Origin: a virus
Taxonomy: Duplodnaviria > Caudoviricetes
IMG/VR virus record: IMGVR_UViG_3300023199_000106
Span: 1 to 58,731 of that record
DNA: 58,731 nucleotides
Direction: 5' to 3' (one strand)
Part shown: positions 1 to 58,731 of the stretch, one piece after another
Position numbering within the stretch: position 1 is the first letter of the stretch
Layout of the letters: the number at the start of each line of letters is the position of its first letter
Notes under the pieces: generated by a model
What the model saw: only the letters and a program-made list of their open reading frames with translations
What the model was told of the DNA's origin: nothing
The model's database searches: none
Made by a program: the position numbers and the translations under genes

Positions 1-137
1 GCCCATTCTGAATTGTGAGCCACCAGCTCAGTCCATTTTCTGGGCTGAGCTTCGAGCCAATCGAGTGCTTCTGAGCAAGCGCCAAGCTCGCGTGCACAGT
101 TGATCATTTCCTGTGTGATTAGGTAGTCAGTCATCAT
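1..137 (-). CDS. 5' half of 22-aa repeat protein paralog B (continues at 58393-58731 across the contig junction)
   Basis: ATG at 137 with GGAG RBS; reads MMTDYLITQEMINCARELGACSEALDWLEAQPRKWTELVAHNSEW, near-identical to the N-termini of 167-742 and 57047-57823. Confidence 0.85.
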   Translation of the reverse strand, partial: MMTDYLITQEMINCARELGACSEALDWLEAQPRKWTELVAHNSEW

Positions 138-166
138 TCTGCTCCTTATGAGATTAAAGAATACAA

Positions 167-742
167 TCACGATTCAATTGGACAATCGGGCCGTTTAGCC
201 ATGATCCGAGCCCGTTCGTCCGAATCGAGTCCGGTCAGATCGATCGGGCAGTCGGGCCGGTTGGTCATGACTCGCGCCCGTTCGTATGAATTAAGCCCGG
301 TCAGATCGATCGGGCAGTCGGGCCGGTGGGCCATGACTCGCGCCCGGTTGAATGAATTAAGTCCGGTCAGATCGATCGGGCAGTCGGGCCGCTCAGCCAT
401 GACCCAAGCCCGTTCGTTCGAATCGAGTTCGGTCAGATCGATCGGGCAGTCGGGCCGGTAGGTTATGACTCGCGCCCGTTCGAATGAATTAAGCCCGGTC
501 AGATCGATCGGGCAGTCGGGCCGTTTAGCCATGACTCGTGCCCGTTCGTCTGAATTAAGCCCGGTCAGATCGATCGGGCAGTCGGGCAGGTGGATAATCG
601 CCCAAAGAGCCCATTCTGAATTGTGAGCCACCAGCTCAGTCCATTTTCTGGGCTGAGCTTCGAGCCAATCGAGTGCTTCTGAGCAAGCGCCAAGCTCGCG
701 TGCACAGTTGATCATTTCCTGTGTGATTAGGTAGTTAATCAT
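167..742 (-). CDS. 22-aa tandem repeat protein, paralog A (6 repeats)
   Basis: N-terminal GAC..LDW domain followed by six GLNSxERAxVMxxRPDCPIDLT units; AAGGAG RBS. Confidence 0.9.
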   Translation of the reverse strand: MINYLITQEMINCARELGACSEALDWLEAQPRKWTELVAHNSEWALWAIIHLPDCPIDLTGLNSDERARVMAKRPDCPIDLTGLNSFERARVITYRPDCPIDLTELDSNERAWVMAERPDCPIDLTGLNSFNRARVMAHRPDCPIDLTGLNSYERARVMTNRPDCPIDLTGLDSDERARIMAKRPDCPIES

Positions 743-753
743 ACTTGTGCTCC

Positions 754-1533
754 TTATGTGAGATTTTCTACGTCTGCTATGATTTGTCGGCGTACAGTAG
801 TGTTTTCTTCTTCAAGCCAGTGAATTTCTTTTACTGAGTCCAAATCGATTTCATCTGCAATCCCGTTGATTTTATAGTCACGACCATAGAAGCCCCCACA
901 GCTGTCAATTTCATCGTTGTTTTCATTATATAAGATATAATCGTAGACCTCGTTAGTGAGGTATTGGTTATAAATCTCAACTTCACATTTCAAATAATAT
1001 GACACAAACTGTTCAAAAGATTGGAACTCACAGTCAACGCACTGGCCGTTATCCCAGCATTGTCGGACTAGAGGGAAGTCTTCAGGTTTGATGTCATACG
1101 TTTCTGCAGCGCGGGCTTTCGACACATAAATAAATCCAACGCGCCCTGAATCCCAATGACAGGCAAACGGGATGCAGCGCATCGTAATACCAGAGTGGTC
1201 ATACAAATACAGTTCGTTGATGACAAACAGCTCATCAAGTTTTTCAACAATGCGGTTGTAATAAGCTGCTCGCCAATTTTCGAGAGCATCAACGCTGTTA
1301 TGTTTTGCAAAAAATTCTTCAGCCTCACGTTCAAGATTTTCAAGAAAACCTTCGTGACCTTTGTTAATGAGCATTCTTTCGTAAAACTCTTCGATTGAAC
1401 CAGGTGTTCTAATGTCACCCAGAGAATAGTCAGAATGCCAACAAACCATCGTACCGATGTTGTCAGAGCATTTGCGAGGGTCTGGCGGGTTTAAATCCCG
1501 TTGTATTTTGAGAATGTGTGTGCGCTCTGTCAT
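754..1533 (-). CDS. hypothetical phage protein with LYLYDHSG...WDSG..GFIY motif
   Basis: 259-aa ORF, GGGGAG RBS; motif recalled from phage/ICE hypothetical proteins, function unknown. Confidence 0.8.
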   Translation of the reverse strand: MTERTHILKIQRDLNPPDPRKCSDNIGTMVCWHSDYSLGDIRTPGSIEEFYERMLINKGHEGFLENLEREAEEFFAKHNSVDALENWRAAYYNRIVEKLDELFVINELYLYDHSGITMRCIPFACHWDSGRVGFIYVSKARAAETYDIKPEDFPLVRQCWDNGQCVDCEFQSFEQFVSYYLKCEVEIYNQYLTNEVYDYILYNENNDEIDSCGGFYGRDYKINGIADEIDLDSVKEIHWLEEENTTVRRQIIADVENLT

Positions 1534-1625
1534 AATGTGTTCTCCCCCACGCCGTGAGGTACTTTGATAACTGCAAATAGTTTGTGCTCCTGAAGCAGTT
1601 TGGTTTTAAGGGATATGCTGATCAT
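1530..1625 (-). CDS. small hypothetical protein (31 aa)
   Basis: AAGGAG RBS, ATG at 1625, stop overlaps next start (ATGA). Confidence 0.4.
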   Translation of the reverse strand: MISISLKTKLLQEHKLFAVIKVPHGVGENTL

Positions 1626-1650
1626 GTGTTTTTGCTCCTTCGGGGTTCAT

Positions 1651-1684
1651 AAAAAATGCCCTCCCAGCCGAAGCTGGGAGGGCA
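1651..1684 (-). terminator. intrinsic terminator
   Basis: 12-bp stem TGCCCTCCCAGC, C(UUCG)G loop and T6 on - strand, just after the stop at 1691. Confidence 0.9.
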
Positions 1685-1690
1685 AGAAGA

Positions 1691-2434
1691 TCAGAAGTCG
1701 GTTTTGTCTTCGGCATCTTCGATTTCTTGATCCGGTTGTTTTGCACCACGAGACCAGAACAAGTCACGCGTTGTCCGTTGAACGGCCTTCCGATTTTGGC
1801 TGGCCTGCTGGTTCATCAATCGCCAGCCGGCTAGGCCGAGCGCATCCTGGCATCCTTTCATTAGATTAACGTCAGCGCCCTGCTCTTCGCACCAGTCAAG
1901 CAACTGCGCTATTTTAAGCGCCTGCTGGCGAGATGATTCGAAGTTAATCAAGCTGTTTTCGGCTCCGGCTTCGTTGCCGTTGTCACTATGCCGTTCAATC
2001 ATCTCTGCGTGGATACGCACCCAGTTCATGGCCGAGGCAAACTCGGCCTGGTAAGCCCGTACGAGCTGGTAGGCCATACCAGAAGCCAGGAAATCATTTC
2101 CTAGTGCCAGCTGCTTTTGAAGCGCATTGAGTGCTCTATTCATTTTTACATCGGGTGGGAGTTCCTCATCCCGTTGTTCGCGGTCTGCAAACACATCGTT
2201 GGCCAGCTCGAACAGCTTGTTGATGTTGTCCTGGGTCGGCACAATCGTCGGTTTGCCAGCTGCCGTCTTGGACCAACGGAATCCGTCGGGCAGGCCGGGG
2301 GACCGGTTTTGGAGGTCTTCGGCAGGCATAGTGGCTTCCCGGTCATCTCGTTGTTCTTTGGTGCGATCGTAATGGCTGCCAATCTCATCGAAAGGAGCGG
2401 TGCCGACAGAAGGAGGATTAAATACTACGTTCAT
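1691..2434 (-). CDS. hypothetical early protein (247 aa)
   Basis: start moved to MNVVF at 2434 (GGAGA RBS); followed by terminator. Confidence 0.8.
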   Translation of the reverse strand: MNVVFNPPSVGTAPFDEIGSHYDRTKEQRDDREATMPAEDLQNRSPGLPDGFRWSKTAAGKPTIVPTQDNINKLFELANDVFADREQRDEELPPDVKMNRALNALQKQLALGNDFLASGMAYQLVRAYQAEFASAMNWVRIHAEMIERHSDNGNEAGAENSLINFESSRQQALKIAQLLDWCEEQGADVNLMKGCQDALGLAGWRLMNQQASQNRKAVQRTTRDLFWSRGAKQPDQEIEDAEDKTDF

Positions 2435-2482
2435 AGTGTTCTCCGTTTTATTTGGATGATACGTGTCAAGATTGACACAAAA

Positions 2483-2524
2483 ACCCGCATGAATCCGACG
2501 CGGGCGGAAAAACCGCCCGCGTCG
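2483..2524 (-). promoter_or_regulatory. 42-nt hairpin + ATTCATGCGGGT element, copy 1
   Basis: - strand CGACGCGGGC-GGTTTTTCC-GCCCGCGTCG-G-ATTCATGCGGGT, 49 nt upstream of ATG 2434. Confidence 0.8.
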
Positions 2525-2612
2525 CGATGTCACACACAGGCGGTTGAATGCGACGACCCAATGACGTGGGTCGAGTGGTTCGAACAAGCCCAGCTTGATG
2601 CTGGGCTCATTC

Positions 2613-3011
2613 TCACTGCCCGCTTTCCATCGGGCGCTCGCCCGCGACGAACCCGGCGTGGCGGAACACGGACCGCTTGGTCACGGTTCCGTCGTCCGCG
2701 ACTTCTTCGACGCTCTCGCGCCGAGAAAACGCATAGAGCGGGATCAAATCGAATCTACGCAGCGCGCGTTCGAGGGGTGCCATCAAGAACGGTGCCCCGC
2801 CGATCATGACGAGGGGGTCCCCGTCCGCGACCTCGTCAACATCGGCGCTGGCGAGTTCCGCTAGCGCGGACGCTGCGGCGGCGATTTCCTCCCCACTGGG
2901 GAGGGAATTGAAAGTTAGGAGGCGGCGCACCGCCTCCTTGTCGCGGGGTTCGACAACCCCGGCGTCGGCTTGCTCAGCCGTCGCTGGGTGCTGGGTGAGG
3001 TTCAAAATCAT
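2613..3011 (-). CDS. Csx20/Csx15-like protein, candidate cyclic oligoadenylate ring nuclease
   Basis: start MILNLTQH at 3011 (AGGAG RBS); N-terminal H..T.EQ, central MIGG, C-terminal YAFSRRESVE...DG.V.K.SVFRH..F match my recollection of Csx20. Confidence 0.55.
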   Translation of the reverse strand: MILNLTQHPATAEQADAGVVEPRDKEAVRRLLTFNSLPSGEEIAAAASALAELASADVDEVADGDPLVMIGGAPFLMAPLERALRRFDLIPLYAFSRRESVEEVADDGTVTKRSVFRHAGFVAGERPMESGQ

Positions 3012-3021
3012 ATTTGATCTC

Positions 3022-3369
3022 CTAATAAAATTTGTGGCGGTCTTCGCCACCGTATGGGTTCGGCGACCAGCCGTCGCCATCCGGTTCTGGCGTGGCCGGC
3101 GGCGGGTTTCGCCGCTGCTCTTCGAGCGCCGCTAAGCGCTCGGCCTCCACCCGGTCGACGAGCTCCGGGCAGATTTTGCGCGCTGAGGCTGAGCCGCCGA
3201 GGCAGCAGATCAGGTCCTGCCCGCCCTCCGTGACCAATACGGAGAGTGGGTCCTCAGCGGCCAGCGCGCGCTGACACACGCCAGCCACCGCTTCGATTTG
3301 CTCGTCCGGGTACCGGACGAGCTCACGTTGGATCGCCGCCGCAACGGCGATCACCGAGGGGGCGCTCAC
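3022..3369 (-). CDS. hypothetical protein
   Basis: 115-aa ORF coupled to the upstream ORF in a GC-rich block. Confidence 0.65.
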   Translation of the reverse strand: MSAPSVIAVAAAIQRELVRYPDEQIEAVAGVCQRALAAEDPLSVLVTEGGQDLICCLGGSASARKICPELVDRVEAERLAALEEQRRNPPPATPEPDGDGWSPNPYGGEDRHKFY

Positions 3370-3557
3370 GAGGAGCGCCCCTTGCGCGCCAGCCGGTTGG
3401 CCCGGCGGCGGTTGGTGCGGGCTACGCCGTAGCCCGCGGGATCCGTCAGGCCGGCGTGTGCCAGCTTGGCGGGGTGGTCGGCCGGGAGGGCGTTGTACGC
3501 CTTCCGGGCCGTTTGTGTGTCGCGGCTGTTGACCGCGACTTCGGGTCTTGTTTTCAT
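3366..3557 (-). CDS. small basic hypothetical protein
   Basis: GGAGG RBS; overlaps both neighbours by 4 nt. Confidence 0.7.
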   Translation of the reverse strand: MKTRPEVAVNSRDTQTARKAYNALPADHPAKLAHAGLTDPAGYGVARTNRRRANRLARKGRSS

Positions 3558-3892
3558 AAATGCCTCCAGGTTGGTTGTCGTCTGTTGTTAAAAATGCCGG
3601 GTACGAGAACCCACATGATTTTAACCCTGTTGCCTTTCGATCTGTAGATCATTCCTTTCTCATAACCTGAGACGAACTTTGTGATAATTAGCAGCGCTGA
3701 AAATATCAGCCCGCCGACAACTGCTGCTGCCATGCCGGCAAATGTGCCGGAAAATGCAAGCATCATGCTGACAGTGGCAGCGATGTCGACAAGCAGATCA
3801 AAGCCAAGCAGCCTGCGTCGAACAAGCGTTGGCAGCTTTAAAATAAATATGAAAAAAGCAACAGCTGTTAAACCGCCCATGATAATCATCAT
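3554..3892 (-). CDS. membrane protein (about 3 hydrophobic segments)
   Basis: AAGGAG RBS; hydrophobic stretches. Confidence 0.8.
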   Translation of the reverse strand: MMIIMGGLTAVAFFIFILKLPTLVRRRLLGFDLLVDIAATVSMMLAFSGTFAGMAAAVVGGLIFSALLIITKFVSGYEKGMIYRSKGNRVKIMWVLVPGIFNNRRQPTWRHL

Positions 3893-3907
3893 GTACTCCT
3901 TGGTTTT

Positions 3908-4132
3908 TTAAATATACTCAGCAGCTTCGGCATGAAGCTCGTTAATGCGCCGATCAATGGCAATTATCAAACTGCCATTAGAAATCAAACGATTGCGCAT
4001 TTTGGTCAGTCTCTTGATTCTTTTTTGGATATTGCTAAAACGCTCAAGATCTGCGCCATAAAAACACCCGTCTTCACCATGATAATTGAAATAGTCTTCA
4101 GTGGGTGTTGCACTCATGCTTCTAGCCATCAT
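3908..4132 (-). CDS. hypothetical protein
   Basis: GGAG RBS; directly downstream of hairpin element copy 2. Confidence 0.7.
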   Translation of the reverse strand: MMARSMSATPTEDYFNYHGEDGCFYGADLERFSNIQKRIKRLTKMRNRLISNGSLIIAIDRRINELHAEAAEYI

Positions 4133-4161
4133 TCTGCTCCATGTTTAAAATAAAAGCACAA

Positions 4162-4203
4162 ACCCGCATGAATTACCGATGAACAGATTCACCGTTCATC
4201 GGT
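4162..4203 (-). promoter_or_regulatory. 42-nt hairpin + ATTCATGCGGGT element, copy 2
   Basis: - strand ACCGATGAAC-GGTGAATCT-GTTCATCGGT-A-ATTCATGCGGGT, 30 nt upstream of ATG 4132. Confidence 0.85.
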
Positions 4204-4233
4204 TAAAGCCAACTACGCCACCAACTTCGTATA

Positions 4234-5151
4234 TTACGCACCCAAGTACACTTCGAGGTCTGCAGGGGATAACCCATCCAGCTCTGAAGCCAGGAGCTCG
4301 TTGAAGCTGAGCGCATCGGGACTGGACTCACGGGCGGATATGGTGTCACGGCGTGCGTTCCAGGCGTGGAACCAGTAGGGGTCGCGTGGGTGCTCCGGGC
4401 CGCGCTGCGGCTCTCCGAGCAGGTCTGAGAACAGACGATGTGGTTCTTCAGCAGCTTTGGGCAGGAAGATTTCAAAGCCCGACGCGGCGGCAATGAGTTC
4501 AGGTGACAAGTCAGAAATGGTGTAGCCGCAGGTGTCGAGCAGGAACGTTTGAAAGCGCTGCACAGCTTGCCAGTAGCACCACGGACCGTAAGTCGAGCTG
4601 ATGCGCTGCTTGGTTCTGCGGTCGTAGTATTTAAGGCGCCAGCGCGTGAAGTGAGGCTCCCAGGTGATGTAAGGGTTCTTGGGATTGAACCAAGCGATGC
4701 AGTCGAGCGGTGCACGATTAGGCACTTGGAAGTCGGAATAGAAGTGCGGCGAGTATGTGCGATGTCGCATCTCGTTCATAAATTGTACGAATTTAAGAAA
4801 AGCATCCTGGCTTGGTAAGAAGAAGAATGGACCAGGTGCAGGCTTGCGGAATACCAGCATGTGAATGATGTCAGCAAATAACATGGGCTGCACGTACTGG
4901 TTGCGCTTGAGCAGAATATTGAATTCGATGTACCAAGGCACAGGACCAAGGGTGTAATAGAACGGGCACGTTGCGTGCTGGAGTGCGTAACCACCTCTGC
5001 GTGACTTACGGTTTGGGCCGTAGTCAACGAAGGGCCAGCCGTGCTTGGTACAGTGTAGCTGACCAGTCCAGGGGTTGTAGGTGAGGCGATTACGGAGAGT
5101 TGCATAGGATGCAATGGATACAGTGCGTTGCGATGCGTATGGCTTAGTCAT
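4234..5151 (-). CDS. possible degenerate HNH-AP2-type DNA-binding protein
   Basis: LTYNPWTG resembles the N-terminus of phage HNH endonucleases; YITWEPHFTRWRLKY..RISSTYG resembles an AP2 domain; no intact HNH core; has its own promoter. Confidence 0.5.
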   Translation of the reverse strand: MTKPYASQRTVSIASYATLRNRLTYNPWTGQLHCTKHGWPFVDYGPNRKSRRGGYALQHATCPFYYTLGPVPWYIEFNILLKRNQYVQPMLFADIIHMLVFRKPAPGPFFFLPSQDAFLKFVQFMNEMRHRTYSPHFYSDFQVPNRAPLDCIAWFNPKNPYITWEPHFTRWRLKYYDRRTKQRISSTYGPWCYWQAVQRFQTFLLDTCGYTISDLSPELIAAASGFEIFLPKAAEEPHRLFSDLLGEPQRGPEHPRDPYWFHAWNARRDTISARESSPDALSFNELLASELDGLSPADLEVYLGA

Positions 5152-5208
5152 GGCGGTTTTGGGGGCTAGGGGTTATTTAAGAATGTAGCAACTATAAGGG
5201 CTGAGGGT

Positions 5209-5237
5209 AGTATATCAGTGCAACTCAATGGAAGCAA
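5209..5237 (-). promoter_or_regulatory. sigma70-like promoter
   Basis: TTGCTT-17 nt-TATACT upstream of ATG 5151. Confidence 0.65.
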
Positions 5238-5240
5238 GAG

Positions 5241-5518
5241 AAGTGTGTTAACTTCTGAGACATTTATTTTTCTAAGGATTTCAATTAGTTATATTGTTTT
5301 ATACCCCTAAAAAACCAGTTAACTCAGAAAAACGCCAAATTGGGCTGCGAAAAAAGTTAAAAATTAAATCGTGTTTTCTGCCGCTGGCATTTTCGTGTTT
5401 TTCTGAGTTAAGCCCCTTTTTTGCTGTTTTATCCGTGTAACCTATTGATTTTACTGACAACAAAATGTCTCAGAAGTTAACACACTTGGTTTTCACTGTA
5501 AAATCAATAAGTTACACG
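5241..5518. repeat. AT-rich region with nested and interleaved inverted repeats
   Basis: perfect 25-bp IR 5241-5265/5463-5487; perfect 15-bp IR 5319-5333/5397-5411; 21-bp IR with 1 mismatch 5434-5454/5498-5518. Confidence 0.9.
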
Positions 5519-5544
5519 AAGTATACAAATATACAGTATTTTTT

Positions 5545-5816
5545 GCGTAACGTTTCAGTTGCAGAGCGTTGCGTAACGTTTCAGTTGCAGAGCGTTGCGT
5601 AACGTTTCAGTTGCAGAGCGTTGCGTAACGTTTCAGTTGCAGAGCGTTGCGTAACGTTTCAGTTGCAGAGCGTTGCGTAACGTTTCAGTTGCAGAGCGTT
5701 GCGTAACGTTTCAGTTGCAGAGCGTTGCGTAACGTTTCAGTTGCAGAGCGTTGCGTAACGTTTCAGTTGCAGAGCGTTGCGTAACGTTTCAGTTGCATAT
5801 TTTGCTGCAACTGAAA
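5545..5816. repeat. 26-bp tandem repeat array (iteron-like)
   Basis: GCGTAACGTTTCAGTTGCAGAGCGTT x9 identical plus a 19-nt partial copy (to 5797), then an inverted TGCAACTGAAA at 5806-5816; no spacers. Confidence 0.95.
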
Positions 5817-5880
5817 AACACCGCTCCCCTCGAGCCCCACGCCGTGGTGCCTGGTTGCCCTCGGGCCTTCGGCTGGCAAT

Positions 5881-5911
5881 AAAAAAGCCCCAGTGCACGA
5901 GTCACTGGGGC
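5881..5911 (-). terminator. intrinsic terminator
   Basis: GCCCCAGTG/CACTGGGGC stem plus T6 on - strand after the stop at 5919. Confidence 0.8.
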
Positions 5912-5918
5912 TGTTGCT

Positions 5919-6116
5919 CTACCGGGACTTGAGCTTTCGCTCATAGTCCCGGATCTCTTCGAGCAGCTGTGGGTCGCACAGCCGCTCAGCCGGGCGTTGC
6001 TTGGTGGCCCACCAGGCACCGACGCAGGCGGCTCCTACGAGGAGGCCCAATAGGGGGAAGATCGCCCCAGCCGCGAAGGCTAGGGCGATATAGAGGATGA
6101 CCCGGCTACCGCCCAT
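5919..6116 (-). CDS. small membrane protein
   Basis: two hydrophobic segments; followed by terminator. Confidence 0.6.
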   Translation of the reverse strand: MGGSRVILYIALAFAAGAIFPLLGLLVGAACVGAWWATKQRPAERLCDPQLLEEIRDYERKLKSR

Positions 6117-6346
6117 GGCGGCACCGGGTCCAGATGTGCCAGGCCGCCCAAAGGGCGGCTGGCACGAGGCCTGGCCATACTACATTAATGGCCATTAATG
6201 TTCTCCTTGTGAAGGAGAATTCACAGTGTGTAAAGAGCCACCATAAAGGTGGCGGCAAATCCGCTCCGCGGCGGCAGCGTGCCACGCGCGGATATAATGT
6301 ACGACCAGGGCACCCTGGTCGTCTAGGAACAAGACGGAGAACTCGC

Positions 6347-6712
6347 TCATAGCGAGTTCTCCGGGGCGTTAAATACTGGGTAGACGTCTACCCAGATATG
6401 CCCATTTCGATCCTTTCGTTGCTTGCCGCGTGGGGCAAGCGTGGTCCCTAGCGCCTTCGCTAGAAGGCGAACGGTTATTTCCCCGCTATATTCGGGGTTT
6501 ATTTTGCAGTTCAGTACGTCACCGTACTGATTTGTCCTGCGGTTGACACGAGCGATAACGCTTTCATCGAACTGCTGTTCGATGTGCTCGTCGACCTGGG
6601 CGATGGCTTTGTCGGCCATGAGTTCTTTGATCGAGGCCCTGAGGGCCTCGATCGTTTCATCGCGCTCGACGAGGGCTGCGATCAGATCGGCCTTGGTTTG
6701 GCGGATCGCCAT
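6347..6712 (-). CDS. hypothetical early protein (N-terminal coiled coil)
   Basis: AAAGGAG RBS; first gene of the leftward early arm. Confidence 0.8.
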   Translation of the reverse strand: MAIRQTKADLIAALVERDETIEALRASIKELMADKAIAQVDEHIEQQFDESVIARVNRRTNQYGDVLNCKINPEYSGEITVRLLAKALGTTLAPRGKQRKDRNGHIWVDVYPVFNAPENSL

Positions 6713-6767
6713 GGGACTTCTCCTTTATTGAATGTGCCAAGCCGGGCCAATCCCGACTTGATCGAAG

Positions 6768-6809
6768 ACCCGCATGAATTATGAGCGCACAGTTTCACCG
6801 TGCGCTCAT
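6768..6809 (-). promoter_or_regulatory. 42-nt hairpin + ATTCATGCGGGT element, copy 3
   Basis: - strand ATGAGCGCAC-GGTGAAACT-GTGCGCTCAT-A-ATTCATGCGGGT, 56 nt upstream of ATG 6712. Confidence 0.85.
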
Positions 6810-7013
6810 TTTTTTTGTGTCTCGGAGAAAAGAAGGTTCATTATGCTGCTAGGGACTCAAGTGTCTGGGGCGTTTGGGCCTGAAATTTGTAGGGTGGGGG
6901 GTCTTTGGCTTTGTAGGGTAGGAGCAACGCACACCTCGTCACTTTAATTTCCCAAGTAATTCCCTCGCACCTATCGCGCTGGACTGCGCTGCTCTTAAAA
7001 CCCTTTTTGCGAC

Positions 7014-7042
7014 TTGACATAAGGCGCCTAATAGAACACAAT
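7014..7042 (+). promoter_or_regulatory. sigma70-like promoter of the rightward arm
   Basis: TTGACA-17 nt-CACAAT upstream of 7063. Confidence 0.55.
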
Positions 7043-7062
7043 ACTTACAGTCCTTTTCGGGA

Positions 7063-7380
7063 ATGCAGGCTATGATCGTGTTCTTTACAAATAATACCGC
7101 TGCTGGCAATTCAGCCGCTTACCCTGTCGTAGCTCAACGAGGAGCGCTTTTGGCCCTTAACATCGAAGGGTTGGGTGCCGCGACTTGTCAGCTCCAGCGA
7201 AAAACCCCTAATGGCACATTTATCCCAGTGATTTTCGGTACTTTGGCAGACATCACGCTGGATGGTCATTACATCATCGATGGGCTGTCCGGTACCTACC
7301 GAATAGCCCAAACCGGCACAGCTGATGGGCTCTACGCCTCCCTCGAAACTGAGAATGCTGCCTTGGCTTCGGCTCAATGA
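7063..7380 (+). CDS. hypothetical, probable virion protein
   Basis: 105-aa beta-rich ORF coupled (ATGA) to 7377. Confidence 0.7.
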   Translation: MQAMIVFFTNNTAAGNSAAYPVVAQRGALLALNIEGLGAATCQLQRKTPNGTFIPVIFGTLADITLDGHYIIDGLSGTYRIAQTGTADGLYASLETENAALASAQ

Positions 7381-9884
7381 TCCGATCAGCTATCAGATCT
7401 GCCTTAAGACCCGCTCTGCGTTCAGCCTTCGGAACGTATGAAGTATCTACCTTGCGTGAACGTTTGATTGCGTCTTTATTTAAGACTCATGAAGGAGCGA
7501 TGTTTGACGTATCTGTCGAGGGAACTCGGTTTACAAAATCTGCTGGGGATGTGGAGGCTGTGTCGGATGGAGATAATTTAAGGCTACTCCTTGACATCAG
7601 TCAAAATCTGAACCTGTCAGAACATTCTATCTGGTCTGACCCTCCGAATTTTGTAGGGGGTTCCTGGGCGGATAATGGTGATAACTCATATACCTATAAC
7701 GGAGTGGACTCCGGGTCTGATACCCTACTCTACCAAAGCGGCCACCTTGAAGATAAATTATTTCGAATTGGGTTTACAGCATCTGGGGTTACGTCAGGGA
7801 GTGGCTTGGTTCGAGCTTTCGGTAACGTTAATTCAACGTGGGATAGTAACGGTGAGCAGGAACGGTACCTTATTATAGGTAATGGGAATCTTGGGTTTTC
7901 TGGGATCTCACTGAACTCTGGTACAACCGTAGCAGATGTATCCACGCAACAAGTGCTGGGGGCGCATGCGCAGATTTCTCCGACTGGTATTTATAAAACA
8001 GATGGGGGAGTGCATTATCTACAGTCCTCAGGTACTGCTCAACTTACTGTTGGGTTTGTTTCGTCTCTTGGTTCAAATTCCACAGTGAGCTATGTTACCG
8101 CAGATGGGATTACTCACCTCACTGGCCAGACTGTTGGTGCCAACTATACTCCTCCTATCGAAGATTATCATGTCCTGATTATCTACGATGACGTGTATAC
8201 GGCGGAGCAGCTTGCGTTGGTTGAAGAGTATTTGACTGCTGCTGTTCAGGTTCAGCATCCGATGGCGGCGAGCATACCTGCAGGTTATTTCGACACAAAT
8301 ACAGACTCCGGGGCTGAAAGAGTTATTCAATGGAAAGGAGCGGATACAAAGCCATTCATCATCCATGTGGATACAGAAGCGACGTCATCTACCGCTACTG
8401 TTTCAGATAGTGACCAGTTCATTCTCTGCACCATTGGCACCGGATTTTCATTTGATGTTGACTGGGGGGATGGCAGTGGGGTTGAGTCCTTAACTGAGTC
8501 AGATTTTACAACTTTCAACGGCAGTGACACGGGGTTCGGACATACGTACGCTGCTCCAGGAGAGTACACGATTGCAATTACAGGGGAGTTCCCCCGCATG
8601 CGCGGTGGGGAGAACACAGATCATGGTAAGATCATTGAAATCAGGGACTGGGGGAGCCACGAGTGGGACGAAATGTGGCTTACCCTCTCAAACACTTATC
8701 GTCTGGAGCTCACTGAACGTGCAGTGATTATCCCACCGATTACTCCGAGTGTGACAAGGTGGCATCGGTTTACACAGCAGTGCGCAGCTCCGCGGCATCC
8801 TCCATACGACGTATCGAGCGCCACTATGCTGGACCGTATGTTTTATCTGGCTGATCTGGAGACTGCCCCACGGTTGCGCACCGGCGCATGTGTGAACTTC
8901 CACAATTTTTTTCGAGGGTGCGAATTTCTGGAAGGTCCGATCCCTACGTATGATATTTCCAGCGCTGAGGATCTATACCGGTTTTTCCGCGGGTGCTTCC
9001 TGCTTACTTCTGATGATATTCCCTCTTGGGCGACAGGGCATGTCCGCGGCATGCACATGATCGTTGCGGATTGCCCGCTAATAACCCGCGTGCCCAGCAC
9101 CTGGGCATTTGATTCCATCGGAGAAGAGTTCACACCTGAATATACAACCCATGCGGAACAAAACAACGCAGTAGGGATGTTTGCCAGTTATACTGGTGAT
9201 CTCGGTGTTTCTGGGAGTGACGCGGCTTGTAGTGTAGCGGATGTCAGTGAGCTAAACTTTTCCCCCCTGGAGAATATCAGATCCTTGTTTTACCGTAACG
9301 CTGGAGCTACAGATATATCTAATATTGAGTTTACTTCAGCCACAATAGCGGATCAGATATTTTATGGTTCTGTACTTGAAACAGTTGACGGGCTTTCTTT
9401 CCCGGCTTTGACTTCTGCATTTAGTATGTTCGAAGGCTGCGTAGATCTTGTATCCGCCACCGGGTTGGAATTCCCGGTGGTTACAATTGCTAGTCGGCTA
9501 TTTGCCAATTGTACGGCCTTGACGACGCTAGAGATCACGATCCCGCTCGCCACTTCGATTTCAGGCATGATTGATGGCTGTCCATTATTGTCAAACGTGC
9601 TGCTCCACGGGTGTCGAACTACTTTCCATTTGACGGACCGGCAAATGTCTCGCAGCAGTATAATGGCCTTAATAGATAGTGTTGCTGATGTTACCCCTTC
9701 ATTAAGGTCAATGTATTTGGGAGGTAATCCTGGGTACGCAGACCTTACTTCCGAAGACATAAATGCTGCGCTTGACAAAGGATGGGTGGTTTCTGAATAC
9801 TATGCTCCTGAAGTAGCAGATTTAGGAATTGAAGATTTTCTCCCATACATTAACCAATCAACTCTTGTGAATTTTCCTCCATGA
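7377..9884 (+). CDS. putative receptor-binding/adhesin protein with PKD-like domain and BspA/DUF285-like leucine-rich repeats
   Basis: FDVDWGDGS...HTYAAPGEYTIAITG (PKD-like); repeated MF/FF.GC..L and D.SS motifs. Confidence 0.65.
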   Translation: MIRSAIRSALRPALRSAFGTYEVSTLRERLIASLFKTHEGAMFDVSVEGTRFTKSAGDVEAVSDGDNLRLLLDISQNLNLSEHSIWSDPPNFVGGSWADNGDNSYTYNGVDSGSDTLLYQSGHLEDKLFRIGFTASGVTSGSGLVRAFGNVNSTWDSNGEQERYLIIGNGNLGFSGISLNSGTTVADVSTQQVLGAHAQISPTGIYKTDGGVHYLQSSGTAQLTVGFVSSLGSNSTVSYVTADGITHLTGQTVGANYTPPIEDYHVLIIYDDVYTAEQLALVEEYLTAAVQVQHPMAASIPAGYFDTNTDSGAERVIQWKGADTKPFIIHVDTEATSSTATVSDSDQFILCTIGTGFSFDVDWGDGSGVESLTESDFTTFNGSDTGFGHTYAAPGEYTIAITGEFPRMRGGENTDHGKIIEIRDWGSHEWDEMWLTLSNTYRLELTERAVIIPPITPSVTRWHRFTQQCAAPRHPPYDVSSATMLDRMFYLADLETAPRLRTGACVNFHNFFRGCEFLEGPIPTYDISSAEDLYRFFRGCFLLTSDDIPSWATGHVRGMHMIVADCPLITRVPSTWAFDSIGEEFTPEYTTHAEQNNAVGMFASYTGDLGVSGSDAACSVADVSELNFSPLENIRSLFYRNAGATDISNIEFTSATIADQIFYGSVLETVDGLSFPALTSAFSMFEGCVDLVSATGLEFPVVTIASRLFANCTALTTLEITIPLATSISGMIDGCPLLSNVLLHGCRTTFHLTDRQMSRSSIMALIDSVADVTPSLRSMYLGGNPGYADLTSEDINAALDKGWVVSEYYAPEVADLGIEDFLPYINQSTLVNFPP

Positions 9885-10810
9885 TTACTGCAGTTGAGAC
9901 TGTATATTTAGGTGGGGCCCCTTCAGGGGAGATTACTCCAGGATACCTGGTAAAAACTACTGATGATGGGTTGACGTGGGCGACAGTTAAGGATGATTTT
10001 TCGCACCGCGTGGTTGGAATAGCGGTCACAAGTTCAGCACTGATAGTCAAAACTATCCTCGGTTCGAATGGGTATTTTTCTTCCTCTGATGGCGGAGCTA
10101 CCTGGACTTCAGGATATGATGCAGGGGACATTACAACGCACGATAACTTGGAGGCTATTGGGGATGATATTTACGCTTCAGGATTTAATGCCTCCTCTGT
10201 ATTTAAAATGTACCACTCAGATGACGATGGGGCCTCATGGGCGGCCTATTCGGTTCCTTCCGGATATAATGAATGGTTCTGGTTGAGTCCTTTAGGATTG
10301 ACTTTCGGACATTCGACGCTTGCTCAGATTACGTATAAAGAGGATGAAGGGGCTTCATATTTAACGCTGGCAATGCCTATTGTTGGGGAGTACTCAGGTA
10401 CAATAGCCCGTCTGATCGATGGCCGGTTGGTAGTTTCCCCTGTTTTGTATTCACCTTCTGGGGTAGCTAGTGCTAAAGTGTACGTTTCGAACCACGACTG
10501 GGAAGCTTCAGGCGTAGAATGGACAGAGCTGACTACGCTGGCAACGTCGGTTAATTCCGATCCAGGAACCTATGGTGTACGCCGCCTCTGGCACAAAAAC
10601 GGAGTTTTGTGTGCCGAAATAATTGAATGGAAAACGGGGTTTGGTACTGCATACAGCTACTATGTATCAACTGACTCTGGTGCTACTTGGACTGATATGG
10701 TACGATCTACGTTAGCCCAAACCGTGTATTTAGGGGGTAACGAGCTGATGTGGAGCGACGTAATGGATGGCAACGGCGTCTTATCTGTGATAGCATACGA
10801 CTCAATTTAG
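9881..10810 (+). CDS. BNR/Asp-box repeat (beta-propeller, sialidase-like) protein
   Basis: TTDDGLTW, SSDGGATW, SDDDGASW, STDSGATW. Confidence 0.75.
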   Translation: MITAVETVYLGGAPSGEITPGYLVKTTDDGLTWATVKDDFSHRVVGIAVTSSALIVKTILGSNGYFSSSDGGATWTSGYDAGDITTHDNLEAIGDDIYASGFNASSVFKMYHSDDDGASWAAYSVPSGYNEWFWLSPLGLTFGHSTLAQITYKEDEGASYLTLAMPIVGEYSGTIARLIDGRLVVSPVLYSPSGVASAKVYVSNHDWEASGVEWTELTTLATSVNSDPGTYGVRRLWHKNGVLCAEIIEWKTGFGTAYSYYVSTDSGATWTDMVRSTLAQTVYLGGNELMWSDVMDGNGVLSVIAYDSI

Positions 10811-10821
10811 GAGGATACAGT

Positions 10822-11007
10822 ATGGTCGATCTGAGAGATCTAATTCGAGACGTGGCTATTGAAGAAAGTGGCCAGCGCAGCGCTGGTGGCACTGCTCAGG
10901 TAGGCGAGATCATTGGCATACTCGGCCGCAGATGGCGCGGAGTACCGCTGTGGCAAGCAATGAAAGAGTTTTTGGCTATTCGTACTCGAGCGGGGAAAGT
11001 AGAATGA
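10822..11007 (+). CDS. small hypothetical protein
   Basis: AGGAGG RBS, start MVDLRD; stop overlaps next start. Confidence 0.7.
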   Translation: MVDLRDLIRDVAIEESGQRSAGGTAQVGEIIGILGRRWRGVPLWQAMKEFLAIRTRAGKVE

Positions 11008-11750
11008 CTACATTATTCAAAGTAATCATATTGTCAATTGCCTTGGCCGGTTGCGCCACGGGCAAAATCAACGAGCAGTCAATGCAGGCGCATGATATGC
11101 AGCTGCGGGCGATCCATCAGCAGGCGGAGTCCTACCAATCCACGATAGCTGAGACTGCTGCGGGCTGCCGTGATGACATGTGTCGTGTGGCCGTGATGCT
11201 GGCCGGCGCGCTCGGCCGGCCTGAGATGCGGATTTCTGCCCCTCAGCTACGCTCCCCTGGCGAAGAGTTCGCGCGTGCATTTTCACCGATCGCAAACCTA
11301 GCTAGCGCAGGTCTTCAGGTGTGGGGTGCGGGCTGGCTGGTCGAGCGCAGTGGTGAGCAGATGGTCAATCTAGCCGGTTCTATTGGTGGCATTGTCGGAC
11401 AAGTACAGGGTACTGTAGATAATAGCGTAACGGTCGGTGGGAATCTCGGTGATACGGACCAGTCGACGACTGTCGGCGGGAATTTTGGCGCCACAGATCA
11501 GTCGGTGGCGGTAGCGGGAAATCAAGGTGATACGGACCAATCTGTCGGCGGCAACCAAGGTGATACGCGTGGTGACGTGGTGGGTCGCGATCAGATAGGC
11601 TCCGTCGAGAACGGCTGTATCGGGCCTGATTGCCGAGCCGTCAGCCCTGGTCCGATTGACCAGTCAGATAACTCAGATAACTCCGACAATTCAGATAATT
11701 CAGATAATTCTGACAATTCAAACAGCTCTGTAGGTGACGACGATGGGTAA
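11004..11750 (+). CDS. lipoprotein with G/N/D/S-rich repeats
   Basis: signal peptide with lipobox LAGC from ATG 11004; VGGNxGDTDQS repeats and (SDN)6. Confidence 0.8.
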   Translation: MTTLFKVIILSIALAGCATGKINEQSMQAHDMQLRAIHQQAESYQSTIAETAAGCRDDMCRVAVMLAGALGRPEMRISAPQLRSPGEEFARAFSPIANLASAGLQVWGAGWLVERSGEQMVNLAGSIGGIVGQVQGTVDNSVTVGGNLGDTDQSTTVGGNFGATDQSVAVAGNQGDTDQSVGGNQGDTRGDVVGRDQIGSVENGCIGPDCRAVSPGPIDQSDNSDNSDNSDNSDNSDNSNSSVGDDDG

Positions 11751-11901
11751 TTTTGTACTGATTTATCTGGCTGGTGTGCTGGTGGCGTCCGTAGTGCTCT
11801 TTATGCGCCACGATCATTATGAGGTACTGGATGCGCTGTGGCAGGCGTTGCGCTGGCCGTGGCATCTCGCTCTCTGGGTATATGAGCGAGTGCGACGATG
11901 A
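11743..11901 (+). CDS. small membrane protein (52 aa)
   Basis: MGNFVLIYLAGVLVASVVLF...; overlaps both neighbours; too short for the ORF track. Confidence 0.6.
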   Translation: MGNFVLIYLAGVLVASVVLFMRHDHYEVLDALWQALRWPWHLALWVYERVRR

Positions 11902-12173
11902 TGCGCGCTGCGCCGTGGTGGTGTGGAGTCGTTGTTGTTTTGTGCGCCATGCTGTGGGTAGGCGCGCTCTCGGAGGGGTATGTCATGCGTATGCTCGGAG
12001 CCGCGCTGAAGTGCTGCGCTGGTCTGTCGATCGGATATTATGCACATCGCCATCTAGTGATGCAAGGTGAGCGGATACAACGCTGGGACGAGGGCGCGTC
12101 GGCCATGTCGATGAGAACTGCTAGGGCTGTGCTGATGAGCGCCTGCGCGATTGCGGTCGCGATAGCCGTATGA
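11898..12173 (+). CDS. putative holin
   Basis: 91 aa, 3 hydrophobic segments, directly upstream of the endolysin. Confidence 0.6.
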   Translation: MMRAAPWWCGVVVVLCAMLWVGALSEGYVMRMLGAALKCCAGLSIGYYAHRHLVMQGERIQRWDEGASAMSMRTARAVLMSACAIAVAIAV

Positions 12174-12793
12174 GGACGGTCGCGCTCATGACACTGCTCG
12201 CATGTGCGGCTGTATCAGCACAGGTACCAGAGCGAGCGTATCAATATCAGCGCATGGCGCTCCAGGAGTGGCACACCACATTCGGCCCTGGTGCGCCGAC
12301 AGGTACGCTCGCTGCACAGATCCACCAGGAGTCTGGATGGCGCAGTGATGCGCAGAGCCGGTACGCACTTGGGCTCGCACAATTCACCGCCGACACTGCG
12401 TCAGATATGGCGCGATTGCATCGCAGCCTAAGACCGGCTGACCCCGGTGATCCGCGTTGGGCACTGCGGGCACAGGCGCAGTACATGCGTGCGCTGGTGT
12501 CACGATACGACGATAGTGGAGAGTCTTGGCTCATGGCTCTGGCCGGCTACAATTCAGGGCCTGGATGGACCGATCGCAGCCGTAGAGTATGCGCGTCTAT
12601 GTCGTGTTGGTGCGACCCACGACGGTGGGCGGGAAACGTTGAGCACGCTGTGCATAGGCGCCATGCGGCGGCTGCTGTGCGCGAGAATCGTCATTACGTG
12701 AGCCAAATTATCCGTACTCACTCGCCGCTATATGCTGAGGCTGGCTGGGGGGCTGTCGTCGATGTTCCGCTGAATTGGAGCGTGCAGCGATGA
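12170..12793 (+). CDS. endolysin, SLT-family lytic transglycosylase with N-terminal signal
   Basis: AQIHQESGW (catalytic E), GLAQF, ALAGYNSG, ENRHYV. Confidence 0.9.
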   Translation: MRTVALMTLLACAAVSAQVPERAYQYQRMALQEWHTTFGPGAPTGTLAAQIHQESGWRSDAQSRYALGLAQFTADTASDMARLHRSLRPADPGDPRWALRAQAQYMRALVSRYDDSGESWLMALAGYNSGPGWTDRSRRVCASMSCWCDPRRWAGNVEHAVHRRHAAAAVRENRHYVSQIIRTHSPLYAEAGWGAVVDVPLNWSVQR

Positions 12794-13167
12794 GTCTTGG
12801 AAAAGTATACGAGGTCATATTGTCGGGCATCAGTCCAGAGGTCAGGCGAGAGCTGATGCTGTTGTTGTTGGTTGCAGCGTTCACCTTGCATGTTGCCTGG
12901 GCGTGTGGCTATTTACCCAGGCTACCTGGATTTGCGCTGGCTGCTGATGTCCAGGAGTTAATGAGCGCGGTAGGCAGGATTGAGGATAGCCTTATCACCG
13001 ACAGGATCGATAGGCTGGAGAGTGAGATTAGGAATCTGCACATGCTGCGCTGCTATGCGTCGGATTCCACGCGTCAGTTATACGCTCAGATGCTGGACGC
13101 AAAATTGGTGCGGTATAGGCGGCTGACGCAGAATCAGCTGACCCTGCCGCCGTGCGCAGACCTGTGA
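12790..13167 (+). CDS. membrane protein in lysis cassette
   Basis: ATGA-coupled start MSLGK; one TM segment plus coiled coil. Confidence 0.65.
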   Translation: MSLGKVYEVILSGISPEVRRELMLLLLVAAFTLHVAWACGYLPRLPGFALAADVQELMSAVGRIEDSLITDRIDRLESEIRNLHMLRCYASDSTRQLYAQMLDAKLVRYRRLTQNQLTLPPCADL

Positions 13168-13670
13168 AGGCGCTGCTCGCGAAAGCCGGCCGACTGACGC
13201 TCACTGGGCGCGCGGCGTGGCTGTGTATCGGGATAATGGCGACGGCCATTGGTTGGGCTGGGTGGACGCAATGGAGGATCGGCTCGCTACACGAGCGAGT
13301 CGGAGAGCAACGCTCGTCGGTGCGTGCGATGCAGCAGGTAGCTGGCGTGAATCAGGCTGCGTTCGAGGCCTGCCGATCGCGGCTGATCGCAGAGATCGAG
13401 GGGCGAGTAATGGACCGAGCCGCTCAAGAGGCTGCTAGCGCAGAATGGGAGCGCCGAATCCAGGCTGCACGTGCTGAGTCTGCACGCGCCAGAGTACAGA
13501 GGCAGGTGATATATGACGAGAATAACTGCGACAGTGATCGGCCTGTCTGCTCTGATCTGGCTGACGGGCTGCGTGCCAGAGCCGGTGGTGAGAGTACAGA
13601 CACTAGAGATTCCGGTACCGGTGATGCAGCCGATACCGATGAGGCGGATAGAGCCGATCCCCCGTCCTAA
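13152..13670 (+). CDS. Rz: Rz-like inner-membrane spanin
   Basis: N-terminal TM, coiled coil, overlapped by a lipoprotein ORF. Confidence 0.65.
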   Translation: MRRPVKALLAKAGRLTLTGRAAWLCIGIMATAIGWAGWTQWRIGSLHERVGEQRSSVRAMQQVAGVNQAAFEACRSRLIAEIEGRVMDRAAQEAASAEWERRIQAARAESARARVQRQVIYDENNCDSDRPVCSDLADGLRARAGGESTDTRDSGTGDAADTDEADRADPPS

Positions 13671-13794
13671 GTTACGGGCTGGGGAAATCACGTTGCGCGA
13701 TCTAGTCGAGCATGCGCACGATCTGCACGACGCACTTGACCTATGCGACGCGGATCGCGCTTGGCTAGAAGGCAGGCAGAAAGGTAGTCAATGA
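13513..13794 (+). CDS. Rz1: Rz1-like outer-membrane spanin
   Basis: lipobox LTGC, Pro-rich, overlaps the Rz-like gene in another frame. Confidence 0.75.
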   Translation: MTRITATVIGLSALIWLTGCVPEPVVRVQTLEIPVPVMQPIPMRRIEPIPRPKLRAGEITLRDLVEHAHDLHDALDLCDADRAWLEGRQKGSQ

Positions 13795-14282
13795 GAAGCA
13801 ACGTTACTTTATTGGCAGACCACGCTGATGCTCGGGCGCGTCGTCTAAACGCTATTGAGGCTATCGCTGTACGTGGCATGCGGACAAAAGAGGCAGCGGC
13901 ATTTGCTGGTATAGAACCTGCAACGCTGCGAAATTTGCTGAATGATGAGCGGGTTCAAAGCTACATCAAGCAGATGCAGGCTGCGCATGCCGAAGCCCTC
14001 AACGTGCGTCGTGGGGATGTCATTCGAGGCATGTTGGATGCCATTGACCATGCCAAGCTGGTCAATGATCCAAGCACCGAGATCCGTGGGTGGGAGGCCA
14101 TTGCCAAGCTCCAGGGGTACAATGCACCTGAAAAACACCTACACGATTTGCCTGATGATACGAAGCGGCTTCTTGAAGCTATGCAGAACATGAACGACGC
14201 TGACGTTGCCAAGCTGGCCAATATGGACGATTTGATTGACCTGATACCTGGCAAAGACTTTAAGGTAGTCAGCAGTGAATAG
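13791..14282 (+). CDS. terS: terminase small subunit
   Basis: HTH-like EAAAFAGI; GWEAIAKLQGY; directly upstream of TerL. Confidence 0.75.
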   Translation: MRSNVTLLADHADARARRLNAIEAIAVRGMRTKEAAAFAGIEPATLRNLLNDERVQSYIKQMQAAHAEALNVRRGDVIRGMLDAIDHAKLVNDPSTEIRGWEAIAKLQGYNAPEKHLHDLPDDTKRLLEAMQNMNDADVAKLANMDDLIDLIPGKDFKVVSSE

Positions 14283-16902
14283 GCAGATAGCAGCACAACG
14301 AGAGATGGCGCTGCGCCATCTGGCGAAGAAGCGCATCCTGCCGTTTGCCCGTCGATTCTACCCGGACTATTTGGCTGGGTGGGCACACAAAGTCATTGCA
14401 GCGAACCTCGAGCGCTTTTTGCGGGAGACACTTACCAAGCGGTCTCCTCGGCTTATGATATTTATGCCTCCTCAGACGGGGAAAAATTTAGCCCACGACA
14501 CTCCGGTTTTAACTGCAAATCGAGGATGGACAACGCATGGTGAATTGCGAGTAGGGGACGATGTGTTCCATCCGTCGGGGCGTCCAGTTAGAGTCTTAGC
14601 GTTGTCTGAGGATGCCCCGGCGGAATACGAAGTAACTTTCTCAGATGGAGAGATTATTACTGCACACGCTCGCCACGAATGGCGGGTGTATGACCGCAAG
14701 AAAAATGGGTATCCAGAAGTCGTTATCGAAACCCAAGACATGTTTGCGGATTACTGGATCGGATCAAAAGGCAAGCGAGGTGGTCGGGCACGCTGGCAGC
14801 TACCTGAACACGCTGCTCTCTCGTTCCAGGAACAAGAACTTCCTATATCTCCCTACGTTCTTGGTGTATGGCTTGGAGATGGTACGTATACAGCAGCTAA
14901 TATTACAAATTCTGAGGAGGACGCCGTAGTTTTCCAGCAAGCGTTCGAGAGACTTGGATATTCTCATTCTGGAGTCAACACCCACAAACAATATGGCACT
15001 CACAGAACAAACTTGGGTCACACCGGACTGTACTCTCAGCTCCGCCAAGAAAACTTGCTCGGAAACAAGCACGTCCCAGAGGCATATATTCGCGCTTCTA
15101 CGGAGCAGCGCTTAGAGTTGTTGGCAGGAATAATAGACTCTGATGGACACGTAGATCCGAAAGGAAGAGTCATTATCACAACAACGTCCGAGCAGATTAA
15201 AAACGGAGTTCTGGACTTGGCAACGACGTTAGGACAACGGCCAACATGCCGCAGTGAATCTCCTTCTCTCTCTACCAGCGGGATTCAAGGCACTAAAGAG
15301 CTGTTTATTATCGCGTTTCAACCTACTGTTGAAATTCCTACTCGGTTGCCCAGAAAGCGCATACATCGGACTCTCGATTCCCGACGACGCAGATCTATTC
15401 GCGGTGTTCGCAAAATAGCCCCGAAACCTGGCCGCTGCATTCGAGTGGATTCGCCAGATGGCATGTACTTGGTTGGGAAATCTTTAATTCCCACTCATAA
15501 CTCTATGTTGGTTTCGGACATATTCCCCAGTTGGGCGCTCGGTCTAGCGCCGCACCTTCGTTTTATTCTGACTTCCTACAGTGTTTCTCTTCCGATTCGA
15601 TTTTCTCGGTACAACAGAGAGCGCGTTAAGTCTGAGCCGTACCGCACGTTGTTTCCAGGCACGTCTATCCATCCTGAGATTATGAGTGCTGAGCACTGGG
15701 AGACAACGGAGCGCGGCGGATTCCGGGCCGTCGGTGTCGGTGGTTCGATTACAGGGCACGGTGCTGAGATAATCTTAGTCGACGACCCGTTCAAGGATTA
15801 CGAAGAGGCGCACTCTGAAACAATACGGGAAATGGTCCACAACTGGTATCCGACGACGCTCCGCACTCGTTTGCAGCCGGGCGGCGGGATAATCAACGTA
15901 AACACCCGCTGGCATGACGACGACCTTTCTGGTTGGCTACTGCGCCAAGACAAGGAGAATCGTGAAGAAGGGAAGCCAGAGTCGCAGCTTGAAAATTGGA
16001 GGGTGCTGAGTCTCCCTGCGCTGGCTACCCAGAATGAGTTCGTGGATCGCGATTTCATTATGCACTACGAGCCGGCACCCGACCGGGTACTTGTTCGAGA
16101 AACTGGACAACCGCTGCACGAAGAGCGCCACGATGCGGAAGAATGGCTTTGCCGAAAAGCAGGGGCTACTAAGCAGCAGTGGTCATCTTTGTATCAGCAG
16201 AATCCAGTCCCCGACACTGGTGATTTTTTTACGCGGGCAGATTTCCAGTTTTACACTTCAGTTCCTGAGCTTCACCATTACCCAGTGTATTTTGCATGGG
16301 ATTTGGCGGTTGGCGAGAGGAAGAACAATGACTATACTGTAGGGATGGCTGGTGTAGTGATACCACGCGACGGGCTGAACTGCTTATACCTCCTGGATAT
16401 GTTCCGCGGCCGTGTGCGGGATTTGGAGCTGTACGAAGCGGTCGTTAATATGTACTTGAAATATCGACGGAATGCCGCTAGAATTGGTATGGAGTATGGG
16501 CAGCTATTTTTATCTGTAGAGCGCCCAATTCTCGAAGCATTTCGAAAATATGGTGCTACTCCGGGGTGGGACCGCTCGCTCAAACCTGTATCGGATAAGC
16601 GGGTTCGTGCGACACCTGCTCGGTCGTGGATGCAGCACCACCGGGTGTATTTTCCTAAAGATGCGCCGTGGACTGAAGTAGCTATGAATGAGATGCTGCG
16701 GTTCGACGCAGGAGTACATGACGACATTGTAGACGCTCTGGCTTGGCTAGTACGGATGGTCCACAGTATGCCAACGGTTAAAGCATTCGGAGAAAATAAG
16801 AAAATTGACGCCTGGGGATTTAAGCCATTGGAAGCTCAGATTCGTGATTACGCCCGCAGCTCCAGGCTCGGGGGCTCACCTACAGGATACATGGCGTCAT
16901 GA
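14275..16902 (+). CDS. terL: terminase large subunit with intein (about 536 aa after splicing)
   Basis: Walker A MPPQTGK|S, GGSITGHG, ILVDDP, TRWHDDD, LYQQNP, WDLA, HDDIVDA. Confidence 0.95.
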   Translation: MNRQIAAQREMALRHLAKKRILPFARRFYPDYLAGWAHKVIAANLERFLRETLTKRSPRLMIFMPPQTGKNLAHDTPVLTANRGWTTHGELRVGDDVFHPSGRPVRVLALSEDAPAEYEVTFSDGEIITAHARHEWRVYDRKKNGYPEVVIETQDMFADYWIGSKGKRGGRARWQLPEHAALSFQEQELPISPYVLGVWLGDGTYTAANITNSEEDAVVFQQAFERLGYSHSGVNTHKQYGTHRTNLGHTGLYSQLRQENLLGNKHVPEAYIRASTEQRLELLAGIIDSDGHVDPKGRVIITTTSEQIKNGVLDLATTLGQRPTCRSESPSLSTSGIQGTKELFIIAFQPTVEIPTRLPRKRIHRTLDSRRRRSIRGVRKIAPKPGRCIRVDSPDGMYLVGKSLIPTHNSMLVSDIFPSWALGLAPHLRFILTSYSVSLPIRFSRYNRERVKSEPYRTLFPGTSIHPEIMSAEHWETTERGGFRAVGVGGSITGHGAEIILVDDPFKDYEEAHSETIREMVHNWYPTTLRTRLQPGGGIINVNTRWHDDDLSGWLLRQDKENREEGKPESQLENWRVLSLPALATQNEFVDRDFIMHYEPAPDRVLVRETGQPLHEERHDAEEWLCRKAGATKQQWSSLYQQNPVPDTGDFFTRADFQFYTSVPELHHYPVYFAWDLAVGERKNNDYTVGMAGVVIPRDGLNCLYLLDMFRGRVRDLELYEAVVNMYLKYRRNAARIGMEYGQLFLSVERPILEAFRKYGATPGWDRSLKPVSDKRVRATPARSWMQHHRVYFPKDAPWTEVAMNEMLRFDAGVHDDIVDALAWLVRMVHSMPTVKAFGENKKIDAWGFKPLEAQIRDYARSSRLGGSPTGYMAS
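14485..15501 (+). mobile_element. class 3 intein with LAGLIDADG homing endonuclease (339 aa)
   Basis: starts NLAHDTPV, ends THN|S; HEW, RCIRV, PTHN (WCT triplet); LLAGIIDSDG. Confidence 0.9.
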
Positions 16903-18992
16903 GTAACGAAGCGAAGACTAACTACGAGCGCTACCAGTATTCTCTTCAGCGCGGGCACAAAGACTACATTAAAAAGCACGACGCGTGTGACGCCTTCTTT
17001 TTTGATGAGCAGTGGGAAAAGGAAGACCGTGATAAACTGGTCAACTCCAAGCGTCCAGCACTTACGATCAACAAAATCAAACCTATTATCCTAGATATGA
17101 CTGGGGAGTTTTTATCGAATCGTTCTGAAGTCAAGTTCGTTCCGACATCAACTGGCCAAACAGAGACCGCGACGGCTCTAACTAAGCTGTTTCTACATAT
17201 TCAGAATGAGCAGGAGCTAGATGAAAAAGAGTTAATTCTATGGTTTGATGGTATCATTACATCCCGGGCCTACTACGATGTTAGAGTTGAGTTTGACGAC
17301 AATGACCGCGGCGAAGTCCGGGTGTTTGTCCCAAATCCGAAAAACGTTATTCCTGACCCGGACTCGGATAGCAAAGACCCCGATGATTGGAACGAAGTCA
17401 TTATCAAATCCTACTTGACGATTCAAGATGTTGAGTTCCTTTACGGCAAGAGCAAAGCTACAAAAATCAAGCAGTATCCTGAGCTCCAAGTAGATATTGA
17501 GGGTAGTGAGCTTCACAACGACACGTTTGCCGGTCCTGATTTTACGACGCACCATGTTTCACATGGTTCTGGTGACGAAACAACTCAGCGTTTGTACCTA
17601 GTTATTGAACGCCAGTACAAGGCTATGGAAGATGTTCAGTTCTTTATTAATGAGCAGACTGGCGATCTCCGCCGCGTGCCTCCTAGTTGGACGTCTTCCC
17701 AAACAGCTCAGTTCCTGGAGCAGTTTCCAGAATTTGTAATTGAAAAGCGCCGTAAGCAGATTGTTCGTTGGGTAGTTTCGTGCGGGGACGTTCTTTTGCA
17801 TAATGACGTGAGCCCATACGATAAATTTACAATTATTCCATGGTTTCCGATTTTTCGTCGGGGGAAATCTTCCGGCGCGGTAGAGAGCCTGCTTGATCCC
17901 CAGCGTAACTTCAACAAGCTCCGCAGCCAGGAGCTTCATATTGTCAATGGCACGTCGAACAGTGGTTGGAAAGTCAAACGCGGTTCTTTGACGAACATGA
18001 CAACCGAAGATTTGGAGATTCACGGAGCGAAAACCGGACTGGTTGTCGAGTACGATGGTGAGTCAGAAAAAGTCATTGACCGTATTCAGCCAGTTAGCAT
18101 TCCTCAAGGGGTAGATCGAATCAGTGAAAAAGCTGACCGGGATTTGAAAACGGTATCAGGGGTGGATGATGAAGCCCGCGGCGTGGCTCGATCTCAAACG
18201 GCAGGAAAAGCTATTCAGGCTCGTAGAGAGGCTGCGCTGATTAGCTTGGCACCTTATTTCGACTCGCTCGCCTGGACGCGCAAACGACTGGCAAAGCGGA
18301 TTCTTGCTCTGATCCAGAAGTTTTATACGGAAGAGCGTCACATTCGGATTACGTCTTCCGATGCTCGCAACCAGATTACGGACATAGGATTAAATGTTCC
18401 GCAGGAAGATGGCACAGTGTTGAATGACCTGACGCTTGGCGAATACGACGTTGTAGTGACGCCTACTCCACAACGAGATTCGGAAGAACAGGAAACGTTC
18501 AATGAGCTACTGGAGCTGTCCAAGCTGGGATGGAGTATTCCTGTGCATTTGATGGTCGAAACTATGCACCTTGCGCGGAAGCCTGAAATTGTCGAGTCGA
18601 TCAAGGCTGCAAATGGAATGGTCGAGCCGTCAGAGGAAGAGCGTCAGCTGCAGCAGATGATGCAAGAGTTAGAGATGGAAGAAAAGCGGGCGGCGATTGC
18701 TGCCCGCATGGCCCAGGCTCAGTTGTCGCAGGCCCGCGCACAGAAGGTGTTGTCTGAAATCGACGCTGCGAAGGATGATACAGAAAAGTTGGAAGAGCTG
18801 TTATTGCGAGCGCGCGACCTTGATGCTAAGATTCACCACAATGAGCGTAGTATGGATGTCCGGGAGCGAGCCCTCGATGTTCAGGCGGCAAAAGCAGGGC
18901 TTGATGATATTGTAAAGAACCGGCAGATCGACGCGCAGCTTGAACAGCGGCAGCGCGATGCACAACAACCTACAGGAGCTAGTAATGGCTAA
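16899..18992 (+). CDS. portal protein
   Basis: follows TerL; QW...RPALTINKIKP and LLDPQRNFNK motifs typical of podoviral portals. Confidence 0.9.
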   Translation: MSNEAKTNYERYQYSLQRGHKDYIKKHDACDAFFFDEQWEKEDRDKLVNSKRPALTINKIKPIILDMTGEFLSNRSEVKFVPTSTGQTETATALTKLFLHIQNEQELDEKELILWFDGIITSRAYYDVRVEFDDNDRGEVRVFVPNPKNVIPDPDSDSKDPDDWNEVIIKSYLTIQDVEFLYGKSKATKIKQYPELQVDIEGSELHNDTFAGPDFTTHHVSHGSGDETTQRLYLVIERQYKAMEDVQFFINEQTGDLRRVPPSWTSSQTAQFLEQFPEFVIEKRRKQIVRWVVSCGDVLLHNDVSPYDKFTIIPWFPIFRRGKSSGAVESLLDPQRNFNKLRSQELHIVNGTSNSGWKVKRGSLTNMTTEDLEIHGAKTGLVVEYDGESEKVIDRIQPVSIPQGVDRISEKADRDLKTVSGVDDEARGVARSQTAGKAIQARREAALISLAPYFDSLAWTRKRLAKRILALIQKFYTEERHIRITSSDARNQITDIGLNVPQEDGTVLNDLTLGEYDVVVTPTPQRDSEEQETFNELLELSKLGWSIPVHLMVETMHLARKPEIVESIKAANGMVEPSEEERQLQQMMQELEMEEKRAAIAARMAQAQLSQARAQKVLSEIDAAKDDTEKLEELLLRARDLDAKIHHNERSMDVRERALDVQAAKAGLDDIVKNRQIDAQLEQRQRDAQQPTGASNG

Positions 18993-19980
18993 AAACCACG
19001 AAGATAATGACATTGTGGAAGATACTTCGTTGAAAGGATTTGATGACGAAGACTTTAATAATTCGCCCGGCGATCTTGAGGATGAGGATGAGGATGAGGA
19101 TGAGGATGAGGATGAGGATGAGGGTGACGATTTTGAAGACACTCCTGAATCGCGCGGGGATATTCTCGACTCTGATGATGAATACGAGCCTGAAGACGAG
19201 CCTGAAGACGAGCCTGAAGACGAGCCTGAAGAGGAAGAGGCACTGCCAGAAACTGATCCTAAGGCAAACGTACGTGTCCCATTAGCGCGACTTGATGCTG
19301 AAATCGCTAGGCGTAAAGCGGCAGAGGAGCGCCTGGCACAGCTGGGGGGGCGAAATAAGCAGACTGAAGAGAAAGCTGACCGTTTGAGTGAGATCGCAGC
19401 TCGCATGACAGAGATTGACAGAGAATTTGCCGAGGCCAGCCTCGAAGGGGATTCGGATAAGCTGATTGGGCTGCGTGTAGAAGAGCGCCAGCTTGATAAA
19501 GAGGCGATGGCTATTGAGCTTGCTCGATCGACGCAAAGGGCGGTGTCGAAAACCCGTTTTGATACAGCTCTTGAAGCTGTAGAGGCGAAGTATCCACAGC
19601 TAAATCCTGACAGCGATAAGTATAATCAGGATTTAGTAACTGAGGTAGAAGAGCTGATGCGGGCTTTTGAAAAAACAGGCGAGCCCCCTGATGTAGCGCT
19701 CCGTCGCGCGGTCGGATACGTGGCTCGTGATGAGGTTGAAGAAGATGCGGCGCCTTCGCAAAAAAGAGGGCTGCGGGAGAAAGCTGCTGCGCGTTCTACG
19801 GATATTCCAAGAAGCAAGAATCGGAAGGCTAAGTCCCAACAGCCACCAACAGTGGCGACTCGTCGGTCTGTCTCCGATACCGAAGAAGTCGACCCGCTGA
19901 ATATGACTGACGAAGCGTTTGATCGTTTTTTCGATTCGAAGGAGGGACGGATAGCTCGAGGAGATGTTTTAAGTAGTTGA
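18985..19980 (+). CDS. scaffolding protein
   Basis: AGGAG RBS; acidic N-terminus ((GAGGAT)7, EPED repeats), VPLARLD, coiled coil; between portal and capsid. Confidence 0.8.
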   Translation: MAKNHEDNDIVEDTSLKGFDDEDFNNSPGDLEDEDEDEDEDEDEDEGDDFEDTPESRGDILDSDDEYEPEDEPEDEPEDEPEEEEALPETDPKANVRVPLARLDAEIARRKAAEERLAQLGGRNKQTEEKADRLSEIAARMTEIDREFAEASLEGDSDKLIGLRVEERQLDKEAMAIELARSTQRAVSKTRFDTALEAVEAKYPQLNPDSDKYNQDLVTEVEELMRAFEKTGEPPDVALRRAVGYVARDEVEEDAAPSQKRGLREKAAARSTDIPRSKNRKAKSQQPPTVATRRSVSDTEEVDPLNMTDEAFDRFFDSKEGRIARGDVLSS

Positions 19981-20012
19981 CATTAATGGTCAGAGTACTC
20001 TATACTCTGACC
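19977..20012 (+). promoter_or_regulatory. sigma70-like promoter with overlapping palindrome
   Basis: TTGACA-18 nt-TATACT; GGTCAGAGTA-N5-TACTCTGACC at 19988-20012. Confidence 0.7.
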
Positions 20013-20137
20013 TAACTCGTATGGTGGCGACGATACAGCCCCAGGTGCGCGAGCACCTAAATCATCGGATCTCGCCCGCTGAAGCGTAAGACAGCAAGGT
20101 AGCTATTTGGAGTTCATGCAGAATAGGAGATGCCATA

Positions 20138-21247
20138 ATGGCGTACACTAATTTTGCGGCCTTGACTGAGCATCCGTTGAAAGTATGGCAGCGGAAAGTT
20201 TGGCGGGCTGCGCGAGAAAAGATGTTCATCGGTAAGTTTCTCGGCACCGATGAGAACGCGATGATCCATCGCATCACTGAACTGACTAAGACGACTAAGG
20301 GCGACCAGGCGGTCATCACTCTGGTTACGGACCTGGAAGACGACGGCGTTGCCGGAGATCGCTTCCTGGAAGGTAACGAAGAGGCGATGGTCTCTGACGA
20401 CCAGGTTATCACCATTGATCAGCTGCGTCATGCAGTTCGGAGCAAGGGTGAAATGGCCGATCAGCGGTCCGTCGTTCGGTTCCGTCAAACGGCCATGAAC
20501 AACCTGTCGTATTGGCTGGCCGATCGTTTTGACCAGATGGCGTTTCTGACCCTGTCTGGCATCAGCTACACGTTCACGACCAAAGGCGCGCTGCGTCCGA
20601 AGCAGGAACTGGCCAATTTGGCTTTTGCTGATGATGTTTCGGCGCCAACCTCCGCGCGTCATTTCCGTTGGGTGGACTCTTCGGATTCCTTCGCGGCTGG
20701 TGCAACGGGTAGCGTAGCGGCTGCTGACAAGGTGAGCTATGCCACTATCATCAACGCTCGCACGCTGGCGGAAGAAAACTACATCCGCCCGGTTCGCGAC
20801 GTTGGCGGTGTGGAGTGGTACAACATGTTCATGCACCCGCGCCAGATTGCCGCACTGAAGCTCGACAACGACTTCAAGGCTGCGTATCAGAACGCGCTAA
20901 GTCGCGCCCCGAGCAACCCGCTGTTCAAGGGTACGGACGTGATCTGGCTCGATGGCATCGCAATCCATAAGCACCGCTACGTGTACAACACCCTCGGTGC
21001 CGCAAGCGGCTCGAAGTGGGGCGCCGCTGGCGCAATTGACGGCGCACGAATCCTCATGTGTGGCGCTCAGGCACTGGCTATGGCGGATATTGGTGCTGCG
21101 AAGTGGGTCGAGAAGGAATTCGACTATGATAATCAGCCGGGTATTGCTGTGGGTAAGAAAGCAGGTATGTTGAAGCCGCAATTCTACTCTATCTACAATC
21201 AGAGCGTGCAGGATTTTAGCGTTATCTGCATTGACACTGCGCTGTAA
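20138..21247 (+). CDS. major capsid protein (N4-gp56/DUF4043-like)
   Basis: MAYTNFAALT, RITELTK..KG, LEGNEE, IDQLRHA, NPLF.G, CGAQALA; strong codon bias. Confidence 0.9.
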   Translation: MAYTNFAALTEHPLKVWQRKVWRAAREKMFIGKFLGTDENAMIHRITELTKTTKGDQAVITLVTDLEDDGVAGDRFLEGNEEAMVSDDQVITIDQLRHAVRSKGEMADQRSVVRFRQTAMNNLSYWLADRFDQMAFLTLSGISYTFTTKGALRPKQELANLAFADDVSAPTSARHFRWVDSSDSFAAGATGSVAAADKVSYATIINARTLAEENYIRPVRDVGGVEWYNMFMHPRQIAALKLDNDFKAAYQNALSRAPSNPLFKGTDVIWLDGIAIHKHRYVYNTLGAASGSKWGAAGAIDGARILMCGAQALAMADIGAAKWVEKEFDYDNQPGIAVGKKAGMLKPQFYSIYNQSVQDFSVICIDTAL

Positions 21248-21256
21248 TCGGAGGAT

Positions 21257-21652
21257 ATGACCATGAGTATGACCAAAACTGACGATTACCAATACCCACT
21301 AGCGAAGGTAAAACGCTTCACTTTTGCGGATTTGGTAAACGGCGATTCTGTAGCAGCACATTCGATCTTCCCTAGCGCTATAGTGATTGCTGGCGCTGTG
21401 GTGGTAGTAACTGCGTGGGACAGCGGTACGTCGGCGGTCCTTGAAGTCGGAGATATTAACGATTTGGATCGTTATACGTCGAGCGCTATTGATCTCGCTT
21501 CTGCTGGCCGAACTGCCCTTACGCTGACGGGGCACAAGCACACCGCTATGACTGACTTGCTGCTGACACTGACGGAAGTCGGTACTGCTGCGACGGAAGG
21601 TGAAGCGTATTTGGAGTTTCAGATTATTATGGAAGACCGCACGAACGAGTAA
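21257..21652 (+). CDS. capsid-associated/decoration protein
   Basis: GGAGG RBS; directly after capsid, before terminator. Confidence 0.65.
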   Translation: MTMSMTKTDDYQYPLAKVKRFTFADLVNGDSVAAHSIFPSAIVIAGAVVVVTAWDSGTSAVLEVGDINDLDRYTSSAIDLASAGRTALTLTGHKHTAMTDLLLTLTEVGTAATEGEAYLEFQIIMEDRTNE

Positions 21653-21671
21653 AGCACAGGGCATACTATAA

Positions 21672-21698
21672 GGGGCCTTGCTTAAGGCCCCCTTTTTT
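21672..21698 (+). terminator. intrinsic terminator
   Basis: GGGGCCTT/AAGGCCCC stem plus T6. Confidence 0.85.
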
Positions 21699-21719
21699 AC
21701 CATCATAAGGAACGCTATT

Positions 21720-22265
21720 ATGCCGCAAGTAAAAGGAGCCCTGATGGTGTGTGGACACGATATTACTGTCGCCACCACTGCAGGCTATACAATTCAGTTT
21801 ATTGCCGGCGAGGAGCAGTATGTTCCGCCGTTGGCTGTACCGGAGTGCCTGAAGGTCGGTGCGCGCGAGTTGAAGCGCTACATCAACGTCAAGGCCACTG
21901 TTCCGAACACGAAGCACGGGAATATCAAATCCCACGTCAACGTAATTCCCCAGGCCGAAGATGTTATTGAAGAAGAGGTCATGCCTGAAAAAGCAAGCAT
22001 CAATGACACGCCTTCGCGGCCGAACACGCGCAACGAGCGGGTATACCCCGAAGCCGAGCAGCGTGTCCGCCGCGGGATACTGTCCATGCTCAAAGATTCA
22101 CAGGCAAAAGAGTGGACAGCCGCGGGCATTCCTAACACCGCGGCGCTTCAGAAACGCGTCGAGGATATGTCAGTGACCGGCGCCATGCGCGATGCTGTAT
22201 GGCGTAAGATGGAGGAAGCTGAAGAGATTCCGGAAGACTACGCTGAGATGTTAGGATTGCAGTAA
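21720..22265 (+). CDS. hypothetical structural-module protein
   Basis: start moved downstream of the terminator (MPQVKG, AAGGA RBS); exact start uncertain. Confidence 0.7.
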   Translation: MPQVKGALMVCGHDITVATTAGYTIQFIAGEEQYVPPLAVPECLKVGARELKRYINVKATVPNTKHGNIKSHVNVIPQAEDVIEEEVMPEKASINDTPSRPNTRNERVYPEAEQRVRRGILSMLKDSQAKEWTAAGIPNTAALQKRVEDMSVTGAMRDAVWRKMEEAEEIPEDYAEMLGLQ

Positions 22266-22267
22266 TC

Positions 22268-22972
22268 ATGACTCCGGCGCAGCTTCGCGATCGCTTCCGT
22301 CGAGACATCGATGACATCAAACCGGCAGGGAGTGATGAATCCGACCTTTTATTTACGGATGATAGTATTAACGACTTCATAGACGAAGCGCATCGGGTAT
22401 TTGTCGCAGAAACGTTTTACTACCATACACTGCTTGAGCTTGATGTTGTAGCAACAGAAGCTGACATTGCACTGCCAGATACATTTTTGGATCTGCGCGG
22501 TAATGCCGGCGAACTAGTAAATGCGCAGCGTGTAGTGCGCAAGCGTGCACTGTACGAAGGTGTTTTATCTGATGATTATGGGGGTATGACCAGCGTGCTT
22601 CAGTTTTCGGATGACACTCTGGCTACACCTCGATTTTTTTCTCTTGACTTGGAGTTTAACACATTACGGCTGTTTCCTACCCCTGCTGAAGATGACATTC
22701 TTCGGCTCTCAGTATATCTTGAGCCGGACCCGATTGATTTTGCGACTCAAGATGATCTTTCCACTGCGTTTGTTATGACAAATAAGCATCATGTTTTGTG
22801 CTTACTTGACGGTATGAAGGCAATAGCGTACCGTGTGCAGGATGTAGATGTATACGATCCTAGGCAAGCAGAACGGTGGGAGGCGTCCTTCCGACGAAAA
22901 ATTGCGGATGTAAGGTCAGAACGGATGCGTCGCAGGTGTAGACCCCAGGAGATTCTATATGGCGGGCTTTGA
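22268..22972 (+). CDS. head-tail adaptor-like protein
   Basis: LRDRFRRD..D, FTDDSINDFIDEA, LRLFPTP; position after capsid genes. Confidence 0.7.
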   Translation: MTPAQLRDRFRRDIDDIKPAGSDESDLLFTDDSINDFIDEAHRVFVAETFYYHTLLELDVVATEADIALPDTFLDLRGNAGELVNAQRVVRKRALYEGVLSDDYGGMTSVLQFSDDTLATPRFFSLDLEFNTLRLFPTPAEDDILRLSVYLEPDPIDFATQDDLSTAFVMTNKHHVLCLLDGMKAIAYRVQDVDVYDPRQAERWEASFRRKIADVRSERMRRRCRPQEILYGGL

Positions 22973-24251
22973 AAGTCAGACTAAAAGAATGCCGGGTTTT
23001 CCAGGAGGGGTTAATAACGTTTTCCGAGAAGACTCCCTTCCAGATGAGCAGCTGCGGAAGGCAGTAAATGTTGATCTTCTCCCGGGAGGGAAATTACGTC
23101 GGCGGTCTGGGTATACGAGGCGCCTAGATTTGTCTGACGCTCGCTCAGGAGCTTATTTTTTGGGCAGCTTGTACTTAGCAAACCAAGGCGATTTTATTCG
23201 GGTCGACTTAAATGACTATTCAACTGACGTTATCGCCAATGTTTCTCCGGTTGCTTATCTGAGTTATGCAGAGCAGGCAGGAAACTTATTCGTATCGGAT
23301 GGGGTTTCACAGGCATTTAGAGTTACTTCTGCTGGGGATGTAGTTTCTTGGTCGTCTGAGCAGCCGTCAGGGCAGCCATCTTTAGCCTCAGATTCTCCTG
23401 GAGGGCTTCCGGAAGGGATGTACCAGGTTGCTATTACGTATCTCCGTGGGAGTGAGGAGTCTGGAACTACTCAAGCTGCGGAAGTAACGCTTTCATCGCC
23501 TGGAAAAATAGAGGTCACTGATATTCCTGCTCCTGCTGACCCTTCAATTACTCATGTTCGTGTATATGTAAGTCATACGAACGGAGAAGTTTTATACGCC
23601 CACAGCAAGCTGGCGCCTGGGGTATCGTCATTTAGTATTTCTTCTTTGCCTGCGGGAAAAGCACTGGAGACTCAGTTCCTTGACCCTCTTCCTGCGGGGC
23701 ATATTGTAGCTGCGTATAAAGGGCGAATATTCACCGCTGTGGGGCATGATCTCTGGTATTCTGAGCCGTTTCGATACGGTCTTTGCCGAGTTTCTCAGAA
23801 TTTCATAAGTTTTGATAGTCGCGTAAACATGGTACGACCAGTAGAATCAGGCATTTATATCGGAACGGAAAAAAGAACTATCTTCTTGTCTGGCCCCTCC
23901 CCCATGGAGTTTAGAGTTTTAGGGGTGCATTACGCAGGGGTCATAGAAGGAACAGATACATCAGTGCCTTCAAGTGTATTTGCGTTTGATAGTCTTAATA
24001 CGGGAAATGTGGCTGTATGGTGGTCGAAGAGCGGATCATTTATTGTAGGTTTAGCTAGTGGGCAGGTTATCCCTTTACGGGATGGCGAGTTAGCAGTGCC
24101 TGATTTCGTTCGCGGCAATACGATGCTTCGAGAAAAGGACGGGGTGCGTAGCATAGTTTCGGTGCTTCAACAGCCAATGTCTGACCATTCAGCTTTAGTG
24201 TCTCACGACCAGGTGACTGCCGAAGTACATCGTAATGGAATTACTATTTAG
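22959..24251 (+). CDS. tail nozzle/stabilization-like protein
   Basis: FPGGVNN, AVNVDL..GKLRRRSGY, YKGRIF, LWYSEP. Confidence 0.65.
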   Translation: MAGFESQTKRMPGFPGGVNNVFREDSLPDEQLRKAVNVDLLPGGKLRRRSGYTRRLDLSDARSGAYFLGSLYLANQGDFIRVDLNDYSTDVIANVSPVAYLSYAEQAGNLFVSDGVSQAFRVTSAGDVVSWSSEQPSGQPSLASDSPGGLPEGMYQVAITYLRGSEESGTTQAAEVTLSSPGKIEVTDIPAPADPSITHVRVYVSHTNGEVLYAHSKLAPGVSSFSISSLPAGKALETQFLDPLPAGHIVAAYKGRIFTAVGHDLWYSEPFRYGLCRVSQNFISFDSRVNMVRPVESGIYIGTEKRTIFLSGPSPMEFRVLGVHYAGVIEGTDTSVPSSVFAFDSLNTGNVAVWWSKSGSFIVGLASGQVIPLRDGELAVPDFVRGNTMLREKDGVRSIVSVLQQPMSDHSALVSHDQVTAEVHRNGITI

Positions 24252-24261
24252 GAGATATAAA

Positions 24262-24792
24262 ATGAGCAGTAAACTTAGAGACGTACTGATTGCCCAAAAA
24301 AACGTGGTTATCTGTGGGACGTTCACAATTGAAAATCTGACCCGCGGGGGAATTTCTATTGCACGTAATACCGTAACTACTCAAGGGCTCAATCACATTT
24401 TAGATGTAGTTATTGGTACGACTACTGCAGTTAATACGTGGTATCTAGCGCCTTTTGCAGGTAATGTTACTCCTAATGTGAGTTGGACGGCGAGTAGCTT
24501 TGATTCAAACGCGACGGAGTTTACTAACTATACCGAGGCTACTCGGCAGACTCTTGTTCCCTCAGCTGCGGCAAGTGGAGTGATAGGGAATTTGTCGTCT
24601 CGTGCAGAAATCACGATTGGGTCTGGGGCGCAAGATACTATCTATGGAGCTGGGCTGTTGTCTGCGAGCGGTAAAGAAGCAACGACCGGGACGTTGTTGG
24701 CGGCTGCCAGACTGGCTACTGCGCGTACTGGTTTACTAGAAGACGATGTTATTGCCCTCGGGTATACGCTGACTATTTTAAACCCAAGTTAA
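24262..24792 (+). CDS. virion structural protein
   Basis: AGGAG RBS; NTVTTQGLNHIL motif; Ser/Thr/Ala-rich. Confidence 0.65.
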   Translation: MSSKLRDVLIAQKNVVICGTFTIENLTRGGISIARNTVTTQGLNHILDVVIGTTTAVNTWYLAPFAGNVTPNVSWTASSFDSNATEFTNYTEATRQTLVPSAAASGVIGNLSSRAEITIGSGAQDTIYGAGLLSASGKEATTGTLLAAARLATARTGLLEDDVIALGYTLTILNPS

Positions 24793-24794
24793 CA

Positions 24795-27761
24795 ATGTAC
24801 ACTGGCCCTTTGGCATGGGAGTTTCAAGGGGATCTTCGTCTTGGGGCGCAGTATAAATCGGTTGCACGGTCACTTCTTGGGGCTGTTAAAACGTCAATGA
24901 AGAACGGAGGACTCGAGAGGCAATTTGCTTCTCGGGTTTTCTACTTTTCAAACGGGGTTAAAATCCGAGTTGCTGTATTCGGGGCGATCCACAAAGCGTG
25001 GATAGAAGTGCCTGCGACTGCTCAGGATTCTCCATTCCGAGCTTTGCAATATCAGTTTGTCTACATCGCTCCTGCAGGAGAAACTTGGCCGGTTTTCAAT
25101 GTCGATGGGGTCTGGGTTGTTGGGGGGTCTGCAGTAGGGGCGTTGTTTTTGCTATTTGATGATGGGAGTATTGAGCATGCGTTTTTTCCTTTAGTGTCTA
25201 CTGAATATGAGCCTCCAAACCACGAGTGGGTGTACTTAAATCCAATCGATCCGTCACAGTGGATAGATGCCTTACCAGTCCCGCGATACGAAATAGTCCA
25301 CGCTACGTCGCAACATATCGAATATTCAAGTAATGGTCTGATCCATGCCCCTTGGATACCAAAAGGAAATAGACATTACATGGCGAGTGCGTTTAGTTTG
25401 TCGGGGTTATCGCCCTCCGGCGCTTTACAAACTAACTTAGTTACTGGAGGATCTTTTGACATTCAATATCTTTGGGATTTCCAGTATTCTGGGGCGGCAC
25501 CGACTGATGTAGGATATGAGGCCCCTCTTTCAGATTACGAGCCTCCTGTATACGCAGGCAAAAAGGCCACCTCAGGTGGTGCAAATTTAAGCGTGCCCGA
25601 TACTGACTGGTACACGTCATACGGCATTTATACTGCTACTTCTGAAGAATATGGAGAGCGTCGTTTTGGGGTGGCAGTAGACGCGTCACAACGGGTGTAT
25701 GTTTGGCCTCTTGCTGCCGCCGGTACTGAATCTCCAGACCCAATTTATTCAGGGCAGCTGATTAAAACAAATGTACATGCCTCCTATGTTTACTCGCAGG
25801 ATTTAATTTTTCCTTCGACCGTTCGGAAAGAAGGAGAGTCTTTCAGAGATAATTATGGGGATATAGCATCAGGGGAGTCTCCATTTTTCGGATCTACCAT
25901 AGGCAGGTACACTCGATATGTATGGTACCCTAATCGAGAAGGATCGCAGTTTGTTACTATAGTTGAAGAGGCGGTCGAGCCGCAGCACCATACTTACCGT
26001 CTGTGGAATGCTGGATTTCCACAGCTTTGGGATTCTCCGGTTTTGCAGTATTCTCCAGTTGCTTTTGACAGTTCGTCGTTGGAAGAATATAGGGTTCCTA
26101 ATCCTCGAGTAGCTACTTTCAATTTAAGTGTTGTTATTACTGGCGAAGATTTAGATGCTTTTAGTGCTGAAATAACTCCAGTCGAACTTTTATCTGACGA
26201 TCCGTCTTTTTTTCCGGTGCAGGCGAGGTACGCATGTGAGGGGGCTTATAGTGAAGTAGATGTAGGAGAGCTTGTTGTTGGGGGGTTTTCTATCCAAGCT
26301 TTAGACGGAGGCATTACATCGCATGCGTTAATACAGCATTTTGAAGGAGATGAAGATATAATTAAGGATGCCTGGGGGCCTACTGGACCTGCGCTTGCAG
26401 TTTCTTTAGGATATTCTGCATCCGCTGCTTCTGGAGTTCCCCATTTTCCTTGGCTTTTATTTGATGTTTTTTCTTATGATGCTCTTGGAGATTCAAAGTT
26501 TTGGGCGAAGACACCGGCTCGGCCTTATTATGCGGGGTTTGATGGAATATATACGCAGTTGACAAAAGTTTCGTCTGCAGATGAAGCATCTCTTTCTGGA
26601 GTCTCGGATACTATTAGCAGCTTGGCTCGACGATTCACTCTGCAAGCAGAGTTTTCGATCCGCGCCGCAGAGAAAGTACTGTTTAAAAAAACAGTACGGA
26701 AATATCAGCCGAACCTTCATAGTATGGCGAACTGGTTTACCGCGCAAATTTCAGGACTGGATGTATCTACTGGATCAGTCGTTTTAGGTATATGCGAGTC
26801 TACAACTGAGACTACATGCTCACAAGTAAGGGTTCCACCATATACTCCAGGAGACTCAAGGTTCCCTAATTTTGAAAACGAAGTCGGGACTAATACAAGC
26901 CTAAAATCCCACGTCGTCTATTACAAAAGTGAAAAAATAGAGTCTACTGCGACAGAAGCGCAAGAAGCAATTTTAGACGCTCCGATTATTACTACCCCTA
27001 TATCTAAGTCTTTACGTTTTTGGGGGACGGCTTGGGCAGGAGCTCCTGGGTTTTTATCGGGGGCTGACGGGGTGCTGGTGACCCCTCTTGTGTTTAACGA
27101 AGCAAGCTTTGAATTGTTTTTAGATACTGCGGTCCCAGCACTCTCAACTTCTATGCTTTCAAAGCTGTCTCATGTTGGGTTCCGGCAGTTTCCTTGGGGG
27201 CTAGAAATGCATTCGTGGGTTGCAGGGCAGCATTACGTACAGGCCCCAAACAGCAATGTAGTAGCAAATGACGAGCTATTTTCATTCGCCGGTTGGTACC
27301 CTGGCAGTATGTCTTGGGCGCAGTCTATGTTGACTGGAGAATTAACTGGCCAGGTTACAGTTTCTACGATAAGTGTAGATATATTTCGGATTGGAGGCCA
27401 GGCGTTTACGCATAAAGAGATGTTTGAGACTGCGTATAGTGTAGCTGCGTCATTTGATTTTGACATTGAAATAAAGTCAAGGCTGGGGTTTTATATGCCA
27501 GTCGAAGTAGCAGACGGCGTGTTTTCTACATTTTCTATATACAACGCCTTAGCTGTCAGTAAGTCTTCTGGAGTTGATAAGTCAGGGTTCTTTTTGGAGG
27601 CCCCTCAATTCCGCGTGTATTGTGGAATCAACGATTTTGAAGTTCGCTACGTTGACCTTGACACGGGGGGTGGGATGGATAGTACAATAGCAGCTGCTGG
27701 GTCACGAGAGTTTCCGATCCAGGCAAGGGCGTACGGGTACATAGACACCGGGAGTAGCTGA
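24795..27761 (+). CDS. large tail-associated protein (988 aa)
   Basis: long ORF in the tail module; aromatic and Ser-rich. Confidence 0.65.
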   Translation: MYTGPLAWEFQGDLRLGAQYKSVARSLLGAVKTSMKNGGLERQFASRVFYFSNGVKIRVAVFGAIHKAWIEVPATAQDSPFRALQYQFVYIAPAGETWPVFNVDGVWVVGGSAVGALFLLFDDGSIEHAFFPLVSTEYEPPNHEWVYLNPIDPSQWIDALPVPRYEIVHATSQHIEYSSNGLIHAPWIPKGNRHYMASAFSLSGLSPSGALQTNLVTGGSFDIQYLWDFQYSGAAPTDVGYEAPLSDYEPPVYAGKKATSGGANLSVPDTDWYTSYGIYTATSEEYGERRFGVAVDASQRVYVWPLAAAGTESPDPIYSGQLIKTNVHASYVYSQDLIFPSTVRKEGESFRDNYGDIASGESPFFGSTIGRYTRYVWYPNREGSQFVTIVEEAVEPQHHTYRLWNAGFPQLWDSPVLQYSPVAFDSSSLEEYRVPNPRVATFNLSVVITGEDLDAFSAEITPVELLSDDPSFFPVQARYACEGAYSEVDVGELVVGGFSIQALDGGITSHALIQHFEGDEDIIKDAWGPTGPALAVSLGYSASAASGVPHFPWLLFDVFSYDALGDSKFWAKTPARPYYAGFDGIYTQLTKVSSADEASLSGVSDTISSLARRFTLQAEFSIRAAEKVLFKKTVRKYQPNLHSMANWFTAQISGLDVSTGSVVLGICESTTETTCSQVRVPPYTPGDSRFPNFENEVGTNTSLKSHVVYYKSEKIESTATEAQEAILDAPIITTPISKSLRFWGTAWAGAPGFLSGADGVLVTPLVFNEASFELFLDTAVPALSTSMLSKLSHVGFRQFPWGLEMHSWVAGQHYVQAPNSNVVANDELFSFAGWYPGSMSWAQSMLTGELTGQVTVSTISVDIFRIGGQAFTHKEMFETAYSVAASFDFDIEIKSRLGFYMPVEVADGVFSTFSIYNALAVSKSSGVDKSGFFLEAPQFRVYCGINDFEVRYVDLDTGGGMDSTIAAAGSREFPIQARAYGYIDTGSS

Positions 27762-28202
27762 GTGGCTATAAAGATGAGTACCGCCTTGAAAGGCGAGATT
27801 CTATTCCACATAGGACTTATTCAAGCCCTTGAGTTCGGGGTGATTCAGGTCTATTCAGGTAGTCCTCCAGATTCTGCGGATGATGCTCCTACTGGGGCAT
27901 TGCTCGGTAGTATTACTGGAGATGGGTTGACTTGGACTGCGGGTAGTCAGAATGGAGGGCTTCAACTTATTGCTCTTCCATCTTTGGCTTATGTGGTTAA
28001 GCCTCCTACTCAATCATGGGTTTTGAAGGTTAGTAATTCAGGGACCGCTGGTTGGTGGCGGTTTCGGTCGAATAACGATGCAGAGGTTCGTATGGATGGG
28101 CTGGTCACAAATAGTTATCAGGAGCTGTATATAGGTGACCCCATGCTTACTTTAGGTGAAGAACGATTTATTGAGCTTTTTCAAATTGGATTTTTCTGGT
28201 AG
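27762..28202 (+). CDS. virion structural protein
   Basis: MSTALK..IQVYSG..P.SADDA..G.AGWWRF; paralogous to the next gene. Confidence 0.7.
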   Translation: MAIKMSTALKGEILFHIGLIQALEFGVIQVYSGSPPDSADDAPTGALLGSITGDGLTWTAGSQNGGLQLIALPSLAYVVKPPTQSWVLKVSNSGTAGWWRFRSNNDAEVRMDGLVTNSYQELYIGDPMLTLGEERFIELFQIGFFW

Positions 28203-28213
28203 GAGGTAACGTA

Positions 28214-28693
28214 ATGGCTACGATGTCAACTGGGTTAAAGCAGGCGCTCTTAGGAACTGATGATTTCAAAACAGCGATGGATGGAGGTTATATCCATATC
28301 TATGCGTTCGCAGGGTCGTCTGACATTCCAAATCCTGACGCGATAGTGGATACAGGGTCGGATTATTTACTACTGGCTACTATTTCTGCTTCTGGAGGTA
28401 CGTCAACTACAGGGTGTAACTTCGATGCCCCTGTAGCTGGGGTAATCTCGAAAGCTGCTGCGCAAACTTGGGATAACAGCACTTCGAATAATTTGGCGTC
28501 TGGTACAGCGGCTTTCTTTGTGCATCACGCTACTGAGCATGATGGAGATGCTATCGTCGCTTCTACTACGGAAAAGCGAATTGTAGGAAGTGTGGGGTTG
28601 GTAGGTGCTGATATGAATCTACAGTCTCTATCGCTTACTTCCGGCGGAACCCAGGCAATCAGCTACTATAACCTGACACTTGGTGTCGGTTAA
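28214..28693 (+). CDS. virion structural protein
   Basis: AGGAGG RBS; MSTGLK..IHIY..SGTAAFF..GSVG..GADMNL. Confidence 0.75.
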   Translation: MATMSTGLKQALLGTDDFKTAMDGGYIHIYAFAGSSDIPNPDAIVDTGSDYLLLATISASGGTSTTGCNFDAPVAGVISKAAAQTWDNSTSNNLASGTAAFFVHHATEHDGDAIVASTTEKRIVGSVGLVGADMNLQSLSLTSGGTQAISYYNLTLGVG

Positions 28694-28974
28694 TGGCAGT
28701 CTTTGATACTGCGCTGGCAAAGACTACGGCGTATGTTACTGTCCCTCCTGAGTGGGTACTCGGCACAGAGAATGAATGCTCTGTCGTTTTCCATCCAGGA
28801 GGGGGTTCCAGCGGGCCGTCAGAAGAAGTTGATTTGGGATTTGTGTTTACCCATATGCGGATTTTTGTAGAGAATGACCATGGTAGGTTTGCAATAGATG
28901 CAGTTTTTCCTGGCGATTTTGATGGGTATTACGAGATCGTAGATGGCGAATCTGTTTTTATCTCTACGCCTTAG
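28693..28974 (+). CDS. hypothetical protein
   Basis: coupled ORF in tail module. Confidence 0.6.
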   Translation: MAVFDTALAKTTAYVTVPPEWVLGTENECSVVFHPGGGSSGPSEEVDLGFVFTHMRIFVENDHGRFAIDAVFPGDFDGYYEIVDGESVFISTP

Positions 28975-28988
28975 ATTCGGAGCTTGAT

Positions 28989-29375
28989 ATGGCCTTGGAT
29001 TTCGTTTGCCGTGAGGTAACTCGAACTAGAGCGGTTCCTGGTACAGGAGGGATTCATCAAGTCCCTGACATTTCATGGAATGCTACTGCACGCTCTGTTG
29101 AGCGAGTAGTTAATGGTGGGTATTGGAGGTATTCATTTCTGCCTAATTCCGGGGCTGTATTTATTACTGGGCTATTTGATGACTCAGTATCTCAAATTCC
29201 ACAGCCTTCTCTGTATGTCATTGCAACAGAATTCCAGCTAAATAAGATTTTTGTCCATTACGGTACGAGCGTTAGTTCTCCTATTTCCTGGTCTGGAGGT
29301 CGTATCTCCATTGTGTCGTCCCCCCCTTATTATCATGTGATAAATGGTAATAATTTAGCTTGGACTTCTTCATGA
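28989..29375 (+). CDS. hypothetical protein
   Basis: GGAG RBS; tail module. Confidence 0.6.
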   Translation: MALDFVCREVTRTRAVPGTGGIHQVPDISWNATARSVERVVNGGYWRYSFLPNSGAVFITGLFDDSVSQIPQPSLYVIATEFQLNKIFVHYGTSVSSPISWSGGRISIVSSPPYYHVINGNNLAWTSS

Positions 29376-29920
29376 GCAGCGTTGTTAATCTAATTAGTAC
29401 TCAGGGGGTTGAAGTAGGAGGCCCTTCTATAACCACGTTTGAAGGGGTTTCTGAGAGCTATTCTGCCGGGGAGTATATAGTTTCTGCTGTAGGGGAGCAT
29501 ACGAGCTCTTTCAGTGGGTACACTTTTTACCTCGTGTTGGCGTCAGGGACGCATGTAGGGAAGACTCCTACTAAGCTTACCTGGAGAGTTTCTAGTGTAG
29601 TCCTTAATGGCGGAAGCAACTCACCAGATACAGGGTTTTATCGTTCGACTGGGTTTGAAACCTACTCTGGGTTGGACCTCGTTGCTCCTCAACTGTTCGC
29701 TGATACTGGGGGCACTATTACCGAGGCAGGGCCTTATATTTCTTTGTGGAGTGGAGGAACTATCACCCAAAATGATTCTTTGCTAGCTATACGGGCTGAC
29801 TATTCCGGTGTTCCTTGGGTTGATATAGAGATCCATTTTGATAGGTTAGACATCGAGTTTGCAGGAGAGGACGACCGGTTCTGGAAAGATTTTGTCCGTA
29901 CAGTAGAGTACGATCTATGA
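29372..29920 (+). CDS. hypothetical tail protein
   Basis: ATGA-coupled start MSSVV. Confidence 0.6.
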   Translation: MSSVVNLISTQGVEVGGPSITTFEGVSESYSAGEYIVSAVGEHTSSFSGYTFYLVLASGTHVGKTPTKLTWRVSSVVLNGGSNSPDTGFYRSTGFETYSGLDLVAPQLFADTGGTITEAGPYISLWSGGTITQNDSLLAIRADYSGVPWVDIEIHFDRLDIEFAGEDDRFWKDFVRTVEYDL

Positions 29921-31506
29921 GCGGGAATATTGGCGCTAATATATGGCTCACTGGAGAGGCTCTTCGTGAGCCTGAGATTACAACTGGGGTCGACGTACTC
30001 CCAGGTGTAATCTTGCTTGGGGATGTATTAGTACATTGCGGAGATGCTTCTACTGTACAGGGGGCGGATATTTCTTTTCCTCTAAGCATTTCTGCGGGGG
30101 CTATCAATGATGGCGGCGTAGAAATACTGAGCGAAGCCTTGGTTTTTTCTGGGAGTATAGCTTCTGCTCAAGCTGAGTTCTCAATCGGGAGTCTTGAGCT
30201 TTCAACCGGCACGAACATTACCCCTGACATTTCAGGGGTTTCTGTTGCTTTTACGTCAGTGCTGTACGCCTGGTCAGAAGCTTGGAATACCGGAGGGGCG
30301 AGTATATCGAGCCCTCTTTCTTTGTTTGCTGGGGACGTCGATAGCGGAGAAGTATCCTTATCGTTCCCTCTTTTAGTCGATACGCAATCCGTTTCAACCG
30401 GGTTTTATCATGGGCTTGCTTTTTTGCCTGGGCTTGTGGTCCTCAATAACGTTGAAGACATCTATGATCATGCGTTAATTAGCGACAGCACGGCCAGTGA
30501 GCTTCAAATAATCCTTTACGACGTGCTTAAGACATATGAAGGTTTGAGCACTTCAGGTTCGTTTCTCAATGTGCTTATTATGGAGCATATAACAGCCCGC
30601 GTTGTGGCTGCGTTACCTTATATGCTTGAAATTTTTGACTTCGTGCACGGATCTGACCAGGCTGCTTTCAGCGTGTATAAACTGATAACTGCGCATACGC
30701 TGGTGTCAGCTGACGAGGACTACGATACGCAGGTAGCGTTTAATGTAACGTTGAGCGCTGCATTAGTACTGCAAAGCGCAGTTACGTCGGCGTTAGACTT
30801 AACTTTTATAGATGCGGCTGAGGTTCTTTCGGCGAACTCGGCCAACTTACAGGCTGTAATTGATAGCGTAGAGACCCTCCAGGCAATCATATCTATTCCT
30901 GGTACGGCTACGCTATTTTTAGACTCTGATGAGGCTTTAGATGTTTCAGACGAAGCGTCTACGAGTGCTTTTTTACAGGCTTTATTCAGTGAGCAAATTG
31001 ATACATACGTTTCTATCCGAGTCGGGGATGACACTTTTTGCGGATGGGTAATGAACACTGAGTCTACCGGGTTTAGCGAGTATTCTAACTACCCGTTCAA
31101 TAGTCTAGTTTCTGCGGAAGGTCGGTACTTTGCTGTCGCTCAAGATGGAGTATATGAACTGACTGGTGATAGCGATCAGGGGGAGCCGATTGCTGCGAGT
31201 ATCAAGACGGGTCTTATGGATTTAGAAACTTCGTTTACAAAGGATGCAAAGGCAGCTTATATAGGGTATACTTCAACAGGGCGCATGGTCCTTAAAGTGT
31301 CTACTACGGAAAGAGGTCGAAAAAATGAGTGGTGGTACGAAGCGAAGCCTTCTTCGGCAGGGGCCCCTCGTAGTGGGAGGTTTACAATAGGGCGAGGCTT
31401 GCGCTCTCGATATTTTCAGTTCGAGCTGGTAAATGCGGAAGGAGATGACTTCGAGCTTGATGGTATTGAAATTATGTATAGTATTTTATCTCGGAGGTTG
31501 CGATGA
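29917..31506 (+). CDS. tail/virion structural protein
   Basis: C-terminal WVMNT..SEYSNYPFNS..GRGLRSRYFQFEL domain. Confidence 0.7.
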   Translation: MSGNIGANIWLTGEALREPEITTGVDVLPGVILLGDVLVHCGDASTVQGADISFPLSISAGAINDGGVEILSEALVFSGSIASAQAEFSIGSLELSTGTNITPDISGVSVAFTSVLYAWSEAWNTGGASISSPLSLFAGDVDSGEVSLSFPLLVDTQSVSTGFYHGLAFLPGLVVLNNVEDIYDHALISDSTASELQIILYDVLKTYEGLSTSGSFLNVLIMEHITARVVAALPYMLEIFDFVHGSDQAAFSVYKLITAHTLVSADEDYDTQVAFNVTLSAALVLQSAVTSALDLTFIDAAEVLSANSANLQAVIDSVETLQAIISIPGTATLFLDSDEALDVSDEASTSAFLQALFSEQIDTYVSIRVGDDTFCGWVMNTESTGFSEYSNYPFNSLVSAEGRYFAVAQDGVYELTGDSDQGEPIAASIKTGLMDLETSFTKDAKAAYIGYTSTGRMVLKVSTTERGRKNEWWYEAKPSSAGAPRSGRFTIGRGLRSRYFQFELVNAEGDDFELDGIEIMYSILSRRLR

Positions 31507-33338
31507 GCGCTACCCCACCAATTCTTGATTCTGCTGGGTTAGTCAATACCGGGTGGGATCTTTTTTCGAGCAAAGCGAATTCTGCAGTTGCGCAGGCGCT
31601 CGCTTTGGCTGGTACGTTAGGCGAGTTTAATATTTCGCCAGTGACGTATGATGTTTCATTTACGCCACCTTCGAACAATGATTTAGTATTCAATCGTCCT
31701 CAGCGGCCTGATGAACCTATCTTTGATTACCAGGTAGACTTGCCTGAGCCTCTTAACATTACAATTCCGAGCCTTCCGAATTTCGAAGCTCCTCCTGAGT
31801 TCAACAAAGAGGCTCCTGATTTAGACTTTAGCGGAATGCCTGGAGCAGTACAGTTTACTACCCCTCCGAACCCGCCTACTCTAGACGAGGTTGAAATCCC
31901 GGATGCTCCAGTTATTCAAATGCCAGATCTTCCCATTTTTGAAGAGCTGGCTCTTCCTTCTCCTCCGGTATTAGACGACATCGAGTTTTTAGGAGTACGT
32001 CCTGGTTTCAGCGGAGTGGTCCCTACTGCTGGATTAAACTTTGTTGAACCAACATATACTTCTGAGCAGTTAACTAAGATTCAGCAGGAGATTCAGCGGA
32101 TTTTAAACGATGGTACTGGCATGCCTGCTGTTGTTGAGCAGATGCTGGTTGACCGCTTGGTAGAGCGAGAAGAGCGAGAGTCGGCACGGTTAATAGATAC
32201 TGCAGCAGATGAAATTGCAAGCCGTGGCTTTTCCCTCCCTCCAGGAGTGTTGCTGAAACGTATTGATGAAGTTCGACAGAAAAATGCAGATCTTCGGGCT
32301 GCGCGGCATAGAGAAGTTTACTTGTCTCGCCGCCAGGAGGAGGTTCAAAATTTTCAGTTTGCTATAAGTCAAGGAATTGCTTTAGAGAATGTTTTGATCA
32401 ATCTGCATTTAGCAATAGTGCAGCGGTCTTTTGAAGTTGCTCAGTTTGTAGTTAACTTGCAGTATCGACAGCTCGAAGCTACTATTGCTGTTTACAATGC
32501 GGCAATTCAAGGATACCAGGCTGATGCTTCTGTATTCGCGTCGTTGATTCAATCAGAACTTACAAAGTTGGAAAATTATCGTCTTACGATACAAGCAGAA
32601 GCGCTTAAACAAGAGATAGATAAAAACAAGGTTGCTATATACACTGCTCAAATAGAAGCGCTGCGGACGGTTGTAGAAGTTTATAGAGGGCAGATTGAAG
32701 CTGCGAAGGCTGTTGCGGAAAAGAATGCTTCTTCTGTACGTGCTTACGTAGGCTTACTTGACGGCATTCGGCTTGAAATTGAGGGCGCTAAGGCCGAAAG
32801 CCAGATATGGGCAACAAAAATACAAGGACAGCTTGGTAAAGTTCAAGCGTTTGAAGCTGAGTCGAGAGCATTTTTAGCAACAGTGCAGGCATATGAGGTT
32901 GATACGCGAGCTAAAACGGTAGTGCCTGATATTCAAATGAGGGTAGAAGACCTCCGCTTACGTGAGCTTGCTGCATCGCTAGAAGTAGCTAGAAGTAAAA
33001 TCCAGTCAGAAGGGCAGCGGGCATCTGCTTTAGCTTCTGTATTTGGGTCAAAAGCTCAAATATATTCGGCGGACGGTCAGATTGCAACAAATGAATCCGC
33101 AGCGCGTGACAGAAATTTCCGTTCTGCAGTTGAATCACGACGGTTGGAAGCGGAACAAGCTTTGGCTAAAGCTAATCTTGATGTTGAACAAGTGTTACGC
33201 GCTGCTCAGATACTTGTAAGTGCTCTTACCTCTTCCGGTACGATTACATCGCAAGTTGGCTCGGCTGCTATGGCCGCTGTAAACTTGTCGGCAGGAATAA
33301 GGGGCACTGAGAATACAAATTATGAATACAGATTCTAA
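31503..33338 (+). CDS. virion protein, Pro-rich N-terminus plus long coiled coil (ejection/tail-extension-like)
   Basis: SRGFSLPPG motif; extended heptad region. Confidence 0.7.
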   Translation: MSATPPILDSAGLVNTGWDLFSSKANSAVAQALALAGTLGEFNISPVTYDVSFTPPSNNDLVFNRPQRPDEPIFDYQVDLPEPLNITIPSLPNFEAPPEFNKEAPDLDFSGMPGAVQFTTPPNPPTLDEVEIPDAPVIQMPDLPIFEELALPSPPVLDDIEFLGVRPGFSGVVPTAGLNFVEPTYTSEQLTKIQQEIQRILNDGTGMPAVVEQMLVDRLVEREERESARLIDTAADEIASRGFSLPPGVLLKRIDEVRQKNADLRAARHREVYLSRRQEEVQNFQFAISQGIALENVLINLHLAIVQRSFEVAQFVVNLQYRQLEATIAVYNAAIQGYQADASVFASLIQSELTKLENYRLTIQAEALKQEIDKNKVAIYTAQIEALRTVVEVYRGQIEAAKAVAEKNASSVRAYVGLLDGIRLEIEGAKAESQIWATKIQGQLGKVQAFEAESRAFLATVQAYEVDTRAKTVVPDIQMRVEDLRLRELAASLEVARSKIQSEGQRASALASVFGSKAQIYSADGQIATNESAARDRNFRSAVESRRLEAEQALAKANLDVEQVLRAAQILVSALTSSGTITSQVGSAAMAAVNLSAGIRGTENTNYEYRF

Positions 33339-33343
33339 AGGAC

Positions 33344-35038
33344 ATGGCCATGGCACGTACTAGACATAGATTGCGTAAATTCGATTCCACGACGCATCCT
33401 GAACTTGAAAGGGGTCCTGGTGGTACAGGACGACGCCCCGAAGCTCCGAATATACAGGATGACATAGCTGCTACCCGGAATATAGAGGCTCCTCCTGAGC
33501 AGCCGTTTGGGCTTCGCCGCTTAGGGGGGCAATCGCGTCCTGTTCAGCCAATAGTCGGACGGTCTGAGCTAGAAGAAATGCAGAGACGCGCGCGCATTGA
33601 TGCGGCGTCAGCTATAACTAACCCATCGCGAAGGTTGGGTACTCGATCCTCTCGAGGGTTAACTATTGGGCAGCGCGCGCAACTACAAAACGCGCCGACT
33701 GCTGCTGACTTTTTACATAGCCGCCTTGATGCTATGATCAAAAGTCGTCAAGAAAACCCCACTGCTGTAGCGGCTAAGGAGCGTGGTCTTCGCCGGCTTG
33801 AAAACGACCGAAATTTCAACCTGGGCGAACAAGAGATAGCTGTCAGCCGAGAGGCTGCGGCCGCACAAGAGCGCGTGGGGTTGCGCGACGTCGAAGAGCG
33901 CGGCATTTCGAACCAGGCTGATATTCAGGTGCGCCAGGCTGATACTCAGGTGCGCCTGGTCGATGCTCTGACGCGACTAAATCAGAGCATCAACTCGCGC
34001 GGCACTGATGAGCAGCCAGATACTTCCGGGCTGATGCCTACCCGGGATATTACGGATGACAAAGGCAACGTGACTGGCACCGTTTTTGACTATACAGCCT
34101 TCGGCAATATGGATCAAACGGGGCAGCGTGCTATTGCTAGCAACATCGGCACCACAGTAGCTTCGCAGCTTACTGTGTCAGGCATTACTGCGCCTGAGAA
34201 AGACGTCGGGAATTTGGCTTTTACGATGCTGCAGAACACGTCGAGTGAGCTCGCCGGCATGAATGACGAAAAGCGGTCCGTTTACGAACGGGTGCTACCG
34301 AACGACCGCGGTGGTGTTGAGCGGCTGATGGTGGCGGCTCTTGCCCTGCCTTCGCTTGGTAAAGGCGTGTCGGCAGCAACATCACTGCCGCAAGCGCTGG
34401 ATCAAATCATGGAGTTAACGGCAAACGAAAAAGCATCATGGTTTGGTTTAGGGCGGAACAAATCTCGGGTTGGTGAAGCGAGCATTGATTTCGACAAGGC
34501 ACAAGGATTTGCCCGCACGCAGATCAACACACTAAGAGCATTTACTCGCCAGGCTGCGGCAGAGATGGCGCTGGTCAACCCGACGCAAGCCAAAAAAGCG
34601 TTGCGGGCTATTTTGAAAAGCGATTTGGATGAGATTGGGACGCCACCGCCCTTACCCGGCACCAGCTTTATGGGGGCGAATACAATCAGGCCCGAACTCG
34701 CTGCGGAGAGGGATGAACAGCGTGTTAAAATCCTTGCTCAACGAGAGCAGATTAAGGAATTGCAGAAAGCCCTCGCTAAAGATACGCCAGAAGGGCTGGC
34801 TAGAGTGCGCGAGTACATGCTCAACCAGGCAGAAAAAGAGGCGCTAGCAGAAGGTCAAACTCAGGCGCGAAATAGAATTTCACAAGCTGCTACGGACGTA
34901 GTCCATGCACCCGACGGGGCAGAAGCAAGCGCCGATTCTCGCGAGGCAGAAGAAGGCTACCCTCTTCGCAGGAGAGAAGTAAGCGCCGAGTTTCTCGAGG
35001 AAGAAAAAGAAAGAGAGAGATCTCAATATGGCTTCTGA
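33344..35038 (+). CDS. putative internal virion (ejection) protein
   Basis: helical, Ala/Gln/Arg-rich; precedes the giant protein. Confidence 0.55.
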   Translation: MAMARTRHRLRKFDSTTHPELERGPGGTGRRPEAPNIQDDIAATRNIEAPPEQPFGLRRLGGQSRPVQPIVGRSELEEMQRRARIDAASAITNPSRRLGTRSSRGLTIGQRAQLQNAPTAADFLHSRLDAMIKSRQENPTAVAAKERGLRRLENDRNFNLGEQEIAVSREAAAAQERVGLRDVEERGISNQADIQVRQADTQVRLVDALTRLNQSINSRGTDEQPDTSGLMPTRDITDDKGNVTGTVFDYTAFGNMDQTGQRAIASNIGTTVASQLTVSGITAPEKDVGNLAFTMLQNTSSELAGMNDEKRSVYERVLPNDRGGVERLMVAALALPSLGKGVSAATSLPQALDQIMELTANEKASWFGLGRNKSRVGEASIDFDKAQGFARTQINTLRAFTRQAAAEMALVNPTQAKKALRAILKSDLDEIGTPPPLPGTSFMGANTIRPELAAERDEQRVKILAQREQIKELQKALAKDTPEGLARVREYMLNQAEKEALAEGQTQARNRISQAATDVVHAPDGAEASADSREAEEGYPLRRREVSAEFLEEEKERERSQYGF

Positions 35039-38000
35039 CCCATACTCCCAAGATATTATTGATTCTCTGCGTAGTCACGGGATTGACGTACCCGACCCTG
35101 TACAGCCTTTGACACATCAGCAGCGAGTCCGACTTGGCGAGTTGAATCACGAAGCATCGGTTCTTGACAACTTTCATAGTGTTAAGGAACAAGAACGTTT
35201 AGAGAGGCTTCAGCAGGATACTAGGACTATACGACGTCATATCAGCCAGTCCGAAGAAGATCAGCAGGCGTTGCGCCGACGGCTGCTCGATACTGCCGCA
35301 CAGCCTGAGCCTGATCAGCCCCCGACCCTGTTAGACACGATGCGAGTGTCTGGCGATCGGGATTTTCGGCTGGAAGCCCGCGTCGCTCTCGAAGATACGA
35401 CGACGCCTGCCGGCCGGGGTCTGCGAGCGGCGGGCCAAAGCTTGGCCGCAGCCGTGCCAGGCACCGAGGCGCTGATCCGTGGCACTTTCGGCGACGAACG
35501 CGGCGCTGTGCTGGCTGCAGACCGGGCATTGCGACGGCAGGAGAGGGCGGCTGAGATCGGCCCCGACACCAGCATGCGCGGGGTGCTAGAGGGGGACGAC
35601 AGCCTGGTTGAGTGGGCAGCCGGCGCGATAAGTGCTCAGGCGCCGATCCTGGCGACGTTCATCGGCTCAGGATTCGTGGGCGGTCTTGTGTCCCGCGGGC
35701 TGCAGCAAGGGGCGGCTCAGGCACTCAGAGCGCAGGCCGTGCGCACCGGGGCGACGCTGGCTGGCACCGAACGCCGCGTTGCGGCTCAGCTGCTCCAGCT
35801 CAATCGCGCCAGAGAGGCCCACGCAGCGGCGCGCACCCGCAGCACGGCCGGTGCTGTTGGGGGGCGAACTACGCAGCTCCGGTACGACCGGCAGCGCCTG
35901 GCGATGGCTCAGGAGGTTCACGACGAAGCGCGCGAGCTGCTGGTGCGCCACGCACTAAAACGAGCACGGAACGAGCAGATCGGCAGCGCGGTGGCCGCGA
36001 CGAGCGCTGGGGTGCCTTTGTATGGCGCTGAGACCAGCCAGTTTTTGATTGACCCGGAAGCCGACGCGACGATCCAGCAGCGCGCGGCCGCAGGCATTGG
36101 GGCGGCGTTTGTCGCCTCATTGGCGTCTATGGCACCCACCGTGGCCGTGTTGCGGAACGTCGACATGGGCGCCAGCGCTGCGTTCCAGATTCAGCGGGCC
36201 ACTCAGTCCGCTCTGACTCGCGTAGGGGGCGCTGCGGGTCGGCAGGCGGTGTACGAAGGCTCAGCCGAAGCTGTGGCCGAAATCAGCAAAACCGCAGTGC
36301 ACGGACTGATCAACGATAACATCGAGGTGTTCAGCAACGACCAGATATGGCAATACATGGAGGCTGCAGTGGTCGGCGGCATGCTGGGTGGCGGGATCGG
36401 GGGCGCGACGGCTGCACGCGGTAGCGATTTCCGCGAGCTGAGCAGCTGGATGATGCGGCTGCGGCCGGCCGGCCCGTCAGAGTCGCTGGTGATTCAAAGT
36501 CGTTCAGAAGCTGAGCGCTCTCGTTCTGCTCGCCGCGCGCAGCCTGAGAACGACCAGGCGCGCCAGCTGTACGACACGCTGGATGACGAGACGCGCGCGC
36601 AGCAGAGCTTTGAAGGCCCAGGCGGGTTCCTTGAAGAGTTCAAGTGGGATCGGGCCGAAACGACCGCTCTGGGCAATCTGGTGGATGGCATGGACGCGCT
36701 GGAAGCTGGTACGTTGCTACGGATTCTGGTGGACCCTACGGCCGCCGAAGCAGCAGCGACTCCTCTTGAGTCCGGAGCCGAGCTCTCGTCCCTGGGCTCA
36801 GCGGCCTACGAACGCTTGGCCGCAGTGGTTGGCGAAGGAAACATGGCAGCGACCCTTGATGCGGCGCGTGACTCTCTTTTGGCGCAGGAAGCGTTCCTGC
36901 TGCGCATGGATAACCTGGCGTTTGACACGAAGCCGTTGGCACCTGCTGAAGCTCGCCAGATGTCTCGTCGGATTCAGGGGCGTCGGGAGCGCATCAAGGC
37001 GATTCGGGTAGAGATGCAGAGCGAAGGCATTGAATCTTCACCGGCGTTTAACCGAGAAATGGCTGCCGAGATGCTGGGTGATCGGTTTGGGCAGGATCGA
37101 GTATCGGTAGCGGTCGATGATGAGGAGCTTGTCAGCGCGGAGCTTACTAAGGAAGGCATCCAGCGCGATGCAGGTGACGAAGAATTCATAGCAGGTACAC
37201 AAGAAGCGGATCTGGTCGTTTCGTTTCCGTTTGGCCCGGACGACCGTGCTGCTGGCCCGGATGCCCAGCCGCGGAGCACAGAAGGGAAAACGAACATCGG
37301 TCCGGTCGGCCGAGTTTGGACGCGCAACTCCGAGGCAGCGCGCAAGCAGGCGGAGAAGATCAACCAGCGCTCGGGTATGGACCTCGAAGCAGGCCCTGGC
37401 CCCGCCCAAGTGGTGCCGGTCGCTGAGGCAATGGAGCGGGCGAAAATGAGCTCAGAGGACATTATTGCCGTGGCTCGGGAGCACTGGGTAGAGGATACGG
37501 GGCGAGGTAGTCGGTTCAGAAAAGAACAGGCTAAAAAAGCAGCTGACGTTGCAAAAGTACAGGCCGAAGTAGAGCAGGTGCGACAGAGGCTGGCAGAACT
37601 AAAAGCGCAGGCCCCATCTCCAATTGCGCAAATCCAAGAAGAACGTAACAACTTAATCGCTAGACTAGAGGTAGAGGTAGAGTCTGCAGACGACCGCGTA
37701 GCCGCAGCTCGGTTGGAAATAGCCAAAGCCTACCTCAATCAGTTCGAAACTGTCATTTCCGAGCGGCTGCCAGATAGTGTGTCTGGGCGGGAGCAGCGCC
37801 GCTTTTCTGACCGTGAGGCCAATGCTCTAATCCTCTACAAGATGCCATTGAATTTAGAAGGGCATACTCGAGGTGAGCTGGCCGGCAGCCCGGTGGCGAT
37901 CAATATAGTTGGTGCGACGCAAGCGATGTACGGGCGCATCGATGATCGCCAGGCATCCGGCCGGTCTAAAGAAGAACGGCAACGTTCAGGCGAGCGTGAA

Positions 38001-41000
38001 CGCGCTGAAGGTGGTACCTCGCGTGCTGAGGCCGGCCTTGATGGGATTGCGCGGGCGTTCAGCGAAGCGATGGCGGCGATGATCGAGCGCGGCGTCAAAT
38101 TCCCCCCGACAATCCGAGGCGATACGATCGTGTTCCGTCGTGCAGGCGGCGAAGCGATCACGGCTGGTGAACTGATCGGGCAGACCGCACTATCGAAGAA
38201 AGCCGCTCGGATGATTCAGGACACGGACGTTGCCGGCCTGACGCGCAATCGCAACCGGCTCCAGGCGGCTCTGAAAGCCACTTGGATGATTCAGGACACG
38301 GACGTTGCCGGCCTGACGCGCAATCGCAACCGGCTCCAGGCGGCTCTGAAAGAAGCCAAGGGAAAAGAGCAACGCGCGGCGTTGATGCAGCGTATCAAGT
38401 CATTCAACGCACGGATCGAAAAAGCCAAAGGATTGAAAGAGCAACGCGCGGCGTTGATGCAGCGTATCAAGTCATTCAACGCACGGATCGAAAAAGCCGA
38501 AGCAGCTCAAGAAAAGCAGATCAAGCGTTTGCTCGATCAGGCGAAGGGGCTGGAGCGCGCAGTCAGTATTGTGGGCGCAGCGCCTTTCAAAAAGCGGTCA
38601 GATGCCTCGCTCAAAGAGCAGGCGGAGAGACGTCTTGCTGTCCTGAACAAAAAGCGCACCAGTCTTGCAGCCAAAGGTGAGCAGGCAGGCCTCATCAAAA
38701 ACAAAAAAAAGAGGGAAGCAGCGTTCGACGCACTGACAGTTGAGTGGTCAGACTGGCGCGCGGAGCAAGCGGCTTGGGTGGCGATCCGCGACATGCTCGA
38801 CACGTTGACCCCGAAGCAGACTGATGCACGGCTGACTCGCGCCCGGAAGCGCCTGGCTCGCGCTAAGGTAGCGTTGATGGAAGAGCGTTTGGACCGAGCG
38901 TACATAGCGCTGGGATTACGCGAAGGCGCGCAGACCAACTCGCGCGTCGAGACCATGAAAGAATTTATTCGCAACGAAATCAATGGTGTCAATGAAGCAG
39001 CGTTCAGAGACCCTGATCAGGGGTACGTAATTTTCGGCGAGAAGGTCCAGCTCGATGAAGGCCACGACATCCGTGTCAAAGAGCTACGCCGCGAGTTAAA
39101 GATGCTTAAAAAGATAGAGGAGCCATCACAAGAGCAGATTGAGTATATCCAGCTGCTGCAGGAGGCGTTACCTGACGATTTCTCTGTCCTGCTAGGCCCC
39201 ACAATATTTGCTATCAAACAACAGCTGGAAGCGCTTAAGAATCGTAAGCCGCTCGCTACTCTTGCTAGTCAGACTGAGCTAGGACGCATAGAAGTCGTAG
39301 CTCGGTATTCTCCGGAAACTCTTCGATCTAACCCAGAAAAAGTTTATGTATTTGGAGATAACCTTGTTAAGAAGGGTAAAGGCGGTCAAGCAATAATTCG
39401 AGACGAACCAAATGCATTTGGTATCCCAACTAAGCGGCTACCGTCAATGTCTGCGCAGGCTTTTTTTGGTAAAAATATCACAGAAGAAAAAGCCGCTATT
39501 ACGGCGGCAATAGATGAGTTAATAGCTCTTCGGCGGCAAGGCAAAACCATAGTTTTCCCTCGCGATGGACTTGGTAGTGGGCGCGCGCGCATAATACAAA
39601 AATCACCAGAAGTTGCTGCCCATTTATCTTCTGAACTTAAGCGTTTTCGTAGTTTAGAACAAACTGAGCAGAAACAGCCCGCTCAGCCCGCTCAGCCCGC
39701 TCAGCTCGCTCAGCCCGCTGCAACCCCAGAAGTCAAAAAGTCCGCTCAGGCAGTCGAGCAACAGCTAAAAATTCCTGAGTCTGGAAAAGGAAGTTTAGCA
39801 AACCCTCACGTTGTTCCGATGAACTTCGAAATCAGCCGTCCTGAGCTACGAGACAAGTACAAAGGGTCGGACGGAATTGCAAAGTTGATTCGTAATAAAG
39901 CTTGGCTTGCAACTTTTAGGCGTCCATTAGTAGGAGTTAAGCAAGGGCATATTTTCAGTATTCCCTTATTTCTCGGTAAATACCAAGTAATAGGGTTTGT
40001 AAAAACTGACTTGAAAAGCGGAGGTTGGAGCATAGAAGCAGAAAGTACTTTTAGTAGTCAAGTACAGCACGGGGAAACTCAGATGTTGTTTTTTCGCGTT
40101 GATGAAGCTCAGCCCGCTCAGCCCGCTCAGTCTGCTCAGCTCGCTCAGCCCGCTGCAACCCCAGAAGTCAAAAAGTCCGCTCCCGCCGCCGCCAAGCGTC
40201 AAGTTGTAGAAGATGCCATCGTGCGGGCGACAACCCAGGTCAATACGGCCCAACGCGAAAATGAAGCGCGGTACGCCAGCCGGATCATCAAGGGATTGAA
40301 GCTGGCACAAACGACGCTCGGCAGCGTAATCTCAACAGCTGAAGCGGGCAAGCGGGTCAAGGGGAAGAACATCGACCTGAACAACCACGACGGTCTGGTC
40401 TTCCAGCGCATCAACCGGGAGACCGGTGAAATTACGATCGATATATGGGTCAACGAAACAATCACCGACCCGGCTGAGCGCCTGGGTGTGATTCACCATG
40501 AGATGGGGGAAGCAATCGTGACCAGCCTGGCGTACAAGATTGACGTAGGCGACGCTGTAGCAATCATCGCTGCGTACAACAAGTGGCGTGCGCAGGCAGA
40601 ACGAGGCTCCCAGGGTGCAGTAATCAAATCGAAGCGTAGTCTGCTGAACATGCTGCGGGTGCGGCGTAATGACCCGACGATGATAGAACAGCTGACCCAA
40701 GCGGAGCGCGATAACCTGCTCGATTTCCAGGAATGGTTTGCTGACAACGTGGGGCGCTGGCTCGAAACCAACGCTCGGCCTCGAGGCGTCATTGAGAAGT
40801 TCTTCGCCAGCGTTGCGGCTAAGCTCAAGCAGCTCATGGGGCTAAATCGGAAAGAAGGGCTACCGGAAACAACGGTAGCCAGTATGCTGAACCGGATGTG
40901 GGACAGCAAAGCGCCGAACGGGCATATCCGCAAGTTCAATCTTTGGCAGCAGCTGACGAAGCACGAGGCGCTCAGCCGAGTTTCGAAGATCGAAGACATC

Positions 41001-44000
41001 GTCGAAGAGATCCGCAGCCAGTATAAAGGCCCGATCGACCCGAAGCGCGCGCTGACTGGGTCAGTCGTAGCCGCGACGCAGCCGCACTCGATCGAGGCGT
41101 TCTGGGGCATCCGTGATTACATCGTAGCGAAGATGTCGTCAGAAGAACGGCGTGCTCTCAGCCGCGTGTTCATTCGACCGAGCGTTCAGCGCTCGCTGAA
41201 AGCCACCTACCAGCGCTCAGCCAAGGCTGGGCAGATCATTCCGTCTGACCCGCTTTCTCAGCTGGCTGTTGGCTACATGCTCTACACCGCTGGAAAGCTC
41301 GATCTTCAGCCAAACTCAGCCAAACCTTTCCGGGCGATGAGCCAATGGCTGCACAAAGTAGCCGGCATGGTCCAAGCGCACGACCAAGCGTATCAAGTGC
41401 TCTCGGCCATCCAGGCTGACGTGTTCAGCGCTCGGGAAACCACGTTGTTCGCTGAAGCGCCAAGCGGCAGCGGGCTCAACCGGGGTGCGTACGTCCTGGA
41501 GTCGGCCCAGCTGCGGCAGCTGGCACAGTGGGAGAAGCTGTTCAACATTACCGAGCAGCTGTCCAATGGAGCCAAAGGTGTCAACGAGCTGATCGAGACT
41601 CTGGTCGACCGAGCCGACCCAAGTGTGTTCCCCAAACATCTGCATGCCAATCTGATAGCCGACATGAGCGGGGGGGTGTTCACTGAAGAGTTCCTGGCTC
41701 AGTTCAAAGACCAGAGCGATTTTGTGCTGAATCCAGACAAGACGTTCGAGATCCAGAAAATCATCGGCACTGAGCCGTTGCAGCACAGTGCACAGGCCGT
41801 CTACAACCTGCTCAGTGGCAGCAAGGACTTTTTGCGCAACAGCCTGCTGGGTAAAGCCGCGTTGGGTGAAGCGTACCGCGGCCGCTTGATGGAGAACCTG
41901 GGGTTCCTGGGGCTGCAGGAGGCGTTGTTCACCGACGTTCTGCAGGAAGGTCCAGGCGAAGGGTTCATCAACCGAAAAGACTGGATGAGCGGCGCGTTTC
42001 AGACAGAGTGGGAGAGCATTTGGTCCGGGCTGACCGTCGATGAACAAAAGAATTTTCGTGAGGCGTTCTACCGCCACGAAAAACCGTCGACCCCTGCCGT
42101 GCAGGCTGCGCTGCAGCGCACGAATCGATTCATGCGGAAGCTGCACAAGTACGCGCAGGAAGTGGGTTTGCTCAAAGGCAGCCGGTTCGATGGGAATTAC
42201 CGCCCCTGGGCGTTTGACGCCAGGAAAGTGGACCTCCATTCTTCGAGGCTGCTGGAAGCCTGGACGCATCAGCGCTACCGCAAGCAGTGGTTCAAACTGT
42301 TGAAAAAACACTACCCAGACCAATATGCAATCCAGGAGGACTTTACTTCTGACGCTGATTATCAGTCCTACGTGCGGGCCTGGATCGCTAGCATCGCATT
42401 CGAAAACGGGTTTGCTGACAACCATAGACCGAACCCGGACGAAGTGCGGACCCAGCCGATTGCCCAGGCGCTCAACCGGCGCGAACTGGCTTTTCTGGAT
42501 GATCCGAAACTGGCACCGGAAGCTGATCGACAGCTGCTGGCCGGCCTGTTTGATGACTCGATCAACACGACCATGGCGAAATACATTAGCCAGATGGTCA
42601 AAAAAGTCGAGTACGTTCGAAAGTTCGGAGCGCATGATGAAAAACTGAATCGTCTCTACGCTCAGGCTCGAGAACTTGGCGCGACAGACAAGGATGTTGA
42701 GCTGATGCAGAACATGGTGAAGTCAGCCACCGGTCGGCACGGGCTGGAGGTAGCGACGTTCTGGAAAAAGATCGCTGAGCCGATCAACAAGCTCTACAAG
42801 CCTGTGCGAGATACGGGTGGGCAGCCGTTCAAATCACGCGAAGACGCTATGCACGCGCTCAAGAGCATGACCGGCAGCGGAGAAGTTGTCTCTGTTGAAG
42901 GCGGTTTTGAAGTGCGTCGGAGCATAACCGCGGACCCACGCCGGTTCAGACAAAATATGAGTTGGGTAGTGGTGTATCAAAATTGGAGGTTATTGGCTAT
43001 GGCAGCCTTTACGAACGTGGCTGACCTGGCAGGCATTGCGTTTCGAACGGGCAACCTGTTTTTGGCGTTCGAGGCGTACCGGGAAGGCGTGGGGAGGGTA
43101 ATCAGAGATGTGAAGGGGGCCAAGCGCCCGGCGGATGTCAAGCGGGCCGAGATGGACAGCGTCGAGCGGCTGGCCCAAGAGCTGGGTGTCGTTGCGCACG
43201 CGAGCGTCTCAGATCACCTGGGGCTTCAGTATGGATCGGTGCACATGACTGGGAGGGCCAAGATATGGAACGACACCCTGTTCAAGCTGAATGGCATGGA
43301 GTACCTGACGCGGGCGATCCGGATAATGGCTGTGGCCGCAGGGCGCCGGTATCTGGCGATGCACGCTCAGCTGGCCAAGGATGGGGTGGAAGGCAGCATC
43401 GAGCTGCTGACGCAGCTGGGGCTGGACCCAGCGGACGTCAGGCTCGACGCTGATGGGGAGCTGACGTTGATGCCGATCGACCGGATCAACGAGGTGTTGG
43501 AGGGCTCAAAGTTCGCTACAGGCATCGGGGTCAACGAGGCGATCAATCGGGGGGAGAAAGTAGATGCGAAGGCCGCTGAAGTGGCCCGTGACGACCGGGT
43601 CAAGCGGGCGCTGAACCGTATGGTCGACGAGTCCGTGCTGCGGCCGGCCAGCTGGCAGCGGCCGACCTGGATGAACGACCCGAACTGGCAGATCTTTAGC
43701 CACCTGAAAGGCTTTATGTACACCTACCATGAACGGGTGTTGCGCCGGATCATTGGCCGGGGCATAGCCGGCAGCGTAGCCCCGCTAATCATGGCAGCAG
43801 GGTATGTTGCAGTCATGATTGCCGCGGACTGGCTGCGGGAAATCATCCAGCACGGGCCAGAAGGTGACGATCGAAAAGAGCGCTGGGGAGTCAAGGAGCG
43901 CGTCGCTGACGGCATCCACCGCTCAGGGCTGCTGGGGATGTACACTGTGATCCCTGACATGATGAAAACGCATGAGTTCGGCCGCAGCATGCTGGCGCAG

Positions 44001-44234
44001 ATGGGTGGGCCGGCGACAAGCCAGGTCGAGCAGCTGTATCGAGCGCTGCTCGGCCCTGGCGACGTCGGTATGGCGTTCAGGCGAGCGCTACCAGCGTCAC
44101 AGATAGTAGTGGACCCAATGGTCAGCTGGAGCAGTTGGGCAGTCAATCCAAAAGCCCTGGAGCCGGAGCGAAGAGGTCTTGGCGTGCCGCTGGTGCGCCC
44201 GGAAGTAGTCGAGGCGCTGAGCAGTGACGGCTGA
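35028..44234 (+). CDS. giant (3068 aa) polyvalent internal virion protein
   Basis: Gly/Ala-rich membrane-like segments; VFGDNL..GKGGQA..NAFGIPTK domain; HHEMGE + EWFAD zincin-like motif; helical C-terminus. Confidence 0.75.
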   Translation: MASDPYSQDIIDSLRSHGIDVPDPVQPLTHQQRVRLGELNHEASVLDNFHSVKEQERLERLQQDTRTIRRHISQSEEDQQALRRRLLDTAAQPEPDQPPTLLDTMRVSGDRDFRLEARVALEDTTTPAGRGLRAAGQSLAAAVPGTEALIRGTFGDERGAVLAADRALRRQERAAEIGPDTSMRGVLEGDDSLVEWAAGAISAQAPILATFIGSGFVGGLVSRGLQQGAAQALRAQAVRTGATLAGTERRVAAQLLQLNRAREAHAAARTRSTAGAVGGRTTQLRYDRQRLAMAQEVHDEARELLVRHALKRARNEQIGSAVAATSAGVPLYGAETSQFLIDPEADATIQQRAAAGIGAAFVASLASMAPTVAVLRNVDMGASAAFQIQRATQSALTRVGGAAGRQAVYEGSAEAVAEISKTAVHGLINDNIEVFSNDQIWQYMEAAVVGGMLGGGIGGATAARGSDFRELSSWMMRLRPAGPSESLVIQSRSEAERSRSARRAQPENDQARQLYDTLDDETRAQQSFEGPGGFLEEFKWDRAETTALGNLVDGMDALEAGTLLRILVDPTAAEAAATPLESGAELSSLGSAAYERLAAVVGEGNMAATLDAARDSLLAQEAFLLRMDNLAFDTKPLAPAEARQMSRRIQGRRERIKAIRVEMQSEGIESSPAFNREMAAEMLGDRFGQDRVSVAVDDEELVSAELTKEGIQRDAGDEEFIAGTQEADLVVSFPFGPDDRAAGPDAQPRSTEGKTNIGPVGRVWTRNSEAARKQAEKINQRSGMDLEAGPGPAQVVPVAEAMERAKMSSEDIIAVAREHWVEDTGRGSRFRKEQAKKAADVAKVQAEVEQVRQRLAELKAQAPSPIAQIQEERNNLIARLEVEVESADDRVAAARLEIAKAYLNQFETVISERLPDSVSGREQRRFSDREANALILYKMPLNLEGHTRGELAGSPVAINIVGATQAMYGRIDDRQASGRSKEERQRSGERERAEGGTSRAEAGLDGIARAFSEAMAAMIERGVKFPPTIRGDTIVFRRAGGEAITAGELIGQTALSKKAARMIQDTDVAGLTRNRNRLQAALKATWMIQDTDVAGLTRNRNRLQAALKEAKGKEQRAALMQRIKSFNARIEKAKGLKEQRAALMQRIKSFNARIEKAEAAQEKQIKRLLDQAKGLERAVSIVGAAPFKKRSDASLKEQAERRLAVLNKKRTSLAAKGEQAGLIKNKKKREAAFDALTVEWSDWRAEQAAWVAIRDMLDTLTPKQTDARLTRARKRLARAKVALMEERLDRAYIALGLREGAQTNSRVETMKEFIRNEINGVNEAAFRDPDQGYVIFGEKVQLDEGHDIRVKELRRELKMLKKIEEPSQEQIEYIQLLQEALPDDFSVLLGPTIFAIKQQLEALKNRKPLATLASQTELGRIEVVARYSPETLRSNPEKVYVFGDNLVKKGKGGQAIIRDEPNAFGIPTKRLPSMSAQAFFGKNITEEKAAITAAIDELIALRRQGKTIVFPRDGLGSGRARIIQKSPEVAAHLSSELKRFRSLEQTEQKQPAQPAQPAQLAQPAATPEVKKSAQAVEQQLKIPESGKGSLANPHVVPMNFEISRPELRDKYKGSDGIAKLIRNKAWLATFRRPLVGVKQGHIFSIPLFLGKYQVIGFVKTDLKSGGWSIEAESTFSSQVQHGETQMLFFRVDEAQPAQPAQSAQLAQPAATPEVKKSAPAAAKRQVVEDAIVRATTQVNTAQRENEARYASRIIKGLKLAQTTLGSVISTAEAGKRVKGKNIDLNNHDGLVFQRINRETGEITIDIWVNETITDPAERLGVIHHEMGEAIVTSLAYKIDVGDAVAIIAAYNKWRAQAERGSQGAVIKSKRSLLNMLRVRRNDPTMIEQLTQAERDNLLDFQEWFADNVGRWLETNARPRGVIEKFFASVAAKLKQLMGLNRKEGLPETTVASMLNRMWDSKAPNGHIRKFNLWQQLTKHEALSRVSKIEDIVEEIRSQYKGPIDPKRALTGSVVAATQPHSIEAFWGIRDYIVAKMSSEERRALSRVFIRPSVQRSLKATYQRSAKAGQIIPSDPLSQLAVGYMLYTAGKLDLQPNSAKPFRAMSQWLHKVAGMVQAHDQAYQVLSAIQADVFSARETTLFAEAPSGSGLNRGAYVLESAQLRQLAQWEKLFNITEQLSNGAKGVNELIETLVDRADPSVFPKHLHANLIADMSGGVFTEEFLAQFKDQSDFVLNPDKTFEIQKIIGTEPLQHSAQAVYNLLSGSKDFLRNSLLGKAALGEAYRGRLMENLGFLGLQEALFTDVLQEGPGEGFINRKDWMSGAFQTEWESIWSGLTVDEQKNFREAFYRHEKPSTPAVQAALQRTNRFMRKLHKYAQEVGLLKGSRFDGNYRPWAFDARKVDLHSSRLLEAWTHQRYRKQWFKLLKKHYPDQYAIQEDFTSDADYQSYVRAWIASIAFENGFADNHRPNPDEVRTQPIAQALNRRELAFLDDPKLAPEADRQLLAGLFDDSINTTMAKYISQMVKKVEYVRKFGAHDEKLNRLYAQARELGATDKDVELMQNMVKSATGRHGLEVATFWKKIAEPINKLYKPVRDTGGQPFKSREDAMHALKSMTGSGEVVSVEGGFEVRRSITADPRRFRQNMSWVVVYQNWRLLAMAAFTNVADLAGIAFRTGNLFLAFEAYREGVGRVIRDVKGAKRPADVKRAEMDSVERLAQELGVVAHASVSDHLGLQYGSVHMTGRAKIWNDTLFKLNGMEYLTRAIRIMAVAAGRRYLAMHAQLAKDGVEGSIELLTQLGLDPADVRLDADGELTLMPIDRINEVLEGSKFATGIGVNEAINRGEKVDAKAAEVARDDRVKRALNRMVDESVLRPASWQRPTWMNDPNWQIFSHLKGFMYTYHERVLRRIIGRGIAGSVAPLIMAAGYVAVMIAADWLREIIQHGPEGDDRKERWGVKERVADGIHRSGLLGMYTVIPDMMKTHEFGRSMLAQMGGPATSQVEQLYRALLGPGDVGMAFRRALPASQIVVDPMVSWSSWAVNPKALEPERRGLGVPLVRPEVVEALSSDG

Positions 44235-44235
44235 T

Positions 44236-44493
44236 TTAGTCTTCGTCGTTTGCCAAGTCGACAAGGTGCTGCTCACCATCGGCGTCGGTCACAAACAGGC
44301 ACGGCCGCAGCGCGTAGGGGTCGGTCCAAATGCTCTCAGCGATCAGTGCTGCATCTAGTGGGGTTGGAGCGCTAAGTTCGATTCGCCACTCCACGATATA
44401 CTCCTGCTCTTCGTCAAGCTGACGCTGGCGGTCTTCTTCGTAAAGGCGGTCAGCAGCGTCGCCAAAATCTTCGTCTGGGTATTGTTGGCTCAT
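44236..44493 (-). CDS. acidic hypothetical protein
   Basis: AGGAG RBS, start MSQQY. Confidence 0.7.
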   Translation of the reverse strand: MSQQYPDEDFGDAADRLYEEDRQRQLDEEQEYIVEWRIELSAPTPLDAALIAESIWTDPYALRPCLFVTDADGEQHLVDLANDED

Positions 44494-44538
44494 TGGTGTT
44501 AATCTCCTATAGGGTTTCAAGGTCAATCATTACGTGAG

Positions 44539-44829
44539 TCATTGCGCTTCTACCTCAATGATGTTGTGCGGCGCAGCCAGCACCATCAAGGTGCCGTTAC
44601 TGTCTGTGAGTTTGATAAAGCTGGCAGGGCCAACAATAGGTAAGTCGTCAACACCAGATACTAGTTTGATGTCGTTTTCGATGCACCACTTGGCAAATTC
44701 ACCAAATTTCATCGCTGCTTTTTTAGCTTTGCGGTGTACAGCAGGGTTGTCCTTCCCGATGTTGAGTATTATGCTGAAATTGGCAGCGTCGCCAGCTTCT
44801 TTAACGAGGCGGTACAGTTCTTCGCTCAT
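44539..44829 (-). CDS. hypothetical protein
   Basis: AAAGGA RBS, 96 aa. Confidence 0.7.
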   Translation of the reverse strand: MSEELYRLVKEAGDAANFSIILNIGKDNPAVHRKAKKAAMKFGEFAKWCIENDIKLVSGVDDLPIVGPASFIKLTDSNGTLMVLAAPHNIIEVEAQ

Positions 44830-45043
44830 AAAAGTCGATTCCTTTGAATGTTTTCAGGTAAACCAGTTTCCCTTGCGCAACGTCCACTCGGACCATACCA
44901 ATCAGTGCCCAGGGTATGTCTGCAATGCGGACCATCTTAAGGGGGCCTACGGTTTTTGTATGCAGCCCTTTCTCTCCATTGGTCATTCTGGTCACGATTT
45001 CTTGAAGTCTTGCCTTCTCCGTAGCGTCCAGGATAACGGCCAT
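44801..45043 (-). CDS. hypothetical protein
   Basis: 80-aa ORF in the leftward operon. Confidence 0.55.
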   Translation of the reverse strand: MAVILDATEKARLQEIVTRMTNGEKGLHTKTVGPLKMVRIADIPWALIGMVRVDVAQGKLVYLKTFKGIDFYERRTVPPR

Positions 45044-45126
45044 AACGGCTTATCCGAACAAAGCGACGAAGGAAGAGATCAATGAAATACAGTCCAGTAT
45101 AAATGTGATCCAGCACATGATGTAAG

Positions 45127-45555
45127 TCATATAGTTTTCTCCGATTCATTTTTTAACCATTGATCTAAGAGGACAATCAATCGGGAGTAGCATACGACGA
45201 ACACGCCCCCAATATATTTGTCCCTGTCGTTGATGGAGAGGAAAGCATAAGCATTATGGGTGTTGAACCCGCACAAGATAGCAACGCGGTGCTTGGTGTC
45301 AGCACGGGCAAATAGCCATTCTTTCTGCATATCAGAGCATTTATCAATCAGCTGCTTAGGATTCACTATTTCGCTGTGCTTCGCTCGCTTATCCCAGTGT
45401 TTTGCTTCGATAAAGCCGCACAAGCCTGGCTTGCGAAATATGTCCCAGTCAGGACGGCCGCTACGGTAGAGGTTATGAGTCTTTTCGATATGCCATCTCA
45501 GATCCCGCTCTAATTTTGGTTTGAGCCGGTTGAGCATACGATTTTCAGGCCCCAT
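45127..45555 (-). CDS. PD-(D/E)XK nuclease, VRR-NUC/Holliday junction resolvase-like
   Basis: GRPDW...GFIEAK...QKEWL; AGGAG RBS. Confidence 0.7.
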   Translation of the reverse strand: MGPENRMLNRLKPKLERDLRWHIEKTHNLYRSGRPDWDIFRKPGLCGFIEAKHWDKRAKHSEIVNPKQLIDKCSDMQKEWLFARADTKHRVAILCGFNTHNAYAFLSINDRDKYIGGVFVVCYSRLIVLLDQWLKNESEKTI

Positions 45556-45583
45556 CCTTGTCTCCTGTTACTGCCTCGATAAG

Positions 45584-45615
45584 ACAAGCCCGGCGCATTA
45601 GTGTGCCGGGCTTGT
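45584..45615 (-). terminator. terminator-like hairpin
   Basis: 14-bp imperfect stem ACAAGCCCGGCGCA/TGTGCCGGGCTTGT after stop 45634; weak U-tract. Confidence 0.5.
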
Positions 45616-45633
45616 GAAGGGCACTGAGACAAC

Positions 45634-46206
45634 TCAGCCTTCCAGTTTCGCCAGATGAGCTTCCAGTTTTTCGACAAGCACTTTCTGCTGTTCTGTGGCC
45701 TTCTGGGTACGACTAGCGAAGCGCTCCAGCTGCGTCGACAGCTTTTTGGCTGAACGGATCTCAGCCTTCAGACGGTCGATCTCGGCACTGTTGTCGGCTT
45801 CTGTAGCCAAGTCTTGCAGTTCAGCGTTCAGCTCGGCCAGGACGCCGTCACCAGCCGGCTTTGCTTTCTGAGGACCACGCTTGGAGCCAGGCTTCGGACC
45901 ACGACGCTTGGGTGTTGGGACTTCAGCCTCTTCGATCTTTTCCGGTTCAGGTGCCGGAGCAGCCCGCTTGGCAGTGGCTTTCTTCTTTTTTCGCCGAGTC
46001 GGTGCCGGCGATTCTTCTTCCGGCTCGAATGCCGGAGCAGCCCGCTTAGCAGCGACCTTCTTCTTGGCTTTCTTTTTGGTCCGTTTAGGAGTTAAGGTAG
46101 CTTCGATATCTTCGATATCTTCGACATCTTCGACATCTTCGACATCTTCGACATCTACGTTGCTCAGGCTATTTAGAAAATCGTCAAACTCGTTTTCATA
46201 GTTCAT
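45634..46206 (-). CDS. acidic/basic low-complexity protein, histone H1-like, with coiled coil
   Basis: start MNYENEF (AAGGA RBS); (DVE)n, K/A/P-rich repeats, KRRGPKPGSK. Confidence 0.75.
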   Translation of the reverse strand: MNYENEFDDFLNSLSNVDVEDVEDVEDVEDIEDIEATLTPKRTKKKAKKKVAAKRAAPAFEPEEESPAPTRRKKKKATAKRAAPAPEPEKIEEAEVPTPKRRGPKPGSKRGPQKAKPAGDGVLAELNAELQDLATEADNSAEIDRLKAEIRSAKKLSTQLERFASRTQKATEQQKVLVEKLEAHLAKLEG

Positions 46207-46471
46207 GCTGCTGTTCCTTCTGTGGGTTGTGGGTATTCTGCAATTTGTGCAGGTGAGCACTTACGCGTTGAGCCGTAATTTGGCGTAAGCGTTTTTCAAT
46301 GCGGCTGAGAAACGACTCTCGCCGCTTGCCAGCCAGCTCAGCACGGTAGGCGCTGTACAATTCAGTGGATGTCATGGAAGTTATGCTGTTGTTCAGTTCT
46401 CGGAAAGTTGACAAGGCTCGAACAGTGCGAGCCTTATCAAATTTTCCGTGAACAAAAAACTCAGGACTCAT
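46196..46471 (-). CDS. hypothetical protein
   Basis: 91-aa ORF overlapping both neighbours. Confidence 0.65.
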   Translation of the reverse strand: MSPEFFVHGKFDKARTVRALSTFRELNNSITSMTSTELYSAYRAELAGKRRESFLSRIEKRLRQITAQRVSAHLHKLQNTHNPQKEQQHEL

Positions 46472-47177
46472 CGGAACTGAAACTTGGCTCGCGAAGAATA
46501 GCTTCGGTGGCTTTGGGCATCTGAGACAAAAAAGCTGCCATGTAACTGTTGCCGTCTTCGTCCTCTTCCTGATAGTCCGAAGTCATCGCTTTGTGAGCCG
46601 AAAACTTAAACTTGATGTGGTCAACCGACATATCAAGTTCCACAACCGTGACAACCTGAGCTTCTGCAACGCCAGCCTCCATCAGCTTCTTGTTGTACAT
46701 ACCCCAGTTCTTCAAGCTGGCAGGCGGAACCGCCAAGAAGTAAATCGTGTCGTCTTCCACCTCATCATCATAGCGCATGAATGCCAAGTTGACCGTGTTT
46801 TTGCACGCCTTCCGATTACCATTACCAGAACCGAATTGATTCATAGGACAAGTGGCGCAAATGTCATTCTGACGTTTAGGACTGGCAGCAGCGGGGACAA
46901 GTGTGGCTGGGTTTTGACCCACAGCGACGCAAACTGGTGAATCCGTATCACCAGGGTTGTAGGCACCTTCCCAGTAGGCATAATGGTATCCCCAGTCTAA
47001 AACGACCATTGACAAACTGCCTTTGACCGAACTACCATCAGGGAAGAAAAATTGTTTATTTTTGACTTTGACGAACGGCATGGATTCGCCGCTTCCCAAG
47101 CCTGCTAAGCGTGCTGCCATGGTTTCTTGACGAGCAGCTAATTGTTGCTGGATGGATTTAGATAGTGCTGTGCTCAT
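46461..47177 (-). CDS. SSB/recombination-like protein with Cys cluster
   Basis: CATCPMNQFGSG..KACKN motif; acidic tail; AAGGAG RBS; replication module. Confidence 0.6.
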   Translation of the reverse strand: MSTALSKSIQQQLAARQETMAARLAGLGSGESMPFVKVKNKQFFFPDGSSVKGSLSMVVLDWGYHYAYWEGAYNPGDTDSPVCVAVGQNPATLVPAAASPKRQNDICATCPMNQFGSGNGNRKACKNTVNLAFMRYDDEVEDDTIYFLAVPPASLKNWGMYNKKLMEAGVAEAQVVTVVELDMSVDHIKFKFSAHKAMTSDYQEEDEDGNSYMAAFLSQMPKATEAILREPSFSSDES

Positions 47178-47189
47178 TCTGTGCTCCTT

Positions 47190-47567
47190 TTAGAGTTTGC
47201 GGAGATTGATACGCACGTCTTCCCGGCTATCCAGCCCAGGAATACCTTGTGGGTAGTCTTCCAACAGTTCGCGATAGCGGACAGGCGAAAGACGCTTTTG
47301 AAACAACGCCAGTTCTTTGTGACGTAGAACAAACTTATTGACCTTGTCCCAATCAGAGGCGACCGGGACAATCGATCGGGAGATCGACATAGTGGCAGTA
47401 GAGCCAGTGGACTTACTGACTTTCTGGGCAATAGCGGCTTCTAGCAGACGGGCTTTAATCTCGCTTTCTTTTGCCGTTACCTTGTCCAGCTGAGCTTGGA
47501 CCTCTCGTTTGACATCGCGGACGCGATCGAGTAGGTCAATGAGTTCTCCTAGGGTTTTTATATTCAT
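47190..47567 (-). CDS. conserved phage coiled-coil protein
   Basis: DWDKV..F...LFQKRLS...IPG motif; GAGGA RBS. Confidence 0.75.
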   Translation of the reverse strand: MNIKTLGELIDLLDRVRDVKREVQAQLDKVTAKESEIKARLLEAAIAQKVSKSTGSTATMSISRSIVPVASDWDKVNKFVLRHKELALFQKRLSPVRYRELLEDYPQGIPGLDSREDVRINLRKL

Positions 47568-47591
47568 GATTCTTTGTTCCTCGTGGAAAGG

Positions 47592-47822
47592 TTAGTTTGA
47601 CAGATGTCCATCCAAAAAGTCAAGTTGTTTTTCAGAGTCATCCAGATCGTGCTTAGCCAACGACGAATGTAATTGATAACCACTCTCACTTATTGCAGCT
47701 TGGCTTTTGCCTATCAGCCGCAAGGAGATTTCGGTTTCGACGTCCTCCTTGTTGTATGGTCCTGGAGTCATAGTGATAAGCTCGTTAGCTAGCTCTTCGT
47801 TGGTCAAATTTCTCGGGTGCAT
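47592..47822 (-). CDS. hypothetical protein
   Basis: GGAGG RBS, start MHPRNL. Confidence 0.65.
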   Translation of the reverse strand: MHPRNLTNEELANELITMTPGPYNKEDVETEISLRLIGKSQAAISESGYQLHSSLAKHDLDDSEKQLDFLDGHLSN

Positions 47823-47874
47823 TATTTGTACCTCCGTGTTACCGTGAAGGTCAGTAAGCGCCTCACGTTGATGT

Positions 47875-48399
47875 TCATGGCTGCTCCTGGGCGTATGCGT
47901 GGTCAACAACGCCAGAATCGTTGAACTCATTCCACAACAGTTTGACAATCTCGTCGTCGGTAACGTCGATAGATGCGCCGTCGAACCAGTCAAGATACCA
48001 AAACTCAGCACCGGTCATTAAGCCGTCCCGATCTGCGTAGAACCGAATCTCTTCACTTGGACCGCCGTAGCTGATTTGATAGCGCCAAAAACCGCGGTCC
48101 TGATTTTTGAACGTGCCGGCAGAAACGTAATCGAAGCACAGGCCGTATTCGCTAAATGCTGCTTGGCACGCTTCGCGAATTTTATCTTCATGCTCGTCGA
48201 AAAGGTCTTGAGCGAAAAGACTATCTTCGAAAGTTGTTCCACCATAGCACAACCTCCAGTGCTCGCGAGGATGAGACGGCATTTCGTCATTGATGGCCAG
48301 AAACTTAGGCTTCGGAGCAAGCATCATTTCAAGGTCTGTGCGACGTGATGCCCAAGTGTCAGCTACTTTACCTGCACAGTTTGTTCCATTCTGAGTCAT
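47875..48399 (-). CDS. hypothetical protein with YQISYGGPS motif
   Basis: GAGGTG RBS before ATG 48399. Confidence 0.7.
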   Translation of the reverse strand: MTQNGTNCAGKVADTWASRRTDLEMMLAPKPKFLAINDEMPSHPREHWRLCYGGTTFEDSLFAQDLFDEHEDKIREACQAAFSEYGLCFDYVSAGTFKNQDRGFWRYQISYGGPSEEIRFYADRDGLMTGAEFWYLDWFDGASIDVTDDEIVKLLWNEFNDSGVVDHAYAQEQP

Positions 48400-48410
48400 G
48401 GTTAAACACC

Positions 48411-50267
48411 TCACTTCACATAAAAGTCTGTAATTTTCCCCTCAGCCGCAAGGGGGATTTTAGGGTTCCAGTCTGGCGGCTCAGACATGATTTCGATAGC
48501 ATCGCGTAAACACGCAGCAGCTTTCTTTTCAGGCACGCACATGACGATTTCATCGTGGACAAGCAGCACAACTTTGTAATGTCGTGAAAGGCGCAGTGCG
48601 TGCGACGCTGTTATAATCCGGCAGCGGCATTGGATGATATTTTCAAGCCACGCCCCGCCGTACAATTTCTTTGGCACAACCTTTTTGAATCTGGTGTCGT
48701 ACGGATAATACGTGTACTCGGCCGTGTTCCACTCTGGGTTAAGTTCGTAGCTCAAGCCAGGGTAGTGCATCCTGAGCCCGTTGGGCATTAGCACCGTGCC
48801 GCCTGGTTCGATAACGATGCCTCGAAATTCAATCGGGTCACGGTCACTGTCAAGCAGCACGGGGATCAGTTTCTGTAGCTGCCACCACGTATCTTTGATG
48901 GCGTAATACTTTGTGCGGTAGGTGTCGACAATGCGCTGAACGTCTGCTACATCAAGCACAACAGACGGACCAAACGCGCCGACTTCCAACATGTTTTGGA
49001 ACTTCCACGCACCGCATTGATAACCCAACCCCAATATCCCGGTCTTTCCTACGAAGCGCTCGTCAGGGTTGTCATTTTTGTTGACCGGATAGCCGTAGAT
49101 GTCCTCGGCGAATGAACAGTACACATCAACTCCTGCTGCAAATTCGTCGACAAGATCCCATTGACCAGAAAATACAGCGTTGTCTCGGGCTTCAATCTGC
49201 GAAGCATCAGCGGAAACGATCTTGTAACCGTCAGGCGCCCGAAGACAAGCTCGAAGGCGACCGTCGCGTGGAAGATTCTGAGCATTGAACTTGTCACCGC
49301 CACCAAAGCGAAACGTATGAGCGGCGCAGTAGCCAAGGTAAATTGGCACTGGCGATTTCGAACGATCCAGCATAGCTTTAGCGCGCGTTTCGTTAATCGA
49401 AGTCTTGTTGGTAATCCGGGCTTCTACAAGTTTACGAACGCGCTCCTTTTCATGTTCAAGCAGCGCAGTGAACGATAGATCAGCTTTGGCAAAAGCGTAA
49501 GATTCTTTCCCCGTCGTTGGGCTGATCTTCATTGGTACTTCGACGCCTTCAGCGCGAAGCAGGCCGGCAAACTGGTCGTTGCTGCGCAGCTGTGTTGCTT
49601 CGACGCCGGCAGACTTGCACGCTTCGCGTTTGAGCGTCTGCTCTTCTTCGATAATCGCCTGAGCTTTTTCTGTGTCAACGACAAACGCAGGCTCTGTGAA
49701 CAGCCTGATAGTCAAGTCAAGCAGGTCCAGCTCTTCGCGAGGCATTAAAGGTGCCAAATGGCGAAGCAGCTGCTCAGTGAGCTCAACGTCAAGCTGGCAG
49801 TACCTGGCCATTTCGATGCAGTCTTCGCGTGGCATGTCTTTCCAACGCTTGTTGCGCCACTTAGGCAGCACGTCTTTCATTTTGCCATCGCCGATACCTA
49901 AGTGCTGACAGAGCGTCTCAAGAGACGTCGACATGTACTGACCGTAATGTGGTTTTGCCATGGCCATGGTACAAAGATAGCGAGAGGGATGGAACCCGTA
50001 GTGCAAAGCAGCCACGTAGCCATCAAAATACACGTTATGAGCGCACAAGACCACCCGATCGGCGACGGTACGCAGTCGTTCGAAAAACTCATTGATATTC
50101 CTCCCTCGAAGTATAGCAGCACGTTTCATCTTCGGTGTTTTATACCCCATGCAATGGACGTGGAAGTCAGGATGTCCAACGTACTGGCTGGTGCCCAGGC
50201 TTTTGATGTTACACCGCGTGCCAAAGTAAGTTTCAAAGTCTATCGTGACCAGCTGGAGCCTGCTCAT
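48411..50267 (-). CDS. polA: family A DNA polymerase with 3'-5' exonuclease
   Basis: DFETY, AHNVYFD, YCQLD; motif A DASQIEAR; motif B RFVGKTGILGLGY; motif C VHDE. Confidence 0.95.
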   Translation of the reverse strand: MSRLQLVTIDFETYFGTRCNIKSLGTSQYVGHPDFHVHCMGYKTPKMKRAAILRGRNINEFFERLRTVADRVVLCAHNVYFDGYVAALHYGFHPSRYLCTMAMAKPHYGQYMSTSLETLCQHLGIGDGKMKDVLPKWRNKRWKDMPREDCIEMARYCQLDVELTEQLLRHLAPLMPREELDLLDLTIRLFTEPAFVVDTEKAQAIIEEEQTLKREACKSAGVEATQLRSNDQFAGLLRAEGVEVPMKISPTTGKESYAFAKADLSFTALLEHEKERVRKLVEARITNKTSINETRAKAMLDRSKSPVPIYLGYCAAHTFRFGGGDKFNAQNLPRDGRLRACLRAPDGYKIVSADASQIEARDNAVFSGQWDLVDEFAAGVDVYCSFAEDIYGYPVNKNDNPDERFVGKTGILGLGYQCGAWKFQNMLEVGAFGPSVVLDVADVQRIVDTYRTKYYAIKDTWWQLQKLIPVLLDSDRDPIEFRGIVIEPGGTVLMPNGLRMHYPGLSYELNPEWNTAEYTYYPYDTRFKKVVPKKLYGGAWLENIIQCRCRIITASHALRLSRHYKVVLLVHDEIVMCVPEKKAAACLRDAIEIMSEPPDWNPKIPLAAEGKITDFYVK

Positions 50268-50395
50268 GGGTTCTGAATTGTGTTGTGTTTTCGAAAAAAA
50301 TTGCAATTTATGTCCGACTCGTAGAAACGATCGGCATTTCGAGAAACCATAGGTGAGCTAGTGCGTTTGCAAGCATAATCAATAAGCTGTTCCAT
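50264..50395 (-). CDS. small hypothetical protein (43 aa)
   Basis: GGGAG RBS; stop overlaps the polymerase ATG. Confidence 0.45.
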   Translation of the reverse strand: MEQLIDYACKRTSSPMVSRNADRFYESDINCNFFRKHNTIQNP

Positions 50396-50490
50396 GATGT
50401 CTCTCCCAGATAAATTTTCCAATTGACTGCAGCTTCAAAACAATGCTCAGAATGAGCCAAACGATCTTGACAAAAATCATGGGTGTTCTC

Positions 50491-52212
50491 CTAACAGACG
50501 TTGCGGCGACAATGCCCAGTGCCTGGGTAGGCCCGCTTACCACGGCCAACAATGCCGGCTTTGTACGGGCAATACCGGCAGGCAAAGTGTGAAGGTGTAG
50601 CAGGAAATATAGTTGTGCTGAGAATCCTTTCATGCTTGGCTTTCATTGTTGGAAAAGCACGAAGGACTTCGGAGCGCGTAAAAGTGCGCTTCATGATGTT
50701 TTCGCCAGGGGGCAGGTCGAGGTACCCGACAGCGACATCAAAAATCTGGATGTCTGAATTGGCTAAACTCACACCAATAGCGTATTCCATCAACTGCTCA
50801 TGATGTTTGATCTCGTTGTTTTTCTTTTTACCTGTATTATGAGTGGGAATCAAAGCTCGAGTACAGAGATACGTATGCGAAGGCGAATCGACAGCTATAC
50901 ATTGAGTCGGAACAGAATCAACTACACGCACGTCTCTTAGTTTTCTGTATGACGAGTGGCCTTCTCCCCAAGAGTCTACGCCTTTTACTTTTCTGGGCAA
51001 CGAAAAAGGGTTAATGTTTCTTGGTCTAAAAGAAACATAATAAGCTTGGGTTTTTTTTTCAAACCCTGTAGATTTATGAGGGGATACGTACGCCTGTTGG
51101 CCCAGAGAATTGGCGAGAGTTTTTATTTGCTCAGCAAGGTGCTCCACAGTTGTTGTATATACGGCTTGTTTACGTGTATGATTGGCGTCTCCATCTCCAT
51201 CCATAAGCCCTTGAAGCAGATCCAGTCGTTGTTTTACAGACCCGTTCATATAAACATCTGGAATAAATTTGTTTCTGCCGCAATTTAACAACCCCAGCTT
51301 TCTTAACGCCCCTCTAATACCTTGAACGGTGTACGTCGGGCACTTGTTTTTGTGCACCTTAGTATGTGTATTAACAGCATACCCTAGACTTTGTACTTTT
51401 TGCCAGATAAAATTTTCCGGGTTAGATACCTTACTTGAAGAATGCGTTCCGTCGGCCAACCAAAGACCAAGAACGTATGGATGTATAGGTAGCTTTTTAC
51501 GATGTAAATTGAGAGCGTCGGGCACTGGCAAGGCAATACTCTTTCCTTGCTGAAAACGTGCAGCTAATTCTTGCACGTCTACAACGTCTCCGTTGTGAAG
51601 CATCCATAAATGCTCAGCGTCACACACCACTTTTGTCCTATCTTTGAAAACCAATTCGTAACACGGGAGGTGTTTTACTTGTGATTTTCCGGTTACTTTG
51701 CAATGCGCTCCGTTTTTATCAAATACAGTGTCACCGACTTGGATTTCCCCCATCGTAACAAAACCATTTGGGGTAGCAATTTCAGTGTCTAAGGCAAGTC
51801 CTTTCCAATCAAGGATAAAAATTCTGTCGTCAGAAACTGTTACAGCGACGTCGATGATCATGCGGTACCGAGCATTTTCAAAATCGTCGCCAGCGCAAAC
51901 AGCCCAGTCGCTGTCGAACGCAATGCCTATTTCGAGATCAACTTTGCCTCGTTCGTAGCCTTTGCGAAGCGCGTTGAGCAATGGTAAGTGATGCCGCAGC
52001 TCGTGTGCGGGCTTGAGCAACGGGTTCTGAACATAGTCTTCGCACAGTTTGTGAATGCGCGAGCCACGGTCCATTGGATGCTCTTCGCCTTCAGGCAGCT
52101 CAGGCGCCGGATCAGGTACTTTTTCCAAGTGCTTGAGCTGGAACATGTAAGGGCACTTGGCATAGTCCTGCGCTCGGCTGAAGCTGGTGGACTTGACGAC
52201 GAGACTATCCAT
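50491..52212 (-). CDS. PD-(D/E)XK (RecB/Cas4-like) exonuclease with intein (about 251 aa after splicing)
   Basis: SFS..Y.KCP, RGSRIH, IDV, ILDWK|TG, QL..Y, C..CPY..C cluster. Confidence 0.9.
   Translation of the reverse strand: MDSLVVKSTSFSRAQDYAKCPYMFQLKHLEKVPDPAPELPEGEEHPMDRGSRIHKLCEDYVQNPLLKPAHELRHHLPLLNALRKGYERGKVDLEIGIAFDSDWAVCAGDDFENARYRMIIDVAVTVSDDRIFILDWKGLALDTEIATPNGFVTMGEIQVGDTVFDKNGAHCKVTGKSQVKHLPCYELVFKDRTKVVCDAEHLWMLHNGDVVDVQELAARFQQGKSIALPVPDALNLHRKKLPIHPYVLGLWLADGTHSSSKVSNPENFIWQKVQSLGYAVNTHTKVHKNKCPTYTVQGIRGALRKLGLLNCGRNKFIPDVYMNGSVKQRLDLLQGLMDGDGDANHTRKQAVYTTTVEHLAEQIKTLANSLGQQAYVSPHKSTGFEKKTQAYYVSFRPRNINPFSLPRKVKGVDSWGEGHSSYRKLRDVRVVDSVPTQCIAVDSPSHTYLCTRALIPTHNTGKKKNNEIKHHEQLMEYAIGVSLANSDIQIFDVAVGYLDLPPGENIMKRTFTRSEVLRAFPTMKAKHERILSTTIFPATPSHFACRYCPYKAGIVGRGKRAYPGTGHCRRNVC
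50836..51801 (-). mobile_element. class 3 intein with LAGLIDADG homing endonuclease (322 aa)
   Basis: starts GLALDTEI, ends THN|T; HLW, QCIAV, PTHN; LLQGLMDGDG. Confidence 0.9.
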
Positions 52213-52451
52213 TATACAGCCTCGCTATGTATTGTCAGCTGACGCAAGTCCTCAAACTGCTGATCAGTGAGATCCTCAGCATTGCCTTCGAACTCAAGCG
52301 TAGCGTAGATGTAATTGGCTTGATACTGCCTGGTCAGAATGTTTGAGTCAATCGATTTGACTCGATAGATCGTGTTTTCGATGGGCTCATATACGAGCTC
52401 ATCGACTTCGGGAAATCCTTCCCCACGCTCTTCAATTATGTGTGTACTCAT
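52212..52451 (-). CDS. small acidic hypothetical protein
   Basis: AGGAG RBS; coupled to the nuclease start. Confidence 0.7.
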   Translation of the reverse strand: MSTHIIEERGEGFPEVDELVYEPIENTIYRVKSIDSNILTRQYQANYIYATLEFEGNAEDLTDQQFEDLRQLTIHSEAV

Positions 52452-52482
52452 TTTCTCAGCTCCTGGTTATGTTGAACGCTAG

Positions 52483-53832
52483 TCATTTTAAAAGCTCCAT
52501 CAGATGGCTCATAGCATCGAGTTTTTCACCTATGCGCTCGTACACTTTTTCTTCCAGTGTACCTTTAGCGCACACGCGGATGCTCTCTGTTGCAAGCGAC
52601 TGCCCACCTCGACGTATGCGAGCATCGCCTTGGACCAGTAAGTCTGCGCGGTCTGTAGGGGAGCACCAGATGACTGACGTGCCTTTAGTTAATGTTAAGC
52701 CGTGAGCACCGGACTGCGGGTGCATCAGCAAAGTCTGGTACTCACCGGCCTGATACCGAGAAACAAGATCTGCGCGGTCCTTGTTTTTCGTATCTTTGCC
52801 GATCTCAGCAAACTTAACCTTCTTTTTGGTCAGCGCTTCTGTAAGCCCTTCACGTTGGTGCTGCCAATTCCAGAACACTACGCTGTGCGTGCGCCCAAGA
52901 ATCAGCTCAACAATCAAATCCGTACGCCCACTGTCCAGATTAAACACTTTATCCTTGCCATATACACGGCCAGAAGCAACCTGTAGCAGCTTCTGACGGA
53001 GGCTGGCTGCATTGAGTGCAGTAACCTCACCTTCTTGAAGCTGCAACAGACAGTATTCTTTGAGCTTTTCGTAAAATTCGAGCAAGCGCTTTGAAGGTTG
53101 GTAGTACAACAAATGCTTGGTTTGCTCAGGAATGTTCTTCATGACAACATCAAATTCGTGGCGTACGCTGATGTCGCTTAAGATCTGGGCCACAGTTTCT
53201 CGAGATTCTGGCTTGTCTTCCCATTTAGACCATTCAGGCTTCATAGGATTGATGATGATCTGTTTGCATACAACATCACGGAAAGCAAAAAAGCTGGTGC
53301 CCAGCCGTTCACCGTGGTCGAGAATTAAAACTTGATGCCAGATGTCAGTAATGCTGTTACTTGTCGGTGTACCAGTCATACCCACTCGATAGTGGAAATA
53401 ATTAGACAGTTTTTTCAGCGCCTTTGATCGGGCGGAAGTACGGTGCTTGAAATAGCTGATCTCGTCGATGATCAGGGTATCAAACCCATCGAAGAATTTA
53501 CGCGGTTTCTTTGCCAGCGTAGTAACAGCGTCAGTGTTAGTGATATATAGATCTGCTTCTACTTTAAAAGCAGCCGCACGGTTTTTTGCATATGCTACGG
53601 AAAAAAGCAGCTTTGGTTGAAACTGTCTAACGTCTGCTGCCCAAGCTGGATCAAGCAGCGGTTTTGGGGCAATAACCAACGCTTTGCCACCGCCAGCAAA
53701 GCGTCGCTTAGCAAAAGCGTCGATTGCTGCGCGCGTTTTGCCAGTTCCAGGATCTGAAGTATCCAAAATAATTGGTGTTCGCTCATAAACATTAAGTGAT
53801 TGTTTTTGGTGTGGCCAAGGAACAGGTATCAC
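52483..53832 (-). CDS. SNF2-family helicase
   Basis: PWPHQ, DPGTGKT, IIDEIS, MTGTP, GAHGLTL, Q..ARIRR.GQ. Confidence 0.93.
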   Translation of the reverse strand: MIPVPWPHQKQSLNVYERTPIILDTSDPGTGKTRAAIDAFAKRRFAGGGKALVIAPKPLLDPAWAADVRQFQPKLLFSVAYAKNRAAAFKVEADLYITNTDAVTTLAKKPRKFFDGFDTLIIDEISYFKHRTSARSKALKKLSNYFHYRVGMTGTPTSNSITDIWHQVLILDHGERLGTSFFAFRDVVCKQIIINPMKPEWSKWEDKPESRETVAQILSDISVRHEFDVVMKNIPEQTKHLLYYQPSKRLLEFYEKLKEYCLLQLQEGEVTALNAASLRQKLLQVASGRVYGKDKVFNLDSGRTDLIVELILGRTHSVVFWNWQHQREGLTEALTKKKVKFAEIGKDTKNKDRADLVSRYQAGEYQTLLMHPQSGAHGLTLTKGTSVIWCSPTDRADLLVQGDARIRRGGQSLATESIRVCAKGTLEEKVYERIGEKLDAMSHLMELLK

Positions 53833-56153
53833 TTTACTACCTCCAACTTCTTTTCAATTTTCAATCCATATTCTGGTACTTGCCAATTTACTTTGACGCC
53901 TAAAACGCCACTAAAGCGATCAAGAAATATACCGTGGTGTTTAAGCATTTGAACGAATTTAGGCGTTGTCTGTGGAACAGAATCTGAACCAATAGTGCGC
54001 AGTAACACATGGAGCTCATCACGATCGATAATCTGCGCCTCCCCACGTCGTGCAGCCCTCTCAGCTTCAACTAGCGTTTTCTGCACGCGGTCTATTGATA
54101 TGCGGTCAACCATGTCTCGGCTGGACAGTGGGGAGCTGGCAGAAGGAGCGACATCTATAAAATGCTGGAGATCACCGGCATCAAGCGCTCGGAGCAGCTG
54201 ATGGATTGAAGGTGAACTTAAGCTGCGCATCAATTTGCTTTGCTCGGTCTCAATAGGCGTGCGCAAAACATTGAAATCTACGTTCCAGTGGTAAAGGATC
54301 GTTGCAAAGTCCATGAGTTCTGACTGAATGGCGTCAATTTCTGAGTCTTTCATGTACAGACGATTTTCCTGATAAGGTGCTACGTTAAATCGTCTGTTGG
54401 TGTCGCTGATCGACACGGCTGCTCGTGAGTTTGAAGCCAGAATCACATTCATATAGTTTTTGGCTTCATAGTGGTTGACACCTTTTGAGTGAATTGGGAT
54501 GATTGGGTCAGTAATAGCCTGTTTGAGCTTAGCCATCGAACGGCTGTTCTGATCGATTTGTCGATGATCTGTTTCGTCAAGCATCAAAAGCACACAGTTT
54601 TCCATATACGCATTGAACGGGTCGTTTAACGTACTCATCAACGCAATGTGGACGTGCGAGCTACCAATCAGAGGAGACAAGACTCGGTGAACTAAAAGAC
54701 CTTTCCCAGTGCCTTCGCAGCCGCTTAACACCCAAGCTGTTTCAGCTCTCCGGCGCTTTTGTATAATGAAAGCTAGCCAGTTTAAGAACCGCTTAATAAC
54801 CTTAGCATCGTTACCTAGAGCCGACTTGAGAACTTTGGCAATTGTAGGTGGAAATGTTTTCGGCGCTGAGCCCATGCGGGCTTCGCGCAAGTAAGAAGTT
54901 TCTTGATATCGATTAAGCATGCGCTCTTCGGGTACGCAGACACGAGAATCATCAAACCGGAAGACATAGTCCCACTCTTCAACAAACTCACCGACCCATT
55001 GATTGTGTTGTCGGAGGAAGTCTTCAAGTTTTTTGACTGCGCTGGTTGGATACACATCAATTAAAGATGTCTCAGGGTTGAAAGTGCCTCGATAGTAAGT
55101 ATCTGACCGGCGATCAAGAAACGCCAGGTAGATGATGTCGCCGCTTTTGGAGTTTGCAGCGAGGATTTTTTTATATCCTTTGTAGTACTCAGGAACGATC
55201 TCTCGAGTGAGGTAGTTCGGTTCACCCTTGAAGTTAAACAATATTTCTGGGTTGTCGTTAGGGTGAAAATATCCCCAGCTATCTCCACCATTGAGATTAA
55301 GATACATAAACCCGCGAGCTTCTTTGTGGCTGGTTACAGCCACGATACCGGGTTTACTCAAAACTTCAATGCCGCTGATTATTTTAGTTGTGAATTTTTT
55401 TGCTTTGAGTCCTTTGCTTTTGCGCAATAAAGATAGCTTAGCATCTTTTTTTTCTTCGATAACAGCAGTATCAATAGTTTCAATCTGCTTGCGTAGGTCT
55501 GCCTTTGGTTTTGATTTGTAGATAATCCGTATGCGCTCTTCAGGCGGCACAGGATCAGTCATGCGCACGCAGTTGGGGGCAGCGATGTATATGAGCATTC
55601 CGTTGTTGGCCACAGAAATGTCCAAAGGCCATCGCAGCGCTGCGTTGCTTCGAGACAAACTGATGGCCTTTTCAAAATTTTCGATAGTCAGATTGGCGTT
55701 CATCAGCCAATATTTCAAAATCTCGGGTAGTATTTGATGATCAAGCATAAAAAACAAATGCGCAGAAAAAGGCTTGTCGATTTTGTGGCCGGCGCCATAC
55801 TGAAGAATGTAACTGACATCGCCCAAGCCCATAGTTTTCAACAGCGCTTCTATTTTCGATTCCGAATCAAGATAGTCGAAATCAAGACAGATCCATTCGG
55901 TGGGTTGCATTGGATCTGTCAACCCAGCTCTGGATTCGAGATCTAACGGTCGGGACAGTTTTCCTTTAAGAAGGCAGTGCTGGTTTCGGCTGTGGTAACG
56001 CAGCGCCGCTGCCATTTGGTCAATCGTTTCGACAGTCTCGAAATGAGAAGTCACCTGCTTGACCATAGGGTAGGCGTCTTTTAAAATACCGTTATCAGTT
56101 TGAGTGTAAGTCTTGACCAGAGGAACCCGAGCCTCAAGAAAGTGAAGCTCCAT
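53829..56153 (-). CDS. primase-helicase (N-terminal prim-pol-like domain, C-terminal SF3-like ATPase)
   Basis: CLDFD..SAHLFF; GCEGTGKG, MLDE, ASN, RRFNV. Confidence 0.85.
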   Translation of the reverse strand: MELHFLEARVPLVKTYTQTDNGILKDAYPMVKQVTSHFETVETIDQMAAALRYHSRNQHCLLKGKLSRPLDLESRAGLTDPMQPTEWICLDFDYLDSESKIEALLKTMGLGDVSYILQYGAGHKIDKPFSAHLFFMLDHQILPEILKYWLMNANLTIENFEKAISLSRSNAALRWPLDISVANNGMLIYIAAPNCVRMTDPVPPEERIRIIYKSKPKADLRKQIETIDTAVIEEKKDAKLSLLRKSKGLKAKKFTTKIISGIEVLSKPGIVAVTSHKEARGFMYLNLNGGDSWGYFHPNDNPEILFNFKGEPNYLTREIVPEYYKGYKKILAANSKSGDIIYLAFLDRRSDTYYRGTFNPETSLIDVYPTSAVKKLEDFLRQHNQWVGEFVEEWDYVFRFDDSRVCVPEERMLNRYQETSYLREARMGSAPKTFPPTIAKVLKSALGNDAKVIKRFLNWLAFIIQKRRRAETAWVLSGCEGTGKGLLVHRVLSPLIGSSHVHIALMSTLNDPFNAYMENCVLLMLDETDHRQIDQNSRSMAKLKQAITDPIIPIHSKGVNHYEAKNYMNVILASNSRAAVSISDTNRRFNVAPYQENRLYMKDSEIDAIQSELMDFATILYHWNVDFNVLRTPIETEQSKLMRSLSSPSIHQLLRALDAGDLQHFIDVAPSASSPLSSRDMVDRISIDRVQKTLVEAERAARRGEAQIIDRDELHVLLRTIGSDSVPQTTPKFVQMLKHHGIFLDRFSGVLGVKVNWQVPEYGLKIEKKLEVVK

Positions 56154-56225
56154 GTTTTCACCTGTATCTTTTTATGGTAGACTTATGTACAGTCACGGCG
56201 TGCTCTCCCACGTTGTGATAGTTTG

Positions 56226-56289
56226 AAGGTCCTGGCAGTTCGGTCGCTGCCAGGACCTTAATTTTACCTCACTGCGGTTGGTTCTGCAA
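56226..56289 (-). promoter_or_regulatory. sigma70-like promoter plus 13-bp hairpin ahead of the replication operon
   Basis: TTGCAG-17 nt-TAAAAT (56289-56261); AAGGTCCTGGCAG/CTGCCAGGACCTT at 56226-56259. Confidence 0.6.
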
Positions 56290-56344
56290 GCCTCGTTAAG
56301 AATCAGGTACTTGCGAGCTTACCTCACAGCACGTAAAACGCGGT

Positions 56345-56587
56345 TTACAAATGAGCTTCTACGATAATTGGTCTATTGAGGCTTATCGAACCATGCTCTA
56401 TTTGGCGCCCTGGTTGTAACCGCCAGCTAGTGTCGCCGAGCTTTTCTACAAGTTCAGCAGTGTAGATCTCATCTGAATTTTCGCTGTAAGCGCGCATTGC
56501 AGCGCTAATCGCTCGTTCTGCACTTTTTGCAGTAGTGGTTAAAAATGGTGTTTGTTCATTTAATCTAGTTAGCGTCACGGTAATCAT
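56345..56587 (-). CDS. hypothetical protein
   Basis: GAGGAGG RBS, start MITVT. Confidence 0.7.
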   Translation of the reverse strand: MITVTLTRLNEQTPFLTTTAKSAERAISAAMRAYSENSDEIYTAELVEKLGDTSWRLQPGRQIEHGSISLNRPIIVEAHL

Positions 56588-56789
56588 TATTGGCCTCCTC
56601 AATTTCCCATTGTCTTTGCGTCCGGCAATACATCTCGCCAGCAATCGCATTCTCAAAGCAGCGTTCTTGTTGCTGCGTAATAGCGGGTAGCGTGGTTGTC
56701 ATCCACGCAACAAAAATGAATAACCCGCCAAGAAAAATCATCAGCGCAATGAGACCAATTGTCTCTCGCAAAAAATCTCTAGTCGTCAT
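56565..56789 (-). CDS. small membrane protein
   Basis: GGAGG RBS; one TM segment. Confidence 0.7.
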   Translation of the reverse strand: MTTRDFLRETIGLIALMIFLGGLFIFVAWMTTTLPAITQQQERCFENAIAGEMYCRTQRQWEIEEANNDYRDAN

Positions 56790-57016
56790 TAGACTCCTCC
56801 CATCACGTGATAGATTATAGCCGCTATGGCCATGACGGCCGTCAACGCCACCATAGCGACGATGACATTGCCGACTCTAGCTTCATGGGCTGCGCGGCGA
56901 GCCTCGTACAGGCGACGTGGCTGAGCACTGACCCAGGGTTTCTCAGTAGACCCCATCTCGTCTGGCGTCCAGTCGGGTCGCTCGTAGTCAATTTGTTTTC
57001 TCGTGTCTGTGTTCAT
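56789..57016 (-). CDS. small membrane protein
   Basis: AAGGAG RBS; C-terminal TM segment. Confidence 0.75.
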   Translation of the reverse strand: MNTDTRKQIDYERPDWTPDEMGSTEKPWVSAQPRRLYEARRAAHEARVGNVIVAMVALTAVMAIAAIIYHVMGGV

Positions 57017-57046
57017 TTTTGTGCTCCTTGATATTGATGAATAAAA

Positions 57047-57823
57047 TTACGATTTGATCGGGCAGTCAGGCCGTTTAGCCACGATCCGAGCCCGTTCGTC
57101 CGAATCGAGTCCGGTCAGATCAATCGGGCAGTCGGGCCGCTCAGCCATGACCCAAGCCCGTTCGTATGAATTAAGCCCGGTCAGATCGATCGGACAGTCG
57201 GGCCGGTGGGCCATGACTCGCGCCCGGTTGAATGAATTAAGTCCGGTCAGATCAATCGGGCAGTCGGGCCGTTCAGTCATGACTCGCGCCCGTTCGGGTG
57301 AATTAAGCCCGGTCAGATCGATCGGGCAGTCAGGCCGTTCAGCCATGACCCAAGCCCGTTCGGATAAATTAAGCCTGGTCAGATCGATCGGGCAGTCGGG
57401 CCGCTTAGCCATGACCAAAGTTTGCTCGAATGAATTAAGCCCGGTCAGATCGATCGGGCAGTCGGGTCGGTAGACCATGATCCGAGCTCGGTCAGATGAA
57501 TTAAGCCCGGTCAGATCGATCGGGCAGTCGAGCCGTACAGTCATGACCCAAGCCCGTTCGTCCGAATTAAACCCGGTCAGATCGATCGGGCAGTCGGGCC
57601 GTTTAGTCATGATCCGAGCCCGTTCGGATGAATTAAGCCCGGTCAGATCGATCGGGCAGTCTGGCAGGTGGATAATCGCCCAAACAGCCCATTCAGAATT
57701 GTGAGCCACCAGCTCAGTCCATTTTTTGGGCTGAGCTTCGAGCCAATCGAGCGCTTCTGAGCAAGCGCCAAGCTCGCGTGCTTGGTTGATCATTTCCTGT
57801 GTGATTAGGTAGTCAGTCATCAT
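57047..57823 (-). CDS. 22-aa tandem repeat protein, paralog D (9 repeats)
   Basis: same architecture as paralog A; most divergent repeat units. Confidence 0.9.
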   Translation of the reverse strand: MMTDYLITQEMINQARELGACSEALDWLEAQPKKWTELVAHNSEWAVWAIIHLPDCPIDLTGLNSSERARIMTKRPDCPIDLTGFNSDERAWVMTVRLDCPIDLTGLNSSDRARIMVYRPDCPIDLTGLNSFEQTLVMAKRPDCPIDLTRLNLSERAWVMAERPDCPIDLTGLNSPERARVMTERPDCPIDLTGLNSFNRARVMAHRPDCPIDLTGLNSYERAWVMAERPDCPIDLTGLDSDERARIVAKRPDCPIKS

Positions 57824-57852
57824 TCTGCTTCTTTTGATATGAAAGAATAAAA

Positions 57853-58362
57853 TTACAATTTGATCAGGCAGTCAGGCCGTGCAGCCATGACCCAAGCCCG
57901 TTTGGATGAATTAAGCCCGGTCAGATCGATCGGGCAGTCAGGCCGCTCAGCCATGACCCAAGCCCGTTCGTTCGAATCGAGTTCGGTCAGATCGATCGGG
58001 CAGTCAGGCCGCTCAGCCATGACCCAAGCCCGTTCGTTCGAATCGAGTTCGGTCAGATCGATCGGGCAGTCGGGCCGCTCAGCCATGACCCAAGCCCGTT
58101 CGAATGAATTAAGCCCGGTCAGATCGATCGGGCAGTCGGGCCGGTAGGTTATGACTCGCGCCCGTTCGAATGAATTAAGCCCGGTCAGATCGATCGGGCA
58201 GTCGGGCAGGTGGATAATCGCCCAAAGAGCCCATTCTGAATTGTGAGCCACCAGCTCAGTCCATTTTTTGGGCTGAGCTTCGAGCCAATCGAGTGCTTCT
58301 GAGCAAGCGCCAAGTTCGCGTGCTTGGTTGATCATTTCCTGCGTGATTAGGTAGTTAATCAT
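57853..58362 (-). CDS. 22-aa tandem repeat protein, paralog C (5 repeats)
   Basis: AAGGAG RBS; same architecture. Confidence 0.9.
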   Translation of the reverse strand: MINYLITQEMINQARELGACSEALDWLEAQPKKWTELVAHNSEWALWAIIHLPDCPIDLTGLNSFERARVITYRPDCPIDLTGLNSFERAWVMAERPDCPIDLTELDSNERAWVMAERPDCPIDLTELDSNERAWVMAERPDCPIDLTGLNSSKRAWVMAARPDCLIKL

Positions 58363-58392
58363 ACTTGTGCTCCTTGATATTGATGAATAAAA

Positions 58393-58731
58393 TTACGATT
58401 CGATTGGACAATCGGGCCGGTGGGCCATGACTCGCGCCCGTTCGAATGAATTAAGCCCGGTCAGATCGATCGGGCAGTCGGGCCGGTGGGCCATGACTCG
58501 CGCCCGTTCGGGTGAATTAAGCCCGGTCAGATCGATCGGGCAGTCGGGCCGCTCAGCCATGACCCAAGCCCGGTTGTATGAATTAAGCCCGGTCAGATCA
58601 ATCGGGCAGTCGGGCCGGTGGGCCATGACTCGCGCCCGTTCGAATGAATTAAGCCCGGTCAGATCGATCGGGCAGTCGGGCCGTTTAGCCATGACTCGTG
58701 CCCGTTCGTCTGAATTAAGCCCGGTCAGATC
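58393..58731 (-). CDS. 3' half of 22-aa repeat protein paralog B (at least 5 repeats)
   Basis: frame is open to the window end; N-terminus lies at 1-137. Confidence 0.85.
   Translation of the reverse strand, partial: DLTGLNSDERARVMAKRPDCPIDLTGLNSFERARVMAHRPDCPIDLTGLNSYNRAWVMAERPDCPIDLTGLNSPERARVMAHRPDCPIDLTGLNSFERARVMAHRPDCPIES

Follow-up and report, generated by a model that had tools for sequence, protein, structure and literature searches.

A conserved hairpin-and-box element ahead of early genes in a small clade of KPP25-related podoviruses

The early regions of phage genomes consist mostly of orphan genes, whose control has been worked out for only a few model phages. Repeated boxes ahead of gene blocks in such regions are most often promoters. 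In phage lambda, nut sites place boxA (consensus CGCTCTTA) 5' of boxB, a hairpin with a 5-bp stem and a fixed, GNRA-like pentaloop (GAAAA), while the put sites of HK022 comprise two hairpins. Phage early messages can also be cut at structured sites, as by RNase III in the intergenic spacers of T7, and RNase III sites are irregular helices of about 20 bp with internal loops. A further RNA polymerase signal, ops, is 12 nt long (GGCGGTAGnnTG). In DNA, relaxase nic sites join a hairpin to a conserved flank. Phage N4 (Schitoviridae) has early promoters which, in the part of the account available (PMC4496689), are described as hairpins centred at -11 that combine a stem of 5-7 bp with a loop of 3 nt; a T7-like polymerase carried in the virion reads them on the template strand. 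Finally, the PeSL cassettes of the T4-type phages RB49 and phi1 are described, in the available part of PMC2839356, as carrying strong sigma-70 -35 and -10 boxes with a stem-loop of variable placement, in about 50 copies per genome.

Our results reveal a different arrangement in the early region of an uncultured podovirus. The window, by which we mean the whole stretch analyzed, comprises the 58,731 nt of IMG/VR record IMGVR_UViG_3300023199_000106. An earlier note on this DNA had reported three hairpins of the same geometry, each followed by an invariant box, and these sites are real: they read on the - strand at 2524-2483, 4203-4162, and 6809-6768. Each has a perfect 10-bp stem, or 12 bp when the GG..CY loop ends are counted, and the box ATTCATGCGGGT begins one base after the stem. 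The first copy, el1 (2476..2526, - strand; 60.8 bits, E 4e-15 with our model R1), reads CGACGCGGGC-GGTTTTTCC-GCCCGCGTCG-G-ATTCATGCGGGT, with stem arms at 2524-2515 and 2505-2496, the loop GGTTTTTCC between them, and the box at 2494-2483, followed by TTTTGTG; the start of a 247-aa gene lies 48 nt downstream. The second, el2 (4155..4205, - strand; 66.1 bits), reads ACCGATGAAC-GGTGAATCT-GTTCATCGGT-A-ATTCATGCGGGT; it begins 30 nt past the stop codon of a 305-aa gene, and 29 nt separate the end of its box from the start of a 74-aa gene. The third, el3 (6761..6811, - strand; 62.6 bits), reads ATGAGCGCAC-GGTGAAACT-GTGCGCTCAT-A-ATTCATGCGGGT and sits in a divergent intergenic region; the first early gene (121 aa) starts 55 nt downstream. 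The start codons downstream of the three copies, at 2434, 4132, and 6712, are each preceded by a GGAG-type ribosome site.

The three copies are not easily attributed to chance. The - strand of the record contains the 12-mer ATTCATGCGGGT at exactly three places and the + strand at none, against about 0.007 exact matches expected for one 12-mer in 2 x 58,731 bases (our own arithmetic), and the reversed 12-mer has none. Near matches with up to two mismatches are at chance level (7 vs 5.04 expected); one of them, at 3609-3620, has no hairpin and scores 9.1 bits with model R1 (E 5.2). When folded as RNA, 61-nt pieces containing el1, el2, and el3 reach -31.1, -20.6, and -22.8 kcal/mol (z -4.5, -3.9, and -4.6), and none of 200 shuffles matched the stability of these hairpins. 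The earlier claim that folding is favored on the sense strand also held at the apex of the stem, where the loop ends add two G-C pairs in copy 1 and a G-C plus a G-U pair in copies 2 and 3, the latter becoming A-C on the + strand.

Comparison with a relative extends this picture. In G001, a syntenic IMG/VR record whose primase is 69% identical to that of the window phage, there are three copies with identical geometry at orthologous positions, with different stems and a partly diverged box; the element is thus conserved in a relative, a check that the earlier note had asked for. Copy g1 precedes the gene orthologous to the 247-aa gene, g2 lies 3' of the ortholog of the 305-aa gene, and g3, in which 8 of 10 stem pairs form, precedes the ortholog of the gene that follows el3. 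Only six copies, from two genomes, are known; their stems covary, as had been proposed: nine of 12 pairs change on both sides, 95.8% of cells pair, and the covariation score was reached by none of 500 shuffles. The invariant bases C12, G13, T15, C20, and G22 are partners around the loop, and pair 13-21, which is G-U in five copies and G-C in one, forms on the sense strand only. The 5-nt loops themselves vary (TTTTT, TGAAT, TGAAA, TGAAT, TGGAT, and TAAAC). The lower stem preserves pairing only, and the apex is fixed as C-G, G.U, and G-C pairs followed by U; 3' of the stem come one purine, a 4-nt variable spacer, and a single-stranded box, ATG-Y-G-R-GT-TTGTG. The element is thus about 51 nt long rather than the 42 nt first reported, with TTTGTG-like bases after the 12-mer and a G seven bases past it that is invariant in all six copies. 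The register of hairpin and box is identical in 6/6 copies, while the sequence 5' of the stem and beyond about 7 nt past the box has diverged, which argues that hairpin and box are read as one unit. We regard these sites as repeats of a single self-contained element that belongs to a small clade of podoviruses related to KPP25. No further copy was found in 26 more distant relatives, KPP25, IMG/VR, or 185,579 species genomes. Likewise, a search of Rfam 15 with window positions 1-12000, on both strands and with permissive filters, matched no family, leaving standing the suggestion that the element was undescribed; it returned five matches, all far under the gathering score, and the only one overlapping an element was anti-hemB at 2475-2556 (20.6 bits vs a gathering score of 49.5, E 0.42). 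With its structure-only lower stem, sequence-specific apex, and fixed 3' box, the element is not exactly like any catalogued RNA family or classic phage signal.

Every one of the six copies points in the direction of the genes and occupies an intergenic spacer, with a start codon 29-67 nt downstream. The units in which they sit have the same structure in the two phages, with canonical intrinsic terminators, T1 and T2, predicted downstream of elements in both. T1 (5886..5912, - strand; a 10-bp stem plus TTTTTATT) closes the unit begun at el3, and G001 has a terminator in the same place (L019 12056-12031). T2 (1657..1684, - strand; a 12-bp stem plus TTTTTT) lies 3' of the 247-aa gene and, as in G001 (L019 6869-6844), is followed within about 30 nt by the next ORF's ribosome site and ATG. 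This leaves no room for a promoter in either phage, so polymerase must pass T2 to reach the genes that follow. A third hairpin, t' (2582..2612, - strand), covers the stop codon of a 155-aa gene about 55 nt upstream of el1; it has 13 pairs, two of them G-U, and a poor T tract, and was not listed by the terminator scan. A sigma-70-like promoter candidate (5191..5218, - strand; CTGATA-16-TATAGT) lies 40 nt upstream of the 305-aa gene and has a counterpart in the same place in G001 (CTGATA-16-TATACT; L019 11378-11351). Only the shared position speaks for this candidate, because promoter-like sites are as common in shuffles; that position would put el2 and el1 inside a host-type transcription unit. 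A 26-bp iteron-like array is also found near the elements, at 5491-5849. The elements themselves are not intrinsic terminators, since their stems run into R-ATTCATG and similar sequences with no immediate T tract; within the elements, the terminator scan listed nothing but an alternative fold of 8 pairs in copy 1 (2505-2483) that the other copies cannot form.

The element probably controls how host RNA polymerase or its transcripts are handled. Our preferred reading, which we hold tentatively and at less than even confidence, is that it works at the RNA level, in transcripts of the host polymerase, where it loads or pauses the enzyme so that the conserved terminators are read through. The element would act in nascent early mRNA made by host RNA polymerase, with hairpin and box jointly binding a factor or polymerase itself, probably at a hairpin-stabilized pause near the conserved Y-G step, 9-10 nt past the stem. 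Polymerase could then pass the intrinsic terminator that follows each copy (T1 for el3, t' for el2, and T2 for el1), and read-through would allow expression of the genes beyond them, replication genes included. What we show is the anatomy, covariation, and orthologous placement of the copies, their orientation along the genes, and the conserved terminators; RNA as the acting molecule, along with pausing, factor binding, and antitermination, is our inference. The absence of a recognizable phage polymerase or sigma factor counts for the host-polymerase reading. Yet, read-through of T1 is not obviously required, because a promoter follows it, and the predicted promoter upstream of el3 is weak and not kept as a sigma-70 site in G001; both points count against this reading.

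The likeness to lambda nut and HK022 put is one of layout. As in those systems, a short hairpin and a conserved single-stranded box lie on the sense strand of early transcripts, in several copies per genome, upstream of intrinsic terminators to be passed; T1, T2, and one sigma-70-like promoter, all of them predicted, are conserved in position, and the element may lie between an early promoter and terminators that are read through. In addition, the pentaloops UGAAU (w2, g1), UGAAA (w3), and UGGAU (g2), where w and g denote window and G001 copies, can be grouped as UGAAW (4/6) and recall the GAAAA loop of boxB. However, the box here is 3' of the hairpin and has another sequence (ATGYGRGTTTGTG), and nothing, boxA-like or otherwise, is conserved 5' of the stems in the six copies. 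The stem is 12 bp and the loop is unfixed, there is one hairpin where put has two, and the phage, rather than being lambdoid, belongs to the lytic-type podoviruses and brings a replication module of its own. The hairpin-then-box order, the non-boxA box, the 12-bp stem, and the unfixed loop (TTTTT in copy 1) all count against antitermination, as does the small number of known copies. No N-like, Q-like, or NusG-like gene, and no KOW or NGN family, was found among the scanned ORFs. N-type antiterminators are small and diverge fast, and none of ten early ORFs matched the N family in Pfam or PHROGs, a scan outside which several ORFs of less than 60 aa fell. An ops/RfaH site was considered and rejected; the box shares 6 of 10 specified positions with the ops consensus in our own alignment. 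The product of the 305-aa orphan early gene (4234..5151, - strand), just upstream of el2 and previously called AP2-like, is only a candidate trans factor: it is 37% identical to its G001 ortholog, its model has a pLDDT of 35.7, and it has no Pfam, PHROGs, or PDB match and no homolog beyond G001. The 121-aa product of the first early gene (6347..6712, - strand), downstream of el3, is likewise a candidate only, with no family match in Pfam or PHROGs.

Alternatively, the box could be the core of a phage-specific promoter, used by host core polymerase with an unrecognized sigma factor or appropriator, or by an unrecognized N4-like polymerase; the hairpin would end or insulate the upstream unit, as with the PeSLs of RB49 and phi1, or serve as the recognition structure, as in N4. 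We regard this as rather unlikely, if still worth serious consideration. The boxes recur ahead of gene blocks, the usual promoter layout in phage early regions, and downstream of each element come genes and, beyond them, a terminator. By our own reading, alignment columns 14-19 (GTGAAW) and 37-42 are 17 nt apart, a bacterial promoter spacing, and an invariant G occupies column 49, where +1 would fall. Strictly Watson-Crick stems would suit a DNA hairpin. The gene content between elements differs between the two phages, with one gene 56% identical to its homolog in a distant relative, and this variation agrees with the cassette shuffling described in the available part of the PeSL account (PMC2839356), in which a stem-loop and conserved motif likewise lie in the spacers ahead of orphan early genes and flank blocks whose gene content varies between relatives. 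Unlike a PeSL, however, the element has no sigma-70 consensus, keeps a fixed register, and occurs in three copies; the box (nATGYG) is no -10 box of the sigma-70 type, copy 1 has no -35-like loop, and the promoter scan listed no site within any of the six elements, three in the window and three in G001. Furthermore, the invariant apical bases are set as base pairs rather than as a hexamer, firing of el3 would be required while phage proteins are still absent, and read-through would still be needed for the genes after T2.

The N4 version of this alternative deserves separate comment. N4 and the window phage both have three early copies with covarying stems and a few fixed apical bases, a short, unconserved spacer between the stem and the conserved start region, and a giant virion-carried protein; the variable spacer of about 5 nt between stem and invariant ATG recalls the 4-nt ruler that the available part of PMC4496689 describes for N4. 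Yet, the hairpin here has a 12-bp stem with a 5-nt loop, or a 10-bp stem with a 9-nt loop, the apical G-T pairs on the sense strand only, and no polymerase was found. As previously noted for this DNA, no phage RNA polymerase is recognizable; Pfam and PHROGs scans covering the giant protein together with about 45 further ORFs gave none, and no sigma factor was found either. The giant protein has no polymerase match by Pfam, PHROGs, or PDB sequence, and the motifs DxDxD and HD[SAC] are absent from the whole protein by regular expression. Its residues 1715-2640, the part that was folded, form zincin-like and PhiM1 ejectosome-protein-like domains and are not polymerase-like; the N4 virion polymerase (9pnt) ranks 17th among matches to this model, with a probability of 0.12, which is noise level. 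Thus, a real cis element stands behind the original proposal, and of its three functions (antitermination site, processing or stabilizing site, and N4-style promoter) the N4-style promoter is now the least supported.

The second of those functions, RNA processing, is in our view also on the unlikely side. A host or phage endoribonuclease would cut the polycistronic early mRNA in the box, leaving the upstream fragment with a protective 3' hairpin and uncoupling the expression of neighboring gene blocks, as RNase III does in T7 early mRNA. The copies are intergenic within operons, on the sense strand, and in a fixed hairpin-box register, and the distance from element to ribosome site varies (29-67 nt), which is evidence that the element is not a translational operator. 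The early regions of the wider phage group are rich in perfect intergenic hairpins without T tracts, and the zincin-like domain of the giant protein has YbeY endoribonucleases among its fold matches, weakly (Z 5.5-7.1). The T7 sites are similarly structured, covarying, and intergenic in a host-polymerase early operon, but the element instead pairs perfectly over 12 bp and carries a 3' tail of specific sequence, and 12 bp is too short for an RNase III substrate. In addition, el3 and g3 precede the first gene, where no message lies upstream that could be protected, the A/U-rich, RNase E-like motif seen 3' of the stem in the window is not retained in G001, and the stems have no G-U pairs.

This last property bears on whether DNA or RNA is selected. 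Across the 10-bp stems of the six copies there is no G-U among 58 paired cells, compared with four in 44 pairs of the four terminators (T1 and T2 of both phages; one-sided p ~0.03 by our own arithmetic). The absence of G-U fits selection on DNA complementarity better than selection on RNA and counts against our RNA-level reading. It is nevertheless very improbable, we think, that the element is a DNA cruciform or single-strand hairpin with a box for a nickase, primase-helicase, or recombinase, unrelated to transcription, after the manner of oriT nic sites, single-strand initiation signals, or phage nick sites. The perfect inverted repeats without G-T, the layout like that of relaxase nic sites, and the closeness of the 26-bp array would suit such a site. 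Against it, all copies are co-oriented with genes in short spacers before start codons, the apical G-T becomes a mismatch on the opposite strand, the scanned ORFs yielded no HUH, relaxase, or nickase family, and the three sites lie 1.7-2.6 kb apart in one operon with no obvious replication role. We would give equally little credence to a structure-dependent start or entry signal that works without an N4-type polymerase. Under that reading, an extruded DNA hairpin or an RNA hairpin would be the place where host polymerase is directed, or the first transcripts are cut, by a factor that the giant protein delivers with the DNA or by an orphan early protein. Candidates would be the zincin/YbeY-like domain of the giant polyvalent ejection protein for the delivered factor and the 305-aa protein for the orphan. 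If true, hairpin-dependent control of early genes would have arisen in podoviruses a second time, independently.

Our findings highlight an element with strong covariation that stands at the same three places of the operon in two genomes that have diverged. Should it be a promoter, an unrecognized sigma factor or polymerase is implied. If it is an antitermination or pause site, as we tentatively prefer, then nut/put-type control extends to a non-lambdoid group related to therapeutic Pseudomonas phages of the genus Kochitakasuvirus. In addition, so compact an element could become a portable regulatory part.

In the window, the 12-mer box ATTCATGCGGGT occurs exactly three times, always on the - strand, and in all three copies it follows a perfect 10-bp inverted repeat around the 9-nt loop GGTNNNWCY and a single purine, as the earlier note had described. 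Its account of the loop ends also held: they pair G-C plus either G-C or G-U, which extends the stem to 12 bp and leaves a 5-nt loop. RNA folding recovered this structure in copies 1 and 2, while in copy 3 a thirteenth pair was added and the loop was reduced to 3 nt. Near matches to the 12-mer in the record were no more frequent than chance, and a fourth, degenerate site (3609-3620) is without a hairpin. The core ATGYGRGT alone was not enriched (7 and 10 sites vs 7.1 and 7.9 in shuffles).

The element is conserved in a relative. G001, an IMG/VR genome of 65,844 bases that was found via its primase (69% identity), carries three copies in the identical register N10-loop9-N10'-R-12mer, with the boxes TCTCATGCGAGT, ATCAATGTGGGT, and TCCGATGTGGGT. 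These copies occupy the same three positions as those of the window. Specifically, g1 and g3 lie upstream of the orthologues of the 247-aa gene and the first early gene, respectively, and g2 lies downstream of the 305-aa gene's orthologue. The stems differ in sequence, with just 4 to 6 bases out of 10 identical between orthologous stems, and pairing is perfect in five of the six copies (in g3, 8 of 10 pairs form). When the six copies are aligned, columns C12, G13, T15, C20, and G22 around the loop are invariant, as are ATG, G, and GT within the box and a G seven bases beyond it; TTTGTG follows the box on its 3' side in most copies. Across the 12-pair helix, 95.8% of cells are paired, and both-sided changes occur at 9 of the 12 pairs among these copies, which come from two genomes and include orthologues related by descent. 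The observed covariation score was matched by none of 500 shuffles, and shifting the partner by 1-3 columns left pairing at only 26-43%. Because the flanks of the element have almost wholly diverged between the window and G001, stem pairing is under selection, as judged from six sequences of two genomes with related orthologues. Furthermore, the fixed register and the pair-wise conservation at the apex suggest that one factor reads hairpin and box together.

The window, at 58,731 bases, has an estimated completeness of 91%. Its orphan early genes occupy the - strand between about 7100 and 1 and lead, past the record ends, into a replication block (58,362-45,634, - strand) with a D5-like primase-helicase, a helicase, a PD-(D/E)XK exonuclease, and DNA polymerase A. 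On the + strand, the virion genes (7063 to 44,234) include terminase, portal, major head protein, head-closure protein, and a 3068-aa protein. Both the large terminase subunit (14275-16902; 875 aa vs 544 aa in G001) and the exonuclease (50491-52212; 573 aa vs 265 aa in G001) contain a LAGLIDADG/Hom_end homing-endonuclease domain, and these are most likely inteins that are absent from G001. The closest cultured relatives are the Pseudomonas phages KPP25 and phiR18 of the genus Kochitakasuvirus (head protein, 51% identity), a group for which our literature search found no transcription study. G001 is syntenic with the window throughout, at protein identities of 30-70%. Judging by this synteny, both record ends fall inside a repeated gene family (167-742, 57853-58362, 58393-58692, and 57047-57823), so that little seems to be missing from the record; the family probably caused the assembly break. 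One member, the ORF at 167-742, consists of 66-nt (22-aa) repeats of the type RPDCPIDLTGLNS.ERARVMA and has its paralogues at the other record end.

The early region has a unit structure that is common to the window and G001. It opens with copy 3, four small genes, and a predicted intrinsic terminator, T1, after which comes a tandem-repeat region. Next come a sigma-70-like promoter candidate and the 305-aa gene, followed by copy 2 and a block of small genes; copy 1 then precedes the 247-aa gene and a second predicted intrinsic terminator, T2. The promoter candidate reads CTGATA-16-TATAGT in the window, with TATACT in G001, and since promoter-like sites are no commoner than in shuffles, it is marked out by its conserved position only. 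The block between copies 2 and 1 differs in gene content between the two genomes, with a 112-aa gene alone in common, and in the window a hairpin of 13 pairs, whose T tract is poor, closes it before copy 1. G+C content does not distinguish the blocks between elements. A 155-aa gene of the window has a homologue in a distant relative (56% identity). A 63-aa ORF of the early region (3366-3557) has an arginine-rich C-terminal stretch, RTNRRRANRLARKGRSS, reminiscent of the motifs with which N proteins bind RNA; a search of G001 at E 1e-5 gave no homologue of it.

Other features of this region are repetitive. In the stretch from T1 to the promoter candidate ahead of the 305-aa gene, the window has a tandem array of at least 10 mostly identical copies of a 26-bp unit (5491-5849), and G001 has a different short tandem repeat, of the GTTGCAAC CAGTCA type, in the equivalent place. 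The array may represent replication-origin iterons or a binding array. Perfect hairpins of at least 9 bp are concentrated at 1600-6900: this stretch of 5.3 kb has 13, where shuffles predict 0.1, and the remaining 51.8 kb has 8. Several lie within ORFs (e.g., 6335-6363, 6629-6653, and 3300-3437). The early region of G001 has 3, vs 0.27 expected. Conservation between the window (6850-6990) and G001 (locus L019, 13800-13960) extends to C-rich blocks of the CCCCCCACCCTACAAATTTC kind and to CTTGAGTCCC, all located ahead of the first early gene; C-rich blocks of similar type occur in KPP25 (L015, 23920-24020). They may be part of a promoter region or a Rho-loading site.

Whether the element acts as RNA or as DNA is a question on which two hints from sequence point in opposite directions. 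For folding of the sense-strand RNA, the hint lies at the apex: its invariant bases are arranged as pairs, and position 13-21 holds a G-U in five of the six copies and a G-C in the other; where it is G-U, the opposite strand has an A-C mismatch. On the other hand, the 10-bp stems of the six copies contain 58 Watson-Crick pairs, 2 mismatches, and no G-U, compared with 4 G-U in 44 pairs among the T1 and T2 terminators of both phages. This absence would favor DNA, a hint that is weak given a one-sided p of about 0.03. Per-strand counts of G-U-containing hairpins are confounded by the tandem array and by G+T skew. A site read at the level of DNA is the explanation that we consider very unlikely.

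Alternatively, the element could be a promoter or a terminator-promoter cassette. Its conserved patches lie 17 nt apart, and an invariant G stands where +1 would fall. However, the box does not qualify as a -10 element, and no -35-like loop is present in copy 1; a promoter role seems rather improbable. By eye, no sigma-70, sigma-54, ECF, or FliA-type promoter fitted all six copies. PeSL cassettes, described in PMC2839356, have their context in common with the element but not its sequence logic; terminator assays of these cassettes are found in Supplementary figure S1 of the same source. The N4 promoters are alike in logic, yet they differ in dimensions, and no polymerase was found here. We also considered a leader peptide starting at the invariant ATG. 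The ORFs concerned extend from 8 to over 19 codons, and we attribute them to chance because there is no ribosome site and because the R/W change conserves bases rather than the residue.

The earlier note had recognized no phage RNA polymerase, and Pfam and PHROGs bear this out: no RNA polymerase or sigma family was recognizable in the giant virion protein and about 45 other ORFs, mainly of about 60 aa or longer. The 305-aa protein, which had been called AP2-like and put forward as a trans factor, has no PDB match and no homologue beyond G001, and its predicted model (pLDDT 35.7) is unusable. The 247-aa and 259-aa proteins likewise have no PDB match. Another candidate, the 3068-aa protein (35028-44234), is a polyvalent ejection protein. 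It contains DUF7831 at residues 1424-1534, a zincin/YbeY-like domain in which HHEMGE replaces HExxH (about 1735-1945), a domain that resembles the ejectosome protein of PhiM1 (about 2277-2577), and a C-terminal region of 400 aa that is common to KPP25 gp01; a virion-protein PHROG is also matched at the C terminus. Residues 2636-3037 are all that it has in common with the KPP25 counterpart. As read by eye, residues 1-1714 contain many hydrophobic stretches of Gly/Ala and much charged sequence like that of coiled coils. In the ESM Atlas, the feature neighbors of the protein belong to the polyvalent-protein clusters LPD1, LPD38, and LPD39. Residues 1715-2640 have 416 homologues, which among the matches listed fall mostly in proteins of 2000-3500 aa, and were folded with a 30-sequence alignment (pLDDT 76.5). 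With Foldseek, the best match to this segment was the PhiM1 pre-infection ejectosome 8vb2_A (E 0.03, probability 0.99), while the N4 vRNAP 9pnt ranked 17 (probability 0.12). VIA-align likewise matched 8vb2_A (Z 13.2, rmsd 5.2 over 269 residues) and, over model residues 20-230, zincin-like proteins including YbeY (Z 5-7). No polymerase was among its best 50 matches, a test that bears mainly on model residues 19-229 and 573-856.

The element appears to be confined to a narrow clade in the data searched, since neither Rfam, as proposed in the earlier note, nor a covariance model or any stem-bearing pattern match placed it elsewhere. We built the model on the six copies and applied it to 33 sources: the window, four G001 loci, KPP25 bases 1-50000, the contig L004, and 26 of 28 metagenome loci from primase relatives (22-48% identity), the other two being duplicates of G001. 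The training copies were the only ones to score, with none in KPP25, the metagenome loci, or elsewhere in the two genomes; next came the opposite strand of two hairpins, followed by a coding-looking stretch in L035 (15 bits, E 0.096). A pattern scan of IMG/VR for loop ends plus 12-mer gave 11 loci, none with a stem in register when the flanks were read by eye, and a looser pattern gave G001 and a single chance match, L024. Among one genome per species from 185,579 species, 60 loci were found, which we regard as chance matches because at best 6 of 10 stem pairs formed. No related locus was found with the neighboring 835-aa gene, nor was any GenBank phage matched by megablast with window bases 1-8000. 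Acidovorax phage AP1 was uninformative as a comparison because it shares only head genes and is temperate. L004, an unrelated phage contig (terminase match only 24%), has the same 12-mer, AGCATTCATGCGGGTT, twice, 220 nt apart and without hairpins, in a non-coding end region (12294-12537). This is probably a coincidence, a host factor in common with the window phage being a less likely possibility. In KPP25, 9-bp hairpins with differing stems and GGA loops lie upstream of the first two early genes (24021-24041 and 24322-24342), each with TTCATYCAC about 16 nt beyond it. They give no model match and may be an analogous element.

With promoter and terminator signals of host type and no phage polymerase found, we rank the readings of the element accordingly. 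A site for processing or stabilizing the RNA seems rather improbable, to the same degree as a promoter. We tentatively prefer, as a possibility, a putative elongation-control site in the nascent RNA, that is, antitermination. In both phages, no more than about 30 nt separate T2 from the ribosome site and start codon of the ORF that comes next (window 1625-1657; L019 6815-6845), so polymerase must pass this terminator to express the downstream genes. One possible route to antitermination would be a pause stabilized by the hairpin and located 9-10 nt past the stem, at the conserved Y-G step, a geometry taken from the known consensus pause. The element fails membership among lambda nut sites on box order, box sequence, and stem length. 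Nevertheless, its putative function would be most like that of nut/put-type sites among known systems, acting on the early transcripts of these phages.

Follow-up and report, generated by a model that had tools for sequence, protein, structure and literature searches.

Four paralogous genes arranged head to tail occupy the two ends of the window (the whole stretch of 58,731 nucleotides of phage DNA that was analysed). They are built on a nearly invariant unit of 22 residues, whose variable positions are predicted to share one face of a helix. On balance, we favour the interpretation that their products are small acidic alpha-solenoid binders, which would form a recombining accessory repertoire in the replication arm of a tailed phage.

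Organisation of the array and the contig ends

The preliminary description of this sequence proposed four head-to-tail paralogs, and this organisation was recovered: genes A, B, C, and D, all on the minus strand, contain 6, at least 5, 5, and 9 units (25 in total), and the unit measures 66 bp, or 22 residues, in all four (Table 1). Tandem Repeats Finder identifies a period of 66 with 25.0 copies at 57056-58731 (score 963) and 6.2 copies at 186-591 (score 553). In gene A, the 6 units are preceded by a degenerate one ("unit 0", residues 39-60), and the stop codon lies inside the loop motif, directly after RPDCPIES. Every array gene starts with ATG. The motif AAGGAG is found 6-7 nt upstream of A, B, and C, gene D has AAAAGAAG in its place, and the spacers between the genes are of 29-30 nt. 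The proteins are acidic (pI 4.5-4.8, net charge -10 to -13). No signal peptide was seen in the repeat proteins.

Table 1. Positions of the array genes and of the neighbouring genes in the window.
Feature	Position	Strand	Description
Gene A	167-742	-	191 aa; three-helix N-terminal head, "unit 0", and 6 units
Gene B, 5' fragment	1-137	-	ATG at 137, AAGGAG upstream; N-terminal head leaves the contig at the left end
Gene B (presumed), 3' fragment	58393-58731	-	5 units and stop
Gene C	57853-58362	-	169 aa; head and 5 units
Gene D	57047-57823	-	258 aa; head and 9 units
Upstream neighbour	754-1533	-	259 aa; PHROG 6186 (no known function); upstream of the L009 array as well
Downstream neighbour	53829-56153	-	Primase-helicase-like; DUF5906; PHROG 24712; equivalent position in L009 (69% identity)
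75-aa protein	56789-57016	-	C-terminal hydrophobic stretch; 96% identity to L013
74-aa protein	56565-56789	-	N-terminal hydrophobic stretch; 98% identity to L013

Gene B had been described as running across the junction of the two ends; two fragments are provisionally assigned to it, but its contiguity would require about 37 nt that are absent between them. The first 127 nt of the window duplicate one part of gene A exactly, and the last 107 nt do so for a second part, 37 nt away from the first within A. Because the end copies map to parts of A that are 37 nt apart, the contig ends do not abut, and gene B is therefore in frame only with the missing 37-nt piece. Alternatively, the junction could be filled by 37 nt plus further units or genes. 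The virus record is of the linear class and 91% complete.

In the assembly contigs, the array is covered solely by unitigs of 32-135 nt. Those unique to one unit have depths of 44-54, versus 42.7 for the flank and 85-137 for shared unitigs, although unitig depth is not a copy number, as the tool itself warns. Two "goes back" joints and a loose end of 255 nt resemble pieces of the A/B region, which lies outside the stretch examined in this way. Arrays of the same family are contig-internal in the loci L009 (3 genes) and L010 (2+1). No RNA data were listed among the 4 runs of one study.

Variation, sharing, and predicted fold of the units

The near-invariant scaffold noticed at the outset is confirmed by the residue counts of the 25 units. 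Variation is concentrated at positions 5 (F8 D5 S4 N3 Y3 P2; 2.44 bits) and 13 (E8 K6 H5 Y3 N1 A1 V1; 2.41 bits), then at 9 (R15 W9 L1), 6 (E20 N3 K1 D1), and 12, which varies too (A18 T6 V1). The remaining 17 positions have at most 0.8 bits. Conservation in the window extends to positions 1, 2, 4, 15, 20, and 22, which are likely to be exposed in the loop or at the helix start, and each unit retains 2-3 conserved arginines. The variable residues form 17 distinct five-residue signatures among the 25 units. W at position 9 is coupled to E at position 13 in 7 of the 9 W units of the window, an association that is weak family-wide (Fisher p 0.06). Entropy is highest at positions 5, 13, and 9 in the window and in 111 distinct units elsewhere, and again within the loci L009, L010, and L014. 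In a set of 219 distinct units from outside the window, Y, F, and W account for 88 of the residues at position 5, and W (63), R (49), and Y (24) lead at position 9. Family-wide, position 5 accepts 19 different residues.

At the nucleotide level, 667 of the 882 pairwise non-synonymous differences between the 18 distinct internal units fall in 5 of the 22 codons. The pN is 0.36 at the five variable codons versus 0.038 at the 17 scaffold codons (scaffold pS 0.17), and at positions 5 and 13 it reaches 0.50, roughly threefold the scaffold pS. The variable codons have a pN/pS of 0.73-0.80, i.e., below 1, in an estimate built on non-independent, recombining units; position 5 (pN 0.50, pS 0.21) is the only one with a ratio above 1. 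The units had also been called shuffled, and DNA identity bears this out, since the same units occupy different slots of different paralogs. Units A1 and B1, A2 and C1, and C3 and C4 are identical in DNA, and two further pairs in different slots (A3 and C3, A4 and D7) are each 1 nt apart. Sharing of identical or near-identical units was also found in L009 and L010.

AlphaFold2 predicts the solenoid that had been suspected, with six regular helices spaced 22 residues apart (pLDDT 94.8, pTM 0.84). In this model, each unit consists of one 10-residue helix (positions 4-13) followed by a 12-residue non-helical loop, with no strand in any unit. On a helical wheel derived from the secondary structure of the model and the residue counts, the variable positions 5, 6, 9, 12, and 13 would lie on one face of the helix, within about 120 degrees, as had been suggested for most of them, and the conserved R7, A8, V10, and M11 opposite. 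It is this helical periodicity, rather than solvent accessibility, that suggests that the variable residues are exposed.

Searches of known structures were little specific. Neither the whole protein nor the head had a Foldseek match in the PDB at E<=0.001, and the best match of the whole protein is not below E 0.1. The best VIA-align Z scores (7.0 for the whole protein, 3.5 for the head) are both within the uninformative range of the tool. The best alignments with solved structures, AP-3 (7p3x_A) and the alphaRep fusions 6fsq_A and 7p0h_A, have Z of 6.5-7.0, which the tool calls common for helical repeats. By sequence, nothing in the PDB falls below E 0.025, the value of a ribosomal protein, and the ESM Atlas scores for residues 1-56 are at chance level (at most 0.82). 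Among viral structures (BFVD), the top match is to a phage protein annotated as "Leucine rich repeat variant" (probability 0.99, TMq 0.58, E 0.11).

Family placement and genomic context

The family was at first not recognised. The BFVD match and profile comparisons place it as a remote, shortened relative of leucine-rich repeat variant (LRV) repeats. In a search of 1.84e9 proteins, its profile matches P0067 via the repeat part (E 5.1e-8). This protein is a genuine LRV member (Pfam LRV 2.8e-55) with a repeat period of 26. A comparison of 58 tri-units with those of P0067, which was picked because the family profile had already found it, gave an hhalign probability of 96.3 (E 1.9e-9). Profile similarity thus links the unit to an LRV-type repeat, shortened from 26 to 22 residues, and the family is not an orphan in kind.

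The Pfam model itself does not confirm the link: at the LRV (PF01816) cut-off of 21.6 bits, gene D falls short (15.1 bits, E 0.031), and A and C have no row. At E<=1, this model finds 5 of the 45 family members (best 3.3e-4), no more than several plainly spurious families do. Weak Pfam rows for Pellino_RING, Zn_ribbon_RlmA, Meleagrin, TBP, and Fn3_Dep-1_6th contain no stretch that passes alone and were rejected as repeat noise. PHROG rows are for phrog_7582 (function unknown; E 4e-8 to 2e-4), again with no stretch that passes alone, and no family matched among the defence and anti-defence profiles of PADLOC-DB or among those of NCBIfam. Compared with an LRV period of about 24-26 with alternating alpha and 3-10 helices, the period here is exactly 22, with one helix modelled. 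Canonical leucine-rich repeats (LxxLxLxxN, one beta-strand per unit) have no counterpart in the model or in Pfam LRR matches, and no Pfam HEAT or Arm row (2-3 helices per 31-42 residues) was obtained for A, C, or D. Literature searches returned no paper joining leucine rich repeat variants with phages, nor one with the PDCPIDL motif. Among the matches listed, "leucine-rich repeat variant" gave only NOD2 genetics, and LRV with bacteriophage and PF01816 gave nothing relevant.

The family is very rare: a search of 1.84 billion cluster representatives gave 185 matches, and 23 metagenome stretches carry it. Tandem paralogs are typical: the family is usually present as two or more copies, and at least 2 repeat ORFs are found in 14 of 21 metagenome contigs. 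It is placed in replication or recombination modules of phages, where the repeat genes adjoin those of a primase, helicase, or DNA polymerase (window, L009, L024, and L031) or of SSB or annealing proteins (L013 and L014). The genes of the 75-aa and 74-aa proteins form one cassette that travels with a repeat gene in the unrelated phage backbone of L013. This cassette alone is common to L013 and the window (91% nucleotide identity), which suggests that the array genes are accessory. A search of GenBank phage records found nothing matching 53000-58731 at the DNA level, and tblastn with D returned no match at E<=1e-3; the low-complexity filter may mask the repeats but should still let the N-terminal head match. 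P0053 and P0031, used as single-protein queries, retrieved no viral contig.

The head of this family is also present on 13 Pfam-positive LRV proteins, 7 of 97 relatives carry it joined to pentapeptide repeats, and it is found across LRV, pentapeptide, HEAT, and ankyrin scaffolds. Its occurrence on four unrelated repeat scaffolds points to a domain family that still lacks a name, and the partner of this family may hold the key to function.

Possible function and comparison with known systems

Our best reading is that the array encodes early-expressed binders aimed at host proteins, as a recombining repertoire. The genes would be accessory members of the replication, and presumably early, arm. 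In each unit, positions 4-13 would provide an amphipathic helix and RPDCPIDLTGL a fixed loop, and stacked units would make a rigid scaffold with a ladder of Cys, Asp, and Arg, on which the exposed helix faces (5, 9, and 13, plus 6 and 12) would form a continuous variable surface. The repertoire could change by point substitution at the variable positions, and by unequal crossing-over or gene conversion, which would copy whole units between slots and paralogs and also alter the number of units and genes. The surface would bind proteins, most likely host ones (defence or takeover targets), and different paralogs may have different targets. In a more speculative version, which we put forward tentatively and with more doubt than belief, the array is a recombining phage "library" of minimal 22-residue single-helix binders, diversified at three helix positions and by shuffling of whole units among the tandem paralogs, in which each paralog neutralises a different host defence or takeover target, and the head is an F-box-like common adaptor coupling any bound target to one shared partner.

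The same picture could be produced by relaxed constraint on the exposed face, because pN/pS is below 1 except at position 5. Under this explanation, variation would be neutral at tolerated surface positions of proteins with one fixed function, e.g., a scaffold or replication accessory factor, and the paralogs would be recent duplicates retained by chance or for dosage. The many near-identical unit copies and the lack of a known partner for the repeat proteins fit it. Yet other probably exposed positions are conserved in the window, the same three positions lead the variation across independent loci, the variable positions are enriched in Y, W, and F, and pN at positions 5 and 13 exceeds the scaffold pS; we thus regard neutrality as unlikely. 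Another explanation is a DNA mimic, or anti-restriction decoy: an acidic rigid solenoid would imitate DNA, as Ocr, ArdA, and pentapeptide-repeat proteins do, and thereby sequester nucleases of the host or defence proteins that bind DNA. The acidity of the proteins fits it, as do the location of the genes in the minus-strand arm with the replication genes and the occasional fusion of the head to pentapeptide repeats. Mimicry, however, requires a conserved charge pattern instead of a hypervariable, aromatic-rich surface, the units keep their arginines, and no known mimic is among the listed fold matches, which leaves this explanation quite doubtful.

The initial proposal of a modular nucleic-acid reader is disfavoured. 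In the form considered here, each unit would recognise one base via positions 5, 9, and 13, much as TALE, PPR, or PUF proteins do. This fits regular units with few variable positions on a single face, and PPR and PUF are among the many solenoids with weak structural likeness (Z <=5.5; E 4.2). But such readers have a basic surface and a small recurrent code, whereas here the protein is acidic, the signatures are numerous, position 5 accepts 19 residues family-wide, and no fold match is significant. Protein binding is favoured over a TALE-like code because of the acidic pI and the aromatic-rich variable positions, and we consider a reader very improbable. Still less credible to us is that a diversity-generating retroelement diversifies the array, or that the array is an assembly artefact. 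Every codon of position 5 is NNC or NNT, the pattern expected from adenine mutagenesis of AAC, and the contig does break inside the array. Against a retroelement, no reverse transcriptase (PF00078, E<=1) was found in the 58.7-kb, 91% complete record, and the codons of position 9 (CGA/CGG/TGG/TTG) and the synonymous scaffold differences misfit adenine-only change. Against an artefact, the arrays of L009 and L010 are contig-internal and the unitig depths are consistent with multiple copies.

Should the variable face bind host proteins, as we favour, the array would be a compact viral binder repertoire evolving by unit exchange, a phage-borne system with a logic like that of VLR or LRR arrays. 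Paralog-specific targets would then make phage-host arms races directly accessible to study, and the unit, which is the smallest helical repeat known to us, would be a very small natural scaffold on which binders could be engineered. If the variation is neutral, this is an ordinary accessory repeat protein, of value mostly as a new shortened LRV subfamily.

The LRV proteins (PF01816 / PF25591), whose prototype structure is from Azotobacter vinelandii, share with the present units the succession of a helix and a turn that contains proline (R/N-P-D/N-C-P-x-D-L). They differ in period (26 in P0067), and in our model only a loop remains of the second helix; the hypervariable face, the tandem paralogs, and the phage location also set the present family apart. 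HEAT-like, alphaRep, and armadillo proteins are likewise alpha-solenoids with a variable helix face, used there for binding, but their units have 2-3 helices in 31-42 residues instead of one in 22. The proposed phage binder library would be the natural counterpart of designed DARPin and alphaRep libraries. With TALE, PPR, and PUF proteins, the array shares regular repeats with few specificity positions; it differs in its acidity, its many signatures, and the lack of a significant sequence or fold match. The ankyrin/PRANC host-range multigene families of poxviruses combine a conserved small domain with a variable repeat domain, are accessory, and change in copy number. The array may be analogous to them in its small domain joined to variable repeats, its multiple paralogs, and its accessory character, and differs in fold, domain order, and host machinery. 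A further parallel is described by Altae-Tran et al. 2020 (PMC10392669), where Flavobacterium psychrophilum has tandem loci of up to 19 paralogous LRR surface proteins. These have 2-14 units of about 22 residues each, with hypervariable positions on one side, and show signs of inter-copy recombination; lamprey VLRs are mentioned there as well, and the cluster lists of that paper might include the present 22-residue family. The F. psychrophilum proteins are made of beta/alpha units and are secreted to the bacterial surface, whereas those of the array are all-helical in the model, phage-encoded, and located beside replication genes.

Organisation of the repeat array

The window record (58,731 bp, classed linear, 91% complete) is that of a tailed phage. 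A large terminase, a portal protein, and a virion protein of 3,068 aa are encoded, as are a DNA polymerase, a helicase, and a primase-helicase-like protein (DUF5906). Among named phages, phiR18 and KPP25 of Pseudomonas come closest, with no more than 36% identity in the primase-like protein. The repeat array lies on the minus strand, in the same arm as the replication genes (Table). Its genes are separated by spacers of 29-30 nt, and the sequence 6-7 nt 5' of the ATG is AAGGAG in genes A, B, and C, and AAAAGAAG in gene D. No promoter-like or terminator-like sites were found on the minus strand inside the array.

Table. Minus-strand features at and around the repeat array
Feature	Position	Strand	Order
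PHROG 6186 protein, 259 aa	754-1533	-	first in minus-strand order
Gene A	167-742	-	second, after PHROG 6186 gene
Gene B start	ATG at 137, off base 1	-	third
3' gene fragment (B fragment)	58393-58731	-	at opposite contig end
Gene C	57853-58362	-	after 3' fragment
Gene D	57047-57823	-	after gene C
Small hydrophobic proteins of 75 aa and 74 aa	56565-57016	-	after gene D
103-aa protein		-	after 75-aa/74-aa pair, before primase-like gene

Elsewhere in the window, a 26-bp unit is repeated 9.8 times at 100% identity (5543-5797), in a stretch lacking ORFs of at least 50 aa (5464-5736), upstream of minus-strand genes (4234-5151); a short inverted repeat comes next. The array may be an iteron region or origin, or a set of binding sites. 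The 3,068-aa ORF (35028-44234), whose C-terminus matches a virion structural protein PHROG (E 6.5e-38), contains tandem duplications of 75 bp and 72 bp (38198-38502). A 573-aa protein of the replication arm (50491-52212) has PHROG matches labelled large terminase, exonuclease, and helicase loader; it is separate from the true large terminase (14275-16902) and probably acts as an ATPase-nuclease in replication or recombination.

The 22-residue units number 6 in gene A, 5 in the B fragment, 5 in C, and 9 in D (Tandem Repeats Finder: period 66, 25.0 copies). The 127 nt at the start of the window and the 107 nt at its end each reproduce a stretch of gene A exactly. In A, these two stretches lie 37 nt apart, and for the contig ends to be in frame with each other, those 37 nt or a longer piece must be missing. 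The assembly would have stopped there because the repeat is so long. In the related phage L009, one uninterrupted stretch holds the array together with the PHROG 6186 gene and the primase gene (69% identical to that of the window), which supports closure of the window across its ends. The preliminary description had gene B span this junction; the synteny with L009 makes this reasonable, while the junction itself was not observed. That such arrays are real is clear from long contigs in which they are internal, not at the ends: L009 has genes of 194, 237, and 148 aa within 65.8 kb, and L010 has two tandem repeat genes and a third copy 2.7 kb off within 59.2 kb. Two runs of one study contain the window phage. 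One 10.9-kb contig there matches the window without a difference until it reaches the gene D edge; the array appears solely as unitigs of 32-135 nt. Unitigs specific to single units have depths of 44-54 (42.7 for the unique flank) and shared ones of 85-137; such depths, which are not copy numbers, lend weak support to a multi-copy array.

A loop-motif scan of 241 million metagenome records retrieved 23 stretches on 21 contigs, 14 of which carry at least two repeat ORFs, six one, and one none (under a two-unit criterion). Many are just 1-2 kb, probably because the repeats break assemblies. One contig contains L016, L018, and L022 and, given its equal gene lengths, probably represents the same phage as L009. 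Units are shared between genes: A1 and B1, A2 and C1, and C3 and C4 (gene and unit number) are identical in DNA, and a single base separates A3 from C3 and A4 from D7. L009 and L010 show the same kind of sharing. The occurrence of identical or nearly identical units in different slots bears out the shuffling among paralogs proposed earlier.

Unit variability and predicted fold

A per-position recount reproduced the residues previously listed at the variable positions. In the window, entropy is 2.4 bits at unit positions 5 and 13 and ~1 bit at each of 6 and 12; position 9 is R or W, with one L. The remaining 17 positions have at most 0.8 bits, and R14, D16, C17, and I19 are invariant. Among 111 distinct units from outside the window, variability is highest at positions 5 (3.74 bits), 13 (3.22), and 9 (2.98), then at 3, 6, and 12; positions 14, 16, and 17 were the search anchor, so their constancy is partly built in. 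Within each of L009, L010, and L014, the variable positions match the window pattern. When metagenome loci are included (219 distinct units), position 5 is Y, F, or W in 88 cases, and W (63), R (49), and Y (24) lead at position 9. W9 is paired with E13 in seven of the nine window units that have W9, a link that is weak family-wide (12 of 63 W units, Fisher p 0.06).

An AlphaFold2 model built on a 15-sequence alignment (pLDDT 94.8, pTM 0.84) has four short N-terminal helices followed by six helices spaced exactly 22 residues, each covering unit positions 4-13, with 12 non-helical residues after it. Projected on a helical wheel, the variable positions (5, 6, 9, 12, and 13) lie inside an arc of ~120 degrees, with the conserved R7, A8, V10, and M11 opposite. 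The model thus agrees with the earlier proposals of a solenoid and of variable positions lining one helix face. Immediately before the first unit, residues 39-60 of A form a further, degenerate unit that keeps the register (N3, S4, and P15-T22 retained), so the N-terminal domain proper has ~38 residues. All four genes stop within the loop motif, just past RPDC(P/L)I (57047-57052, 57853-57858, 58393-58398, and 167-172); the solenoid would therefore lack a C-terminal cap, and its last helix may be free for end-on contacts.

Foldseek found no match among solved structures at E<=0.001, and the best VIA-align Z was 7.0 (AP-3, alphaRep fusions, armadillo), in a range common for helical repeats. The best match among predicted viral structures is a phage "Leucine rich repeat variant" protein (probability 0.99, TMq 0.58, E 0.11), with two further proteins of that name at ranks 4 and 27.

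Family placement, N-terminal head, and mobility

No accepted family was found in Pfam, PHROGs, NCBIfam, or PADLOC, nor any paper on this repeat family in the literature. Members are few: word-indexed searching of 5.8 billion proteins gave 17 relatives, and the profile, run in full against 1.84 billion cluster representatives, gave 185 matches at E<=0.001 (43 at E<=1e-10). Roughly 50 of the 150 matches listed align through the repeats, the remaining ones only through the N-terminal head. Among the related proteins, P0067 is a true leucine-rich-repeat-variant (LRV) protein (Pfam LRV 2.8e-55), with a 26-residue period and the motif NPNCPVDLL. On its repeats, the family profile requires 4-6-residue insertions per unit, and hhalign of 58 tri-units against its tri-units gives probability 96.3 (E 1.9e-9), P0067 having been selected because the family profile had matched it. 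The prototype LRV structure is solved. Membership in Pfam LRV was rejected: the model, whose E of 0.031 for gene D is the sole hint from these databases, matches just 5 of 45 family members at E<=1. Given the profile link to P0067 and these poor scores, we regard the unit, by sequence comparison, as remotely related to LRV repeats and shortened relative to them.

Neither Pfam nor Foldseek gave a match for the head, and its best VIA Z is 3.5. Its pattern, I..I..A...GAC.EAL.WL...PRTW.EL......W..W, covers roughly 40-50 aa (P0031, P0051, P0018, P0053, P0083), and the 97 proteins bearing it include Pfam matches to LRV (13), pentapeptide repeats (7), HEAT (7), and ankyrin (1). It stands ahead of these repeats and looks like a domain family of its own, without a name. 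P0031, P0051, and P0018 have it two or three times, with repeats after each, and look like fused forms of the tandem array. The head is absent from two L009 genes (L009b, L009c) and both L014 genes; other N-termini exist among members, including a MerR helix-turn-helix in the distant P0092. P0054, a 630-aa metagenome protein with at least eight tandem copies of a roughly 70-aa unit, matches head profile positions 20-50 (E 3.4e-10).

The flanked repeat genes sit in replication or recombination modules. They adjoin a primase-like gene in the window and L009, have DNA polymerase on one side and an SbcC-like gene on the other in L024, follow polymerase, helicase, and primase-helicase in L031, follow SSB in L013, and precede a putative annealing protein (our naming) in L014. 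The L013 backbone differs from that of the window. All that the two have in common is one cassette (91% nt identity), made up of the 3' portion of a repeat gene and the genes for the two small hydrophobic proteins, which are 96% and 98% identical at the protein level. In L013, these 75-aa and 74-aa proteins (3396-3820), with one hydrophobic stretch each, are again 3' of the repeat gene, and all three genes appear to travel together. Because the cassette is common to otherwise unrelated backbones, the repeat genes are accessory and mobile between phages.

Possible functions of the array

The repeat proteins are acidic (pI 4.5-4.8, charge -10 to -13), and the 25 window units have 17 signatures at positions 5, 6, 9, 12, and 13. 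Together with the aromatic variable positions, this fits a protein-binding surface better than a base-reading code. The preliminary description was confirmed in its observations and supported in part in its reading; the modular nucleic-acid reader that it suggested fits less well and appears very improbable. With modest confidence, we favour a recombining set of small solenoid binders aimed at host proteins; encoded in the replication arm, these would presumably be produced at an early stage of infection. The same acidity would suit a decoy mimicking DNA, a reading that we find distinctly unlikely.

The main rival to host-directed binders, neutral drift at tolerated surface positions, is rather unlikely. 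Across the window's 18 distinct internal units, the five variable codons have a pN of 0.36, the 17 scaffold codons one of 0.038 (pS 0.17), and position 5 has pN 0.50 and pS 0.21. Within the variable codons pN/pS is 0.73-0.80, which favours drift. The pattern as a whole would fit diversifying selection at positions 5 and 13, of which it is no proof because the units are few, related, and recombining. Diversification by a retroelement, or an assembly artefact, is the least probable explanation: the record has no reverse transcriptase and the codon patterns are not adenine-restricted, which makes the former unlikely, and the internal arrays of L009 and L010 speak against the latter.

The locus represents a new, shortened, hypervariable phage variant of LRV-type solenoid repeats, in recombining tandem paralogs. 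The ankyrin/PRANC proteins of poxviruses offer an analogy for such an array. The closest system in concept is that of Flavobacterium psychrophilum. Its paralogous LRR surface proteins, as described by Altae-Tran et al. 2020 (PMC10392669), are encoded in tandem loci and have hypervariable units of ~22 residues and signatures of recombination.
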